Assembly: GCA_977020255.1 (NCBI GenBank)
Contig: CDROCS010000067.1
Coordinates: forward strand, 248,001 to 312,000
Length of the DNA stretch: 64,000 bases
Source of the DNA: Obrimoposthia wandeli
Lineage: Eukaryota
Direction: 5' to 3'
This document shows positions 1 to 64,000 of this stretch, in pieces. The translations under genes and the position numbers were made by a program. A model generated the notes under the pieces. The model had not been told where the DNA came from and made no database searches. It saw only the letters and a list, made by a program, of their open reading frames with translations. How positions within the stretch are numbered: the stretch's first letter is position 1; each line of letters begins with the position of its first letter.

Positions 1-670
1 ATTCAACAAAAACTCTATTTTAATTTACTTATAGTCTAAATTACACTTGTATTCAATCAAACTATCGACACTCTTATTTTAAAATTACATTCACTTGCTA
101 AGACTCTTACTTGTAAATGACATTCATACTATCAATCACTTGCTCGTCATACTTGCATTCAATCTAACTATAATTTATTCAACAAAAACTCTATTTTAAT
201 TTACTTATAGTCTAAATTACACTTGCATTCAATCAAACTATCGACACTCTTATTTTTAAAATTACATTCACTTGCTAAACCCACTTACTTGTATTGAAAT
301 TCATACTATCAATCACTTGCTCGTCATACTTGCATTCAATCTAACTATAATTTATTCAACAAAAACTCTATTTTAATTTACTTATAGTCTAAATTACACT
401 TGCATTCAATCAAACTATCGACACTCTTATTTTTAAAATTACATTCACTTGCTAAACCCACTTACTTGTATTGAAATTCATACTATCAATCACTTGCTCG
501 TCATACTTGCATTCAATCTAACTATAATTTATTCAACGTAAACTCTATTTTAATTTACTTATAGTCTAAATTACACTTGCATTCAATCAAACTCTCGACA
601 CTCTTATTTTTTTTTTAAATTACATTCACTTGCTAAGACTCTTACTTGTAAATGACATTCATACTTGCAT
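1..670. repeat. Tandem repeat, 177-bp unit, about 3.8 copies (truncated by window start)
   Basis: ATTCAAC...ACTCTATTTTAATTTACTTATAGTC recurs at 1, 177, 354 and 531. Confidence 0.95.
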
Positions 671-1169
671 GCATAATTTTATTCATTTACATTCATTCTA
701 CCTCTCATTTTATTCAAACTCTCATTCAAATATTCAAATAAATTAATATTTTTACTAATTTTCTATTAATTCCGTTGTAACTTAGTCGTTGAAACGAAAA
801 GAATGCATAAAGAATGGACTTTCTTACTTTGTAAATGTTATTCACTTAAGTTTGAAGATGATATTATGAAATTACATAATAAATGTGTTTAATTTTGTAT
901 TATTCTCTGACTTCTTTCTTATTTTATTTTTTATTTTAATATATAATTGAAGTTATTTAAAGAAATTTTATCATAATTCTATAAATGTGAAAGCCTAGGA
1001 AAAACTTTGATCTAAATTTCACATAAAATAGTATGTGTGTGATTACGTAATACATTCATTAACTTATAAGAGTGAACTTTAGTTTAAATTTCACATAAAT
1101 AGTGTATGTGTGTGTTAAAAACCACATTTCTTAATTGATAAGTGTGAACTTTATCCTAAATTTTCATTA

Positions 1170-1522
1170 TGGATTAGATCACAAAAAAGAAAGGTGGAGA
1201 CTAAGCCACTTGATCCTTTGAATTAGTGGTTAACCAAAAAGAAGGGTGGAGACTAGATCACAAAAAGATGGGTGGAGACTAAGCCACTTGACCCTTTAAA
1301 CTATGGACGACCATAGTGGTATATCAAAGAAGGATGGAGTCTAGATCACTTGACCCCCTCCCCCTCCCCGCCTCCCGCCTCCTCCTAAAGGGTGTCATAC
1401 CATAAGGGTGTGTTGCCATACCATAAGGGTATATGTTGGGTCACCGGAGGTATGACACCCTTATGGTATGACACCCTTTAGGGGGGGGGTCAAGTGATCT
1501 AGACTCCATCCTTCTACCTACT
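1170..1522 (-). mobile_element. Polinton-like terminus A (right end of an element extending off the window), with short internal repeats and a fold-back
   Basis: Minus strand reads AGTAGGTAGAAGGATGG from 1522. GACTA(G/A)ATCAC and GACTAAGCCACTTGA repeats lie at 1170-1350. The terminus resembles the AGTAGG end of the Polinton at 47362. Confidence 0.55.
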
Positions 1523-2663
1523 GTAATAAGATAGTATTTTATTTTCTATATTAATTTCTAGCCCTCTTTTTTAAAAGTATTTCCATCATTTTAAATATGG
1601 TAGTGTCTGATAGAAGATACTTTCTGAGTAAAAAATTAAAAGAAGGTTTGTATCTAGGACTATCAGAATTTCAAACACATAAGTTCAACACACAGTATTA
1701 GTGTAGTTAAAGTACAATCAATACACTTAGTACAACATTGCATTTCGTGTAAATACAAATTCCCATGGAATTAAATGAGTAAATATGGAAAAATTTGATC
1801 TTGTTTTTTCCATAAACAATATATGAATGAATTATATAATGTACTTTCCAGGAGTACAAAGTGATTCATTAGCTTTTTTAACAGTCGCACACTTAATATA
1901 AAGCCGATTGGGCACTTTTTCGTCAACAAAATAAAGAGAGCTAAAAATTGGAATTGTACATATTTGATTCCTTGCAACGACAAGTATTGGAAAATGTTTA
2001 AAACAGTAAAATAATTAACTTTTACATTATAGATTTTGAATTACATTACACGAGAATTTTACACTTTTAATTTTTCCCTGAAATATAATGCTTCTCCATG
2101 ACGAGTTAAAGTTTTAAAATTTTTAGGTTCAAATTAATATGTAAAGACGATGAAAGAATATTTTGATATTCACAAATGTGCATAATGCAGGAATTCTAGT
2201 CAAGGATTACAATTAATTGTAGCGGGCCGACTATTATACTTAATCAACTCAAAATGAACTTTTTTATTTCGTAGTATTTTTTACCTATTTTGAATAAGCT
2301 ATTTATATAGCAGAAATTGTATTATCTTGGTGATAAAAAAATCCATTAGTATTTATTTTCATAAGACTTAATTCTTAATTTTGTAAGTGATCCTGAAATG
2401 TTACAGCAATAATAAATTTGAGACTTTGATCTGTATTGAACTTTAATTTTACTCACTCAGTCTTCTACATTATATCCAAAATGATTTAGTAAGTACACAT
2501 GAATAAATGGAGTAAACATGAACAATAGAGAAACATTATACTTTTAATTCATGTGCAAAAAATCGACTTTAAAGATTGATTTTAAAAATATTTTCCTCAA
2601 CGTTTTGAAGTACCGAATAATGTTGGTTCTTCAAAAAGAAAAAAGAAAACAGTTAATCAGCAT

Positions 2664-3112
2664 GTGTATCGTAATGAGATGTGCCCCCCAATGTTCCAAG
2701 ACATAATCAACGTAATGGATGGTGAATCGTGGATTTGGCAACAAGATGGCGCTACAGCACACACAGCCAATGCGACTATTTCATGGCTTCAAGAGAATGT
2801 ACCAAGTTTAATTATGCCACTTGATTGGCCCTCAAAAAGTCCAGACTTAAATGTTATGGACTATGCTATTTGGGGAATAGTGCTACATGAATTGCAGTTA
2901 GTACGCGAAGAGGTTTCCACAATCGATGAACTCAAACTATTTTTAACGCAAGCTTGGGATAATATTAGTCTGGATACCATACGAAAAGCTACATCATCAT
3001 GGATAAAACGTCTTCAAACATGTCGGGATAATGAAGGAAAACATTTTGAACATTTATTATAAATGTAAATAAATTTATTTAAATCCTTTGGTTTTCTACG
3101 GACCACCCTGTA
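2664..3112 (+). mobile_element. 5'-truncated Tc1/mariner-superfamily transposase (DDxD type) with right TIR
   Basis: ORF 2664-3062 has WQQDGATAH and WPSKSPDLNVMDY motifs. Right TIR ...CGGACCACCCTG ends at 3110 and is followed by TA. Confidence 0.9.
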
Positions 3113-3749
3113 CATACATTTTAATAGAATAATCGGTATAAGAGCATCTAACGTAAAGCTTAAAGGAAATAAATTGTAAAAAAATTACTTCAAGCCATTC
3201 GTAATTTTTGTGTGGAAATATTTTAGCTGTAAAATTCTACTTTGCACTATTTATATAAATTAGATGTTCTAGTTAAATTAGATATTTCCAAGTGACCATA
3301 ATAGACCTCTCAATTCGTATATCAAGTAATGAATAATGGATAAGGCTGCAATCGTCAATACGGCGATTCATAGAAAGCTGAATATGTCGAATTTTTCCTT
3401 TTGTAGTTCGGCTTTAACTGAAACTAGTTTGACTGGCTTCAGTTGTCAAAAATATCGAACGAGTGAGAGAATCAACGCAACGTTAAAGTCGGTTATTTCA
3501 CATTTATTCCAAACTATATGGATGCTTATTTGTTACCAGTTTCTATATTCTTTTATTTATTAAACATAAATGAGAAGTTTATTCTAATAATTAGGGACAA
3601 TTTCTGTTATTAACAAAAAGAAATAATTATTTTTAGAACTTCACATAAATTATTTCGATTCTATAGAAAACGATGAATAATATATTTAATAATGACCGGA
3701 TATTGATAACTTTTAAGTTATTGAAATTGAAATTCGAGTTTGTGGTTGT

Positions 3750-4050
3750 GGAAAAATTATGGTATGGGCTATTGTTTTCTCAAACGGTCTCATATGGCAT
3801 CAGGTTTAGTATAGAACATACAAGTCAAATAATTATTTAGATTTGCTATAAAACAAATTTGTACAGATAATTTATCTAAAAAATTTGAATACGTACTTTT
3901 GTTTTGAGGAAAACAGTAAAGTTCACAAGGCAAATATAATATAGAAATTTATGGAACGAAATAATGTCAATGTACTATATAGGCTAGCTAGAAGCCCTGA
4001 TTTGAATATTGTAAATTATGTTAGGAAAAAGTTATTTCTGTCAGAGTCTG
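3750..4050 (+). pseudogene. Degenerate Tc1-like transposase fragment
   Basis: Broken frames give MVWAIVFSNG, ENSKVHKA and LARSPDLNIVNY. Confidence 0.6.
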
Positions 4051-4317
4051 AAACTGTTCAGAGTTCGCTAATAAAAGTAATTTAAAGAAAATAACTAAAT
4101 TAATTATTCATTTGATAAATTCAAATGAACGTGTTTTTCTAAAACTTCATGACAAAATAAGACCATGACTACTGAAAGTCGTAACAAATAATCGCCAAGA
4201 AAACCACCGTTGACAAAGGAAACCCCACAGCTAGAGAATCGAGCTGCAACAGGATCGATATCACCAGGAGGACCGACAACATCTAGAGGGTCAAGATAAC
4301 TAAAATGTAAGACCGAT

Positions 4318-4460
4318 AGTAGGTGGAAGTGTCCTGTCTAATCCACACCCCTCCCCCCACTGTCATTTAAAACCGAGCATGTGTGTGGAGTGAAAATTCG
4401 TGCATGTGTGTGGAGTAAAATTTCGTGTATGTGTGTGAAGTGAAATTTTGTGTGTAGGGG
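4318..4460 (+). mobile_element. Polinton-like terminus B
   Basis: AGTAGGTGGAAGTGTCCTGTCTAATCCACACCCCTCCCCCC, then TTTAAAACC and three GTGTGTG(G/A)AGT(G/A)AAA direct repeats. Same family as the copies at 30308, 33374 and 43018. Confidence 0.7.
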
Positions 4461-4750
4461 AAAAAATTGAAAAAGCATCGAATAGGAGGGAAGCGCGGGG
4501 GTCTCCTCACCCCATTATTTTTTATTTTACTTTGAAATTTATCTCAAAAGTGATTAGAGAAGACCACAGGAATTCATTTTGGACCCGGCGGCTTATCGCA
4601 GACGACATTTCAAATATATTACTACTATTTTTAAGATTTTAGATTACTATATGTTAAATATTTAGGTCAGATTTATAAAAGAAAATAGATCTATATAATT
4701 TAGAGGAGAAAAAACAAAATACGAGTCAAAATTATTTTTCAAAACATTTA

Positions 4751-5618
4751 TTAAACATAACACAACATATTGGCTTCACTCAAAGTCCAGAGAGGCTGCA
4801 TTTTCCCATCATCAGCAAAATATCCATTGAGACGTATTGAGATATTCCATAGTTCTTCATCTAGAATTGGAGCAATCAAATATCCTAGATAATCTTTAAA
4901 ATCCAGACTGGGATCAGTTTCAAGCTGGAAACAATTTCTTTCATATACATAATCAGGAATGTAAAATCCCAAAATATTTTTCAATTTATCAAAATCAGAT
5001 GTTGTTAAAATTTCGATGAGATATTTATTCTCCACTTTTGATATTTTCACAGGATTCATAACTCGTATAATTTGATGCTTCAAAGGTATTTATGTTTAAA
5101 TCAAGGTTTTTAGCGAGTTTATCATCAAATAAAACTCGTTTTATATTGCTCTTTACTGTAAACGTTATTTTACCATTTTTTAATGTTTCACATTTATCCA
5201 AATATTCACTACATTCCTTCTGTATTAATTTACAGAAATTCACTTCACTATCTATTTTATAATCTTTTGAAAACATTTTCAGTTCCACTACATACTTTGG
5301 TCTCGTTTCAACTAAAAACACTCTTGCTACTCTACCAGGAAATTTTTTAATCGATTTAGATGAGGCTATATCAGATCTCTTCATACCTACTACATGTCCA
5401 CTGTCAAAACCGAATTGAAGAGCTTCTTTTCCAGATTCGAATATAATTTGAATAGGTTTAAAATGTTTTATTCGATTTTTAAATTTTGATAATTTGATAC
5501 AATTTTGATGTCTAATTTGAGGTATAATTTGATGCCTCTTTAATATATTACATAGTTTTCCTTTTGAAATTCTTTCTGGATAATAAAAACTTCCTACACA
5601 TCTCAGAAGAGGATCCAT
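4751..5618 (-). pseudogene. Penton (minor capsid)-related protein, frameshifted near 5050
   Basis: IQIIFESGKEALQFGF and KITFTVKSNIKRVLFDDKLAKNLDLNINTF align by eye with FNLEIDNKSLALSYGM and IIEFKLKPHVKEINMDKNLATIIGFNENSF of the penton at 55424-56452. The N- and C-terminal penton motifs are missing. Confidence 0.55.
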
Positions 5619-5893
5619 TCTAAAATAAGGAAACTGATTAAAAAACAATGTTTATAAAAAATATATATAAGATACAAATATTATAAAAAATAATAAATAA
5701 AACTAATTACATTTTATTACATGCAATATAAAAGAAACATTGTAATAATAAAGAAATAGTTAAAAAATAGGGATATGATCTCGGTCAATTTTCCACATAG
5801 GTAGCTTTGTTCTAATTTCAACTTTCTTGTAACCATAAAGCTGAATTGTTACAATTCATTGCTTCTTTTTCAACATATATTTCTCTTCCATAT

Positions 5894-6220
5894 TCACATA
5901 AAATACAACATCAGCTGCTCGGATATAAAATTTGTTCTTATTGAATTAAAATCTTGGAACTGCTTTTTCAATTTTTTGTTTAAGATATTGAAAATCTGGT
6001 TTTTGAATAAATAGCTGAACTTTCTTCTTTCAATTGTCACAGAATTTACTAAAGCAATCAGTCGAATCTTCTTTAAGACCCTGACTTTATATTTGAAATA
6101 TTTTTTCACTTCTTCATACATATTCTTATCCGAATTTTCTAACATTTCTAAATCTTCATCATCGCTCAATATCTGTTGACTATCCTTCATCATTGATAAT
6201 TGTCTTTGATATGAATGCAT
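5894..6220 (-). CDS. Hypothetical basic/acidic protein, probably decayed at the 3' end
   Basis: 108-aa ORF co-oriented between the DEDD-like and penton-like genes. No motif recognised. Confidence 0.35.
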   Translation of the reverse strand: MHSYQRQLSMMKDSQQILSDDEDLEMLENSDKNMYEEVKKYFKYKVRVLKKIRLIALVNSVTIERRKFSYLFKNQIFNILNKKLKKQFQDFNSIRTNFISEQLMLYFM

Positions 6221-6655
6221 TTATTATGATTTGTCTTCCAATGGCGCATTCTTTTATACTAATTTGTAACAAAGACACAGATCTCATTGGTTAAAATAAC
6301 TAAAACATTGAATTTAATTAAACTAAATCAATATTAAAAATAGAAATTGATTAAAAGAAATATATCATCCAATTGTAATAGGTTTGCAAGATAATTACAA
6401 AAAATTTGCAATAAAAAAGCAGGTTCAGACATATAAAGAAGAATTAATGAAATGAAAATAATAAATGAAAATATTTAGTGAGTTATAATTAATAAGTTTA
6501 TTCATATACTGTAAAGACCTAAACGGGATGTCTACATGAAATATGAAATGTAAAGGATGAAAAACGTCGCATATATCCATAATCCATAATTCTTTCATAA
6601 TGTAACCTCCATCTTTATAAATGAAAGCCTCAAAGTCAATGAAATATTCTTGCAT
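6215..6655 (-). pseudogene. Polinton accessory DEDD-like protein, degenerate paralog of 52887-53396
   Basis: MQEYFIDFEAFIYKDGGYIMKELWIMDICDVFHPLHFIF matches MSVYFIDFEAFIDNNTEFVII*LCILDVDAIFYPKHYVF. A C-terminal ECAIG remnant lies near 6245. Confidence 0.75.
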
Positions 6656-6699
6656 AATTACCCAAATATAACGTTAATGTCTTTTTTTATAACAATTTA

Positions 6700-8412
6700 A
6701 AATATAAACCAATATTCAAAATTTAAAGAAGTTTCTCCCAACCTCACCACAATAAGCAGTACTGGTTCCTGCATAAAAAATTAATAAATTAAAAAATAAA
6801 TTTTAAAACTTTATCTCAATAATGGGAGAAGGAAGATTCTCTTGTTGTCCCATCATCACCTCAGTAGACGTGATCAGACATGTGGTTGCCTTCCTCAAGT
6901 GCTTTGACTTGCTTCTCACCCTTTGCTTCCATCTTGGTGGGATTGTTGTAGACTTTCTTAACCATTCTTCAATTAACAGCACTGGTTCCTGCATCAAAAA
7001 ATTCGAATTTTATTTTAAAATTTCCTCAATAACAGGCAGTTTTGACTGTTTATCAGCTTGCCTTTCATCTTTCGAACTGTTTGCGATTTGATCCGATACC
7101 TTTTTAACATTTGCACCGTATCTTGCATTTTCTCAATCCGAATTATAGGAGTAGTTTCTCCCAGCATCTATTCAAATAGCTGGACTGGTTCCTGCATCAC
7201 AAAAAAAAAAATAAAATTTAAATATATTAGTTATTTACCTCAAAAACAGGCAAGTTCACTTGTTTCATCAGCGTAACCTTCTTCCGGCGACAGTCTGGGT
7301 TTTGATACGATGTATTCTCGACTTTTGCATCACTGCTTGTTTCCCATCCAGTGATAGAGTAGGGGCAGCCTCTTCCAGCATCTCCTCCACTGGTTGCACT
7401 TAGTCGGTTTCTTATGCGAATAATTTAAAATATTTTACCTTCAATTATTCAGAGACGCCAAATATCGGAGCTCACTCCTTGGCATCTCCTGGCTGCATTA
7501 ACTCACCAAGATTTCCGTTTCGATCAGCCTCTCCAATAAAGTAACCAGCTGTGCAATATCCAGTTGAGGTTCTGAAGAAAGAAAATAAAAACATATGAAA
7601 TAAATAAATAAGCTAACTTCATTCGTTGCCTTTATTCTTCCAACTTGTCTCACCGGATATTGTAGCCTTCTAAATGGTTCAGGCACTGTATCGTCTGCAA
7701 TCGGAGTTAATGTAATATAAGGGGTAAGATCATTCCATTCGTCCGTGAAGAGACACCACTCATCTTCGTCCAATTCTGTAACCATCTACTCATTTATGGC
7801 TGCCGCATTGTCATTGACTCCAAGACTCAGAGGGATCCACTCGTCGATGAATGAAGTCAAATCCTCCGCCTGATCTGACGGTACCTCATCATTGAAGAAA
7901 TTCTCATCAGATTCGGGTGAGCGGACTGTCTCCGGCTGAGACAACGGAATCATCTTCCAGGTGCGTTTGTTTGCAGCTTTAAAATTGTCGAAGATATTGC
8001 TCCTTTACAGTCTCCTTGCTGCTTCTGCTGAAGTTGACGGATGAGCAGTTGCTTCCGCATTCCAGGCAAGGAGTACAGTCTTCCCAATTTCCATTTAATT
8101 CTGACTTGTCAGACCAATATATTGTGATCTTTGTACCCCTACTCTCCCTGTCATTGATTCTTCTCTTGAAGTTGAGTTGGTAAGTGGTTCGTCCATCTCC
8201 ATCGGCTCCGGAGTTGCTGCTCTTGCTGGTGCTTCTCCTCTTGCTGGTGATTTTGCTTATTTTCCCCCGTTCTTCTGCTTCTTCTTTGCTCACCACCGAT
8301 GAGTCTTGACTAAGTTAGCCAATATACGCTGCGACAGTGGTGGCGTTCATTGCTGTACTGTAGAGAGATCCCCATACAACTCCACCTCCATCTCTTCATC
8401 CAAATCTACGTT
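6700..8412 (-). pseudogene. Spliced acidic low-complexity gene (copy 1) with tandemly duplicated exon-intron units
   Basis: NVDLDEEMEVELY, DLTSFIDEW and ELDEDEWCLFTDEW motifs. GT-AG introns at 7572-7617 and 7192-7238. Three TGCAG|GAACCAGT acceptors. Several stops. Homologous to 34860-37250. Confidence 0.6.
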
Positions 8413-8634
8413 GTTGAAAAAAGCATTCTGTTGATTTTCGATTTATGAAAAATAATGAAAAGAGGTCTTTTACGAATATATTTTTTACGTTAGAAATGTG
8501 TTTATTTGTTATTCTCTAAACAAACATTGATTAAAATTTTTCTTTTTAACTCGAATCGTATATTGAACACTCAAATCTAGAGTTCTTGGAAGAAGAACTT
8601 AGATTTGCCAACTGCGTCATTATTTCTCTAGAGC

Positions 8635-10900
8635 AGCGGGTTCCAAACTTTTTGGAATGCACCCTGTAAAAAAAAGAAAAAGTTTCATGCCCCCTTTAAA
8701 AAAATTAGAAACACAATTATATTTGTTAATTTAAAAGATTTTTTTAACATAATTAAAAATAAAATTCATTATATAAAAAATAATAAAAATAATAAAAAAA
8801 TATATATAAAAAAACGAAATAAACTTTTTATTTTTCTTATTTCATTTATTATTACTATTAGTTGATTCACTTCATTGAAATCTAAAAAAGAACAAAAGAC
8901 CATGAAAAACTACGAAAAATAATTTTTATTTATTTATCAACAATTATTTTACATTTGTGCGAAGATTTTACAAAAAATTAAAATGAAGTATAAAACAAAG
9001 AAATGTTTGATATAACTAATAAGAATTCATTTTATATAGTATAGGAATTGGTATGATAATATAATTAGATGAATTTTGAAATTGTGAAGCAACAGTTTTC
9101 AATTGTAATTAAAATCTGAGTAAAAATTCATTTTTAAAAGCATTTATACTATTTCTTTAAAATAATTATATATGATGAAATTTATGATGAAAAATATGAT
9201 GAAATTTTAAATGTAATTAGTTTATTTTAATTATTTTTAATTTGTTTTTCTTTTAGAGCTATATTTTGCTTAATTATACAAATTTCAATAAGATTAACCA
9301 TAATATTCACGTGATTCATTGATAATATATCGTATTATAAACATAATTTGTTTTACAAAATCCGTGGACAATATATTCTAACTTAAATTAATTGAAATAT
9401 TTTTAATATTGAAAAAATTTATAATGGAAAGTAGCCCATTGTAACCACATTCAGCCTAATTCAAAATGTGTTTAGCTTTTTATGTTCGTCAAAAATAAAG
9501 AACAGTTTCATCATTAATTAAGCGTCAAATGCCTAAATATTTACCAAGTTTATATTTTCAGTTTTGGAATGTTTGTTTATATCTTTAAAATATATAAACA
9601 TAAAGACGAGCTGTATTTTTAAAATGCATCGAAAAATTTGTTTTGGCCAAAGTTATTTTTTATAAATCTGTTGTTTTAAAAGTTTGGATCATATATAAAT
9701 TTAGATTATTTAATGTAGATTTAATTTAACTCAAATCATTCAGATGAAGTAATTAAAAGAAGTATTTAAACTTCAAGAAAATCATTAAAATAAACAAAAG
9801 TTTACATAAAATTGGGTAATTGGTATGTAAGAGTTTTGATTTTTACGTATATGCATTTATACCACAAATATTTTAACTTTCTTGAAGTGGAATAATCCCA
9901 ATCGGTATCTTTCAATCTTTATCATTTTAATTTTACATGTTTATACAATGAAACTCGGTTAATTCGCCAACATGTATGACAAAAAAACAATATTGAATTA
10001 ACCGAATATTGAATAAAAAATGTAACAGTAGTTATGTTAATCACATTTCTACATAACAATTTTTGTCACGAAATATATAGTTTCAGAAAAAAAAAAATAA
10101 AAAGAAAATTATTATAGGATTTAATTCTTTAAAAAAACTGTCAAATTTATATTGTTTCAACAAACTCATATATGTTTTACGTATTTCAGATGAAATTCTG
10201 GACAACTCAGTATTTGTGTTAACACATGCAACATAATTAAGACTGACAATGCTTGATGCAACACTCGTGCAAATTCTTCATCGTTTATGTTTTCTCCATC
10301 ATCAGTATCCATCACCATATTCACATAATTGAATATGAATAGGCAATATGAATGTCTCTCACTGAGAATTTATATTGTAACAATATTATTATCCACATTG
10401 CTATAGTCGTCTTCTATCAATTCGGGTGGTATCTTGTAGAGAAGTCTTAAACGATTAAATAATTCATCTTTGCTGTTTTATTGTTAATTGTCAAAGGAAT
10501 TTATGAAGCCGTCTTCTTTATTCCCATTTTTAAACAACAGTTTCTGAAACTATTAATGATTGTTTCTGAGTGTTACGATATCCCAAGTCTCCTCCACGAG
10601 ATGTAGTCTATGGTTTCAATTCATTTTTATTATCAAGGACAAAAATCAAATGCATCATAATTAAACAGCGATAATTTTCTTTAAAAGACTTGTTTATTCC
10701 ACTATCTATTGGCTACAACACTAAGGTTGTGTTTGGTACAATAATTTAATCTTCACCTATTAAAAACGGTCAATTTGGGGATGGACCGGTCATTTGTCCA
10801 CAAACAAAACCCCTACACGCTGTTTCCATTTCATGTCACTGTCAAATTACTCCACATACCTTTGAAAAATAGTACTGGCTTTTCACAATTGATCCTAAGT
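8635..10900 (-). mobile_element. Highly degenerate hAT DNA transposon remnant
   Basis: hAT-type terminus CAGCGGGTTCCAAACTTTTT at 8635. Only faint TTF-finger and transposase-like fragments internally; boundaries are approximate. Confidence 0.4.
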
Positions 10901-12949
10901 CCATATATATATTATAATTATTTTTTATGCGACTAAAACCCAAAAAAATATAATATTAATATATTTTTAAAATTACATTTTTAAAGATAATAGTTTATAT
11001 TTTAGAGAAAAAATTATTAAAAATAAAGTTAAATACTTTTTTAAATAAATAGAAAAAAAATAAAGTAGTATAAAGTAGTATAAAGATATATTGAAATATT
11101 GACATTGGATTGAATGCTTCTTTAAATGATTAAAAAATCATTTTAAATAGGTTAAATATAGTTAGTTTAAACATAAAATAAGCTTAACAAATTAAAATTT
11201 TAAATAAGCTTAACAAATAAAAATTTTAAACCATATTTCAACTTTATTTAACCCAAAAGTATTAATATTAGGTTTATTTGTTGGAAAATTATAATAAAAC
11301 TTATTTTTTATTGGTACCTATATACTGAATGGTAGAAAATCAATTTTCAGAACTAATTTTGCCTATTTAAGACTATTTTACAAAAATTAATTTGAATCTA
11401 TATTTGACAATTTTTTTATTTTTTCCGTTATTTAGCAGTTATGAATAAAAAATGATACTGTAAAATTATTTGTCTATTTAAAATGTATTATTATTTAGAG
11501 CAGGACTCCAGTTTTCACTGACGGACCTTGTAGTCTAATTTATAAACCCATGACTAAAAATGTAAATTTAATATATATCTACAAATTAGCATTGTAAAAA
11601 ATCTGAGAATACTTATGTTATAAGCAGGAAATTCTAATAGAATTTATTGCAATTAATAAAACAGTAAACCTTAAGAGAATTTTCAAACAAATAAACCTAA
11701 TATTAATACTTTTGGGTTAAATAAGGTTTAAGAGATATACAGATTTATAATAGATTTAAGAGATATACACTTGAAATAATTTCTTTGTCCGTTTTTTTCG
11801 CTGTCTTTAAATAATTATGTTTATAAGATTTTTAAAAAAAAAATTTTTGACAATGACTCCAGAACATTTTCGACTAGTACAAGTGAAAATTTATTAAAGC
11901 TTTATTGGCTACTGATCAATGTCGGAATTGTATTCAAGGTTATCATAAAATGTATTCTCTCACAAAAGTAAAAATATTTATTTGATCTTCTCGAGCATGC
12001 AGATGCGACTCGGGAGAAACGATGATAACTGTATATTTGGTTAGAAATACTCAAATAACAAACATAGTGCTGAAAATTTTTTGAAATTTATGCTCTGAAT
12101 CTTTTGAACAATTTACCGATGGATATAAGAAACTGAAACAATGTCGAAAAATTCAAGAACCAGCATAAAACTTTACTACCCAGAAAATATTACGAAAGAA
12201 AGAATCAAAATTGTTAAACATGTAAAAAATCATAGATAAAGTAGAAGCAAGCGCTATATTAAATATTTATTGTTATTAACTAAAATTAATTAACCTAAAA
12301 TGAATACTTTTCACTGAATTAAATTTATGACAAATTTATCAAAGGACATAAAATAAAAAGAATTAAAAAATTAACACAAACCATTAAACAAAGGGTGCTC
12401 ATTGCTTTCAAAGATTCACAAGGGATAAAACGAGAGAATGTATTACATCGTAGCAAATTATAGGAAAAATCGTAGTCTGGTACGTGTGATAAAAAACACG
12501 TATTTCTCAACTCTGTTTACAACAGCTAAACACGCACATCTAGGCACTCACTGCAGGCCCGGAGTGCTGGGAGGAAGGTTGAGTAGGCGGGACACGTGCA
12601 TGCACTAGCACCGGGGTGGCAGATGCTCGCTTCTGTCACGCTGCGACACTCCGAATCCAGTCGGCACTTCATGTCTGTGGTGAGCACTGCACCGACCAGT
12701 ACCAGACATTTATTTTAAATTACCACAAGCATCGTTGAAAAATTTTAAATAAAAAATAATCTCGATATTTAAGCGGTAAATTACTAAACGTTTCTTAATA
12801 GCAAAATACTTCATTTTTTGTTTAAGTGTTGATACTAAATTCTAAAAAGCATGTGTAACTATTAAACACAATTTGGAAAATCAAATACAAGAAATATTTT
12901 CATTACAAACCTTAACATATGAAACGCAGTTGCTCTATTTCATTTAAAT

Positions 12950-13960
12950 GTTAAGTGAAGTAGTGTAATTCATAGCTGGAAATACTAAAAATTATGTAAA
13001 ATCTCTTATGGTATATTTGTTGACACTTAAAAATGTTGGAACTAAGTGGTTATACAAAATGTATATGCTTCTTATGTTTATGGGATAGACACGCAAGAAA
13101 CCAACACTGGATCACAAAAGAATGACTATCCAGTGAGACATTTAACATTGATGATAAAATATTAATGAAACCTCTAAACAAAAACGGAGATTATTTTAAA
13201 TAATTATGAGAAAAAATTGTTTTTCTAATTACGAAAAAAGTTAAAGGAATATTTGATGGCTAACAAAGCAGACTTTTGATTAAAGTTAAAGAATTTCCAG
13301 CAATAATATTATAAGGAAAAAAAATTATGTACTCTTACACAAGTTACAATAAATTTCCTGGGAGATTTTAGAGTTAGTAATTATGATAAATATGTCACAA
13401 TCTTTCGAAAAACTCGAATTAATTATTTTGTTGAATTTTATTTTTTTGTTTACTTTATATATCTCTAGTGTATATTTTTAATAATAATTTAATCCAGATT
13501 TAAGCAACACAAAGTCCTATTACTTTGATTTCAATAATTAAGCTTTTTTGAATAATACAGAAAAAATATAAAACCAACGTTATTTTTATATTGTGTGAAG
13601 GGTAATAAAGTCTGTTGGAATAAAAGACACTTGTGAAATATTGCTGATCACCTGATGAGCCTGGCAAATAAACAACTTTTATATACTTTGACTAGTTTTT
13701 TAGAGGTTCAGTAAGTTTTAAAAAAATACAAATTTCTGATTTTACAATCAATTAAAATGTGCTATATATTTGAGTTTGAATTTATAACGTTTCTATTTTT
13801 AATTAAATTCTCTATTTTTTAATTTGTCGGTAAAAAATTATAGATATCAAGGTTGCTTGAACATAAATATGATGGCAGACTTTTGTTGGTATTTACAGCG
13901 AAATACGATCGATAAGAACTATTCACAAAAGTCAATAAAAACATTTTTCCGTCATACGTT
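12950..13960 (+). pseudogene. Chapaev-like (CMC) DDE transposase remnant
   Basis: SGYTKCICFLCLWDRHARNQHW at about 13045-13110 and MMADFCWYLQR at about 13870. These motifs match this transposase family as I recall it. Confidence 0.65.
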
Positions 13961-16164
13961 AAATGGCCATTTAGCAGCGATTATATTATGAAATTTCATT
14001 TTTAAGGTTCTGCTATATTCAAAGTCATATTTAAGGTTGAGCAAAATAAACGAAAATTAATACTATAAAGTCCTTTCAGAAATATAAAATATGACCTAAA
14101 TTATTTATAATTAAAATTAAATATTTAAACAAAACAGTTATTTTATTAAAATGAAGTATATATCCAACACATACGATTGGTGATATCTTACAATTGCGTA
14201 ATAACCTTTTTTAAATATCTTTAACAATTAAATAAAACAATTAGAAATTTTAGCACCTTCAATCAACTTCATTCAATATACGGAAGTAATAAAGATACCA
14301 TTACAGCAATAGAATATAAAGTTCACTTTTTTATATATGAAATCAAAACAGAAAATTTAATATCAAATTTAGGAAAGAGTTTTAGGAAAATTTAAATTTT
14401 CTTGCCAGTTTTATATAAAATCAAAGATTATTTTCCATTTTGTTCATTGCATCCGTTAACTATTGTAGTATAGTGAAAGTTTAGCTGTCCTGAATCAATA
14501 AATAATTGTAACTGAAACCAGTACGACACAAAAATATGTGTCAAATTACGCATAGTCTTTGCCTCGGTTGGGTGCAAATGATCTTGGTTAGATGATGCCA
14601 GATTGATTGAGAATGACTGAGTTTATCACATCACTGAGTCACAGTTACCCAAGTTCACGTGAGGTGTTGAATGAGGGGTCACTTTTGAAATTAGTGAGCA
14701 GAAAATAAATTACACATTTTGTTAAAATAAAATTTTTATTTGAATTATTTTTGACATGAATTTTTGAATAAAACTATTTAAGCGAGTTTCCCAATCACTT
14801 ACGTGATGGAGAATAATACATTCAATCACACTAGAATATTTTTTGTCAGTGATTTGAAATGTTGTCGGTTGTGAACATTTGAACGATTTGATTAATTCCA
14901 AATACTATGAATAATTAGTCTAACGATCAGAAATACACCAGAATAAAATTTATTTAACATTCTATAGAATAATTTCAGCAAAAAAATATTTGATATATTA
15001 TTTCAAGAATAATGAAAGTGTTGTTTAATCTTTCAATCAAAAATGACAAATATGGCGAAGATCTCTTTTCTCGACACACGCTTCTGAATCTGCTAGCATG
15101 TGGGGGAGACTTGAACTGTTAAGGATTAAGATGATCGAGGTCGCCAGCCAGTTGGGGAAGCACAAGTTCAAGAGTTCTAAGTGGTAGGCAAACAAGCGTA
15201 CGATATATTTCTACGGAAACAAGGATTTCAAAGCCGTCGATTCAAAGTATATTAAGAAAATAATCTAAAATCCAAATCCCACAAATTCTGAATAAAACGG
15301 ATACGTACCAAAAATCATAAAATTCAAAAACTTGATGTTCACAACACTTTAAAATTGAACCATTTTTCTGTCCAGGAAACGTTGATGGTGCTAGACTTAA
15401 GACAATTTCTATTACAACACAGACAGTAGAGAAGTTACTCAAGAAATTATTTACAATAGCATCGCGACTATTAGTCGAAGATTAATGATTTGCAAGGTTA
15501 CAACATATATTATATTTAATTAGCCCTCAAACGATTACATCAATTTAAAACTTAAATAAATTCTCAATTACAACTATTTGTATGAAGACTACATGATTGT
15601 GCAACGAAACTTCATTTCTGAGCAATTAAAACATCAATTAATATTTAACCTGAAAATATCTACAAAGAAAATCTCGTTCTTTTTTTGTAAACATTATTTG
15701 TATGTCTTATTTATATCTCGAAGTAAAATTTCAGTTACAATTTGTATAAATTAAGAAATGGAAAGACTATTTCCAGCTGCATACGTAATTAGGAAGACAA
15801 ATCGTTGCGAATGGTTAAATGAAAGCCTATTAAAGCATCCATAATAAATCATAACATTTCTTCCTAATCAAGATAACACTAGATTTGAACACGTTCTATT
15901 TACATTTTTAATTCGATTTACTCAAAAAATTATCACGTAGTTTTAGATTGTTATGTGCACTTTAATTTACACTAAATATTATTGATTTCTTGAACACGAG
16001 TCAAAAAATGAAATCAATAAGTCTGGGATTTTAAATTTGTTGCTGAGTGATTGGAGCTTTCCAAATGTTGTAAACAAATATGAATAAGTGCACGTCACAG
16101 TTTCACATTGAACACCAACAGATAGACAATATACTGTCGAATCTTCTTAATTGAACACATGTAT

Positions 16165-18293
16165 TGTTGGGGTTTCTATTTGAAACTCTTAAATAGATCC
16201 TCGTATGGAGGCCCCCAACGCGAGTTCTATAGCAATAGGGCTTGCAGTTGTTCGTGGCCTATTTAGATTTTTCCTTACCTGTCTCAATTTCTAATCTGAA
16301 GGTTTTGTTTTCAATCTGTGTTGTGGAGATGTGTAAAGAGTTGTGTGCACGGGGTACGGGAAAACTTTCCTTATTGTAGTTTAGTGTATGGCGGGTTGGT
16401 ACTTTCCTGCATGTAGGGGTTTGTTCAATTCAACACTGCTTAATTGTAGGAAAACTTTATTCTCTAAACTCACGCTAACAAGGTTTCTAAAAATTAGAAC
16501 AATTAGTCCTAACTACTTCACTAAACTTCACACAAATGGGGATGTCTTAACGTATCGATTTTAATCGGTCAAACAAATTTACGAGTTCTATACTCTTTAT
16601 TTCAAAATACAATTTATTTTAGTCAAAACACAATTTACTTTCTTTAATCAAAACACAATTTACTTTTTGAATCAAAATACAATTTACTTTCTTTAATCAA
16701 AACACAATTTACTTTCTTGAATCAAAACACAATTTACTTCTTGAATCAAAACAAAATTTACTTTCTTGAATCAAAACACAATTAACTTCTTGAATCAAAA
16801 CACAATTTACTTTCTTTAATCAAAACACAATTTACTTTCTTAAATCAAATCACAATTTACTCCTTGAATCAAAACAAAATTTACTTTCTTGAATCAAAAC
16901 ACAATTTACTTTCTTTAATACAAAACAAAATTTACTTTCTTGAATCAAAACACAATTTACTTTCTTTAATACAAAACACAATTTAATTTCTTAAATCAAA
17001 GCACAATTTACTCCTTGAATCAAAACAAAATTTACTTTCTTGAATCAAAACACAATTTACTTTTTTTAATACAAAACATAATTTACTTTATTTAATCAAA
17101 ACACAATTTACTTTCTTGAATCAAAACACAATTTACTTTCTTTAATACAAAACACAATTTAATTTCTTGAATCAAAACACAATTTACTTTCTTAAATCAA
17201 AACACAATTTACTCCTTGAATCAAAACACAATTTACTTTCTTTAATACAAAACACAATTTAATTTCTTGAATCAAAACACAATTTACTTTCTTAAATCAA
17301 AACACAATTTACTCCTTGAATCAAAACACAATTTACTTTCATTAATCGAAACACAATTTACTTTCTTTAATCAAAACACAATTTACTTCTTGAATCAAAA
17401 CACAATTTACTTTTATTAATCAAAACACAATTTACTTTCTTTAATCGAAACACAATTTACTTTCTTTAATCAAAACACAATTTACTTTCTTGAATCAAAA
17501 CACAATTTACTTTCTTTAATACAAAACACAATTTAATTTCTTGAATCAAAACACAATTTACTTTTTGAATCAAAACACAATTTACTTTCTTGAATCAAAA
17601 CACAATTTAATTTCTTGAATCAAAACACAATTTACTTTTTGAATCAGAACACAATTTACTTTCTTTAATCGAAACACAAATTACTTTCTTTAATCAAAAC
17701 ACAATTTACTTCTTGAATCAAAACACAATTTACTTTCTTTAGTCACTCACCTTTCTGCTGGGTTTGATTGTGTCCTTTAGTCCATTTATGCTTCCTCAAT
17801 GACTCTATTCTGTACTTGGTTCGGGTATGGATTCGATGGCCTATTATCTGCTGGTACTTCTTCCACGTCTCTTCTCACTGGGCTTTTCAGTGACTGGCAC
17901 AATCGCTTCACCTGCAAACTCGCCAATCTTATACTTTTCTTCAATTCCGATTTAATTGTGTTTGTGCACTGTGAGCTATCTTCTTATATAGTATGTAGAT
18001 CTGGCGCAAATGTGGCGCTAATGGACTAGAGGTCTCCTTAAATTGAAACAATTAACTAGCACTTAATTTAAGTGCACTTAGTTCTTTTCTTGCGAGTTCG
18101 TTTCTGGCGCTAATGGACTTGTCATCTGGTGATTTTTCTTTTCTTTTGAGCTCGTTTCTTAATTACTCTTTTTTTTCTCTATCTTTCTTAATCACTCTTA
18201 GCTTCTTCTTAATTACACTCAGTCCGGCTTAATCACTCTCAGTTCTTTTTTGGGCCCCAAACTTTCTTAATTCTTAAAATCCTAATCCTAACA
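16165..18293 (+). mobile_element. Solo LTR (about 2.1 kb), gypsy-type, with 4-bp TSD
   Basis: TGTTGG...CTAACA ends. GTAT is duplicated at 16161-16164 and 18294-18297. The 5' end is homologous to 28896. Orientation is arbitrary. Confidence 0.9.
16615..17742. repeat. Minisatellite inside the LTR, 22-26 bp unit AATCAAAACACAATTTACTTTCTT(T/G), roughly 45 copies
   Basis: Array read directly from the sequence. Confidence 0.95.
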
Positions 18294-19459
18294 GTATGAT
18301 AGAACGTACAGATTTATTAAATAATAGCGAGACAGAAATCACAATCACTCTAAACAAAAAACCATACGCTTTTCAGCATGACCAAAGTCCAACAAGCAAT
18401 ACTAGGCTCCGATTTCCTAGCACATCACAACATACTGATATATTGCAAAATTAAAGCCCTGGTATTCCCGAACAAGCAAACAAGCTATCACACCAACATT
18501 GCACACAGGAAAAAAACACAGCTACACACAAGATCATAACAAACGAGAGGCCATGCCACACTAAAGTAAAACAAATCCCACCAGACAACTAGCAGCCGCA
18601 AAACACACATTCACTGAATTATTAAAGCAAGGCATTTTACAAAAATCCAACTCACCATAGTCATTAGCTCTCATGATGCAACAAAATTGACCAAACATAG
18701 AGATGCTGTGGAGACTACAGAATGTTAAACACAATAACAACACCAGACTCTGACAGAAATCAGGTGGTGTCAAATTTGGTTTCAATGTCAATGGTTATCA
18801 AAATTAGCATTCAAACATTCACCATTTTTGCTATTATAGGCGGGTGTTCTATCTAGTGTACATTAACATAGAAAAATATATTTTGAGTACTGATAGGTGC
18901 CAAATTGGTGATGACAAGCTTTTAAGTAATGAAACGAAAATTAATAATTTAGTATTAACAGTAGTTAAAATGAAAATTTCATAAAATTTAAATACATACT
19001 TAATTATAATCATATAACAAACTGAGCCAACTAATATCTGCAAAGGTTACTAAAAAAGAAAGAAAAAATAAGTTTGAACAGTTTGAAGTAAATAATTATA
19101 TCATACTACAATGAATAAACTTGTTCTGCCATCTGAATTATGCATTAAAAATAACTATTTTATTACAAAGGACTTTGAAATTTAATTAATTCATGATTTT
19201 TTTATAAATGCTCAGTCGAGACTGAAAAAAAGAGGTTGAAATCATAAATATTTGATGAAAATAAACCAGTAAGTGTGATTTGATATTATTATGTAAAAGT
19301 GTAGTGAAGAATATAATAATAATTAATATGAAAACTATTTTGAGCACTTGGGTCCACTTATAGAGTTTGTAGATAGTTTCCATCCTGAATATTTCCCTTG
19401 TATTGGGATACTTTAGGAGTATGTGAGCGATAAAAACATTAAACAAACTAATTAAAAGG

Positions 19460-20826
19460 TATACAACTAATACTTCTTAGAAAGATATTGTTGTATTCAT
19501 CAAATAAATTGAGAATCACAAAGCAACGTGCTGATTTAATTGTCGAATTGACTAACCTGAAGAATAACTTTGCTGCTGAAATTAGAGTTAATCTGGACAA
19601 TATGTAAAATGATTAACAGCAATTCAAGCTGTTGTTGTGCATTGAGGTTTGTTGGCAAGGAGATTCTGATATTTTACGACCTAAAACTCATTCAGAAAAA
19701 TATACTTTAAATAGGGGATATTTACCGAATGCTCAATGAAGTGATCTTGCAGTTTCTAGATAGGTTTGTGACTCTCATTGATTGTAAGCAATCGTATCAA
19801 ATTTCAAAGGCAAGGTTGACCTAATTCAGCAAAACATTGTACGACTAGAATTTTATCAATTCCCGGAAGCTGCTGCTCTGGAAGGTGACTTATTACCAGA
19901 GGAAGGGAATAATGTTGAAAATAGGAAACTTGAAAAGTGGATCCATTTCTTACAAGTGCCACTGAATCTGAAGTGACCCTTCTAGAGGAGCTGTTGGAAC
20001 AAGCAAATGACGAGGCATTGCGAAGTTACTTTTACCAAGCATGCTACATACAATTAAGGAAGTGCAACCAAATGTCAACTCCCCTCCTAATGTTATGGTC
20101 CAAGATGCAAAAACGTCTGTTACCATTCCCCATGACAGGCTTGGCTGAAACTGGTTTTAGCACATTAGTCAAAAGTCTCTCAAAACAAATAATCGTACTA
20201 GATATAATCGGGAGAGCTTTGGCTCTCCCTAATCTGAAACTCGACATCAGGAATATTGCAGCTAAACATCTGAACAGGGTTCTCATTAGAATATATATGT
20301 TTATTAATTATATTTAGGTTACTACATTTTCTTGGATTTTAATGTTTTTGTTTATTTTGTTTGTAGGAGGGCGTTTACAGAAAAAATTAAAACATCGTGA
20401 AAAGAGGACACTAAAGTAAAAAAGGATGAAGACCCCTGATATAAGGTCTGAAAGTGTTAAAGCAATTTTATATATATTTTAAAGTACCGAAATCCTATAA
20501 CCTGCACTCGCGTATAACCTGCTTAATTTCAAATATATTTTAAGATATTATCCCGGAAATCCCAGATTAAAACTGAATATTTAAAGATCAAATAATTTGC
20601 TTTTGTCAATATATTCATAATTAAAATGATGAATTTTTTAGAAAATATTCAAACCGCAAGAGTTATACTGCAGCTTTTAAATTGGAGGTATGATTATATT
20701 TAATCATAATATTTTAATCAAAATGGTATATATATATATATTGCTCGTCAGGCCACCGCGGACCCGATGGGCACTGGTTGGCTCTTAGATGGCCTCAGGC
20801 ACTTTCTCACTCTGTGGGACCACTAT
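19460..20826 (+). mobile_element. hAT (Buster/Charlie-type) transposon remnant: C-terminal dimerisation region and probable right end
   Basis: ORF 19937-20317 has LLPFPMTGLAETGFSTL...NLKLDIRNI. GTGGGACCACTA at about 20815-20826 resembles a hAT right terminus. Confidence 0.7.
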
Positions 20827-21279
20827 GAGATAAAAGTAATAAAGAAGCAGAAAGCTTTTTAATGTTTATGAAAAGAGTCTTAGGGAATAGAAAAAACTAG
20901 TCATAAACAAAATGACGGAGAAAAAAAACTTTCAAACAGACATAGGCTTCCAAAATGGCAACAACTTGAACGTACATTGCGTACAATGAATAATTGGAAA
21001 TAAGATTAAAATTTCAAGTAACCACAGTTCTGATAAAAGTAAAAGCAAAAGCTTGATCGAAAGAATTGAATACATACGACTTTTAGGCTTCAAACAGTTA
21101 GTTCGAAAACTTACAAAAGAGCAGCGCTAAGTGTGCGTTATGTCACTTATATTGGTCAACCCTTCCGATTTTTAGGGTCAAAATAGAAGCGTTTATGGTA
21201 TACATTGCTTATAAAGTTGATAGAGGTAATATTTTATTTAGTTATTATTATAAATTTGTATTTTAAGGAACCTAAATTC

Positions 21280-22030
21280 AGAATAAAAAAGTGGATGAAA
21301 TTCTCTGCTCTTTCGATATGGCAGGTTCTAGAACGTTGGATGTAACGGGAATGGAATATGTTTCAATTACTACAACTATATCAAAAAAGTAACTTTACTA
21401 TTGTTCTGGTAGTGCAGCATGAGAAAAATTAATTCCAGTATATTCTAACTGAAAACAATACCTAAAGAAACGTTTCCATATGGGATAATAGTAAAGTGTA
21501 AGAAAAAGGGCTGGGTATGTGGTACTTTAATCGAATATTGATTTCAATCTGTTTGCTAGAAACGATCACTTCTGTATTTCTCCAAACAACAGAAACAAGA
21601 GTTCTAATTAATGATTCATGTCAGGCTCATATCACAACAGAAGTAAATTTGTTTGTTGAGAATATTATTGAACCCGCAATTGAACTAGGAGGTTTAATAA
21701 AGATTAATAAAGCATTCAAAGATGAAAAAGAAATATTTGGGATGAATGGGAATTGAATAAGGAATTTACATCTTATACAAAAGTAAATATTCACTGTAAA
21801 GTGCCTTATTCAACCAAATGTGAGTGGATTTTAAAAATGTGGGAAAGAAGGTCAGCTGATTTAATTAAAATGGATTTAATAAAGCGGTGTATAGAGCAAT
21901 GAATATTCCATTAGAAGATGGTGAAATTGAAAAGATTGCGAATATTTGGAAGAAAATGGAATATATAAGGGAAATGGACTGAAGCTAATTGACGAAGAAA
22001 TAATTAAAGACGAATTTGATGGATGGATTT
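21280..22030 (+). pseudogene. pogo-like transposase remnant
   Basis: DEILCSFDMAGSRTLDVTG, FTIVL, INDSCQAHITTEV and GGL..INKAFKD in broken frames. Confidence 0.75.
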
Positions 22031-25000
22031 ATGTATTTTTTTAATATATTTAATCCACTAGTTTCTTTTTCTATTTTATTATAAATAAAATTCATAAATT
22101 AGCATTGGAATTTCATCATATCGTAATAATTTTCTCATGAACATTTTAATAATATATTATCATAAAAATTCTCTCTAATATCTAGTATTCATTCTCTGAA
22201 AATCAAAGTATAAAAAACAAAATTTATTCCTGGAAACTTAGCAAATTTTATGATTTATTTTTATTAAACAATTAGTATGTACAATTAGTAATTTTACACA
22301 CTTTTAAAACTTATCAATGATCAAAAGGTTATCATGTTAAAATGATTCATAATTAATCATTTTAATTTTTGACAATTATGACTAAATGGTCATATATATT
22401 GTGTATGATATATAAATTTTAAAATAATTTTCATCTCTATATTTATTTTGACATAATTAATTTATTTCAACTTTTGTTGTTGAAATATTACATTATTAAT
22501 ATTAAATCTAAGATATTCTACAATTTGTAATTTAAAATATATAATTTAAACAAAAATTTATATTTTGCATATATATATTTTTTAATTTTATAATTTCATC
22601 TGATTTATAATTGTATATGGCACGCCCTCAAGCTGAATCCGCATTTACATAAAATTTATTATTGTTTAAGCATGCTTTTAAAATTTTTATTTAACAGAAT
22701 TCTAACCAGAAAGTGCACAAAAAATATTTTTAGAAAATTCTTTAAAAAAACAACTATGATAATTTTTTTCAACGTTTGAATCAAGCTACTGAGGGCATAT
22801 TTTTTGTAAGAAAACGATAATTTATGCAATCTCCAAGCCTTCCTGTTTAGGATTTGGAGCCGCAATCACTGTGAGTGGTTTCTGTGCTGAACAATTGTCG
22901 TGAGATTTCCGTCTCTGAGAGCTGGCTGATTTATTCGTACCCAATGGTACCATAATATGAGTCAAATCTACGATTTTAAACCGTACTACAAACTGTAGCT
23001 TTGGCCAGCAGATGTCAACTTGCAGTTGTGCACGAAATGTGTCGATCTGACGAAGTAGATTTGCCATTCTAAATTATTCATATTTATTTTTTCATTCTGC
23101 CTTTTAAACCATTTCCTAATGAACTTTTCCGCGTTTGACAACAACACGATTTTTGGCAGTGGCGTTTTTTTACAAAGAACATCGCTTTTTTAACAAAGTT
23201 TCTGAACTCGATTTGTCATAGACTTCGTGACAACGCCAAATGTGGGAATTTCTTGCACTTCCAGTCGTCCTAATTCGGGGGAATATCAGATTTTATCAGC
23301 AAAATTTTGTAACCTCTTTTAAATTTCTACACTGTTAGGAGTAAATGTGCCTTTTGTTTGCGATCATATGTAACGAATTTACTGTTTTTGAAACCACATT
23401 TAGTTATAAATTGGAACGGAATATCTTGAGGTATTAATTAGACAACAGATTTTATTAGGTCCAATTTCATTCGAAACGTAATGAGTAAAACTCATAAATG
23501 AATACTTGAAAGGTATGTGAGGACAAACTTTCTCATAGACAAGCGACCCAATTAGAGTTAGTCGTCCTCATAAATAACAGCTGGGTTGCTTTCCTCTTGC
23601 TCAAAGTTTCCTTCAATATCCAAAAGAATCGCTATATGTGCCATCCTCATTATTTCAGCATTTTGTCTATAGCGGCATCTCACCATTTTCTAAATCAACT
23701 GTCGTATTCTTAAAAATCCTTCATGTAGAAAAAATCTGCAAAAAACGAAAATGAGCGATATTTATTGAATTGAAAATGTAATGTCTTCGAAAATTGACAA
23801 CTTCTTGCAGAACAGTGATAAGCAAAAATATAACTGTTATATGTTTCAAATTTGTTTTTTGTTCATCAATATTTACCAAGTAACAACTAGTTTTGTCAGC
23901 GAGAAGATTGATTTTATAAAGAGTAAATATAGGGCTTTTATGAATAAAACTTATAATGTTGAGATTTATAATAATCCAGTCGAAAAAATAAAAGCTGGGC
24001 AGTGAATTAGAGGCCGTGGCCGATAGCTTTGCAATCGTCGACATTGGCGGAATGTTAAAATTAAAAATGTTAATGCTAAGGTTTGAAAAATAAATCATAA
24101 CAAAGTCATCCCACACCGCCAGTTTCCCTTACCAAAATTGGCATAATAGGTATTCATATTAGATCATGTTAATTTAGTATTTAATTTATTTTAACACACT
24201 AAAATAAGATATTTGGGAAAAAATACAAAAAAAGGAAATCACATCGATGTATTTTTTTTAATTAAAATCTATTTTTATTAGTGTAAAGTATACTTGTTCA
24301 AACAATAAGATAACAAGACTCCCACTGTGGAAGGGCCGCCAACTGTAATTACTGTTTTACATGTACACAACACTATATTAGACGATCTAATAGACGGAGG
24401 TTTTGCTCTGATGTTTGAGCAAACATACTTTGCACTACTATATATAGGGTTTTTTACTCGGAAGAATCGTTTTTTTAAAATTGGAATAACTTGAGATTAT
24501 GGTTTTATCCTGATTCACGCCTGGGTCAAGGGTTACCCCAGTATATTATAATCTATATAATTATATATTGTATGTTATTTTGACTGTTCTTAATTTTTTT
24601 AAAATTAAAAGTAGAACACGAGGGAGAAACTCGAGAAAAAAGTTTTTTTTTAAGTTTGCTTTACTGAACTGAATTTTTTACTGTTTTTTCGTTGTGTTCA
24701 GAACTAAAGTTTTTCTCTTGCTCAATTTTTTAAATTTTATATTAATAGTTTAAAATTAAATTAAATTTTATTTTAATTCGGTTATTTATTTTCCAATTTA
24801 TTTTAAATTTCATGATTTTACTCACTTAATTGAAATTATTTGAATGACGTAGATAATTTTATGTTGACATAAATTCGTATGATTTAATTTTCCCTGCTTT
24901 ACCGAACAGCTATCTAATGTTTACACATTTGTTTTTAATACTTTTCTTACATAGTTAAAATTATGAAGTCAAAAATCGCAATATAAAGGTTTTGCTTCTA

Positions 25001-25189
25001 TACCATGAAATCAATTCTAATTGGTTAAAGATTTAAACAAATCACATTCTAGTATGATTTAAGATATACATAATTATGGAATAAATACACAAAATAAAAA
25101 TATTACAATAATAGAAGTGTATAAATGAGCAAAAAATATATATAACTCAACTCTATTTACAAAATTATTAAAAATTTATATAGTGGTTA

Positions 25190-27050
25190 AGAGGCCATAG
25201 CCATACATTTACATTTAGATTTAGATACCCAAATCCGACTGTATTACTAACTGTAGTACTAATCATCGTGTATAGTTGTCGGTAGCGACTTATAATACGT
25301 GTTTGACCACAAAAAATAATGCTCATTTCTAATATCAGTTAAACACAGAACAATACCTTTAACCCCAATACTTGATTTTGACAAGTAACTTTTAGGTTTC
25401 AAGAAAACTCATTCATCAAAAAATACTTCCGTTTCATATTTGAACCTTCCAGTAACATTTTTTTAACATCATTGTACGAGCCATGATTAGATTGATAATT
25501 ACTGGTGTCTAACAACTCATTCAGTTAATAAAATGATCTTGCCAATTTTCTTACATTCTAGATAACCGAATCAATATCCATTTATACTATATTTATTTTG
25601 CAATTAAATTATTTCTATAAAACTGTATTTTAATGTACTTTAATTAGTACATTCTTAATTTTGGCAAGTTTAATACCGCTTGTCTAACATACGAGGGTTT
25701 ACCAAGACAAAACCTTTGCATAAATAGTAGATATAAGTCAGCATTTATTACAATATGACGCTTAAATCATGGACTGGTTGCGAACTTAGTGAATTTATGA
25801 TAAATTTAAGTAAGGTGCACTCTAGTCTCTTTTAAGATGATTTACAGTCTTACCATAAATGAAATATGTAAAGTTTTTATTAAATGCTGGGTGTACCTTC
25901 AGCAGGCTTTATCAAGTGAACTTTAATGTTATTTTTAAATATTTGTGCTCGACTGAATTTTATAGCTCTATGTACATTGTTTATGCGACACACATAAATA
26001 AATAAAACTGTAATAGAGAAGAATGTATTATGTAGTTTAATTTAGGATTACGTGCCATCATTAATTTTGATACTGTTAAGCGAAGGACACTCATGACTCA
26101 GTGCAAATGATAAATTGTCAAATTAATCATGTATATTATTAGGAATTGTCACGTCGACTTCCAACAAGTACTCATAGTCTAAAATACGTTAATCAAATAG
26201 ATTACCATCAAAGTCCATTCCAGTTAAAAGTTCAACAATAACATCGAAACTGACATATATTCACCTAAAGTCAGCATGATGAAATAATTTATATCAATAT
26301 ACAGAAGGAATGTATCATCATCAGATTTAGCATTATGTTTATTAATGAAAGTGATTCCTTCGTGTATACACACTTCAAGGACATTATACATATCCCGGTC
26401 TTTTAATAATTATATAGACTAGATTTAAAAGCACTGACCCAACTAAGACATGGTATACTAAAGCATATGGTTAAACTTAATATCAGGCTCTAATATCGAC
26501 TCAAAGTCGACGTATAGCAAGAAGTTGGAGGAACCGAATGAAAAATCAGAAAATTTATAAAATAATTCTTTAGGCCTAGTAAATGTTGCAATCAGTAATA
26601 TGTTTAACAAATGCAAGTTCAGTTCTGAGATCAAACAAGTATTTTGCACATCATGAGAGTTTGATATGATATTTGTATTAGTTAAAAAGTCAGATTAAAT
26701 TGACTATTCCAGTATAAAGGATAATTAACTACCTGATCACTTGTACCCAACTTAGAACGCTAATTAAAATTAAGTTCATGATTTCTAAACACTGTTTTAT
26801 CCCTCGAATGCATCTTTTTCAAACTTGATTAGAAAAACAGTTATGTAAATTGCATTATCTTCATCGAATTCAGGTATATTGTTTTGGTCTATTTAAATTG
26901 CTGCTTTACAAAATAATAATAATATTCACAGGGGCCTATGATTTCGTAGATGATTCGGGTGTTTTATGTAAGGCAATTAATAATATTTTAAGTAGAGACC
27001 ACCCAGAACTCAATTTACTGTAGATTTTTTTTAATTCAGCTGTTCTAGTA
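25190..27050 (-). pseudogene. Degenerate protein-primed PolB of an older Polinton, with most of the exonuclease region deleted
   Basis: SSGWSL, YVDFESIL, FSIPCLSWVSAFKS, DMYNVLEVCIHEGITFIN, YLLEVDVTIP, KPSYVRQAVLNLPKLRMY and FLKPKSY are collinear with the PolB at 48183-52755. Confidence 0.85.
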
Positions 27051-27234
27051 TACACAATATCCGGTTCAAAAATATTAGTCTTACAACCACCTTCTTGAAC
27101 AACAACAGATTCGTCTACAATTAAAGACTTGTATATAGTTCAAGTGCAATATTAGATTTAGTATCAGAAAAGTTGAAGACCGGATAAAAATGCAATCAGA
27201 CAGACCCTCATCTTCAATATTGAATCAATTAAAT

Positions 27235-27580
27235 TTAAGGTATAATTGTAAGGATTAAACTCCAACCATTTACAACTGTAAAATCAGTTGTTTCTAGTTC
27301 CAGAACGGTTGAATCGTAGTTCTGTAGTACGGTGTAATATGCATGCTTTCCTTGCAATTCGACAAATTGAATAAGAGCACTCGGATGAAAAGGTCTAAGT
27401 GGATCGAATACATGCACGTACATAGGGCTCGCGAATAGATTTCATATAGACAGATTTGATTTATGGGTATTTATGATACATTCTCCGAGTGACAAGCTCG
27501 GTATTTTGTCTGACGTGTATACACATCTAAATTGTGATTTGAATAGAAATTATTTTGTTAATCTGAATAGTGCAGCATGA
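27235..27580 (-). pseudogene. Degenerate adenain-like protease of the older Polinton
   Basis: FRCVYTSDKIPSL..CIINTHKSN and HVFDPL match FNGVYSLDHIPSL..YVINTHSSN and FVFDPF. Confidence 0.8.
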
Positions 27581-27599
27581 AAAACCGTCTTACTATATA

Positions 27600-28690
27600 G
27601 AATAGTATTTTTGTCTCGTTATTTGGAATCCGGAGATTCCACAATTCAATACATTTGCACGTCAAGGTTGGGCTTTGTTTCAAGTCTAAAATTGTCTTAT
27701 TGTCTAGGTAATTGCGAAGTATTATATCGAAATCAGACGAAAAACCTAAGTTAAAATTGAAATATTTTAAAATCATCTGTGCCAAAATTATTGTCAAGGT
27801 TGATCAGGTTTTTAATGATTTACTGAAAATATGCAAAAATTATTTTGTTGGTTTCATAGTTTGTGTTATAAGTTTCATTGAAATCAATGCTTCGAGCCAA
27901 ATTTACAGTTCTAATGGTCAAGCGATTAAATATTGATGAATTCGAAGAGGTTGGATCACTACCTTTCTCACTGACTTACATTGTAATCTACACAGTTTTG
28001 GGTAATTGTGTATCATCAAATATCTGATCTTTGTAAAATTCAACGGTACATCGGCTACTACAAGTAAAATATTTAATTGGAATCTTATGATCAGTTAAAA
28101 CGACAGTACATTCTCACAGGCCTAACTTTCAATTTAGAACTTACAAACTGTACCATAATTCAGACAATTTGACGCTTTATTAGGTATAAATTTAGGCATT
28201 AGTGAAATACAAAAGCTAAAGATACGTTGGTTGCTCAAAACTATTCGATTTGATAGACTCGCATTAGTTGCTCACTTTTCACGATCATGCTCAAACCCAA
28301 AGCTAAATAGAAACGTTTCTCGAGTTTCAGTGCTATAATTCCAAGCCGTTTCTATGTTGATTTGTATGAATAATGAGAGGTAGTTCCAATACATGTATTT
28401 TCATTCAAATTTGAAGGCTTTTACGCATACTATGAAACAGGAAATTTGTTTGAACTATATTTTTCCCCACTGTAAGATCTTCATCACAAACTTTAAGAAT
28501 TTTATTTTCAGCAACAGTGAATTGATAACATTTGGATATTCAACGTCGGATCTTTGAATTTTAAATATAATCTCTGAAATGTCAGAACCAGTTATGTGAT
28601 TTGTAGAATAAAGATATATTCAAATGAAGCATTCTCAACAGCTGCAGTGGCACCTGACTAAACATACAGAGCTCAGATTAACCACAAGCC
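27600..28690 (-). pseudogene. Degenerate major capsid protein of the older Polinton
   Basis: MACG*SELCMF, VENASFEYIF and SSDFDI correspond to MSCAKTELCIF, VDSASFEEIF and SPDFDI. Confidence 0.8.
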
Positions 28691-28895
28691 ATAACTAAGC
28701 AAGTAATATTTCAGTTTTTGACGTTTTATAGTATGTCAACATCTCCTACCTTCTTGCCACCTTCACAGAATCTGCTTCTACATCATACCTTTGTTTCTAT
28801 CGTGTTTTAATGTTATACTTCACTTGCTGCCGTCTTTTCTCCGAGTATCACCCTGGATTTTACCAAACTAAATTTGAAAACAAGGTTTATATATG

Positions 28896-30307
28896 TGTTG
28901 GGGTTTCTATATGAAACTTATAGATCCTCTTGAATGTGGAGGGCCCCAACGTGAGTTCTTATAGAAGCAGGACTTAAAGATGGTTGTGGCCTACTTAATG
29001 TTATAGTTGCCTGTCTCAATGCTTATCTGAAGGTGTTTGTTTTCCGATGTCTCTTAATCTGAAGGGTTTAGAACAATGCTTTCTAATGTAGGAAATCTTT
29101 TATTGTTAACACACTAGACTAAACAAAACAATACGTTTACGTACGTATTTCTAAAAAGTTACAGTAAAATTCCTAAGACTTCTGTAAGTCTCTACACAAG
29201 TGGGGATGAATCACGTATCGATTTTACTTTTAGGTTTGCTTTAGTTACTAGAGTCTTTACTCTAGAATTGCGGGCAAGTTTACAGAGCTGTTGCTCTAAA
29301 ATATAAATAGTTTACAGAGCTGTTGCTCTAAAAATGTGGGCACTTTTAGTTTCTTTATTTTGGGTAGAGTAATCACTCTAAAATATGGACGAGTAAATAC
29401 GGCAATTTAAATTGTTAATTCTACAACGATGCTTTAGTCAAGTCAATTCACTAATGACGATTTTGGTTTTACTTTATATGAAAACAATTTATCTAAAACA
29501 ATTCTTTCCCTTTGGGCACACAAAATTCACTTTCTTTTACGTATTTATCAAACAATAATTCACTTTCTTTTACGTATTTAAAAAAACAATAATTCACTTT
29601 CTTTTTACGTATTTATCAAAACAATAATTCACTTTCTTTTACGTATTTATCAAAACAATTATTCACTTTCTTTTTCGTATTTATCAAAACAATAATTCAC
29701 TTTCTTTTACGTATTTATCAAACAATAAATCAACTTCTTTTTACGTATTTATCAAACAATAATTCACTTTCTTTTTACGTATTTATCAAAACAATAATTC
29801 AACTTCTTTTTACGTATTTATCAAAACAATAATTCACTTTCTTTTTACGTATTTATCAAACAATAATTCAAAAACGATTCTCTCCCTTTGGGCCTCTCAC
29901 CTCCTCCGAATATCCTTAGGTCCTTCCTCGTGCTGGCTGTTATTCCTCAGCTGATCCGTCGGTGTTCGGGTGTCCTTCGAGTCCTTTGGTGCAGCGCGGA
30001 TCGTACGTTAGATCAGCGTCCTCTCGTTCCTTCAGTCCTCTGTGTGCTCACGATTCAAGCACGGTCCTCGTTCGCGACTTTTTGTCCTTTTCCAGTCGGC
30101 CTAATTAATTTCTGTTTTCTTCTTTTTTCGACTTCAACAATTTGCTTTTATACCTTTTCTCAACTGAGCCTCGAGACACGAGCAGTTGGCCGGTTCCCAG
30201 AAACTAACGATGTTTACTCAACAATTAGCGCAGTGACTTCCTGAATATCTCGGGTTCTCGCTTATTGCTTTCTGCACTCCGCGAGTAATCTAATTTTCCG
30301 AAATGAG
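28896..30307 (+). mobile_element. Truncated LTR of the same family as 16165-18293
   Basis: Starts TGTTGGGGTTTCTATATGAAACT, homologous to 16165. It ends abruptly at terminus C. Confidence 0.85.
29520..29870. repeat. Minisatellite inside the LTR, 33-35 bp unit TTCACTTTCTTTTTACGTATTTATCAAAACAATAA, about 10 copies
   Basis: Array read directly from the sequence. Confidence 0.95.
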
Positions 30308-30458
30308 AGTAGGTGGATGTGTCCGGTCTAATCCACACCCCCCCTCCCCCCACTTGTCCTTTAAAACCGTGCATGTGTGTGGAGTGAAATTTCGTGTAGG
30401 TGTGTGGAGTGAAATTTCACTCCACACACATGCACGGTTTTAAAGGACAAGGGGGGGG
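30308..30458 (+). mobile_element. Polinton-like terminus C with a perfect 41-bp hairpin
   Basis: AGTAGGTGGATGTGTCCGGTCTAATCCACAC. Arms 30353-30393 and 30411-30451 are exact reverse complements. Confidence 0.7.
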
Positions 30459-30587
30459 TACCCCCCTAAACATTTTTCGCGCCTATTGGCGCGAAGGGCT
30501 CGGGACCGACATTGGTCACAGATGTACGGATATCTCGTTCTCATATAGGTCACAGACTAGCTTGGCGATGTACGGATTTCTCGCTCT

Positions 30588-30686
30588 CACACCACACCAC
30601 ACCACACCACACCACACCACACCACACCACACCACACCACACCACACCACACCACACCACACCACACCACACCACACCACACCACA
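30588..30686. repeat. (ACCAC)n microsatellite, about 20 units
   Basis: Read directly from the sequence. Confidence 0.98.
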
Positions 30687-33373
30687 TGAGTATAATTAAA
30701 TAAAAATGAAAGAAAACATTAAAAAATATTTTGGATTTAAGAAAAAATAAAATTATTATTCTTTTTTTTTATAAATGGGTGACAACCCTTAATATTTAAA
30801 TGTGAAAGAGTTTTGTATTTTAAAACAAAATCATTATATAATTTATTTTGTAAAAAAACGCAAAGGTTATTGTTATAAAAAGTTTTAGTTCAATATTTTT
30901 CTAAATATGAATAATATATTATGAAACAGAAAAAAAATTAAGAAAGCTTATCTAAGTTATGTAATATACAAATAAGAAACCAAAAATAATAATTTAAGAT
31001 AATTTGTTTAAGAGTTTGTATTTAAAAGGAATAATTTTTTTGTTTGTAGAACCTGACTTTTGAATTATATCTACGAAGTAAAACATAACTGGTGACCACA
31101 CCAAAATAAATACATTTCAAAAAGTCAACCAAGAAAGAATATTCTCGAGCTTTCCAAAAGAGACTATAATTATGTTGCAGTACAGCATAAGAAGATATGA
31201 TGGAACGTTTCAAAGATAGACGAAAGTGGTTAAAAGATATAGAAGAGTTGGTGGAATCAAACTATCTTAATATCAGAGTGTGTTTGATTTGCCATTTACC
31301 AATGAAGTTACGATATAATAGAAGAATAACCATGTAGCAGTGAATTCGGCAAATGAAGCCAAAATGGTTTAAAGAAAATTTATGAGAACAGAAATTCATT
31401 GCCGATAAAGTATGTGAACTCGCAAGTGTAATTCAATTAGAAAGTGAAAGTTTCCGAGCGTCCATCATAACAGCTAGAAAACTCGTCGATGTCATGATGA
31501 AAAGCAATGTTAGCAAAGCTGATTTGACTAGTTTTTTTATTTAAGACATGGTGAGAAGCGAAAAGAAGAAACTGCTTTTTATTCAAACCACAGATGACTT
31601 AAGAAAAGGTAAATGTTTACAGCGAAATTAAGAAAACTAAAACCGATATCGCACAATTTCAGAATACATATACAATGTATATATTATACATGCAATAAAA
31701 AGAGAATAAGACCATTCCCATGTCTTAAACCATACGAAGAAAAACATAGTACCAGTATATCATGTAGAAAGAAGATATATTAATAAAGAAAAAAGTACTT
31801 TCATAATGCAATTTTAAAAAAATTTAACATTAAAATGTACAATGCATAATATAAATGTAATATTTAGAAATTTTTATGAGATTCTTTTTCATCTTTTCAT
31901 TTTGAATTTCGAAGTGTTTTAATTTGAGTTATGTGAGAGAAAAATATAATTTCAAGCGGAAATCACAGATCAATCTTCGAGTACTGTCAAATGCATTTTA
32001 AGATCGCATTTGAAAATAAATTCCCACTCTTAGAATTCTTGTTTGGATTTGTTTTTTCTCATTTTTTGAAATGCTACATTGTACCCCGAAAGTTTAATTG
32101 ATTTTGAAAAACATTTTAATTCAATATTTTGTAAATTCTTATGATATACTTTATCATTTTTCTTACTGTACTTGTCAGTTTTCAAGTTAGAAAACATAAT
32201 AAATTTTGATTAACATTTTAGGAATGTCTAGAGATATTTCTCTGATAAATTAAATCATTTAGTAGTTGATGCAGTTGATGTAGAATGAGATGTTTAGAAG
32301 TGACTACAAGAATATTAGTTTTGAATAATAAAGGGGATTTCAACCATAGTGCTTTCTATATTTTCACCGATAAGTAATATATGTATATATAGTGTGTACA
32401 AAAAACCTCAAAGTATTCGATAATATACATATATTTAAATACATTAAAGAATCTAACCAGTATTTTAGGGAATTATATAAATTATAAAAATATAAATATA
32501 TAATGTACCATATAATTCATGAGTTGAATCCAAACAAAAATGGATAGGCATTGAATTATAGGTAAATACAGATTTTGAAGCTGCAATAGCGATCGAACGA
32601 GTTGAATGCAAATAACAAACGGTTTGTTGAACGAATTTAAGGAAAATAGTTTATTTGTAGTCAGGTTTTTATATATATAAAAGGTCTTGAAAACAGTAGA
32701 AAAAGGCAATATACATTAGACTCATATATGATTGATAGTAGTTTAAACATCGAAATAGATATGCACGTGTAAATATGTACGTCAGACAAAATGAGATTTG
32801 TTTGTATGGCATAAACATATCTGGTCAAGTTATAAAAAGCATATATACACGCGGAGTTAGTTGAATTCGTAGAGGTTTGTTTATTATAAATATGATGTAA
32901 TTGTATAAGTGCGTTTTAGTATGAATGATGAAATATTTTAGGGTGCATGATACCCTCAGAGTCCCATGATGTGCATTATACTTATTAAAAGTAAATAGTG
33001 TGTATTAGATTGCAGGTTAGTGAAAGAGGGAATGGATAATTATTACTCAGTAGACAAGTTGCAGGTTTTGATTATAGATTAGCATTGTCTGTGAAACAAA
33101 GGTGTCCTGATTGAATTACAAATACACAATTAGACTGCGTCTGAGGAAATGAATATATCTCCTAGACTTTGAGAAGCTCGCAGCAGCTGTTGCTCGTGTA
33201 ATTTCCATAAATTAATTCTCGAGACCTAACTTAATCTTGTGAATGTATGATCGTGCATTTTTGTGATAAAGAAATCTTCGTTAATTAACAGTACCGTAAC
33301 GTGTCCATGAGTTTAAGATAACTATAGTTGAATCTAATTTTTCAAGGTAGGAACGTAAGTTTTTAATATTTTA

Positions 33374-34370
33374 AGTAGGTGGGTATGTTTGGTCTAATCG
33401 CAACCCCTCTTCTTCCTAGAGGGGTAAGTAGACATGATGCCTTTTCAAAACGTCGAGTTTCAAAACGTCGAGTAAATAAAAAATTTAACAAAAAATTTGT
33501 TTTTATAATATAATTTAATATTTTAACTATAATCATATATTATAAGAAATTCCTTCCTGATATTCCAAAATGTGCCTGTTGTTTTTATTCTATGATCCAT
33601 AAGTAAATATTTAGTCTTACTCTTTATCTTCTTGCCTCCTAATAAACTTAAAAATAAACCTAAAAATAATAATATTAAATTTAACTATACCTATGTAAAT
33701 ATTTAATATCAAATAGAATAAAATTCTCACCACTAAACGTATATTGCATATAATCTGGAATGATTAATTCTGTTGTATTTTGAAGATTATTAGTGAAATT
33801 TTCTTGTAGTTTTCTTTTTCTGTATATACTTTGTTTGATGTCAGTACCTGAATATACGCGAAATCTTGCTTCATTTGATAAATTATATATATTAACGGTA
33901 ATTGGATCAGCAGTGTCACGGCAGTGTTCCTTTCTTAATTGAAATGCACTATTGTCCATAACTAAATATTTAATTGGAGTAGTGCATTGCAAATACCTAC
34001 AGTACATTTCCAATTAACTGAATTTTCATTTTTTCTATCTTATTTATAGGAAAGTCCTCTAAAACATATTTTATCACCACCTTTATTGTTTTTTTAATAT
34101 TTTATACATTATAATTAATTTAAAATTCAAAATTAATCCTTACATATATATAAATTTAGCTTATTTAAAGGAATGTAACATTATAAAATATTATAAATAA
34201 ATTTAATTCCTCGCCGTTTTGATTTACGACATTTTAATTTTAAAAAATAGAAAACTCGACGTTTTAAAATTACGACGTTTTGAAACTTGACATTTTGATA
34301 AGGAACCAATAAACATATGTTTTTAAAATTCGGGCATTTGTGTGTGGAGTGAAACGCTGTGCTATGTGTA
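33374..34370 (+). mobile_element. Polinton-like terminus D, split by a MULE insertion
   Basis: AGTAGGTGGGTATGTTTGGTCTAATC at 33374. After removing 33436-34307 it continues TTTAAAATTCGGGCATTTGTGTGTGGAGTGAAA, as in termini B and C. Confidence 0.65.
33436..34307 (-). mobile_element. Internally deleted MULE (Mutator-like) element
   Basis: Imperfect TIRs G(A/G)T(G/T)CCTT(T/A)TCAAAA(C/T)GTC. Degraded 9-bp TSD AGTAGACAT/AATAAACAT. ORF 33681-34013 has LIIPDYMQYTFSGENFILFD, typical of the MULE transposase pre-catalytic region. Confidence 0.8.
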
Positions 34371-34818
34371 AAAATCTATATGCATCCTGAGTTTTTTCAA
34401 ACTGAGGCATACACTTTAATACCACTCAAGATATGTTTACTGGTGGCGGATGGTACAGCGGTCAAAGTCATGAGCTAGATTTCAAAGATGACGTAAAAAG
34501 GATACTTGCATTATATCAAGAGCCAGTTCAAGTGACTGTTGGTCTATCATTAGGTTAAGATAGATTCTTTAATTACCAAAAGATTTTATTGATACTGTTA
34601 AAGTTCTTTGGGCACTTAAATATTTTTCCTGTAATTTTTTTATATTTTTTTACAAACTTTTTATCGTTTTCTCAATTCATCTTCCTTCACACGACAAACA
34701 CATAAACAAAAGATTGAACCAAATACTATGCATTTTAAAAAAATTATTCGACTACCATGCTATTAGGCTATGAGTATTAATCATCTTAATTCTCACCTAT
34801 TCTCGGTCAGATGCTAGT

Positions 34819-34827
34819 GTATATAAG
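34819..34827 (+). promoter_or_regulatory. TATA box of acidic gene copy 2
   Basis: GTATATAAG about 40 bp upstream of the NDVDL-coding start region. Confidence 0.5.
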
Positions 34828-34859
34828 GAGAGCTCCCATCATTTTGTTTCATTTTTATG

Positions 34860-37800
34860 CCTTAACACAACGACGTAGATTTGAATAAATAGCTCGAAGA
34901 GCAGTTATACCTAAGATATATATCCAGAGCAGTGACAAACTCCACTACCATCACAATACATCGACTTAATTAGTCAAAGCTAGATGGACCTAATAAAAGT
35001 ATCAACAGCGCCAGCAAAATTCCTATTAGCAACGGAAAAATACAAAGTTTCGTGTCGGCAACACAGGAAGATCCCAATGAGGAGAATTTGACTTCGGTCC
35101 TTGAGGATTGGGACGGTGTTCCATCGGTTATCCCAACAAATGCAGTCGCAAAACCAACCAGTAACAGTAGAATTTAATGACAAAGATAATTTTAATCATT
35201 TTCTCGATGAGTGGGAGGAAGTCAATCCATCTACTCCCGCTTTCCTTACCACCCGAGAACCCTCCCCCAGAAGAGACTAAGTCATTGCTTAGTTAGATGA
35301 AAGCGAGTGGCGGCTGTTCACTGATGACTAGGACAGACTTACACCATCACCACCTGCTGCTACAACCGTTAACGACATATTGTTGTTGCTGAAGCCGGAT
35401 TTTCAAAAGCTCCAGACATCTGTTAGATGAGCAAGGAGAAGAAATGCTACGAATGAGGAGAAATTATTTATTTAAAACATATGATTTTCAATATATTTTT
35501 AGAAAATCCAACTTGATATAGCCTTATTGGTACCTTCCGTGGGAAGGTAGGTCGAACTGAAGATCAATGTGAGCCAATGTAGCCAGGAGCTTCAGAGGAC
35601 TCAGCTGCAATATCTGGCTTGGTCTGGGCAGCTACAAGTAAATAATTTCATATATGAATAAAACAATTATTGTATTCGGTTCTAGGACAATTACCCGCCG
35701 GACATTTACCCGCCGGACAATTACCCCCCGGACATTTACCCGCCGGACAATTACCCGACTAGGACAAATACCCGCCGGACAAATACCCGCCGGACAATTA
35801 CCCGACTAGGACAATTACCCGCCGGACAATTACCCCCCAAAAAATACAGGGCGAGTTTATGCACTTTTAATATAAACAATAAATTAACATTTTTTACGAA
35901 GAGGAGTAATTTAATTGTATTTATTTATTTAGATTAATTAAATTAGTAAAAAGTTATTAATAAGGGGGTATAAAAACCTAAAAATTGGTTATTATTGGTT
36001 AAATAGGTTATTGAATAAATATTGTTAAGAATACTGGAAGGTAAGAAAAAAACAATTGACATGTGTTTATTTATTTGTATAGTTATTCTTGAATAAGAAC
36101 AATTCTATAACAGTCACATTGATCATCACAGAATCTACATCTGTAGGTTGTGTGCAATACCACAAAGAAAGTCTAAGAATTTTTAAAGTTAATATTAAAA
36201 TGGAAACAAACACACAGCTCATACTTTTATTGACGTTTAAATATACAGTTATAAAAAGTAATTTTAAATATGTAAAAGTAAAAAACTGAATTAAATTAAA
36301 ATAATAATAGTGGTTTAGCAAAATTATACAAATAAATTTTAGGACATGATAATTCGTAATTTTACTTTAATTTGTATTATCTGAAAATAAAAATGAGAAG
36401 TTCAATTAAATGAATTGTAAATATAATAATAATAATTTAAATTAAATCGTCGACATCGTCAAGTTGCCGGAAATCCTCCCGCAATCCCGCAGACTCGTGC
36501 CGAAATTATACTACCTGAAAAGTACAAACGTACACTGGCAGATGAGTATGAGTATGAGCTGTGTGTGTTTGTTTCCATTTTAATATTAACTTTAAAAATT
36601 CTTAGACTTTCTTTGTGGTATTGCACACAACCTACAGATGTAGATTCTGTGATGATCAATGTGACTGTTATAGAATTGTTCTTATTCAAGAATAACTATA
36701 CAAATAAATAAACACATGTCAATTGTTTTTTTCTTACCTTCCAGTATTCTTAACAATATTTATTCAATAACCTATTTAACCAATAATAACCAATTTTTAG
36801 GTTTTTATACCCCCTTATTAATAACTTTTTACTAATTTAATTAATCTAAATAAATAAATACAATTAAATTACTCCTCTTCGTAAAAAATGTTAATTTATT
36901 GTTTATATTAAAAGTGCATAAACTCGCCCTGTATTTTTTGGGGGGTAATTGTCCGGCGGGTAATTGTCCGGCGGGTAATTGTCCTAGTCGGGTAATTGTC
37001 CGGCGGGTAAATGTCCGGGGGGTAATTGTCCGGCGGGTAAATGTCCGGCGGGTAATTGTCCTGTTACCATTGTATTCATAGAGAAACATGATCAAGTACA
37101 TCAACTGCAAGATGAGCTGGGAGAGGATGTACCTATTACACTAACTAGCCAACAGCTACCAGAGGTTCACAAAGCAAAGAAATTGAAGGTGAAGAAGACG
37201 TTCGTGACAACGGAAGTGACGATCGCGATAGAGGATAAACTGCTACACTAGTGGGCAATGGGTTAATCTTTTACGAGAAGATCCCAGTCACTCCATCGAG
37301 CTGTCTCCTTCGCCGACTCGATGACTCCGGGAACCGTCACCATCTGCAGACTTATATCTATCTTGTTGACTCAATGACAGCCAGAATGACCACCAGTAAT
37401 TGGTCAGAGGTCAGCAACTTTGGGCCAGAATCTGATGCAAGCATGACAAGTTACATATACCACACCTCAGATTGCTGTATCAATCAGCCAGAATCTGTAA
37501 CATGGCTGACTCAATGCGGGTTGTAACAAGTTCTTGGCTGAAATGGTAACTCCGCACCCACAACTGCAATTGCAATCGTCACAGTATTATCTTGTTTACT
37601 ATAGGCAACATGGTGCGGTGGTACATCAGCTGGTGCGTGAGAAGCAGCAGAAGAAGTCAAAGGAGAGAAAGAAGCGATCGCCCCAAAAGAAGACGACATC
37701 AAGTCTGTCTACACTGTTTTGTGCCAGCAATTCCTCCTCTCCACAGATAGGTATCATCGGCTTGTGTATCTACGCCATCTGCAGCGACTCTCAAAATTGC

Positions 37801-37953
37801 GCAGAAAATCTAGTCAAACCCATTTGGTCGGCAATTGCTGCCAGTTTTATGCATCCAATTTATGCATCCAAAAATGAAGCCGGGTCTTATAAAGATCCAC
37901 CGAACCAACCAGCCAACTTCAAATCCCCAATAAAGTCGGAAGGGTTTCGATGA
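34860..37953 (+). pseudogene. Spliced acidic gene (copy 2), interrupted by a foldback MULE, with a Cys/His/Arg-rich 3' region
   Basis: NDVDLNK*LEEQLY, NFNHFLDEW, LDESEWRLFTDD, NATNE, QLDIA and VHQLQDELGED are collinear with copy 1. Several stops. Confidence 0.6.
35678..37068. mobile_element. Non-autonomous foldback MULE-type element with about 540-bp TIRs and 9-bp TSD
   Basis: TIRs at about 35678-36227 and 36548-37068 contain 15-bp GGACAATTACCCGCC tandem units. ATTGTATTC is duplicated at 35669-35677 and 37069-37077. Confidence 0.93.
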
Positions 37954-38329
37954 CGATCTCAATTATGACTTTGTTAATTGTTTTTCTTTTTATTTCGTTT
38001 TGTGATTTATCCGATTTTTTTAATCATATGATAATTAAATACATATACATATTTTATTAAAATAAAAAATAATTTTAACAAAAAATATAATTTTATCAAT
38101 AATATTTTTAAGTGTATTTATTTTATTTAATTTATTTAATTTATTCTTTAAATTCACATGAACTATAAATCTTTATTAGTTTTTAGTAATGTTATTTATA
38201 TACGAATATTTATATTTATAATTCTTGTTTAATTTTAACTTTATTTTGAATAATAATCTTGTTGTATCCAAGGGAATACTTTTAATATTATTTTCTAGAA
38301 TATTTGATTCTTAATGATTAAAAATCCCT

Positions 38330-38820
38330 GTGGTGATAGTAGCTAAGATAATTATGCAGCGAAATTGATTGTCCGGAAGTGGATGGAATGGCAATTTAAG
38401 CAACGTTTTGCAAGAAGAGATTTCAAGATGGATGAAATATTGACATGCCTTAGTTAAGGTACAAATTACAAGATTCTTAATGAAAACAGATGACAAAGAT
38501 TTAAAAATACAATCATTAGTGGATGACTACATTAAAGCTTATGGAGCCATAGCGTATATTCAAGAAATAAATTTGAATAAAAAGAAAGTTTGACTAATTG
38601 CATCAAAAGCAATAGTGACACCTTCAAAATTAGTAAGTATATCAATATTAGAACAATATTTTATTTTCTTATTTAATGTTTTAGGAAGTTGTCGGGGTAT
38701 GGTATGCAAAACACCGTTGAATAAGATCAGTTTACCATTTGGAATTCAAATCAGCGACATACAACCAATCACAGTTTCAGGTCATCTTGGGAAATCAATA
38801 AATCTTTATAAAATTGCATA
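38330..38820 (+). pseudogene. Bel/Pao pol fragment (RNase H plus a displaced RT piece)
   Basis: AYGAIAYI, LIASKAIVTPSKLVSISILE and SLPFG. Confidence 0.65.
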
Positions 38821-39260
38821 GAAGATGATATTGGGATTGAGAAAATTGAATTATCAATACACTGTTGAATCGATTTTAGAAAATATATTTTGTTATTTTT
38901 TAAATAAAAAGATTGTTTAAACATATAGTTTCAAATGAATAATACTATAAATACAGACAATTAAGTAGATCATCTTGTTGACGAATTTTGTTCTAGAAAA
39001 ATTAAGGGTAAGCAAATATTGAAATATTGGTTATATCACATGTTATTCAAGAATTTCGTACTCGAACGCAAATAAAATTATAGCCAAATATTCATAAATT
39101 ATTTTTTGTATTTCATCAATAGTATACTTTTGTCATACTTTTCAATAAGGAAACTTATATAATAATATAAACAATATTAAAAGGAAAAAGTATATGTAAT
39201 GGAGCTGAATAATAATGCCGTATTTAAAATTGTTGCTTAAAACACATTTCGTAGGTAAAC

Positions 39261-39482
39261 TGTTACAAAATGAATCTCTTTTCAATTCCAAAAATATTTA
39301 TTGGCATCATGGTGGAAGAGGAAAACGTGGTGTTTACGAACTTTATTTTCATTAAACATAAAACATTTATTCATAAAACATCGTTAACTAAAAAAACACA
39401 TTTAGGGTCACAAATTCCCCTTTTTATGCAGAATAGCGGTTTTGCTTCAATTATAATTTAAACATATTTACATATTTTTACA
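39261..39482 (-). mobile_element. 3' LTR (222 bp) of the Bel/Pao element, preceded by a polypurine tract
   Basis: Minus strand reads AGGTGGGGGAA|TGTAAAA...TGTAACA. Confidence 0.75.
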
Positions 39483-39529
39483 TTCCCCCACCTTTGATTC
39501 AACTAGGATCAAACTATAGTTATATCCCT

Positions 39530-42500
39530 TAAAATTTTAACTTACACAACCTTACCAACGCTTTGGTCTCTTATTTACTCCATACTTTTATCTTCGCTAC
39601 TCGAGCTTTGTCATCGTTTCCGGTTTATAAACATAACACCTTCCCTAAAGGCTACTGTTCTCGCGCAGTGGTTTTGTCTAAGACCAACACTAAATCATCA
39701 ACTTCCAATGGCTATTTCTCTTCCAATAACTTATGCCTTGGAGCCCACATTGGTACAGCGTCTTCCATCCATATTTTCCAAATCGCACTTCCCAGATTCT
39801 GAATGAATTTCCTAATCGTTCTCCTTCAAATTTCATTTATGTGACTGCGTCTCCTATTAAAAAAATTATTTGGCGTTAGCGCTTCATTATCTTTCTCATC
39901 TGCACTCTTATAACTAATCGGCCTACTATTAATCAGATGTTTGGCTTCAATAAACACCCTTTCCAATTCTTCATCACTCAATACCGCGTCTTTCAAAATC
40001 CTAAATATTGCCCTTTTTGAAGCTTTCACCATGATTTCAAAAACTCCTCCAAAATCTGTTGTATGTGGTGGATTAAAAATCCATTGTTTATCCTCATTCG
40101 TTAAAATTTTCTGTATTTTGTAACTATATTTCTTAATCTTTTTTCATTCATTTACTACACCTATGAAATTGGTTCCATTATCCGATATCACTGTCCTAGG
40201 TCATACTCGTCTACCAATAAATATGTTAAATGCTCTTATGAACGCATCTAAACCATGAGCTAACTCTAAGTCCACTGCTCGCGTTGTTCGACAGGTAAAC
40301 AGTCATATATACCTTTCTAACCTTACATTTTCTCTTCCTTTTTTCGTCATAAATGGCCCGGCATAATCAACTCCTGAACGGCATTCCTGAACGTGCGCAA
40401 AGGTTCTTCGAATCTCAGATTGGGTAATGGAGCCATTTCTTCCATTTTTGACATGCTACACACTTGTGATACACACTACTAAACCTTCGTACTTTCAATA
40501 TCCAAAATCGTTTTTGAATTTCATTCAATACATGCTGAATTCCTCCATAATGCCTTAAAGTTTCATACTTTTTTATGATTAATCTGGACAACCAACTTTA
40601 GTCAGAAAGTATGATTGGATATTTCATCTCGTAGCTTAAAATCTCTGTATTTATTAGTCGTATATTTGCTCTCATAATGATATCGTCACCTAAAAACGGT
40701 TTCCATTTATTTAATTTTCTACTGTTTTCTATTTTTTCATCTTTGTGCAAACGTATCATTTCTTCCGTAAAATACTTGTTTTGTTCTTCCTTTAACAACC
40801 TCTTTCCAGCGATGTCTAATTCCGTGACGGTTAATTCTCAACTTATCCTATATTCCTTTGAACTTCTGATATTGTTTATGAAACGTTACACGCATGCCCG
40901 GACGCATGTTAACTTATGAAGACTGGAGTAAGTTTCAATATTGCAAAAATTAAACTGACTTGTGAATAACGTGATTTCACAGTATCTCTTTTTCTTTTCT
41001 GTATTCTTTTTAATTTCCCTCATGTTTAAATTGATCGGCCAATTTTCTCGTGTCTCCTTCAAATAATCTGGCCCTTCCCACCACATGCGTTCATCGATTA
41101 ACCTTTGCACCTCCACTCTTCTGGATAATATATCCACCGGTTTCATCTTGGTTGGTACATATCTCCACTCTCCGATCACCCTTTATCCAGTATCATTCCC
41201 ACTCTATTCGCTGCAAATGGATGGTACTTACGTCCCAGTTGTTTGATCCAGCATAGTACATTCCTACTATCTGAACAAAATACTATCTTACTTTTCGCTA
41301 CCTCCAGCGCTGCCACAATCACCTTAGCTAATTTAACTCCCACTACTGCTGCCATCAATTCTAGCCTTGGTACACTTTGTACTTTAACTGGCGCTACTTT
41401 AGTTTTCGAGGCAATAAACTTGATCGTTACCTTTCCGTTCTCTTCATTCCTTATATACCATACAGCTCCATACATTTATTAGATGCATCTATGAAAATGT
41501 GGATCTCTTCATACCCATCGTTGGTAATTAACCATCTTGGGATTCTTATTACTTTTAACCTTTTGCAATCTTTTACCCATTCTTTTACTTTTTTCATTAA
41601 TTCTGGGTTTAATTGATCATCCCAATCTACATTCGTTAACCAAATCTCATGCATCACAATATTTGCAGTACTATAATTTGGCTCACGAAACCAAACGGAT
41701 CGAATATTTTTGACAAAAAACTTAGGAATATTCTTTTCGTCATCGAGTCAATCTCTTCAAAATTGGTGGTTATGAAAAAATTGTCGGATTTAGCATCCAA
41801 AGCTACTCCCAGCATCTTAACCGTTCATATATTTTCATTATCATGGTTTTGAAGGACACTTACTCTTTCTGTAGCAGGAATACTTTTATTCATATATTTT
41901 CTGTTGTTTATTCATTTTTTTAGCCTCCATTCCCGCTTTTCCCCAGATTTCCATTATCTGCGTTTTAAATCTAACTGCTTCATGATACAAATGGACCGAA
42001 TCTAAACTATCTTCCAAGTACGTCGACTTCAGAATGGTTTCGCTCGCTCGCTTGTATCTTACTTTAAAGTTCTTGGTGTTGGACCGAGCTACGAACTGTA
42101 CCAAAAATCCGAATACCACTCTTTCAAACTCGTAAATTGTCTTCTCTCCATTTTCGCCCCGCCATAAAAATCGTAACCACGGTTGGTCTCTTTACTAACA
42201 AAACTAAACTAAACCCACTGCATTTCGTTGGAATCTTAACAGTATTTTTGACAGGTGTCCTTGTAATTTTGACCAACAGTGTAATGCGTCGTTCAAGCAC
42301 TTTCCGTGTATATTTGCCGCAGTGTCAAAGACTATTCTCATCTTTATAGTACTCCTTTCTTTCTTAATTACTGGAAATGCGGCAAAAGCCATTCTGTTTA
42401 ATCAACTTCCTCCTCCAATACCTTCCTAATATATCCTTTTCTTCAAATAACTTTATGCTACTTCAGTATATTTTTCTTTTAACTCCAGATCCTTTTCGAA

Positions 42501-42720
42501 TCTTTGAGTTAAACTCATCAACCTTTTCTCAGCTATTCGACTTTCAAATTTTAATTTGCTTTTACTGACATTCATGGCAATTTTACTTGATATCGATTAT
42601 TATTCATTTCATTTTATTTGCCACCTCTTGCAACAGACTCGTCGTTTTTGTTAAGTTTATTCTCTATTTACGGAACTGCTTCTTCTTCCCAAAAAAATCA
42701 TAAAGTACTATATAGTGATT
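39530..42720 (-). pseudogene. Bel/Pao pol (RT, RNase H, integrase), frameshifted and 5'-truncated
   Basis: KMRIVFDTAA..CLNDAL, FIDAS..YGAVWY..ASKTKVAP..PRLEL, WRYVPT..DILSR..WWEGP, DYAGPF, ISDNGTNF, LTPNNF. Confidence 0.92.
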
Positions 42721-42889
42721 TAGTGGCAGTGATATGATACGGTACACTTACAGACAAATTGGGTAATTTCAGAAGCTAAATGGTAAGCCTAGAATCGTAG
42801 GGATCTCTCGAAACCTTTCTTGGTAGAATTCAAATATCCTATGCGCCTCATCTTCAAATTTCAGTTCGCCAGGATATGTTTAGATTTTC

Positions 42890-43018
42890 ATACATTCACA
42901 TGCACGAAATTTCACTCCAGCCACATGTACAAGATTTTCCTGAGCACACATGCACAGTTTTAAAGGAGAGTGATACCCCTCGGTGGGAGAGGGATGAGAC
43001 CGGACCCATCCACTTACT
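42890..43018 (-). mobile_element. Polinton-like terminus E (right-end orientation)
   Basis: Minus strand reads AGTAAGTGGATGGGTCCGGTCTCATCC...CCTTTAAAACTGTGCATGTGTG...GGAGTGAAATTTCGTG. Confidence 0.65.
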
Positions 43019-43534
43019 TCCTATGTTTTGACTATTTCTTTCAATTTCATCTTTTTACGTTTGTTTATATTTATTTTACCACAATTCTTTCAATTGTATA
43101 CTTATGCATGTATTGACAATTGTTTCAAGTAATAAATGATGTTAAGTTTAATTTTTTAATTTCTTTATGTATCATTTATAAATATCTATTGTATATTACA
43201 ATTGTATTTAATGTTATTTTAGAATGAATCCTCTTTTGACTTTTATACGAAATGTTTTTTACCTTAAACTACTTTTCAAAGGGAAACCGTGTAATATATT
43301 TTTTTAAAAAGTATACATGTTGCAAATCCCGTGAAAAAATCCAAAATCCAAAAGAAATTTTTGATTGAAATTTAACTTTTTTATAGATTCAAACATAGTT
43401 TATAATTTTATATATTTGATTATGTATATGAAGGAAATTATGATTTTAACCTCAGACTGATTTTAGAGATAACCTTGGTTACCTGATTGGTACCCATTTA
43501 GAAGGAGAAATATAGAATATTTCAATACAGCTTA

Positions 43535-44251
43535 ATGAATACCGTTTTGATGGCGATTTCTAAGAAGTCACAGCTCAAGCCAACCTCAGTCATCGAATAT
43601 TGCGGTATGATGATTGACATTTACAAACAGGAGGTCAGATTAAACGCCACCAAATGGCACACAGCTGATGAGATAATCAACGCAAACCAATACTCCGATG
43701 ATGCAATTGGATTCTTAAATTACGTAAGTAGTGTGCTCCAATGGCCATATGTGGCAAATTATGTTAACCCAGAATTAAGAAAGATCTGTTATAGTATGCT
43801 TAAAAAATATGCGCCAACTTGGAAATGGGCAAAGATCGAGAAAAAGCAAGTTTGGGCGGCAGATGCTACAAAAACAGCGATCGCAGTAACAAAGTTAAAT
43901 CCAGACAGGATCATGTTTACAGATAAACTTAGCCAGGAAAACATTTATCTCCAAGAAGCCAGAGCTTTGCTTATCGCAATGTGGTATGCTAAGAAAGGAG
44001 ACACCATTTTATGCGATAATCTGGGACTAGTTTGGAGTATAAAGAATAGAAGAATCCCAGCAAAGATGAAGCACTGGTGGACAATCATCGCGGTGCAAAT
44101 CCTTGCAGTAATCAAGCAGCTCACGGTACAATTCGTGAGAACTGAATTCAATCCGGCAGACGCACCAACAAGATATGACGCTACAAAAGGGAGAGAAGAG
44201 GAAAATTTGGGCATCGTGCTCTCATTTGAGATGCACCAAGCCATAACGTGA
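43535..44251 (+). CDS. Reverse transcriptase thumb plus RNase H (hepadnavirus-like/DIRS-like), N-terminally truncated
   Basis: KSQLKPTSVIEYCGMMID, AADAT, NIYLQE, CDN and FVRTEFNPADAPTR. Open over 238 aa. Confidence 0.75.
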   Translation: MNTVLMAISKKSQLKPTSVIEYCGMMIDIYKQEVRLNATKWHTADEIINANQYSDDAIGFLNYVSSVLQWPYVANYVNPELRKICYSMLKKYAPTWKWAKIEKKQVWAADATKTAIAVTKLNPDRIMFTDKLSQENIYLQEARALLIAMWYAKKGDTILCDNLGLVWSIKNRRIPAKMKHWWTIIAVQILAVIKQLTVQFVRTEFNPADAPTRYDATKGREEENLGIVLSFEMHQAIT

Positions 44252-44724
44252 TTGTGTCCCTTTTTCTTTGTGTCTCAGAGAAACTTTTCTCGAAAAACCT
44301 TTTAGTACTTAGTCCTTTCGGACAAAAATGGTTTTTATCTCAGTACCCTTTGATCACTCAGTCACATCACTTCTTGCCTACTATCTTCGGATTCCAGGCG
44401 TGATGTGATTGGGTGACTTTTTATATATAAGCTGGTGATGTAAATACATAATTGCCAGTCTTATTTCGTTGTAAATTAAGCTCAAATATATTGAAATTAA
44501 TTTTTGTATTGTGTTTTATTATTTCTCTCTAAAAATAAATAAATCAGTTCTAAAAACGATTAAAATTAATTTAATAGACAGTGAGATGTTTATTATAGGT
44601 TCAAAGAAACTTGTTAAAAAAGATTAAAATTAAAAATTATATTAGTTTGTTCAAACTTGCTTTAATCACACACAAACATGAATTTTCATTCCAGGTCTTA
44701 AATAACATAAGCTTGTATACTTCC

Positions 44725-44776
44725 TTACTGGGAGAGTAGGGATGGGTTTATATTAGACCGAACATATCCACTTAAT
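44725..44776 (-). mobile_element. Degenerate Polinton-like terminus F
   Basis: Minus strand reads ATTAAGTGGATATGTTCGGTCTAATATAAACCC, similar to terminus D. Confidence 0.45.
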
Positions 44777-47361
44777 GTGCAAATTCAACTACCATATAAA
44801 ATTAATCGTTCGAATTTTATGAATGTTACATAAATAAAAAAATTAATATATAGCTCACCATGGTCACCTCAAAGGAAATAAATTGTCAGGAAGAATTTCT
44901 CAGTAACGTTTCTGTTTCAAATATGGTTCGTTTACAATGTCTCAATAAAATTCAGTTTCGAGTATGATTCATTTACAATTTCTTGTTTAATTGCTCATTT
45001 ATTTTTTCTATTAACAGGTCTCAAGCTCTTACTTGTATTTAGAACTTATCTCCTCACGGAGCTTCCATTGATTGGCTTGTAGGATAAACTCTCATCAATG
45101 CCTACCGATGTGCTCAACTGCTGCGAGTCACGTAAATGAGTCACATTTGGTGTACTTTTCCTTAAATTATTTTATTCTTTTTAAAACTCAATAATATGTT
45201 ATTGGTCAGGACTATATATATCAGCCTTTAAAAAATATATATTATAATGATTAATCCATTTCTGAACCTCAACGTAATCAATACCAAGAAACAGAAATGT
45301 ATAAATAATATTACAAAGGATAATAAACAAAACAAAACTTCAACGATAATTTTACAAATTATAGTTAAATTTATAATATTTTTAAAATTTTAGTTATTAA
45401 AGAATTATTTTGAAATTTTTAAAAAGAAATGCAGATCAATGATTTTCTAATGACAAGTGTTTCTATCAACAATAATATGCTATCGAAAACTTTCATTTTA
45501 ATCTAACCAATATAACTTTAGAACCATTTAATCCACAAATTTATGTTGAAATAATCAATAGAATGAAAATCTGAAAAAATTACTTGAGATGTTTCAAAGA
45601 AAGGCTAATTACATTAAAATATTAATTAAACCTTATGGGAAGATAGAAAGATCAGATTAAGTTAGAGATAGTCAAATTTTTCCAATCTCATCTCAACAGC
45701 ATCGAAATTTGTCCAACTCTATAAAAGGTGAATAAAATCCGAACGAAAACACAAAGAACCGCCAGAAATGAACCTCAAGATTCTGAACACAAATGCAACA
45801 TATGCATAAGCACCCAGGAGAAATAAAGCCAATTTGCGAGTTTGATAACACAACCCTATATGTATTTCTCTCTATTCAACTATAGTTTATAGATCACTTT
45901 CAATTATAAGTTAATTCCGGTTAAAATCTGGACGTAACTATCTGAGGTTGTTTGAAAGTTTCAATAATTGCAATATATATTTTCTAGTAATGTTAAAAAT
46001 TGTTAATAGTTTTTGGGAATACATACTTTAAATATTTATTCAAATCAATATCGAAAATTTAAAATATTTTTGTTACTTAAATGATTCCATCATTGGAATT
46101 TAGGATTAAACATTATAGATAAGGAAATGAAACGCAAATGCTGCTTTTATTTATAATTTTTTGTTGAATAAATGGCCAAAGGAAAGTCCTTCGCTAACTA
46201 TGGTACATAAAATTATGCTGAGAGTGAAAGATTGTATCAGTACATCATTTGACGATTCTTCCTTGACTGCTTTAAATGAACATAATGTAGAGCATAGTTG
46301 TGAAATAGCTCAATTAGATATTTCGTCGTGTTTCGTATTTTTTATATTCTTCATCAATAGTCTACAAAACAATTGAAGTTGAAACGTGTGAGATGATAAT
46401 ACCGTTTATAAGAAATCTGTACCGCAATGAATTTATCATAAATCCATTAGAACCAAGTCAACAAATCGTTCATGGTGTGCTTTACCAGAAGAAAATGCAA
46501 GTGCTTCGAAAATTAAAGGGTGATTGAAAGATGTCGTAATTAAAATTATTTTATTTTATTATTTTGATTACAAAATCTTAGAAAGTGAAATATTTTTTAT
46601 TGCTTAGGTTATATTACTTTTTTTGGATAGTTTATGTATACAATTTAAATGACTATAATTGATTGAAACAGCGTTATTGGAAAATTATAGTGAAAGAAAG
46701 AATTTTTACTATGTAAAAGTATTTTAAAGATTTCCACATTTAAAATGAATAGAATATTGTTTAATGTACGGAAGATCGCCGATAAATGTCATTAAGAAAT
46801 AAACAAGAAAAAGACTGAAGAATAGTCCATTCACATCATAAACAGTAATCGAAATTGTGAAAAATTTGAGAAAATCGGAATTTAAATGTTAAAAAAATCA
46901 AAATATCGTTCAATGTTTTGAGGATTCGAAATGGTTTCTGAAGAAGTTTTAATTCAATCACAAGAAAATGAACATAGTTTAATTAGTTCGAGAAATGTGG
47001 CTAGAACTTTGAATGTACCCGGGTCAATTATAAGATTAATGAAGTTAATACGGTGGTTTGAATTAATTTAATTCATTGCTGCTTTTGAGTCAGTTGTAGA
47101 ATTATAATTTACATAAGCATAGCCAATAGATTTTTTCGTAATCTGAAATTTCTATGCTACTGAAATATATCGTATAGAAGCGCCTTGATAATATCAGGAT
47201 GCTGATCCCTACTTGAAAGACCCGAACTCACGAAATCTATTATTAATTCTTTTTATTTTACTTTATTACAACATTAACATTACAAAACCATTTACAATCC
47301 ACCATAAATCATATCACCGATTTATATCCAACAGCATCTACACAAACCGGCACACACAGAA

Positions 47362-47640
47362 AGTAGGGGGATGTGAGGTATCAAACACAAAGTAGGTCAT
47401 ACCCCCCCTGCTGAAGTTTTTTTTTTTTTTTTTTGGTGTGAGGTCTCAGACACAAGGTCAATGAAGTCAAGGTCATACCCCCCTGTTTTGTTTTACTGAA
47501 GTGATTTTTGAATTTTTGTTTTACTGAAGTGATTTTTTAAAATTTGAATTTTTGAATTTTTGTTTTACTGAAGTGACTTCTTTTTTTTTTGAATTTTTGA
47601 AATTTGAATTTTTGAATTTTTTATTTTTTATTTTTTATTT
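47362..47640 (+). repeat. Polinton terminal region (TIR candidate) with short direct repeats
   Basis: AGTAGGGGGATGTGAGG start. TGTGAGGT..CACAA..GGTCATACCCCC occurs twice; TTTGTTTTACTGAAGTGA occurs three times. Confidence 0.7.
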
Positions 47641-48182
47641 CAAAAACTTGTGTTTTTAAAATATTATTATTTCTCATGTGAATTTTATAATATTCATGTA
47701 GGTCAACAAATTATTTATTATTTATTTTCAAAAAGTTGAAACTTTATTTTATTTACAAATGTTAGTAGAATATATTTTGTTAATATTGTTTCCTATTTTA
47801 TATGAATATATTTGGTTAATTTAGTTTCCTATGTAAATAATTAATAAGAGAGAGACATTTGAGACAAATATGTATTATAATATCACAAGAGAATCATCCA
47901 AATAAAAAATCAGAGTGTAAAATCACAAAGTCACAAAATAAAAAATCAGAGGGCAAAATCACAAAGTCACAAAATAAATCAGAAGATAAAATCACAAAAG
48001 AATTTATACAATAAAAATAAAATAAATATTACAGATTTATACAATTTGAAAGTATTGATACAATAAAAATAAAAATTTATACAATACAAAGAAAATCACA
48101 TATCAAAGAATGGATTCAATAAAATAAATATCACAAGACAAAGTAATATCACAAATAAAATAACACAAGACAAAGTATTCAT

Positions 48183-51100
48183 TCATTCAATAAAAATATC
48201 ATCGGGATAAAAATGATGTCCATAGGCAACGGATCGGTTCTTCTCTATCCATTTCCTTTTATCATCGGAACTAAATAATGCAATTTTACTGTGCCGTATT
48301 GTGAAAAGCTGATGGTTAAATGATCTCATGCGCTCTTGCTGCACTCGTTCACTTACCCCGCTCTCATATACGGCCAAGTAATTTGCATGACGAAGTTCCG
48401 TCTGCTTTAAACTAACTCCCTTCGCTCTCATATGTCCCCCTCTCTCTGAAGTAGCTAAGCTATAGCACTTTGGACGTAGAAATATCCATTGTGAATAAGT
48501 GCACACCCCCTTACTTTCATCCTTAAACTTCCCTATTTCAGTGTTTGCCAGAGTAAATAGCGGATGATCCACGGGAAATTTCGATGTGTCCAGAAGCCCA
48601 TCAGAAATCATTGCAGGCAACAAGTCAGCTTTAACATTCACATTTTTACAATGAAGGAAAAAGCTATCTGTGTCACCTGCACTTATTCTGATATCACAAC
48701 TAAACTGTTGTCGATATTTCTCGAGTTGAATGTATTGTAACTCATACATCCGCAATTTACTTAGGTCTAATACTGCTTGCCCTATATAACTTGGTCAATC
48801 TAAGACGACATTATCCTGATTTAATAAAACCGCAATGAGATTACTGTCGATTTCAATCGACCTCCGAAATTTGGCTTTGCTACAATAGGTAACGAGTTGA
48901 CTGGAAGTCTGACAAATCCGAAGGTTAATTCTCTTCATGAGATTCTCAATGAGTTTCCCGTAAAGAGAATTAACTTTCAGTTTGTAGTAATCCTTATCGA
49001 AATCTGTTGCAGCTGCAGCCCTCTTAGCCGAATTATCCTTAATATATTGTTCGAAAACATTAGTCTGTGCAAACTTAATTGCTCTATGGACGAAATCTAC
49101 TTTAGCCCCAAGGCTAACGTACATTTGAAGCAATCTTGAATGCACAACATAATGTTTCTTGGGGTAATGTGTTAGCAATAACTTTTCAGTTTTGCTTCCT
49201 AGAGGGCATTCATTTCGCGGAGCTAAGGGGAGATCATCTAATTTATTGTGAAGCTCATTCGGGATAGATAAATATATTTCCAAAAGATGAGCGTAACTAC
49301 TTTTAGAGAGGTCAATACTCGCGAAGGAAGTTAATATGGAGTCGAGTTCTACCCGATCCGTTACCCATGAAAATTCCCCATAAGGTAAAAATTGAGACAT
49401 TGCCCACCCATACAAGTTGTTCACGTCAATATATAGTAGTTCCGAACCTGGTCCCGCATCCGTCTTGTGCGTATTGACGAAGGTCATTCCTCCTCGAATA
49501 CCCTCGCGGAACATCTGGTACATCTCCGGGTCCTGTATGAGCTCGACTCTGATGGGAGCAGGAATCGGAGACGCAGGAGTCGGAGTAGACGATATGGTGA
49601 TCGGAGACGCAGGAGTAGAGGTTATGGTGATCGGAGTAGTTGGAATCCGAGAAGGTACTGAATTGACCTCTGGAATAAGCAGCGACTTGAACGCGCTAGC
49701 GAAAGTCAAGCCTGAAATGGAAATAATTATTATTAATAATAACAAAGACAAAAAGTTGCAAATAGTTGCAATAATTTTAAATATTTGCAAAAAGATGCAT
49801 TTATGATGCAAAAACATGAATTATGCTAAAATAATAATTCTTACCGGGTATACTGAAGAAGTTCAGAGGCTCCAGCCCATCGTCAGAGAGAGCCTTGAGC
49901 CGGAAAGCCGTGAAGACGTCAGCGAGCAGATACACGTCCATCTTCATGTAGATGAGCATGTAGTCCCATAGGGACGTGCACCCACTCTGAAGCCACATCT
50001 GCTCGGCTAACTGGTATTGGGCTGGAGTTATCATCGTATCCCAGATAGGAGGAAGGGACGTGATGGCGCGGAGAGCAGTCTCTGACACAGCCATATTATA
50101 AGGGAAGATGCCTTTGCCGCTGACAAGATGCGGTGGGAAGACAGAATGGGTCAAAGGCGTAACTCCCGAAAGTGAAACCAAGTTTGCGAGACCGGAATTC
50201 AAAAACTGCATTGAATCAATGAAGCGAATACAGATCCCCTTGATATATACCATTAATACCTGGAATTTCTCTGTGGATTGAGGGATCACAGAGATACTCC
50301 AATGCGGAAACTTAGAAATCGCATGTTTCAGTATATGGTGCATATCATATCCCCGTAAATTATGGAAAATTACGGGGAAGATCCTATTCAGCCTCCTTGA
50401 TAAATTACATTTTGAATGCGCGGCCCCGAGAAATTTTCCAGTCATATGGTCATGATCACGGACCTTATTGACTAGGCTCTTCTTGCACAGGTAACAGATA
50501 GTCGCTGCATTGAAGGCGACAATCTGTACGTCTGTGAGAGGGCGCATCACCTCAGCCGCGTGATTCCTGTACCAAGGAAGTACAACCGAAGTTGCCAAGA
50601 CCTCCAACTTCTTAAGGAAGTCCACGATACACAATTCTCCCGTGAATTCTGTGTAGTCGTGTGAAAAGTTACCGGTAGCCGAAATCGGAGTCATGAGCAT
50701 CCCCACAGAAATAGGGAGATGGATTTGGTGACACAGCTTCGAAATCAGCATACACAGCAAAAGGAGGAGAAATGGTTTTTGCGAAATCCGTAAATTCAAT
50801 ATATTTATTAGTGGGCATTGAATAAAGAGTCGTATGATCTTTATTCATTGTACACCTAGGAACGTGCTTATCAAAGCTAGTTTGTCGTCGGAATCCGTGT
50901 AGACATTTATAGCACCATATGCTCTGAACACGAGTTCCGACAACATTTCTGTTCTAGTAATTCATAAATGTATTGAAATTCGTGATTGCCGCATAATGAT
51001 TTTCCACATCATTCTCAATAAGCAGAAGATTGATGGGCCTAGCGTCAGGATTTGTAGTGCGGTAAACCACATCTACAAAAGGATTTTTAAAAATCTCCTG

Positions 51101-52755
51101 ATTTGGCGATGGTGTCAAACCAAAACTATTGAACGTGAATACGTTGATTGAGAGAGAAGGATTCTCTCTCTCGAATCTCGGTATGTTCAATAGCCGCATA
51201 GGCATATCAGAAAGGTCATAATTTAACCTATCGAGCAGATCATCATATTGACCTGCTCGCTGAGGATTTACAGGGAATAAGCCCCTAAAAAGAATAGCCA
51301 GAATGCTATATATAAAACAAAGCGGGCCAGTATTCTGTACATTCACAATGCAGTGAGAATACCGTAACCCGTATGGCGTAGGAATATACCCGCTTCCTTG
51401 GAGTCTATTAATGATAGTTGTCCTAGTGACAATAAAGAGATCTCCAGGAAACGGTTTATTCGCCAATTACTTGCGTTTTTGGAGTACGTCTCGATTTTCT
51501 GATTAAGGGAATCAATCCCATTAGAAATAAAATCTGACTCTGAGAAAGGTAGAGCCACATTCGAGATGTTCCAGGGTCTTCTATCAGAATCATTTATGAA
51601 TTCGACATGGACCCCGAACTGTACTTTGCAAGTCGCAAATTTACGTACAGACTCCCTTAACGCTGACAAAAGTGAAGTAGGTACAGACAGATCAGTCATA
51701 TTATCACTGGAAACATCCAGCGAAATAGTGACGATACTACCACCTAAACCAGTATGGGACCCCACATTCCCCGTAGCCCGCTTCGAGGAGGATGAACCCG
51801 AAGTTGGGTTTCCTTGCCTCTTACGAGTACCAATGACCGGCAACGAACTAGTGGAGGGTATCGCACTATTCGGTGACGGACCATTAGTAGAGGAATGTGC
51901 ACCAGTAGAAACGGGAGGCAAATTACCCGCTCCCACTTGCACTATGGAAGAAATAGCAATGAGGCCAGAGCCCGAAGGTGTAATAAAACTGGGCATTGAG
52001 CTAGAAAAATTGCTCATAGAGCCAGATACATTGCTCATAGAGCTAGTTACATTGCTCATAGAGCTAGACAAATTGCTCGTTGAGCCAGAGCACGAAGGCA
52101 TAACAAAACTGCTCGTAGAGGCAGAAACAAAACTGCTCGTAGAGGCAGGAACAAAACTGGGCATAGAGCCAGAGCCCGAAGGCATAACAAAACTGCTCAT
52201 AGAGGCAGAAACTTGGCCCGAAGCCCCATCCGAAACTTGGCCCGAAGCCCCATCACATACTTGGCCCGAAGCCGCATATTCATCTTCTTCTTCTTCTGCT
52301 CCATTATTGCTCCATTCATCTATTATCTCGAACTCTTCGGTCTGCATATCATCATCGCTGATCATCTGCATATCAACATCTTCATTGTCATCGCTGATGA
52401 TGATGGTAGAATGATGAGCAGCAGCAACTGGGGCAGATACTGGAACAGTAGCAGAAATTGGACCAGCAACCCGAGAAATAGTAGCAGATCTATTCTGAAA
52501 GATGGCCTTCTTGCCACGTTGCTGGAAATGACGAAGATGGACACGATGACGCGCCACAAACTCCGACCAATCAATATCCTCCGCGGAGAGACATACTGGA
52601 CATACGTAGAATTTTTGTCCGTTGAACTTCTGTCCAAAGTAGCTCTTCATTTTTCCGTCACATTCCTTGTGACTCTCCTCGAAGCATAATTCTTTGTTCA
52701 TATTGCAATTCTAGAAAGAAATAAATTAGCAGAAAAATAACAATAAAATTACCAT
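48183..52755 (-). pseudogene. Protein-primed family B DNA polymerase, spliced (introns 52711-52752 and 49712-49844), with nonsense and frameshift lesions
   Basis: NVQN..CFIYSIL, YADFEA (ExoI), CYLC..RDHDH..CNL, FHNLRGYD, YIDVNNLYG, KLKVNSLYGK, GDTDS, LRPKCY. TGA at 48795-48797, TAG at 50954-50956, frameshifts near 51430 and 50720. Confidence 0.93.
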
Positions 52756-52802
52756 TTTCAATTTCGTTTATAATAGGGGATTATTTGTTGATTGATGCTT
52801 GC

Positions 52803-52809
52803 TTATATA
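52803..52809 (-). promoter_or_regulatory. TATA box upstream of pPolB, with CCAAT at about 52832
   Basis: GTATATAAG on the minus strand about 48 bp before the ATG at 52755. Confidence 0.55.
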
Positions 52810-52886
52810 CTATTTTCAAGCTAGTATTAAGCCAATCAGATTTATTCATTATTTAAACCAACCAGATTAATTTAAAACAGAATAGT

Positions 52887-53396
52887 TTACTGACAGATGT
52901 GAGTAGTTGAATTTTCATTAATATTTAAATAATCCAAACTAGCTGCAAAGCATTTCTTGTATGCACAATGCTCGCCATGTTTAATATATGGACAATTGAT
53001 ATTTGATGGATTTAATTGTTTTAATGTTTTCCAGTAATTTATCACTCTAAATTCAGGAAAATATTTATTGATTGTCTTTATTTTAGCTCCATTATTTTCA
53101 TCCAAAACATAGAAAATTGATTTGGATACATCACAACAACGTTTTATTTTCTCAGTTATTTCTTGTATCTTGAAATAACTATTACCATCAACTAGTTTTA
53201 GTCGATGGTAATGCTTAATGAGATATCTATTTATTTTTCGTGATTTTCTATTCATAATGTCCCATATGGGTTGCATTTTAAAAACATAATGTTTAGGATA
53301 GAAGATTGCATCCACATCCAATATACATAGTTATATTATTACAAATTCAGTATTATTATCAATAAAAGCTTCAAAATCAATAAAATAAACAGACAT
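52887..53396 (-). pseudogene. Polinton accessory DEDD-like protein with one in-frame TAA (53331-53333)
   Basis: MSVYFIDFEAF..II*LCILD, then HYHRL..DG and a C-terminal CPYIKHGEHCA. Confidence 0.75.
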
Positions 53397-53433
53397 TTTT
53401 TATAGCAATAATTTTATTTGATATTGTTTATAT

Positions 53434-53811
53434 CTATTGTTTATGCTTTAACCAAAGCAGACAGAGTTGTCCACATGACTGTGTTAAAACATTTTGATAA
53501 TGTTTCTTACTAAAATGTACTTTCTTTCCAGAATCAAATACTGTAGATACTAATTTAGAAGGGTAATATATCCCAAAGGGGTCAAAAACAAAGATTTCAT
53601 TTTCATTAACATGTATTGCAATCCAATGTTCACCACGCAAATTAGATGAATGTGTATTGATTACATATCCACCTAGTCGAGTCAAAGAGGGGATGTGATC
53701 AAGGCTGTAGACTCCATTGAAACGCGAACCGAGTAGTTTTCTTCCGCTTTTTGTTATCTCGTCCGAACTAGAATATATATTAATTAATAAATTCAAACTG
53801 ACTTACTTCAT
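53434..53811 (-). CDS. Adenain-like cysteine protease, spliced (intron 53768-53806)
   Basis: Spliced N-terminus MNSDEIT. Catalytic motifs GEHWIA, FDPFG and YQ..TQSCGQLC. Confidence 0.92.
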
Positions 53812-53842
53812 TTATATATCTTCTTTATTGTTTTCATTCTGT

Positions 53843-55065
53843 TTATACTAGTACTGTTCCTCCCTTGGTAATTTGAACCTCAGAATCGAATACTCCATAG
53901 ATTATAATATTAGTAGGGTGTTCAAGTGCTTTTGAAAACTTGATTTCTACTTTCAAATTTCCCTGTTTAGGGATTTGAGCTTGATTAATATCGAAATCAG
54001 GAGAGAGAACAAATGTGAACAGTGTATACTTGTCCTTGAAATCAGTCATTGAAATTCCAATATTAGCATCCTTATCCAAATGACCAAGATTTCTAATTAA
54101 AGATTGCACATATGAAAACACATAATCATCGTTTTCAAAGTCATTCGTATAAGATTCTTGATAATCAATATTTCGTGCAAGTTTAATTGATTCATGTGTC
54201 CAAATTGAGAAACCTCATTTTTAGACTCACCTCCATAGGTAGACGTGTTTTGGAAAGCAATTAAAACAAAGTTTGGAAGTTGCATATCACCAAAAATCTG
54301 ATCCTTGTAATAAGATAGTGCTCCCGTAGGGATAGCGTGAGAAACAAGATTAGTTTTTCTAATAGGATAACATGCATTTTGCTTCTCCAACCCCATTCGA
54401 TGTGCAACAAGTACAGATGGTTCCACCTTTACTCGTCGAACCAGCAGTTTTGCTTCCGTAATCTCAATTGCGGTTTTAATAGTATCAGCGCAAACAACAC
54501 TAAAACCTACTGGATTTCTTTTCATTCGAATATGTGCACTTACACCGGGTAAAAGATACTTTGGTTGCTTAAAGAAATCCAAATGAAGACTCCCACAAAG
54601 TGACAATACTTTAGACTTTGCAATCGAAGCAATTCTTCTTTTTTCATCATTGTCAAACCCAATTGCATCAAGATTAATCAATTTCGTATCATTACCGTAA
54701 TTCAACAATGTTTCAATCATTGCTTTATGGGTGTAACTAGTATTATTTCCTTCAACTTTCACATTATTGAGACTGAGAATCACATCCTTGAAAAGAGTAT
54801 GCAACATGTAATTAGCTGATTTGATATCCATACCATCATCCAAATCACCTCCACCTTCCTTTGTAACTTTCAATTTAACGAGAAATAAACTATCATTCAA
54901 ATCAAGATATTGAGTATTGGATCCATTAATATTGAATTCTAAATCCGGAGAAGATGTCCCGTTAACCGTATTTGTCGGAAATATTTCTTCAAAACTAGCA
55001 CTATCAACCACAACCTGAGGTATAGGTTTATCGAATATACACAATTCAGTTTTAGCACAACTCAT
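53843..55065 (-). pseudogene. Double jelly-roll major capsid protein with a frameshift near 54180
   Basis: MSCAKTELCIFD..., LHLDFFKQPKYLLPGV, YTLFTFVLSPD, GNLKVEIKF. The two ORFs join after FGHMN. Confidence 0.9.
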
Positions 55066-55427
55066 TACTTAAAAATTGTTCCACCTAGTTTCAAACGTTT
55101 GTTTATACCCGATGCTTTAGATGTTTTCTTACGTTTATAACCACTTCCCTTTTGAGTTTTCTTTTTCAAAAATTCAGCTAGACTTGGTGAAATTTCATTC
55201 ACCTGATCCAAGGCTGCATCCTTTAGTGTAGGAAGAAATTTCTCATCACCAGACAAGTATTTTGATCCAACATTAGCAATAAATTTCCCGAGTCGCTTGA
55301 GTAGTGGGAAAGCAAAGCGACCAAAAACCTTCATCCATCCTGATCCATACTGTTTTCCGGCAAAATAAGGCAAATCACCTCCTTGCATCGGTTTACTATA
55401 CGCATCGATTATACTTGAATCAATCAT
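55065..55427 (-). CDS. Small basic virion core/precursor protein with adenain-type GG/GSG sites
   Basis: MQGGD, QYGSGWMKVFGRFAFPLL and QKGSG. Located between penton and MCP, as in Polintons. Confidence 0.8.
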   Translation of the reverse strand: MIDSSIIDAYSKPMQGGDLPYFAGKQYGSGWMKVFGRFAFPLLKRLGKFIANVGSKYLSGDEKFLPTLKDAALDQVNEISPSLAEFLKKKTQKGSGYKRKKTSKASGINKRLKLGGTIFK

Positions 55428-56452
55428 ATTTTTCTAAAATGTATTGTTAAACTTGTTTTAGCTCCAAATGAAAATTTAATTAATCTTCCTGAATCATCCC
55501 GAATGTTAACTTCAATATTGTTTATAGAAGAAGAACTCACAGGAATATACATTGGATTTTCAATTGGGATATGTATAATATCTCCATACTTGTGCTTTTC
55601 CTGTTGAACCCAAATAGATTTTATTAATGGAAGTTTATTTCCACCCACAAATATCGGTTCAGTAATACTTGTGTAAATATAAATCTGATTATACGCATTA
55701 CTTAGCTTTGCCCGATTAGATGCTCGGAAAACTTTATTAAGATTTTTAAAACTGTTTTCATTGAATCCTATAATTGTAGCTAAATTTTTATCCATATTTA
55801 TTTCTTTTACATGTGGTTTCAATTTAAACTCAATTATCTCCTTTTTAACATAAAAGCTTTCAAATATATTATCAATATTTTTCATAAAATATTGACAAAG
55901 ACTTTCAACATTGGAAAATAAGCAATCATTTTCGAATGCATACTGCTCACGTACATCCTCTTGATTATAATGATGCATCTTTAACTTTAATGTCGGTAAA
56001 TCATATATTTGATTTGGTAATTCCGATTCATAAAACATACTTTCAATAGGAGCTTCTTTCATACCGTAACTTAATGCTAAACTTTTATTATCAATTTCTA
56101 AATTGAAAGCTTGTCTCGTAGTGCGAGTTATACAAATTTTGTTTTCGCCGCTAAGGTAAATAACATATTTACTATTAATTGGCGTTAAATACTTGACGAA
56201 AAATGCTCCATGTTTCATTTTCACACCAGCTTTAACTTCAGTTTTTATTCTTTTCTCCACAACATAATCTATAATTGACCCTCCTTTAATGGATAGAGGA
56301 GAGTAATTGAAAGAAAATTCCGTCAGAGCAGCTTCCCAATGCCCAGGTAAATTGATTGAGCTTTGATAATCAATACTAAAACTATTAGCAGTATTATTCG
56401 GCTGAGTTAATGGTGAACCATTACTTGGTAAAACAACATACATTGAGTTCAT
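55424..56452 (-). CDS. Penton (minor capsid protein)
   Basis: YVVLPSN, WEAALTEFSF, IYIYTSITEP, YIPV..INNIEVNIRDDSG. ATG at 56452 overlaps the integrase stop. Confidence 0.9.
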   Translation of the reverse strand: MNSMYVVLPSNGSPLTQPNNTANSFSIDYQSSINLPGHWEAALTEFSFNYSPLSIKGGSIIDYVVEKRIKTEVKAGVKMKHGAFFVKYLTPINSKYVIYLSGENKICITRTTRQAFNLEIDNKSLALSYGMKEAPIESMFYESELPNQIYDLPTLKLKMHHYNQEDVREQYAFENDCLFSNVESLCQYFMKNIDNIFESFYVKKEIIEFKLKPHVKEINMDKNLATIIGFNENSFKNLNKVFRASNRAKLSNAYNQIYIYTSITEPIFVGGNKLPLIKSIWVQQEKHKYGDIIHIPIENPMYIPVSSSSINNIEVNIRDDSGRLIKFSFGAKTSLTIHFRKI

Positions 56453-57477
56453 TCTATTTGAGAAGCTAATATCCAACTAGGTTCAGTATATCCATGCCAC
56501 TTAACATGATATTGTTTATGCTTTCCTCTACCTTTTGTCTCTAAGATTTCTTGAATTCTGTATACTCTAGGCTTTGATGGTAATACTTGTAGTTCTTCAT
56601 GATAAAACTTTCCTGCAATTTCATTATTGGTTTCATCCTCAATGAAATACATTACCGGCACACGTTTATTATCAATTTTAGTTATACGAAATACTTCATC
56701 GCTCCAATTCTCTTTGAAATTCTTTATAAAAGGAGTAGTACTAATTTGAGAAATACGTACATAATCACCAACTTTATACTTGGGTTTCCGCGCAACTTGA
56801 CTTTGGTTACGGCGTTGCCAAATTTCCATAGCATTCTCATCTGTAACATCAACAGGTCTCTTTCGGTCTAATGATGAGTGTTCACTATGATTGTATGCAT
56901 GTATTATTTGAGGTAAAACAGTAACCCATGACTTATTTCCCTGCTTTGTGAAATACTTTTTCAAACGATCTCTCAATGTTCGATTAAAACGTTCAACTAA
57001 AGCGGCTTTATATTGGGAAAATACTGAGTAATGATTAATATTATGTTTTTTCAATAGTGTTTCAACATGTTTATTATAAAACTCCTTTCCACTATCCGTT
57101 TGGAAATTTCTTGGTTTTATTTCTTTAATCAAAAGCTTCATTGCGGTTAAAACATCGGTACCAGACTTAGACTTTAATGGAATGGCTCGCGCGAATCTGC
57201 TAAAGACATCAACACAAGTTAAAATATATCGATATCCGTTGTTAATACTAGCATACGGAATCATTTCCATCAAATCTGCTTGCCATAAATCATTCGGGCC
57301 GCTCGTTTTGTATGATCTCGTTGGGAACCGACGTCTCATTGGTTTGTTTAAGCTGTAAGCTAATTGATTTCTCAACCACGCCTGAGTTTCCTGCTTTGTC
57401 TTCTTTGACTCTTTTGCTAATTTTGAAACCCCTGTGTAACCAACGGGGTGACTTGGATTGAACCATATTTTCTCCAT
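56449..57477 (-). CDS. Retroviral-like (rve) integrase with C-terminal chromodomain
   Basis: WQADL, CVDVFSRF, QTDSGKEF, ALVERFNRTL, then YRIQEIL..YHVKWHGY. Confidence 0.96.
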   Translation of the reverse strand: MEKIWFNPSHPVGYTGVSKLAKESKKTKQETQAWLRNQLAYSLNKPMRRRFPTRSYKTSGPNDLWQADLMEMIPYASINNGYRYILTCVDVFSRFARAIPLKSKSGTDVLTAMKLLIKEIKPRNFQTDSGKEFYNKHVETLLKKHNINHYSVFSQYKAALVERFNRTLRDRLKKYFTKQGNKSWVTVLPQIIHAYNHSEHSSLDRKRPVDVTDENAMEIWQRRNQSQVARKPKYKVGDYVRISQISTTPFIKNFKENWSDEVFRITKIDNKRVPVMYFIEDETNNEIAGKFYHEELQVLPSKPRVYRIQEILETKGRGKHKQYHVKWHGYTEPSWILASQIE

Positions 57478-57580
57478 TGCAGCAAGATGATTTGATTTTT
57501 AAATTGAATTTAGGAATAGATGGAAGTGATCCCATATATAAATTCATATTATTATTGATTCGAATTATGCTTATAATCAT
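57290..57580 (-). CDS. Small hypothetical protein overlapping the integrase 5' end
   Basis: ATG overlaps the upstream stop (ATGA). Contains MGSLPS and KIKSSCC. Confidence 0.35.
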   Translation of the reverse strand: MIISIIRINNNMNLYMGSLPSIPKFNLKIKSSCCNGENMVQSKSPRWLHRGFKISKRVKEDKAGNSGVVEKSISLQLKQTNETSVPNEIIQNERPE

Positions 57581-57782
57581 CGGTTTATTAGTCTACTAGC
57601 AAGTGCACCAACTATTGAGCTAATAATTGGTACGAGAAATCCTAAAAATCCACCACTTTGCTTATAAAGCAACTTACGTTTACCGATTCGTATTTGGGAT
57701 GAAACAAAGCAAGTAGAGGTTTCTTATGTCGATTCATGTTAGCCTTGACAATTATTTTACCAGAAACTATTTTCTGTATCAT
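57577..57782 (-). pseudogene. Small Polinton QxGGF protein (amphipathic virion-protein precursor) with a 1-nt frameshift near 57685
   Basis: MIQKIVSGKIIV..RHKKPLLAL, then RKLLYKQSGGFLGFLVPIISSIVGALAS. Length of 206 nt is one short of a full frame. Confidence 0.7.
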
Positions 57783-57997
57783 ATTAAGTAATCATCAATT
57801 ACAAAAGTAGGGAATGATTTAAGAATAGCTGGGCGGCGAATAGCAGGTGCACGCATGAGAGAATTGAAATAGGCAATACTCCTAGATTTCTTAACAACAG
57901 TTCTTTTAGATTTTTGAGCAACCATTTTCCTTGCACTTAAAACTGATTTAATCAATTTTTTAACTTCGGGTTTAACAGTTTCCTTTTTAAAATTCAT
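57779..57997 (-). CDS. Small Lys/Arg-rich protein (possible DNA-condensing protein)
   Basis: 72-aa ORF with ATGA overlaps at both ends. Confidence 0.55.
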   Translation of the reverse strand: MNFKKETVKPEVKKLIKSVLSARKMVAQKSKRTVVKKSRSIAYFNSLMRAPAIRRPAILKSFPTFVIDDYLI

Positions 57998-58644
57998 CTT
58001 CTCAAAACTGGTTTCTTTGTTTGTTTATAAACGGTTATTCCCGATGGATTGAATACATCAGTTCTAACTCTAAAGTCATCGGGACAATCTTGAGTAAAAT
58101 CAATAAAAATGTATCCATGAGGAATAGTAGTTGCATCTTGAAATGAATCAATTAAAAACTTTCTATTATTCGGGTAAGCTTGTCTTGAAACAAAATCAAC
58201 AACCGTCTGATCACGTGGATTCTTGAAGAGAACAAGGTAATGTACATTTAAATTACGAGTTCTATGGTTCCCTCCTTGATGAAATAGATTTTGTGTGATG
58301 AAAATAACAGTTACTTCTCGATGTCGTCCTATTTTAGTGAATAAATTATTGAAATCACTCTCTTTATTTGCTTCTTGATACAGATCATCAATAACAATAA
58401 CATCATGTCGTTGTAATCGCTCAGACCAATTATCATCGAATCCATTAATGACTTTTATATTTTTGATTTTCTTAAACTCTTTACTGGTTAAACCAGCTTC
58501 TCCATCTCCTCCCTGATGCCAGTATATTTTATTAAACTTAAAACTAAAGTATTTATTATTTTGCAGTAGTTTACATACAAAATGTGTTTTCCCACTACCA
58601 CTAGGACCTACAATCTGAAAAACTGAATTATTTTTTAAGTTCAT
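57994..58644 (-). CDS. A32/FtsK-like DNA packaging ATPase
   Basis: GPSGSGKT, VIVIDDL, TQNLF, LFKNPRD. Confidence 0.95.
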   Translation of the reverse strand: MNLKNNSVFQIVGPSGSGKTHFVCKLLQNNKYFSFKFNKIYWHQGGDGEAGLTSKEFKKIKNIKVINGFDDNWSERLQRHDVIVIDDLYQEANKESDFNNLFTKIGRHREVTVIFITQNLFHQGGNHRTRNLNVHYLVLFKNPRDQTVVDFVSRQAYPNNRKFLIDSFQDATTIPHGYIFIDFTQDCPDDFRVRTDVFNPSGITVYKQTKKPVLRR

Positions 58645-58687
58645 ATTAAAAATATTAGATTATCGGGATAATGTTTATAAGACAAAA

Positions 58688-58969
58688 CTATTTAAAATAT
58701 TTTATTACGAAACATCCAGCAACTAACAATAAAAAACTCTTCTCGTAGAAAAAGCTCCTTTTCTCTTCTTTGTTTGCGAGTTTCTTCTGATTGTATCCCT
58801 GAATGAGAAGATTGACTGCCTTGTCGTGCACCATTCTTCTTACGTGCTCTTCCAGGGGTAGATTTGAGACATCAATGAGTTGCAGAACATCTGGTTCTAT
58901 GACATTCTTCGAGATGAAGCTCTTCACCGCCTTGTCAACATCTTGCTTGAAATAGTTTGGAGTAGACAT
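58688..58969 (-). CDS. Hypothetical 93-aa accessory protein
   Basis: ATG at 58969 (MSTPNYF), with GTATATAAG at 59003-59011. Confidence 0.55.
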   Translation of the reverse strand: MSTPNYFKQDVDKAVKSFISKNVIEPDVLQLIDVSNLPLEEHVRRMVHDKAVNLLIQGYNQKKLANKEEKRSFFYEKSFLLLVAGCFVIKYFK

Positions 58970-59044
58970 AATGATGATGATGAAGAAGTAAAAAGTAATC
59001 TGCTTATATACTATACATCTGAAATCTGATTGGTTAATAAATAC

Positions 59045-59135
59045 ACTGACTAATAAAGACACTAAAGACACTGACTAATAAAGACACTAAAGACACTAAA
59101 GACACTGACTAATAAAGACACTAAAGACACTGATT
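59045..59135. repeat. Short tandem array (GACTAATAAAGACACTAAAGACACT-like) upstream of the 93-aa gene promoter
   Basis: Read directly from the sequence; 3-4 imperfect units. Confidence 0.85.
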
Positions 59136-59156
59136 AAAGATAAAGACGAATAAAAT

Positions 59157-59879
59157 TTACACATGATAACGATTAAAAATACGTATTTGATGAAGCATAG
59201 CTTCATTAGGAGCAGCAATAGTCCGTTTAGCTTTAACAAGATTCGAAGCAGCAGTAACACCAATCGAATGAGATAAAAATGCAATAACAATACAAGCAGC
59301 ATGTAAACTACCATAATGACCACATACTAAAATCTTACCACCATTTTCGATAGTTTCTTTAATTATATTATTAGTCTGTTTATAATACTTCATTATTGTT
59401 TCTCCTAATTTTGAGTTTACAAAGACAGAAGTATATTTTAATTTCTTATAAGATATTTTATCCAGTATAGATGTATTGATTACATGAGTGAAATTGGAAT
59501 TCAAAAGATTAGTTTCATCAAACCCATCTCGATAATTACCAATATATAATTGATTTACTAAAATCTCACTCATCGCTGTTTTGTTTAACTTTTCTACATT
59601 AAGTTGAGTAAATCTAGCACTAAACAAACTATCAAAAAGATGGGTCATGTGGTTCATTTCCATACTCGAAGCATGAGCTATTATGGGTTCCATAAAAGCC
59701 AAAGCATTTAAAAAATCTATCCGTCTCTTATCTTCAATAATTGGATCTATAATAATTTCTTCTTCTATCGTCACTTCATCAATAGTTTCTTCTCTTCTTA
59801 TAACTGTTGTTGTTGTTGCTGGTAGTGATGATGTTGCTGGCGATGATGTTGCTTCTGGTGCTGAATTGATTTTCTCCAT
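59157..59879 (-). CDS. Dual-specificity phosphatase-fold protein with a degenerate catalytic loop
   Basis: LYIGNY, FTHVINTS, GGKILVCGHYGSLHAACIVIAFL, VKAKRTIAAPNEAMLHQI. TATATAA at 59906-59912. Confidence 0.85.
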   Translation of the reverse strand: MEKINSAPEATSSPATSSLPATTTTVIRREETIDEVTIEEEIIIDPIIEDKRRIDFLNALAFMEPIIAHASSMEMNHMTHLFDSLFSARFTQLNVEKLNKTAMSEILVNQLYIGNYRDGFDETNLLNSNFTHVINTSILDKISYKKLKYTSVFVNSKLGETIMKYYKQTNNIIKETIENGGKILVCGHYGSLHAACIVIAFLSHSIGVTAASNLVKAKRTIAAPNEAMLHQIRIFNRYHV

Positions 59880-59929
59880 TTTATCAATTCCGACTCAATT
59901 TAGTCTTATATATTAAACAAGGTTAGATT

Positions 59930-60156
59930 TCATTGGAGCATCAGTTTCATCATATGATTTGATTGGAGTATTATTCAACCTTTCCATTGTACTTAACATC
60001 TCATGTAAATGTAGTTGATGACGTAACCTAAAGAGTTAAATAAACTACATATAAATATTACTCATGATTATTTTTCCTAATTAAAGCATTGAGAATAACT
60101 GAAGCAAGATCTTTTAATGCATCCTGAACCTCTTTACATTCAATAATTTCATCCAT
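59930..60156 (-). CDS. Candidate spliced 63-aa ORF (intron 60028-60061)
   Basis: MDEIIECKEVQDALKDLASVILNALIRKNNHE|LRHQLHLHEMLSTMERL...; the unspliced frame stops at GAG TAA. Confidence 0.4.
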
Positions 60157-60284
60157 TTTATGATAAAGCAAATCAAATATTGTTTATAACCCATGAAAAA
60201 TCTATTTTTAGACCACATTACAACTATTTGCAACTATTTGCAAGTAATGACATGTGATGTCTTTGTCTTAGTATAAACAATATT

Positions 60285-60843
60285 TTGATAATGATTTTAT
60301 TGAAAATGGATAATCAAAATAATCAAAATAATGAAAGTAGAGCTAGTACATACATAGGTTCCGGTAGTAATTTATTTTCTAATATGAATTATAATAGAAA
60401 TAATCAGAGAGAAAATATTAATCCATCAAGTCAAACAATAACAAGTCCTACGCGAGTAACCGAAGAACGTGAGTCCTTTAAGGATAGGACTAATACTAGA
60501 CGATAAACAAGAATGTTAACCAATTGAGACTAATCGACCAATTAGAATCGAGCATTAGAGGATAAACAATTGAATATTTCAATTTATAATTATCAATATG
60601 AATTTCGAAAAGCTATATCAACCTATGCATACATATTATGGATATGAGATGCACTTTTTGAAGAAAGCTCATAACTATAATTTTATTTTTCCTGTCAACA
60701 TCGAGCCGCTTAAATTTGATTTTGAAATATTAAATTTGACTTCTGTGGATAAAGAGAGAATCAATATTCTCTTGTCTCAATTCGGAATCAACTATGCGCT
60801 TCAGGAAAACAAAATCGTAAGCACTTTAAATTGCACACAATAA
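60285..60843 (+). pseudogene. Divergent accessory gene or genes of the Polinton, probably frameshifted
   Basis: Two short ORFs (73 and 81 aa) downstream of GTATAAA. Function not recognised. Confidence 0.3.
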
Positions 60844-60979
60844 ACACACAATTTCAATTTGCCAATATATAAAAGATTATTCAGCAAATTTTTTGAATCA
60901 CTTTTTTTTGAATCATTTTTTTTTAAAGTACAAAGGATTAATTAACTTATTTAATTTGAACACTTGACTTTGGTTAATT

Positions 60980-61655
60980 GGTTAAAATATGAAATGGCTG
61001 ACTACGTTTCTTTTCGTGATCGATGTTTGTGAACAAAAGCATTTGAGAAATGGATAAATTTGGAGTATCGAAAACCCTCATGACGTTTCAACGGCTCCTC
61101 TTCATTCTACTGTAATAACGTGATTTCATAACCGGTGTTTATTTTTCAAAGTTATTCTGGCCGGAGATCAATGTCTACAAAAGCAAAATTCTCAAATGTG
61201 GCCAAATAATCCAAATGTCAAAAAAGAACGTATTAAATTCCAGCACGATGGTGCGTCAGTTGATATTAAAAATAATGTTAAACGAATTTTACAAATGTAA
61301 CTCTTCAGAACACATTGTCAGCACACGTTTTATTGGAATTTACCACTCCGCTATATAGGTTTCAACCCAAGCGATAATTTTCTTTTGAAATATTTGAAAT
61401 TTAAACCCTCAGCCGAAAAAACATCAAAAAATTAAATGAGCATATTGAAAGAGAAAATATAATATAACAAGATAAATACTTAAATGTACTGTACATCATC
61501 TAGCCGACTTACTGCATGAATTACACAAACCATATATTGTAAGAAAAACTTGAAAATTTGTAATTTTTAATGTATATTTCAAACAAAATTTACTTTATCT
61601 TAATTACAAAAATAATGAATAAAATATTTCCAAAATTTTTGGTCCCCTTGTATAT
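60980..61655 (+). mobile_element. Degenerate mariner-type (DDxD) transposon remnant
   Basis: ENPH..PLHS, FQHDGA, a degraded P.SPDLNP-like motif, and a TIR-like GGTCCCCTTGTA at about 61640-61653. Confidence 0.6.
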
Positions 61656-64000
61656 TAATCAAAAATACGAATTTCATCAGAAGTAACCTCGAACGATTTT
61701 TAACGAAAAAATTTACAAGAGAAAAAAATATAACTACTGATGTACAATCAACTAATTTAGAAATAATATTTTATAATTAGCCGTCTTTCAGAGACTAAAG
61801 AGAATAAAAGAAGAATTAAGAAATAAGAAAAGTTAGAAGTTATATAGAAAATAATTTTAAAATGACAAAGATAATATTGGAATTTTTGTCGTCAATATTA
61901 AAAGTAAATTTAGAGCAAATATTTAAATTCTCAAATTTTATTTAAATTAAATATTAAAGATGATTTTGATCTTTTTTGATCATAATTAACCGTTCATTGA
62001 GCTCAACTGGCCATTATTAATTGTATCAATGGTGAAACCACGAATACATATTATTTCTACCTTTATTTGGCATTTTTCCATTTCACATTAATATATTTAT
62101 TAGTATTAAAGTTTAGAAATAAAAAGAAAAACAGAAAACTAATTCAATACTTACGATACAAAATAATTTGTGGATATTTTAACTTTTCTTAATTATTTGA
62201 TGAAACAAAAAGCATTCCCAGGAAATTGTTTTACCGTTACTTAGAGAAAGAGTATTGACTTCAAATATTATTTTAATATTTACAAAATAACTTTTTACTA
62301 TCTTTTAGAGTCTCCTATAATGTATTATACTTATACAGCGACCAGGTCAGGAGATCGCCCCTGAGCTGAGTACAGATAAGGCGCAAATCAAGGCAAGTCG
62401 TATGCCTGATTCGTACTGTTCTCATGAGGGGATGGCTCTGTACTCTTGTTCTAATATTTGAGAAAGTACACTTTACACAACTTTCATCTGAAAAATAAAC
62501 TTGTTCAATGTAGCTTTTAAATAGTATCATTGTATCTTTAAAATTGCTAGATTTTATATCTTAATTACATCATAATTAGTGTCGGGTTATCAGAAAAGAA
62601 AATTCCTTTATTTTGTACACTCCTTTTATACATCCAATTAACATTGTATTGAAATGTTAAAAACTATAATAGTGATTCTCTTCAAATAAAATTTAATATT
62701 ATATTACAAAAAAAATTTCATTGGTTTATTCTTCATTCTAAAAGTATTCAGCACAAATAATTTTAATTTATATTCTAATTTTAAAATTATCCGCAAATAT
62801 TTCGCTACTTTGATAATCGTTATTTTCAAAATTTTAATTAAATGAAGCCCACATAAAAACAATTCATTAATTTAATGTATTAAAACTTTGTCCGTAGAAA
62901 AGTATTTTGGATTATTTTAAATGTCAATAAAAAAATTAATTTTCGCCATTTTCTGATAAACGTTATAACACTTATTATTGTATTAAAATACAACATAATT
63001 TGCCTAAAATATTGTATTAATCGTGCCATATTAGTTGTTATGTTCTGTTATAATTAATAAATCTAATTGTAAAATTGAATTTTAAATGAATTTATATTGA
63101 AATAGATATTGCTTATTTTAGGATATCTGAGATATGGAATATTTCTCTTATATTTATTTAGTTAAATTTAAGATGAAATATGTCAATTGAGAATGTCTAG
63201 TTTAATTTTTATATCCAAATCAAATATTTAAGCTGTTTTAGAAGATTCAAATTAATATTTAAGTATTTTTTAAAAGTATTTTTATAACTTTATGTATATT
63301 TTTATTTACATATTATTTCCCTTTCCTTTATAATTGGAAAATGAATTTACTGATATGACCAAACTTATTAAAGAAAATTGTGATAAATTTTGTTTAAATA
63401 TATTTCATATTTACTTTGTCATAAATTTTAAATATTAGGTTTTGTAACCTAGTAAAATTAAATTGATAAAAGTTGAAGTATCTAAATCGAAAGATATGTT
63501 TACACAAAGTTTTAAATAGGGGGGGGGAGAAATCATTTAACTTGAAATATAAATCACTACTTCCAGATCCAAATCAATGTCAAAAACCACATAAAAAGAA
63601 AGATTAAATATGATTAATAAAATAATAAAAGTGTATTCAATCGAAACGTGGAAAAGATAATGTACATACACACGCACCTGTACGTAATGACCTATCACAG
63701 AGCACACGTAATTAATCAATTTAAACAAACGATACTAGCGTAAATATTGCACAAGAGTGTATTGATGTAGGTCCTAGCAAAATATTGGTGTTCTTTGAAA
63801 GTAACAATATTATATTAAATAGATCTATTTTGTGAAAAATGCCAGGCTGTCGATATTTAAGAATTTAAATCTATCCAAAGTGTTAGAAAATTACTTATAT
63901 CTGAAGATTGTTTACACATTCATAACATCAGATAACAATTGAAAAACTTTGACTATTTACAGTACATGTTCTTCTGTGGCAGAGCACTTTTTTATTTAGA

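Follow-up and report, generated by a model that had tools for sequence, protein, structure and literature searches.

The closest described systems are the animal Polintons or Mavericks (polintoviruses, proposed adintoviruses), which have in common with the elements studied here a pPolB, an rve integrase, an A32-like ATPase, an adenain-like protease, a DJR-like capsid, AGT termini, long TIRs and a 6-bp target duplication. In the accessible text of the respective papers the core genes of vertebrate Polintons are described as intronless (PMC8097293), Caenorhabditis Mavericks combine intronless core genes with introns in cargo genes (10.1101/2022.07.12.499685), and endogenous viruses are described without introns, an assumption on which surveys use prokaryote-style gene callers (PMC10120064). 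In contrast to these accounts, we here describe family-wide GT..AG introns in the protease and PolB genes; the trait of intronless core genes, descriptive in the papers, thus does not extend to these two genes in the family that we call A and its relatives.

Introns are known from three other comparable systems, as described in the available sections of the papers. Dinoflagellate Maverick-Polinton-like elements also have spliceosomal-type insertions inside Polinton-like elements, but these introners are mostly secondary, repeated insertions acquired after integration (PMC11957031), whereas each intron described here keeps a single site throughout entire families. Mirusviruses have canonical introns in core viral genes, interpreted there as a ratchet that binds the virus to the nucleus, but they belong to another virus realm, infect protists and carry many introns, some with homing endonucleases (PMC12768974), in contrast to the two or three short introns without ORFs found here. 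The adenovirus IVa2 gene is likewise a core gene with its first few codons in a separate exon; it is a different gene with a complex splicing programme (PMC7851563), and the likeness is one of analogy. We found no account of conserved introns in animal Polinton core genes in the literature, and the accessible portions of PMC8502044, PMC10748475, PMC12220804, PMC11296320 and 10.64898/2026.07.28.741278 make no mention of a spliceosomal intron in such genes; subscription papers, Repbase entries and supplements may contain such cases.

The DNA analyzed (the window) is a stretch of 64,000 nucleotides from Obrimoposthia wandeli (contig CDROCS010000067.1, positions 248,001 to 312,000), taken from an AT-rich assembly of 1.35 Gb. 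An MCM5 of the host has its highest scores with entries of animal type (424-430 bits, vs. 374 bits for yeast-type entries), which makes an animal host probable. It contains a comparatively young Polinton of family A on the minus strand (47362..60823), with a terminus at 47362, a truncated opposite end at 60823 and stops and frameshifts of its own. Its genes encode a phosphatase, an ATPase, an integrase, a minor capsid candidate, the major capsid protein (MCP), a protease, PolB and an ORF without a Pfam match that we take to be nuclease-like. PF03175 (protein-primed family B polymerase) scored above cut-off in two ORFs of the young copy, as did Pox_A32 (A32-like packaging ATPase), and PF00665 (rve integrase) was found with an E value of 4e-14. 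The protease fell just below the cut-off for Peptidase_C5 (21.1 vs. 21.3 bits), and its relative P0123 carries PF00770. The MCP had no Pfam match and an atlas feature score of 0.97 to DJR-like clusters. AGT termini and TIRs of about 1 kb or more (95.5%) are present in other family A copies, and a 6-bp target site duplication was seen in two of the three family A elements with both ends located, the window's young copy having one end. Taken together, the pPolB, integrase, ATPase, adenain-like protease, DJR-like capsid, AGT termini and TIRs identify the young element as a Polinton. The expansion of Polintons in this genome is very large: 34,349 first-look candidates (candidates, not copy numbers) were obtained genome-wide with a PolB query of 121 aa, and 150 of 150 scored were unbroken at the intron site discussed below.

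Several further observations were made on family A and its neighbours. The terminal repeats of family A take in roughly the last 160 codons of PolB (L369/L370, L371, L373, L375, L377, L379), and a dual-specificity phosphatase (PF00782, window 59157-59894) is carried as cargo. The protease half of the element (window 52468-54000) far outnumbers the PolB half (48200-52467): it counts 2,526 vs. 226 junctions, and its contig depth, when summed, exceeds that of the PolB half tens of times. Other PolBs may be the partners of the protease half, or it may occur without any. Module swapping was seen at L092, L099, L340 and L341, where PolB and capsid halves from different families are joined, and some loci hold a pair of PolB genes from different subfamilies, closely spaced and oppositely oriented, an arrangement that could also come from one element nested in another. 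The motif TATAAACA, a possible promoter, recurs a short way in front of several element genes (at 53822-53848 and 58674-58682 in the window, and at other loci).

At 25.2-28.8 kb lies a relic in which MCP, protease and PolB follow one another in this order, all three broken; gene order and strand (minus) are as the earlier note had read them. The broken major capsid gene occupies 27594..28701, the matched part of the second protease exon, also broken, 27313..27571, and PolB 25246..27085; the latter was delimited by tblastn with ORFs of families E and F and with P0010, and has many stops and frameshifts and a reduced N-terminal part. Matches break at 26463..26464, a deletion junction where, by comparison with L347, about 856 nt have been lost. 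The relic PolB matches the young-copy ORFs that carry PF03175. The nuclease-like ORF that separates protease and PolB in the young copy is absent, and neither an integrase nor element ends were found for the window's relic. The same note had taken the relic for an older copy of the young Polinton. This does not agree with an amino-acid identity of mostly 24-41% over the longer matches and almost no similarity in blastn, where the best match is 47 nt. Relatives at the DNA level do occur in the genome (64-84% identical in short blocks, decayed), and the less decayed family F (L347, L335) has 62-69% DNA identity to the relic. From these comparisons we assign the relic to a separate, decayed Polinton family (D), which forms one clade with F (SH-aLRT 100).

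The young PolB gene is interrupted by a phase-1 intron of 133 nt (49712..49844, minus strand) with GTAAG..TTTCAG ends, followed immediately by an in-frame, Pro/Thr/Ser-rich insert of about 41 aa with approximate limits (49548..49670, minus strand). All 30 family A loci fetched have the intron, with lengths of 133-150 nt that ignore the frame (25, 3 and 2 loci by remainder mod 3). The adjoining insert keeps frame in 29 of the 30 copies and has no stops. A pattern count at this site gave 226 donor junctions and no intron-free junction. At the same phase-1 position an intron is found in subfamily A2 (28/30 loci, 110-120 nt) and subfamily A3 (30/30 loci, 41-47 nt), both of which have shorter P/T/S inserts than family A. 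The PolB proteins of A, A2 and A3 are 70-78% identical, with 28-56% identity at third codon positions; comparison of intron interiors among the fetched loci showed that each of the three types matches only its own subfamily. The P/T/S insert belongs to the coding sequence; it expanded within the clade that carries the PolB intron (A, A2, A3). In A3, AGGTT stands at both ends of the intron, which is compatible with a small duplication and equally with splice consensus.

The DNA at this site has the traits of a spliceosomal (U2-type) intron: a fixed site, GT..AG ends, an AT-rich and frame-free interior and conserved flanking exons. Across the subfamilies the GT and AG ends stay while length and interior change, and the exon upstream keeps 85-87% amino-acid identity. 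This pattern bears on the idea that the segments of both genes are unspliced, inert insertions copied along by helper elements. The excess of family A capsid halves over PolB halves (2,526 vs. 226 junctions) does indicate that passive copying is common, but inert DNA fits poorly with ends that are retained between conserved exons as everything between them varies, and the dominant family B has the protease intron too; we find this explanation scarcely credible.

In the relic, the codons AGT ATA CCA TGT CTT AGT TGG (SIPCLSW, 26439..26459, minus strand) read straight through the homologous phase-1 position, the empty site lying between 26450 and 26449, and the P/T/S insert is absent. Both had been noticed in the earlier reading, which set this stretch against the 133-nt intron of the young copy (49844-49712), and both hold. 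Upstream of the empty site no more than about 13 nt are preserved, as the deletion of about 856 nt ends there. Among the 30 family D loci, 20 (the window's relic included) have no insertion, nine do not cover the site and one, L048, has an insertion. Outside A, A2 and A3 the site is equally empty: excess length was 0 in 60 of 60 loci of families B, C and E (obtained with queries spanning the PolB site), no more than 6 nt in the JGI loci (74 scorable of 80), and no more than 18 nt in IMG/VR loci (14/14) and database proteins (112 scorable of 120). No intron-sized insertion was thus seen at the PolB site in any scorable outgroup, in sets that favour unbroken genes.

In a PolB tree of 49 rows, three of which have no intron state and were left uncounted, A, A2 and A3 form one clade (SH-aLRT 100) and the intron is a single change on its stem. 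The position of the other families is less firm. A tree joining A with D+F was not rejected (p-AU 0.67) and scored above the quick tree by 11.3 log units, and the sister of family D was E in one PolB tree and F in another, after F had been added. Whichever way A, B and D+F branched, the outgroups lack the PolB intron. Most likely, therefore, judged from these alignments and trees, the PolB intron was gained once, on the stem of the A/A2/A3 clade. The earlier proposal that the relic serves as an internal control for intron gain in one lineage stands for PolB in so far as the tree has one change, and fails for the protease (see below); the support for gain at PolB comes from the outgroups rather than from the relic.

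The opposite polarity, an intron ancestral to the whole radiation that families B, C, E and that of the relic had since lost, would gain from the unsettled family relations and from L048, a locus of the relic family where a 64-nt insertion (L048:1822-1885) beginning with GT and ending with AG sits exactly at the PolB intron site. The interior of this insertion is, however, the end of an unrelated dispersed repeat, since 32 of 40 genome matches cover the interior only, and it occurs in one copy. There was no PolB match near the repeat in the 19 loci checked, and no second locus with the flanks and the insertion together. The insertion reads as a one-off hit on a dead copy and not as a relic intron; it does weaken any claim that the PolB site can be hit only once. 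Ancestry would in addition require many exact losses, including in the interleaved metagenomic relatives, and is very unlikely. We therefore keep to a gain on the A/A2/A3 stem.

A different history emerged for the protease. In the young copy a phase-2 intron of 39 nt (53768..53806, minus strand) comes after the first five bases of the gene, the ATG being at 53811-53809. It is present in 10 of 11 family A loci, and a pattern count gave 2,526 donor junctions and no intron-free junction. The protease would depend on splicing, because reading through the intron meets a stop within the donor and the second exon, the downstream ORF of the window's copy, is without a Met.

The relic protease had been thought to run from its ATG straight into TIQINKII without a donor. 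We found that it retains a remnant of the intron (27573..27593, minus strand), with the donor GTAAGA at 27593-27588 and the 3' part deleted. Alignment with 15 relatives, three other loci and the young copy placed GTAAGA column for column on their donors, and a GTAAG would fall within 5 nt of a given position by chance in about 1.2% of cases. The ATG at 27578-27576, earlier read as the start codon, corresponds to a CATG inside the introns of the relatives L063 and L068. Among 29 relatives of the relic, the protease start is covered by 15: GTAAG is kept two bases after the ATG in 10 (near-duplicates included, about seven being independent), five are degenerate and none joins directly. That both introns were gained in the young lineage, with the relic intron-free at both sites, is right for the PolB site, and the window's relic taken alone has no acceptor at the usual distance, owing to the deletion of the 3' part. 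Against this stand the donors in the relic and in its 10 relatives, the lack of any direct joint, and the protease intron in both loci (2/2) of F, the closest less decayed family; we give almost no credence to a gain of both introns on that branch.

Protease introns of 38-43 nt were counted in A (10/11), the A2-type capsid module (2/2), B (14/15), C (7/7) and F (2/2), with interiors that differ between families whose proteases are 33-79% identical to that of family A. With family D, the predicted intron is present in all six protease families sampled in the genome (A, A2-type, B, C, D, F). Because it is common to all six, the intron would predate their split, and the relic does not provide an intron-free control at the protease: within this radiation the intron is widespread, the ancestral state that had been named in advance as speaking against the proposal. 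As a separate observation, the MCP stop overlaps the protease start (ATGA) directly before the intron donor in families B, D and F (L296, L347, L335 and family D loci).

To place the protease intron further back we turn to proteases from outside the genome, where the 34 best compared consist of four from one search and 30 of the 150 listed in another. Five of them (P0123, P0125, P0127, P0130 and P0132), from ENA and Logan metagenomic records, carry an extension rich in F/I/L/Y/N whose last residue, directly ahead of residue 3, is Ser, and these extensions look as if they were the expected product of a gene caller reading through the same acceptor; an intron is predicted for these five. In seven of the others the N-terminus is truncated; a direct start with Met, at the usual distance, is seen in about 21, and one more begins with a long, unrelated stretch. 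Prokaryote-style gene callers would thus cut off or mis-extend the protease start, as seen in these relatives. At the DNA level, the viral contigs gave no match to P0128 or to alignment A2, and the close-clade JGI contigs no protease match.

A FastTree of 113 protease columns placed the genome families and all five extended proteins in one group with a support of 0.65, inside which the direct-start proteins P0128/P0278 and P0135 are nested. This nesting in a weakly supported group, together with the differing interiors and the swapping of capsid and PolB modules between families, could point to repeated, parallel gains of the protease intron at one site, or to its transfer between families by recombination. 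Six families as far apart as 33-79% identity to A nevertheless have it in the same phase and position and within a narrow range of 38-43 nt, for which one gain followed by drift of the interior is a simpler explanation, and we consider parallel gain or transfer unlikely. A single gain within this lineage long ago, with possible later losses, is the likely course, the part outside the genome being based on predicted proteins. The intron would be old and common to these families; the deeper protease outgroups start directly.

Taken together, it is probable that the relic represents a separate, decayed family that lacks the PolB intron and keeps a remnant of the protease intron, and that the two introns differ in age: that of the protease was gained once before the families split, and that of PolB later, on the A/A2/A3 stem. 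An old common intron combined with a younger, clade-specific one amounts to polarised intron gain with many genomic copies.

Splicing of all these segments is predicted from the DNA. Presumably the element, once integrated in the genome, would be transcribed in the nucleus and its introns removed by the host spliceosome; an intron would then be inherited by every daughter copy and seldom lost, and would spread because the element copies itself as DNA. For introns of 38-45 nt, splicing by the host is a prediction only, because manual measurement of two host introns gave lengths of about 53 and 77 nt. For contigs from four runs of unknown kind, all from one sample, none of the 15 joints covered (of 52) lies at an intron, and these contigs are silent on splicing.

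A third segment may belong to the same group. Directly after the ATG of the young PolB (52755-52753) lies a candidate start intron of 42 nt (52711..52752, minus strand), seen in 10 of 20 upstream stretches and with similar introns in other families; it is less certain, as an in-frame Met follows three codons later. GT..AG segments at or just after the PolB start codon were found in A, in A2/A3-linked genes, in C and in the L092 variant, at differing positions, and B2 has a candidate segment just before the PolB ATG. In four JGI relatives (L131, L132, L137, L172) PolB starts directly. Inspection by eye of up to six loci revealed no coding intron at the starts of the ATPase, integrase, minor capsid, MCP and nuclease-like genes.

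A concentration of introns at gene starts can reflect a benefit for expression, or an escape from the silencing of intronless transcripts. Possibly, an aid to expression is what preserves the start-proximal introns of the protease and PolB, a speculative idea that we put forward with less than even confidence. In its wider form, which is equally tentative, a lineage of animal Polintons extending beyond this host would have come to depend on splicing for its protease, and separately for its polymerase, by way of start-proximal introns kept by selection as licensing nuclear expression. If true, this genome, where candidate PolB sites number in the tens of thousands, would offer a dated series of viral intron gains, among them a second event at the same PolB site, caused by a repeat fragment, and thus a natural experiment on the origin and fixation of introns. 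The introns would tie Polintons to nuclear transcription, and make it testable whether start-proximal introns aid the expression of mobile elements.

Other repeated sequences were noted in the window. A fragment of a third Polinton ATPase gene lies at 39190-39334 on the plus strand. An element with perfect inverted arms of 408 nt and 15-nt subrepeats, MITE or foldback-like, occupies 35670-37077, and hairpin-forming repeat ends are common to 30346-30458, 4348-4424 and 42884-42967. Pieces of related transposon ORFs are found at 4.7-6.7 kb and 43.2-43.6 kb, and tandem arrays with periods of 177, 25 and 34 nt at 1-665, 16492-17800 and 29524-29880.

Follow-up and report, generated by a model that had tools for sequence, protein, structure and literature searches.

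Core genes of Polinton/Maverick elements have been described as intronless. In vertebrate Mavericks, no introns were seen in intact elements (PMC8097293). In nematode Mavericks, the core genes were described as intronless and introns as confined to cargo genes (10.1101/2022.07.12.499685). A eukaryote-wide survey of the protein-primed DNA polymerase (pPolB) applied cut-offs of a 650-aa match and a 900-aa ORF (10.1101/2022.07.12.499685 / PMC10748475). Intervening sequences have been reported in other settings. Dinoflagellate introners are copies of a host transposon family, and about 90% of the tested pairs fit insertion after integration (PMC11957031). Some Polinton-like viruses carry group I introns in a short gene (PMC12220804). 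In adenovirus, the E2B products pTP and polymerase are made from spliced mRNAs, and pTP is coded on two exons (PMC11304566).

The locus compared here lies in a window of 64,000 nucleotides from Obrimoposthia wandeli, the whole stretch of DNA that was analysed. A pPolB gene on the minus strand of this window is interrupted by a 133-nt segment at 49712..49844, in phase 1 and with GT-AG ends. The predicted upstream exon (49845..52710) codes for the N-terminal region, an EndoVII/HNH-like insert and the exonuclease domain, and the predicted downstream exon (48183..49711) codes for a Pro/Ser/Thr-rich linker and then the polymerase domain. Judged from the sequence, the segment is most probably a major-class spliceosomal intron that would be removed by the host spliceosome, with a probability of about 0.9. 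The window copy of the gene carries frameshifts near 51440 and 50735 and a stop at 50954-50956 in the upstream exon, and a premature stop at 48795-48797 in the downstream exon. These two frameshifts and two stops indicate that the window copy is dead.

This gene is part of a Polinton/Maverick element. One end of the window copy, AGTAG, is at 47362; the other end is lost, with a break near 60823. The remaining terminal inverted repeat (47362..48671) overlaps the 3' end of pPolB. On the same strand as pPolB are genes for an adenain-like cysteine protease (53434..53802; Peptidase_C5 PF00770, E 3e-4, 21.1 bits vs a curated cut-off of 21.3), a putative double jelly-roll major capsid protein (53843..55068; two frames in the window copy, Atlas 0.97), a probable minor capsid protein (55424..56476), a retroviral-like integrase (56449..57498; rve PF00665, E 4e-14), an A32-like packaging ATPase (57994..58659; PF04665 above cut-off) and a dual-specificity phosphatase-like accessory protein (59157..59894; DSPc, E 5e-13). 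No Pfam match was found for the major or the minor capsid protein. The major capsid protein falls with Atlas clusters labeled 'Major capsid protein' or PF21738 (16-52% of members), with recognition just below threshold. The Atlas look-alikes of the product of 55424..56476 are unnamed Preplasmiviricota proteins, and we take it to be the minor capsid protein from gene order. Inverted arms of 1.2-1.4 kb were found in two of the six fetched regions, with a copy span of about 15.5 kb, and a 6-bp target duplication, TACAAT, flanks the copy in C3341.

Copies in C3779, C2560, C1394 and C435 (L035-L049) are often rearranged, inverted or adjoining elements of other families, and a further diverged polymerase fragment (41-46%) is present in C1394. 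Elsewhere in the window, the 15 host-side ORFs gave only weak Pfam matches. A foldback element of about 1.4 kb at 35670-37077 has 408-nt perfect inverted arms and outer 15-nt tandem repeats. Tandem arrays are located at 1-665, 16492-17800 and 29524-29880, with units of 177, 25 and 34 nt, respectively.

The first-pass annotation had proposed an AT-rich GT-AG intron inside the polymerase gene at these positions, and its coordinates, length, ends, phase and composition were all found to be exact. The segment of the window copy starts with GTAAGA, ends with ATTTCAG and begins one base into a codon. Its GC content is 0.203, compared with 0.537 upstream and 0.513 downstream over 300 nt on each side. 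It is placed with the exonuclease III motif on one side and polymerase motif A on the other, and the Pfam profile DNA_pol_B_2 (PF03175) is matched above cut-off by both halves of the gene, at profile positions 7-159 and 201-386. Two ORFs had been joined in that annotation. The fusion stands, but the two ORFs are only part of the gene, which starts about 2.9 kb upstream. The claim that removal of the segment restores an xPGLxW/F-type motif is borne out by the alignments. The last whole codon 5' of the segment is reached in 114 of 120 homologues, and Gly comes next in 106 of these 114, followed by L/M/Y/F and then mostly W/F (two places past the L/M/Y/F position, W in 80 and F in 21). These alignments indicate that one conserved codon of an xPGhxW/F motif is split by the segment.

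The same boundaries were obtained by an unguided scan, in which every AT-rich GT-AG pair of the entire gene was scored against a profile of 90 unbroken homologues. A single candidate was returned, with ends at exactly 49712-49844; in the five control loci, 1-2 false calls of lower strength were made. In a full spliced alignment the donor was unchanged, but the acceptor was placed 54 nt further on, at 49658. This acceptor was rejected, because it drops 11 codons that are identical in amino acids between the window's family (family A) and its sister (family B), with 6 silent changes. The choice of 49658 stems from the gap costs of the Pro/Ser/Thr-rich linker, which is absent from the homologues. 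Twelve other frame-keeping GT-AG pairs near the site were also rejected by A/B codon conservation. Several properties of a U2-type intron are found in the segment: GT...AG ends, an extended donor and a pyrimidine-rich acceptor, all conserved among copies, with flanks colinear with unbroken homologues and an interior free in length and frame. In the window copy, TAAT runs are present 5' of the acceptor, without CTAAC or CTAAT. In contigs of four runs of unknown kind, representing at most one sample, coding and non-coding DNA are covered alike; none of the 15 joints listed in these contigs is at the mid-gene site, which is neutral either way.

Loss of the GT/AG ends among sister copies, which the first-pass annotation had held to speak against an intron, was not observed. 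In 30 copies of family A, the segment is 133-150 nt long and falls into all three frame classes, with GTAAGA in 30/30 and the final AG in 29/30. Exact family-A donor junctions number 207 in the genome, and an N-gapped pattern for an intron-less family-A allele gave 0 genome matches. The upstream frame reaches a stop inside the segment after 14 codons in family A and 8 codons in family B, and none of the 134 A-type matches has an open frame of more than 1025 aa. The linker right after the acceptor changes in length by multiples of three in 29 of 30 family-A copies (it was not found in one), and thus behaves as coding DNA. Counts of indels and codon changes within family A do not separate the segment from the exons, since decay after insertion dominates. 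Indel events per 100 nt are 9.0 in the upstream exon, 3.8 in the segment and 2.7 in the downstream exon, and single-copy variants in the upstream exon comprise 55 non-synonymous and 13 synonymous changes. Most copies of family A are decaying, as the dead window copy is, and present-day activity is not supported by these counts.

The first-pass annotation had also suggested a survey of related Polintons, and an insert was found at the same site in family B. This sister family was revealed by 16 genome matches at 81-82%, and its upstream half shares 77% amino-acid identity with that of family A. Among 46 family-B loci, one of which duplicates another, 44 were measured (39 and 5 more); in the other two, the acceptor was not found in one and the donor lies outside in one. 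All 44 inserts are at the same base and phase as in family A, have GTTTGT...CAG and are 103-559 nt long, with a GC content of 0.19-0.29 (39 loci). An intron-less family-B allele gave 0 matches in the genome. The long family-B inserts (L083-L108, about 300-1100) represent tandem-repeat growth, with repeats of 45 and 101 nt and AT runs, and these repeats resemble family B's own downstream non-coding DNA.

The coding sequence on both sides of the insert was compared between the two families. The dN is 0.165-0.178 in both halves, and the dS is 1.5-1.7 downstream and 2.5 or saturated upstream (11 pairs). In the 22 codons flanking the site, all 16 base differences are silent. A low dN with a near-saturated dS on both sides requires a translated product that spans the shared insert. 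The core argument is that both families kept a polymerase under purifying selection on either side of an insert that blocks read-through. These values bear directly on the proposal that the segment is a disabling insertion, such as a MITE, an introner or junk, in a non-autonomous lineage amplified by an intact polymerase, for instance that of a third family, C. Non-autonomous derivatives are indeed common, as the first-fetched family-B copies are without the polymerase domain and the window copy is dead, and introners inside Maverick-like elements have been published for dinoflagellates (PMC11957031). The proposal is largely refuted by silent sites near saturation together with a dN of 0.17 on both sides of the shared insert. 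Dispersed copies, as expected of an introner or MITE, were not seen: an internal 23-mer of the segment has 178 genome matches vs 207 for the junction, a count that is based on one 23-mer only and would miss diverged copies. There is also no target duplication at the segment ends beyond one G. A disabling insertion is thus very unlikely.

Two possible origins of the insert were considered and found to be unsupported. A dispersed introner origin has no excess of insert sequence outside the element behind it, and for a tandem AG-GT duplication, none is present at the empty family-C site.

The polymerase could also be read as two genes, one for the exonuclease part and one for the polymerase part, with an AT-rich spacer between them. 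Both halves are long open frames and the site is near the domain boundary. In addition, a TTGCAA-repeat motif of 16-20 nt at 49749-49771 in the segment has an inverted counterpart in the non-coding DNA at 60221-60243 (E 0.003), near the other end of the element. Against two genes, it is a single codon within a conserved motif that is interrupted, and the first Met of the downstream frame comes about 60 codons later than the conserved 11 codons that follow the acceptor. The upstream tails differ between families A and B, and the splice-type ends are kept in both. The two-gene arrangement is therefore judged highly improbable. It is scarcely conceivable that the segment is skipped by recoding (a frameshift or ribosomal bypass) or is a self-splicing intron, even though group I introns have been reported in Polinton-like viruses (PMC12220804). 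The lengths of 103-559 nt in all three frames, the in-frame stops and the GT-AG ends do not fit such mechanisms, and a search of three loci returned no Rfam intron family (E up to 1), with five weak microRNA-family matches far below the cut-off.

Families A and B differ unevenly along the element. When 52417-60823 was compared with L065+L076, the capsid-integrase module was about 95% identical and the polymerase about 70% identical. The switch in identity falls inside the N-terminal region of the polymerase, and it likely represents an exchange of the polymerase. A family-B derivative (L060-L075) has lost its polymerase domain through a deletion that reaches into the terminal region. This derivative is present in many near-identical copies and is likely non-autonomous. 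A second intron that was suspected in the family-B downstream exon was found to be this kind of internal deletion into the terminal region.

Family C, which is 46-54% identical, has no insert. All 13 loci read P-G-L unbroken at the site, and all 150 matches span the site. The other element genes compared also align between families A and C without an intron-sized gap, and the phosphatase-like gene had no match in the compared family-C region. Among database proteins, 201 of 208 reach the site and 192 of these also match the downstream half, a share of intron-less proteins that is inflated because protein databases favour unbroken ORFs. Seven of the other nine continue by eye in homologous sequence, and P0130 and P0154 end otherwise. 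In a quick tree of the upstream half (75 rows, midpoint root, quick search only), A and B form one clade with an SH-aLRT of 100 among 71 other rows.

Metagenome relatives were also compared. Of 17 loci, 14 were included in the spliced alignment and L113, L117 and L118 were left out. Eight of the 14 (L114, L115, L120-L125) carry 2-7 AT-rich GT-AG inserts, four carry none, and two have one doubtful insert call each with an unbroken frame. The inserts are 42-50 nt long in L114 and L115 and 58-80 nt long in the GC-rich L121-L125, and L120 has five of 22-24 nt. In L121-L125, insert positions coincide and insert sequences are diverged; these loci may come from few organisms. None of the eight insert-bearing loci has an insert at the window residue where it is covered, and the nearest is 3 residues on. 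GT-AG inserts of this kind thus recur at different positions within this family of polymerases. A pattern search of viral contigs for relatives gave three matches, none of them a relative.

These distributions bear on the age of the intron. It could be ancestral and have disappeared repeatedly, or A and B could each have acquired it separately. Similarity between the A and B insert sequences is not significant, as 13 and 38 of 300 shuffles reach as high a score, and it is consequently by position that the two inserts are taken as homologous. Moreover, relatives gain inserts at many sites, and databases under-sample split genes. Nevertheless, A and B are sister families grouped in a single clade amid intron-less rows and carry the insert at an identical base and phase, and none of the eight metagenome loci carries it at the window residue. 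Repeated loss or double gain is thus unlikely, and a single gain on the stem of A and B is the simplest history.

A second intron-like segment is located at the 5' end of the gene. It is 42 nt long (52711..52752, minus strand), in phase 0 with GT-AG ends, and directly follows the ATG at 52753-52755. It contains a CTAAT branch-like motif and in-frame stops. A TATA-like box, TATATAA, is read at 52803..52809 (minus strand) about 50 nt upstream of the ATG, with a putative function, and it has counterparts in families B and C. The 5' segment is common to all three families with a length of 39-47 nt, which indicates that it is older than the mid-gene segment. In a family-A variant with another N-terminus it is 45 nt long and different in sequence, and in family C it is 47 nt long (39 in one copy) and follows three codons. 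The layout of an ATG followed by GT is present in 8 of 10 further family-C loci and 7 of 8 further A-type loci (within L129-L146). The segment is less strictly needed in A and B, since an in-frame ATG is found three codons later. In human adenovirus, the start codon is placed on a tiny upstream exon, similar to the layout of the 5' mini-intron here. The 5' segment, like families B and C and the degraded state of the window copy, is absent from the first-pass annotation.

The AT-rich host genome of 1.35 Gb contains a PRP8 gene that has an AT-rich GT-AG intron itself and whose best score among solved structures is to hPrp8; the host is likely an animal. Adjoining this gene (L128, G000:C2392, about 323400-328000, minus strand) are ORFs of 632 and 400 aa and small Cys/His-rich RING-like ORFs, which are possibly another virus-like insertion.

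A mechanism can be proposed from these features. In the nucleus, host RNA polymerase II would transcribe the element from the TATA-like box. The mini-intron after the ATG and the mid-gene intron would both be removed by the major spliceosome, and the spliced product would be one polymerase with the N-terminal region, the exonuclease domain and the polymerase domain. The mid-gene intron would have been gained once on the A+B stem at a G|G site and then inherited via the element's own replication. Polintons replicate from DNA to DNA. Introns would therefore be kept in the element DNA, which fits the absence of intron-less alleles.

Intron retention might further act as a switch, giving an N-terminal product of about 960-1000 residues without the polymerase domain. 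One gene could then supply primer protein in excess, or the host splicing state could gate replication. This idea is modelled on the separate pTP and polymerase mRNAs of adenovirus and on the location of the intron at the exonuclease/polymerase junction; the N-terminal region of pPolB is presumably the primer or terminal-protein region. A switch is doubtful, and the differing upstream tails of A and B would speak against a selected N-terminal product.

The trait of intronless core genes, which is descriptive and not defining for Polintons/Mavericks, is not seen here, as pPolB is interrupted in families A and B. An intron-split pPolB contradicts the standing description, and similar inserts recur in relatives. 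Survey length cut-offs would be expected to miss or truncate split pPolB genes, and screens that rely on long ORFs to find intact elements would overlook lineages with introns or count them as dead. One genome provides a comparison with and without the intron: two sister families with the insert and one without it, all with the 5' mini-intron. This comparison dates the gain of the intron inside a replicating virus-like element. The introns would also argue for nuclear transcription by the host machinery, without dependence on a cytoplasmic giant-virus factory. In the available text of PMC8502044, PMC5718144, PMC11296320, PMC6431247, PMC11244446, 10.64898/2026.07.28.741278, 10.1101/809541 and 10.1101/2024.03.25.586562, spliceosomal introns in Polinton core genes are not reported. 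In the main-text passages covered, no description of a spliceosomal intron inherited within a Polinton polymerase gene was found.

Compared with known systems, the element is similar to the vertebrate Mavericks/Polintons in its pPolB, integrase, ATPase, protease and putative capsid genes, its terminal inverted repeats, its 6-bp target duplication and the degraded state of most copies (PMC8097293). It shares the core gene set with nematode Mavericks, in which pPolB exchange between elements with common structural genes and an HNH-type insert in some pPolBs have also been described (10.1101/2022.07.12.499685, PMC10748475). Adenovirus makes a related protein-primed polymerase from spliced nuclear mRNA as well; however, its shared 5' exons are joined to separate terminal exons, and the text available for it describes no intron in the middle of the polymerase-domain coding region (PMC11304566). 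The dinoflagellate Maverick-like proviruses are similar in having intron-type sequence inside Polinton-like elements. In contrast to the dinoflagellate introners, the intron in the window is not dispersed, is older than the separation of A and B and is passed on as part of the element (PMC11957031).

Follow-up and report, generated by a model that had tools for sequence, protein, structure and literature searches.

Does the protease gene of an animal Polinton begin with a spliceosomal intron? The question is raised by a stretch of 64,000 nucleotides of Obrimoposthia wandeli DNA (assembly GCA_977020255.1, contig CDROCS010000067.1, positions 248,001 to 312,000), called the window below, whose minus strand reads ATG at 53811-53809, then AA, GTAAGT from 53806, TTCTAG ending at 53768, and T-TCG-GAC. 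An earlier note on this DNA had taken the 39 nt from GTAAGT to TTCTAG for an intron, and its coordinates, length and minus-strand reading all match the window sequence. The note started from the premise that Polinton core genes are described as uninterrupted. This agrees with accounts of intact vertebrate Mavericks, whose genes lack introns (PMC8097293), and of Caenorhabditis elements, in which core genes are intron-less and cargo genes have introns (10.1101/2022.07.12.499685). Spliceosomal introns are not mentioned in the accessible parts of 10.1101/2023.08.22.554363 and PMC8502044, and those of PMC6431247, PMC5718144, PMC10294476, 10.64898/2026.07.28.741278 and 10.1101/2022.07.28.501842 contained nothing further on introns in core genes. 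The open literature yielded no description of a spliceosomal intron that is conserved in the protease gene of an animal Polinton; subscription papers, Repbase entries and supplements may contain one.

The element and its host

The segment lies within an element bounded on one side by a terminal repeat at 47362 and reaching at least as far as 60823. Its genes are all on the minus strand, in the order phosphatase-like gene, small ORFs, A32 ATPase, rve integrase, likely minor capsid protein, major capsid protein, protease, an ORF of unknown nature and polymerase. The polymerase gene (48183..52710), broken in the window copy, is matched by Pfam DNA_pol_B_2 on two pieces (E 2e-8 and 1e-15), as expected of a protein-primed family B polymerase. 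The integrase (56449..57477) is of the retroviral type (Pfam rve, E 4e-14) with a chromo-like C-terminal part, and the packaging ATPase (57994..58644) is of the A32 type (Pfam Pox_A32, E 9e-7). The major capsid protein gene (53843..55065) had no Pfam match and is assigned as double jelly-roll-like from Atlas features (0.97 to DJR-like clusters). The gene at 55424..56452 is likely to encode the minor capsid protein, judging by its position and size; its Atlas neighbours (0.97) are unnamed and mostly Preplasmiviricota proteins, with recognition below threshold. The terminal inverted repeat end (47362..47400, plus strand) starts with AGTAG. Among the sister copies, both terminal repeats were found in four pairs, two of which have a perfect 6-bp target-site duplication. 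The element is a member of the Polinton/Maverick group, sharing with animal Mavericks/Polintons the polymerase, the rve integrase, the A32 ATPase, the adenain-type protease, the capsid, the AGTAG-type repeats and the 6-bp target-site duplication.

The window copy is broken in its capsid gene, its polymerase gene and one end. The capsid frameshift near 54190 is confined to this copy, being absent from 29 of 29 sister loci, and the second terminal repeat is missing, the likeness to sister copies ending at 60823. An accessory dual-specificity-phosphatase-like gene (59157..59879, minus strand; Pfam DSPc, E 5e-13) is present in some sister copies and in a second family of the same genome (family B, below), and is missing or replaced in others. 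Two minor-capsid-like genes stand in tandem in loci L143 and L144. Elsewhere in the window, a 1.4-kb element at 35670-37077, in which terminal tandem units of 15 nt accompany a perfect inverted repeat of 408 nt, is likely a non-autonomous DNA transposon, and a 238-codon ORF at 43535-44251 (plus strand), with a weak match to the C-terminal, RNase H-like domain of hepadnavirus-type polymerases (E 0.003), is likely a piece of a retroelement.

The assembly measures 1.35 Gb. In its multi-copy cox1, AAA stands for Asn, ATA for Ile and TGA for Trp, an assignment that we take to be the flatworm/echinoderm mitochondrial code; this code and the low GC content make a flatworm the likely host. Numerous bacterial contigs are also part of the assembly, as is a second cox1 of animal type that uses another code. 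Candidate introns in host chaperonin genes, identified by frame joining only, measure 41, 69, 85 and 90 nt.

The segment at the start of the protease gene

The 39-nt segment (53768..53806, minus strand) is 82% AT, has GT...AG ends and lies in phase 2 within codon 2. It separates a first exon consisting of ATG and two bases of codon 2 (53807..53811), delimited from the sequence and from the spacing to the upstream motif TATAAACA, from a second exon of 110 codons plus stop (53434..53767). Read without removal, the frame is M-K-stop, and beyond the stop it crosses the remainder of the segment into SDEITKSGRKLLGSRFNGVYSLD...; removal yields an M-N-S start, as in intron-less relatives, ahead of the 110-aa adenain-type domain. 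Both translations given in the earlier note, ATG AAG TAA unspliced and an MNS start spliced, agree with the sequence. Since the donor is in phase 2 and its own bases form the stop, unspliced RNA would give no protease. The predicted splice sites match the U2 type, GTAAGT...TTCTAG in the window and GTAAG, GTAAT or GTGAG with TAG, CAG or AAG in relatives. An upstream ATG at 53837 was rejected as a start codon: it opens a frame of 9 codons whose stop overlaps the protease ATG, it is missing in other families, and it probably lies ahead of the transcription start.

The identity of the second exon as a protease of the adenain (peptidase C5) type is supported by Pfam, PDB, motifs and dN/dS. The kinship with adenovirus proteases that the note expected of the spliced protein was borne out by a Pfam Peptidase_C5 match of the 110 aa after the acceptor, above the cut-off in a profile search, and by matches to adenovirus proteases in PDB (E 2e-4 each). 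The motifs containing the catalytic His (GEHW), Asp (VFDP) and Gln/Cys (Q..SCG) are invariant in 5 of 5 aligned relatives. In six of eight between-family pairs the dN/dS of exon 2 is 0.15-0.24, which indicates purifying selection; dS is saturated in the other two.

The segment is a standard feature of the family. A tight genome-wide pattern that requires a donor, 25-45 nt and an acceptor matched 1,616 copies (control 0); the earlier note had proposed to look for the intron in sister copies. According to that note, sister copies with an open, intron-less frame would mark the segment as a one-off insertion; clean copies of this kind numbered zero among 292 loci, and zero genome-wide with a pattern for short or absent gaps, whose two matches are both imprecise deletions that retain the donor. 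Open frames of 112 aa in some sister loci, considered as cases of intron loss, proved to be due to point changes within the intron. About 26,000 first-look protease candidates in the genome, together with the 1,616 exact sites of the window's family (family A), suggest a very large Polinton load.

Of 84 family-A loci, 82 have the segment at this codon (38-51 nt, duplicates included). Three further families of the same genome, reached using distant relatives as queries, have it as well: family B (79% identity) in 22 of 25 loci (37 nt), family C (90% identity) in its single locus (39 nt) and family D (63% identity) in 29 of 30 loci (38 nt). In these three families and in the metagenome carriers described below, the segment has the same position, a length of 37-43 nt and GT...AG ends and differs in sequence. 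The pattern fails in 6 of 140 own-genome loci, five having lost the ATG, donor or acceptor and one being shifted by a frameshift.

Beyond this genome, 79 metagenome loci drawn from the best 80 of 193 matches were compared. Ten of them carry the segment, at 45-56% protein identity, with lengths of 37, 38, 39, 41 or 43 nt and from six independent lineages, and 58 start directly with an in-frame ATG, mostly as M-N-T or M-D-S; eight are degraded or unclassified and three are cut by a contig edge. Among these best 80 of 193 matches, carriers are all at 45% identity or above and direct starts all at 40% or below. In family D and in the intron-less relatives the protease ATG overlaps the capsid stop codon. 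The pattern had 102 matches in viral contigs, none of them a relative.

The arrangement is far from what chance would give. In all of the ten lineages compared, the pattern ATG-NN-GT(20-60)AG-N ends precisely ahead of the first codon of the protease. It is found in none of the ten at ten codon offsets upstream and five downstream, and in 3, 3 and 1 of them at offsets +6, +7 and +9; its frequency is 0.1-0.4% in shuffles of those 70 nt and 0.2-0.9% at random places of the same loci. The read-through stop falls at codon 2 or 3 in nine lineages (L087 left out). What is conserved is the ATG, the GT, the AG and a single phase; what varies is the inner sequence and the length, not by multiples of three. 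Removal of the segment regains the homologous frame at a constant position throughout this variation.

In a tree of the neighbouring capsid protein, the product of an independent gene, with 28 rows left from 53 after thinning of near-copies, the eight intron-bearing rows fall on one side of a branch with 100/100 support; family C had no usable row. With a root set at the midpoint, and thus not inferred, the carriers are nested among intron-less rows. A quick protease tree recovered the same clade with support of 78. As the carriers form one clade of the capsid tree, a single old gain is the simplest reading: the intron would have been acquired a single time, by the clade's ancestor, and the segment would be older than the split of at least ten lineages. 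Conserved position and phase, varying length and inner sequence, intron-less outgroups and the single capsid-tree clade together strongly favour the spliceosomal intron proposed in the earlier note and make it very likely, as far as sequences can tell, that the 39-nt segment is one.

Further candidate introns of the polymerase

Scanned strictly over its full 13.5 kb, the element's minus strand yields three candidates, namely the protease segment and two in the polymerase gene. The first of these (52711..52752, minus strand) is a GT-AG intron of 42 nt in phase 0, directly after the ATG at the polymerase 5' end. It was found in 61 of 65 matching sites (duplicates not removed), with lengths of 42 or 43 nt and three donor variants, and families B and D have ATG-proximal segments at the corresponding place. 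The second (49712..49844, minus strand) is a GT-AG intron of 133 nt in phase 1, within the Gly codon of FFSIP-G-LTF. It measures 120-147 nt in eight copies of the family-A type and 139-140 nt in family B, where its sequence is unrelated. Its donor is lost in one B copy, and three donor-bearing copies have no acceptor within 330 nt. It is absent, with a contiguous frame, from family D (L273, L277 and L278), from L144 and L149 and from six distant loci. Since family D and these other loci lack it, the protease intron would be the oldest of the three and the internal polymerase intron a later gain. In sequence, the protease intron and the two polymerase introns are unlike one another, and all copies of the protease intron that were observed sit in protease context.

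A possible fourth intron of about 34 nt (about 60027-60060, minus strand), in a small ORF starting at 60156, is outside the strict-scan candidates; its sequence is identical in three sister copies. In L280, L285, L286 and L287 a family-A protease is combined with a polymerase of a different type (about 79% identity, another donor and a longer intron), which would represent module swapping between families. The polymerase of family D, L144 and L149 is encoded on the opposite strand.

Splicing as a proposed gate on the maturation protease

Upstream of the protease, the motif TATAAACA (53840..53847, minus strand) overlaps the capsid stop codon and is predicted, from its spacing to the ATG, to be a late-gene promoter motif. 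It has eight matches on the coding strand of the element, one on the other strand and six on the same strand in 50 kb outside. Six of the eight lie 32-42 nt upstream of an ATG, the protease ATG being at 36 nt. The motif precedes the protease ATG by 33-34 nt in L141, L144 and L147, and was not found ahead of it in L149. Within 47362-60823, TATATAAG lies upstream of the phosphatase-like gene, a 93-codon ORF and the polymerase, and TATAAACA upstream of the morphogenesis genes. This division suggests that the two motifs may mark early and late gene classes, and TATAAACA could be a late promoter for the host RNA polymerase II.

The best explanation of the data as a whole, which we consider very likely on these comparisons, is that a GT-AG micro-intron is fixed throughout the clade and would have to be removed by the host spliceosome before any protease can be made. 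In the nucleus, transcription by the host RNA polymerase II would start from a TATAAACA promoter that belongs to the protease gene itself and lies about 36 nt upstream. This would place the intron a few bases from the cap, and the intron would be recognized by intron definition, as is the case with flatworm micro-introns. Unspliced RNA would yield a Met-Lys dipeptide only, and splicing would thereby act on the maturation protease as a gate of the all-or-none kind. After the single gain in the clade ancestor, further polymerase introns would have been added in sub-lineages. The intron may have been retained since a cap-proximal intron could help the mRNA pass as a host transcript, favouring export, expression and escape from silencing, and since a DNA-replicating element has no reverse-transcription step by which an intron could be cleanly removed. 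Silencing of intron-less RNA of the HUSH type is described in human cells (PMC8770142); the capsid, ATPase and integrase genes of the element have no intron, which makes a general anti-silencing need less likely. As the earlier note suggested, the protease intron may tie virion production to host splicing, in a family that is not known to form virions and whose window copy is broken.

The strongest alternative likewise accepts a real intron and differs from this explanation in purpose only. The intron would be neutral baggage, acquired by chance, kept since its clean loss is impossible and devoid of any regulatory role. We consider this a serious contender whose chances are somewhat below even. 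A phase-2 donor of GTAA or GTGA would by itself account for the in-frame stop, the length and inner sequence of the intron drift, and the occurrence of the internal polymerase intron in families A and B and not in D gives the gains a sporadic look; however, the protease intron has persisted in lineages between which synonymous sites are saturated, and two of the three introns lie at most 5 nt from an ATG, which looks non-random.

Two accounts that give the local intron no part, or a secondary one, are both improbable. If the segment were never spliced, the protease would have to start at a non-AUG or downstream codon in or after the AT-rich segment, the GT...AG ends being a leftover. The window frame is indeed open for 12 codons ahead of exon 2 and contains TTG, ATT and ATA codons, and automatic gene callers start the relatives P0001-P0005, P0007, P0010 and P0012 at such codons; the odd N-termini of P0001-P0154, taken as protein sequences, amount to a hint only. 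The open stretch is not conserved, however: in family D and some A copies it is closed by stops lying 2-6 codons upstream of exon 2. The ATG, GT and AG are conserved, the spacing between them differing by 1, 2, 4 or 6 nt, and the M-N-S/T start of the outgroups is regained solely by removal. Equally slim are the chances that the AG serves mainly as an acceptor for upstream leaders, through adenovirus-like alternative splicing or trans-splicing of a long late transcript, the local ATG-donor being secondary. The adenovirus protease mRNA does arise from a leader spliced to the L3 acceptor (PMC7851563), and trans-splicing occurs in flatworms (PMC6530080), but a start codon is missing from exon 2 itself, so that the ATG must come from a phase-2 donor, and the local ATG-NN-GT is kept in 10 of 10 lineages together with a promoter-like motif of its own. 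That the segment is a disabling insertion in a protease pseudogene carried by non-infectious copies can hardly be upheld: the window copy is broken elsewhere, many copies are decaying and the six failing own-genome loci would fit, but the frame of exon 2 is open and shows purifying selection when families are compared, its catalytic motifs are invariant and the segment appears to predate the split of at least ten lineages.

The preferred reading, a micro-intron removed by the host, places the element beside several known systems. Flatworm micro-introns, whose lengths peak at 37 bp and which are concentrated around transcription starts (PMC6530080), resemble the protease intron in being about 37 nt long, AT-rich, equipped with near-consensus splice sites and close to the transcription start; they are known from host genes of flukes and other flatworms and not from a virus-like element. 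The protease intron fits them in size, and at 37-43 nt is slightly below the short-intron peak of 45-85 bp in Schmidtea (PMC13594981). Adenoviruses, a related virus group, also use the host spliceosome and have an intron just past the start codon of a morphogenesis gene, the first four residues of IVa2 being on exon 1 (PMC7851563). Their L3-23K protease is reached via a spliced leader and its coding sequence is not split by an intron (PMC7851563); adenoviruses do not integrate, and homology of their intron positions to that of the Polinton protease is not claimed. Spliceosomal-type introns inside Polinton-like elements are represented by the eupolintoviral introners of dinoflagellates, which are young, repeated insertions, mostly post-integration and mostly outside coding regions (PMC12166617), unlike the protease intron, which is old, restricted to a single site in a core gene and common to lineages at 45-90% protein identity. 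Polinton-like viruses of protists also contain introns, but these are self-splicing group I introns of 309-376 bp, located in a small gene that precedes the one for the capsid (PMC12220804). In the vertebrate and Caenorhabditis elements introns are limited to host-derived cargo (PMC8097293; 10.1101/2022.07.12.499685), whereas here fixed GT-AG introns lie in the protease and the polymerase.

The finding breaks the working rule that the core genes of animal Polintons are intron-less. Since this rule is used for calling elements intact, ORF-based surveys will mis-start or discard members of the clade, and automatic gene calls of relatives do begin inside the intron. A fixed, long-conserved intron implies that the protease would be transcribed in the host nucleus and would still be required; if, by analogy with adenoviruses, it is needed solely for particle maturation, the intron would lend indirect support to a virion stage. 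The introns would also provide a dated series of gains in a virus-like genome, with the protease first and the polymerase later, and the splice junction is a DNA-free marker by which the expression of morphogenesis genes in animal Polintons becomes testable by plain RT-PCR. A more far-reaching possibility, rather unlikely as judged from these genomes, is that an infectious, flatworm-associated polintovirus lineage with host-style micro-introns uses the start-codon intron as a regulated switch of its maturation protease. In that case intron retention would stop integrated copies from maturing particles and splicing would license them, and the junction would be an RNA marker of the late, particle-forming phase, which has never been observed in animal Polintons.
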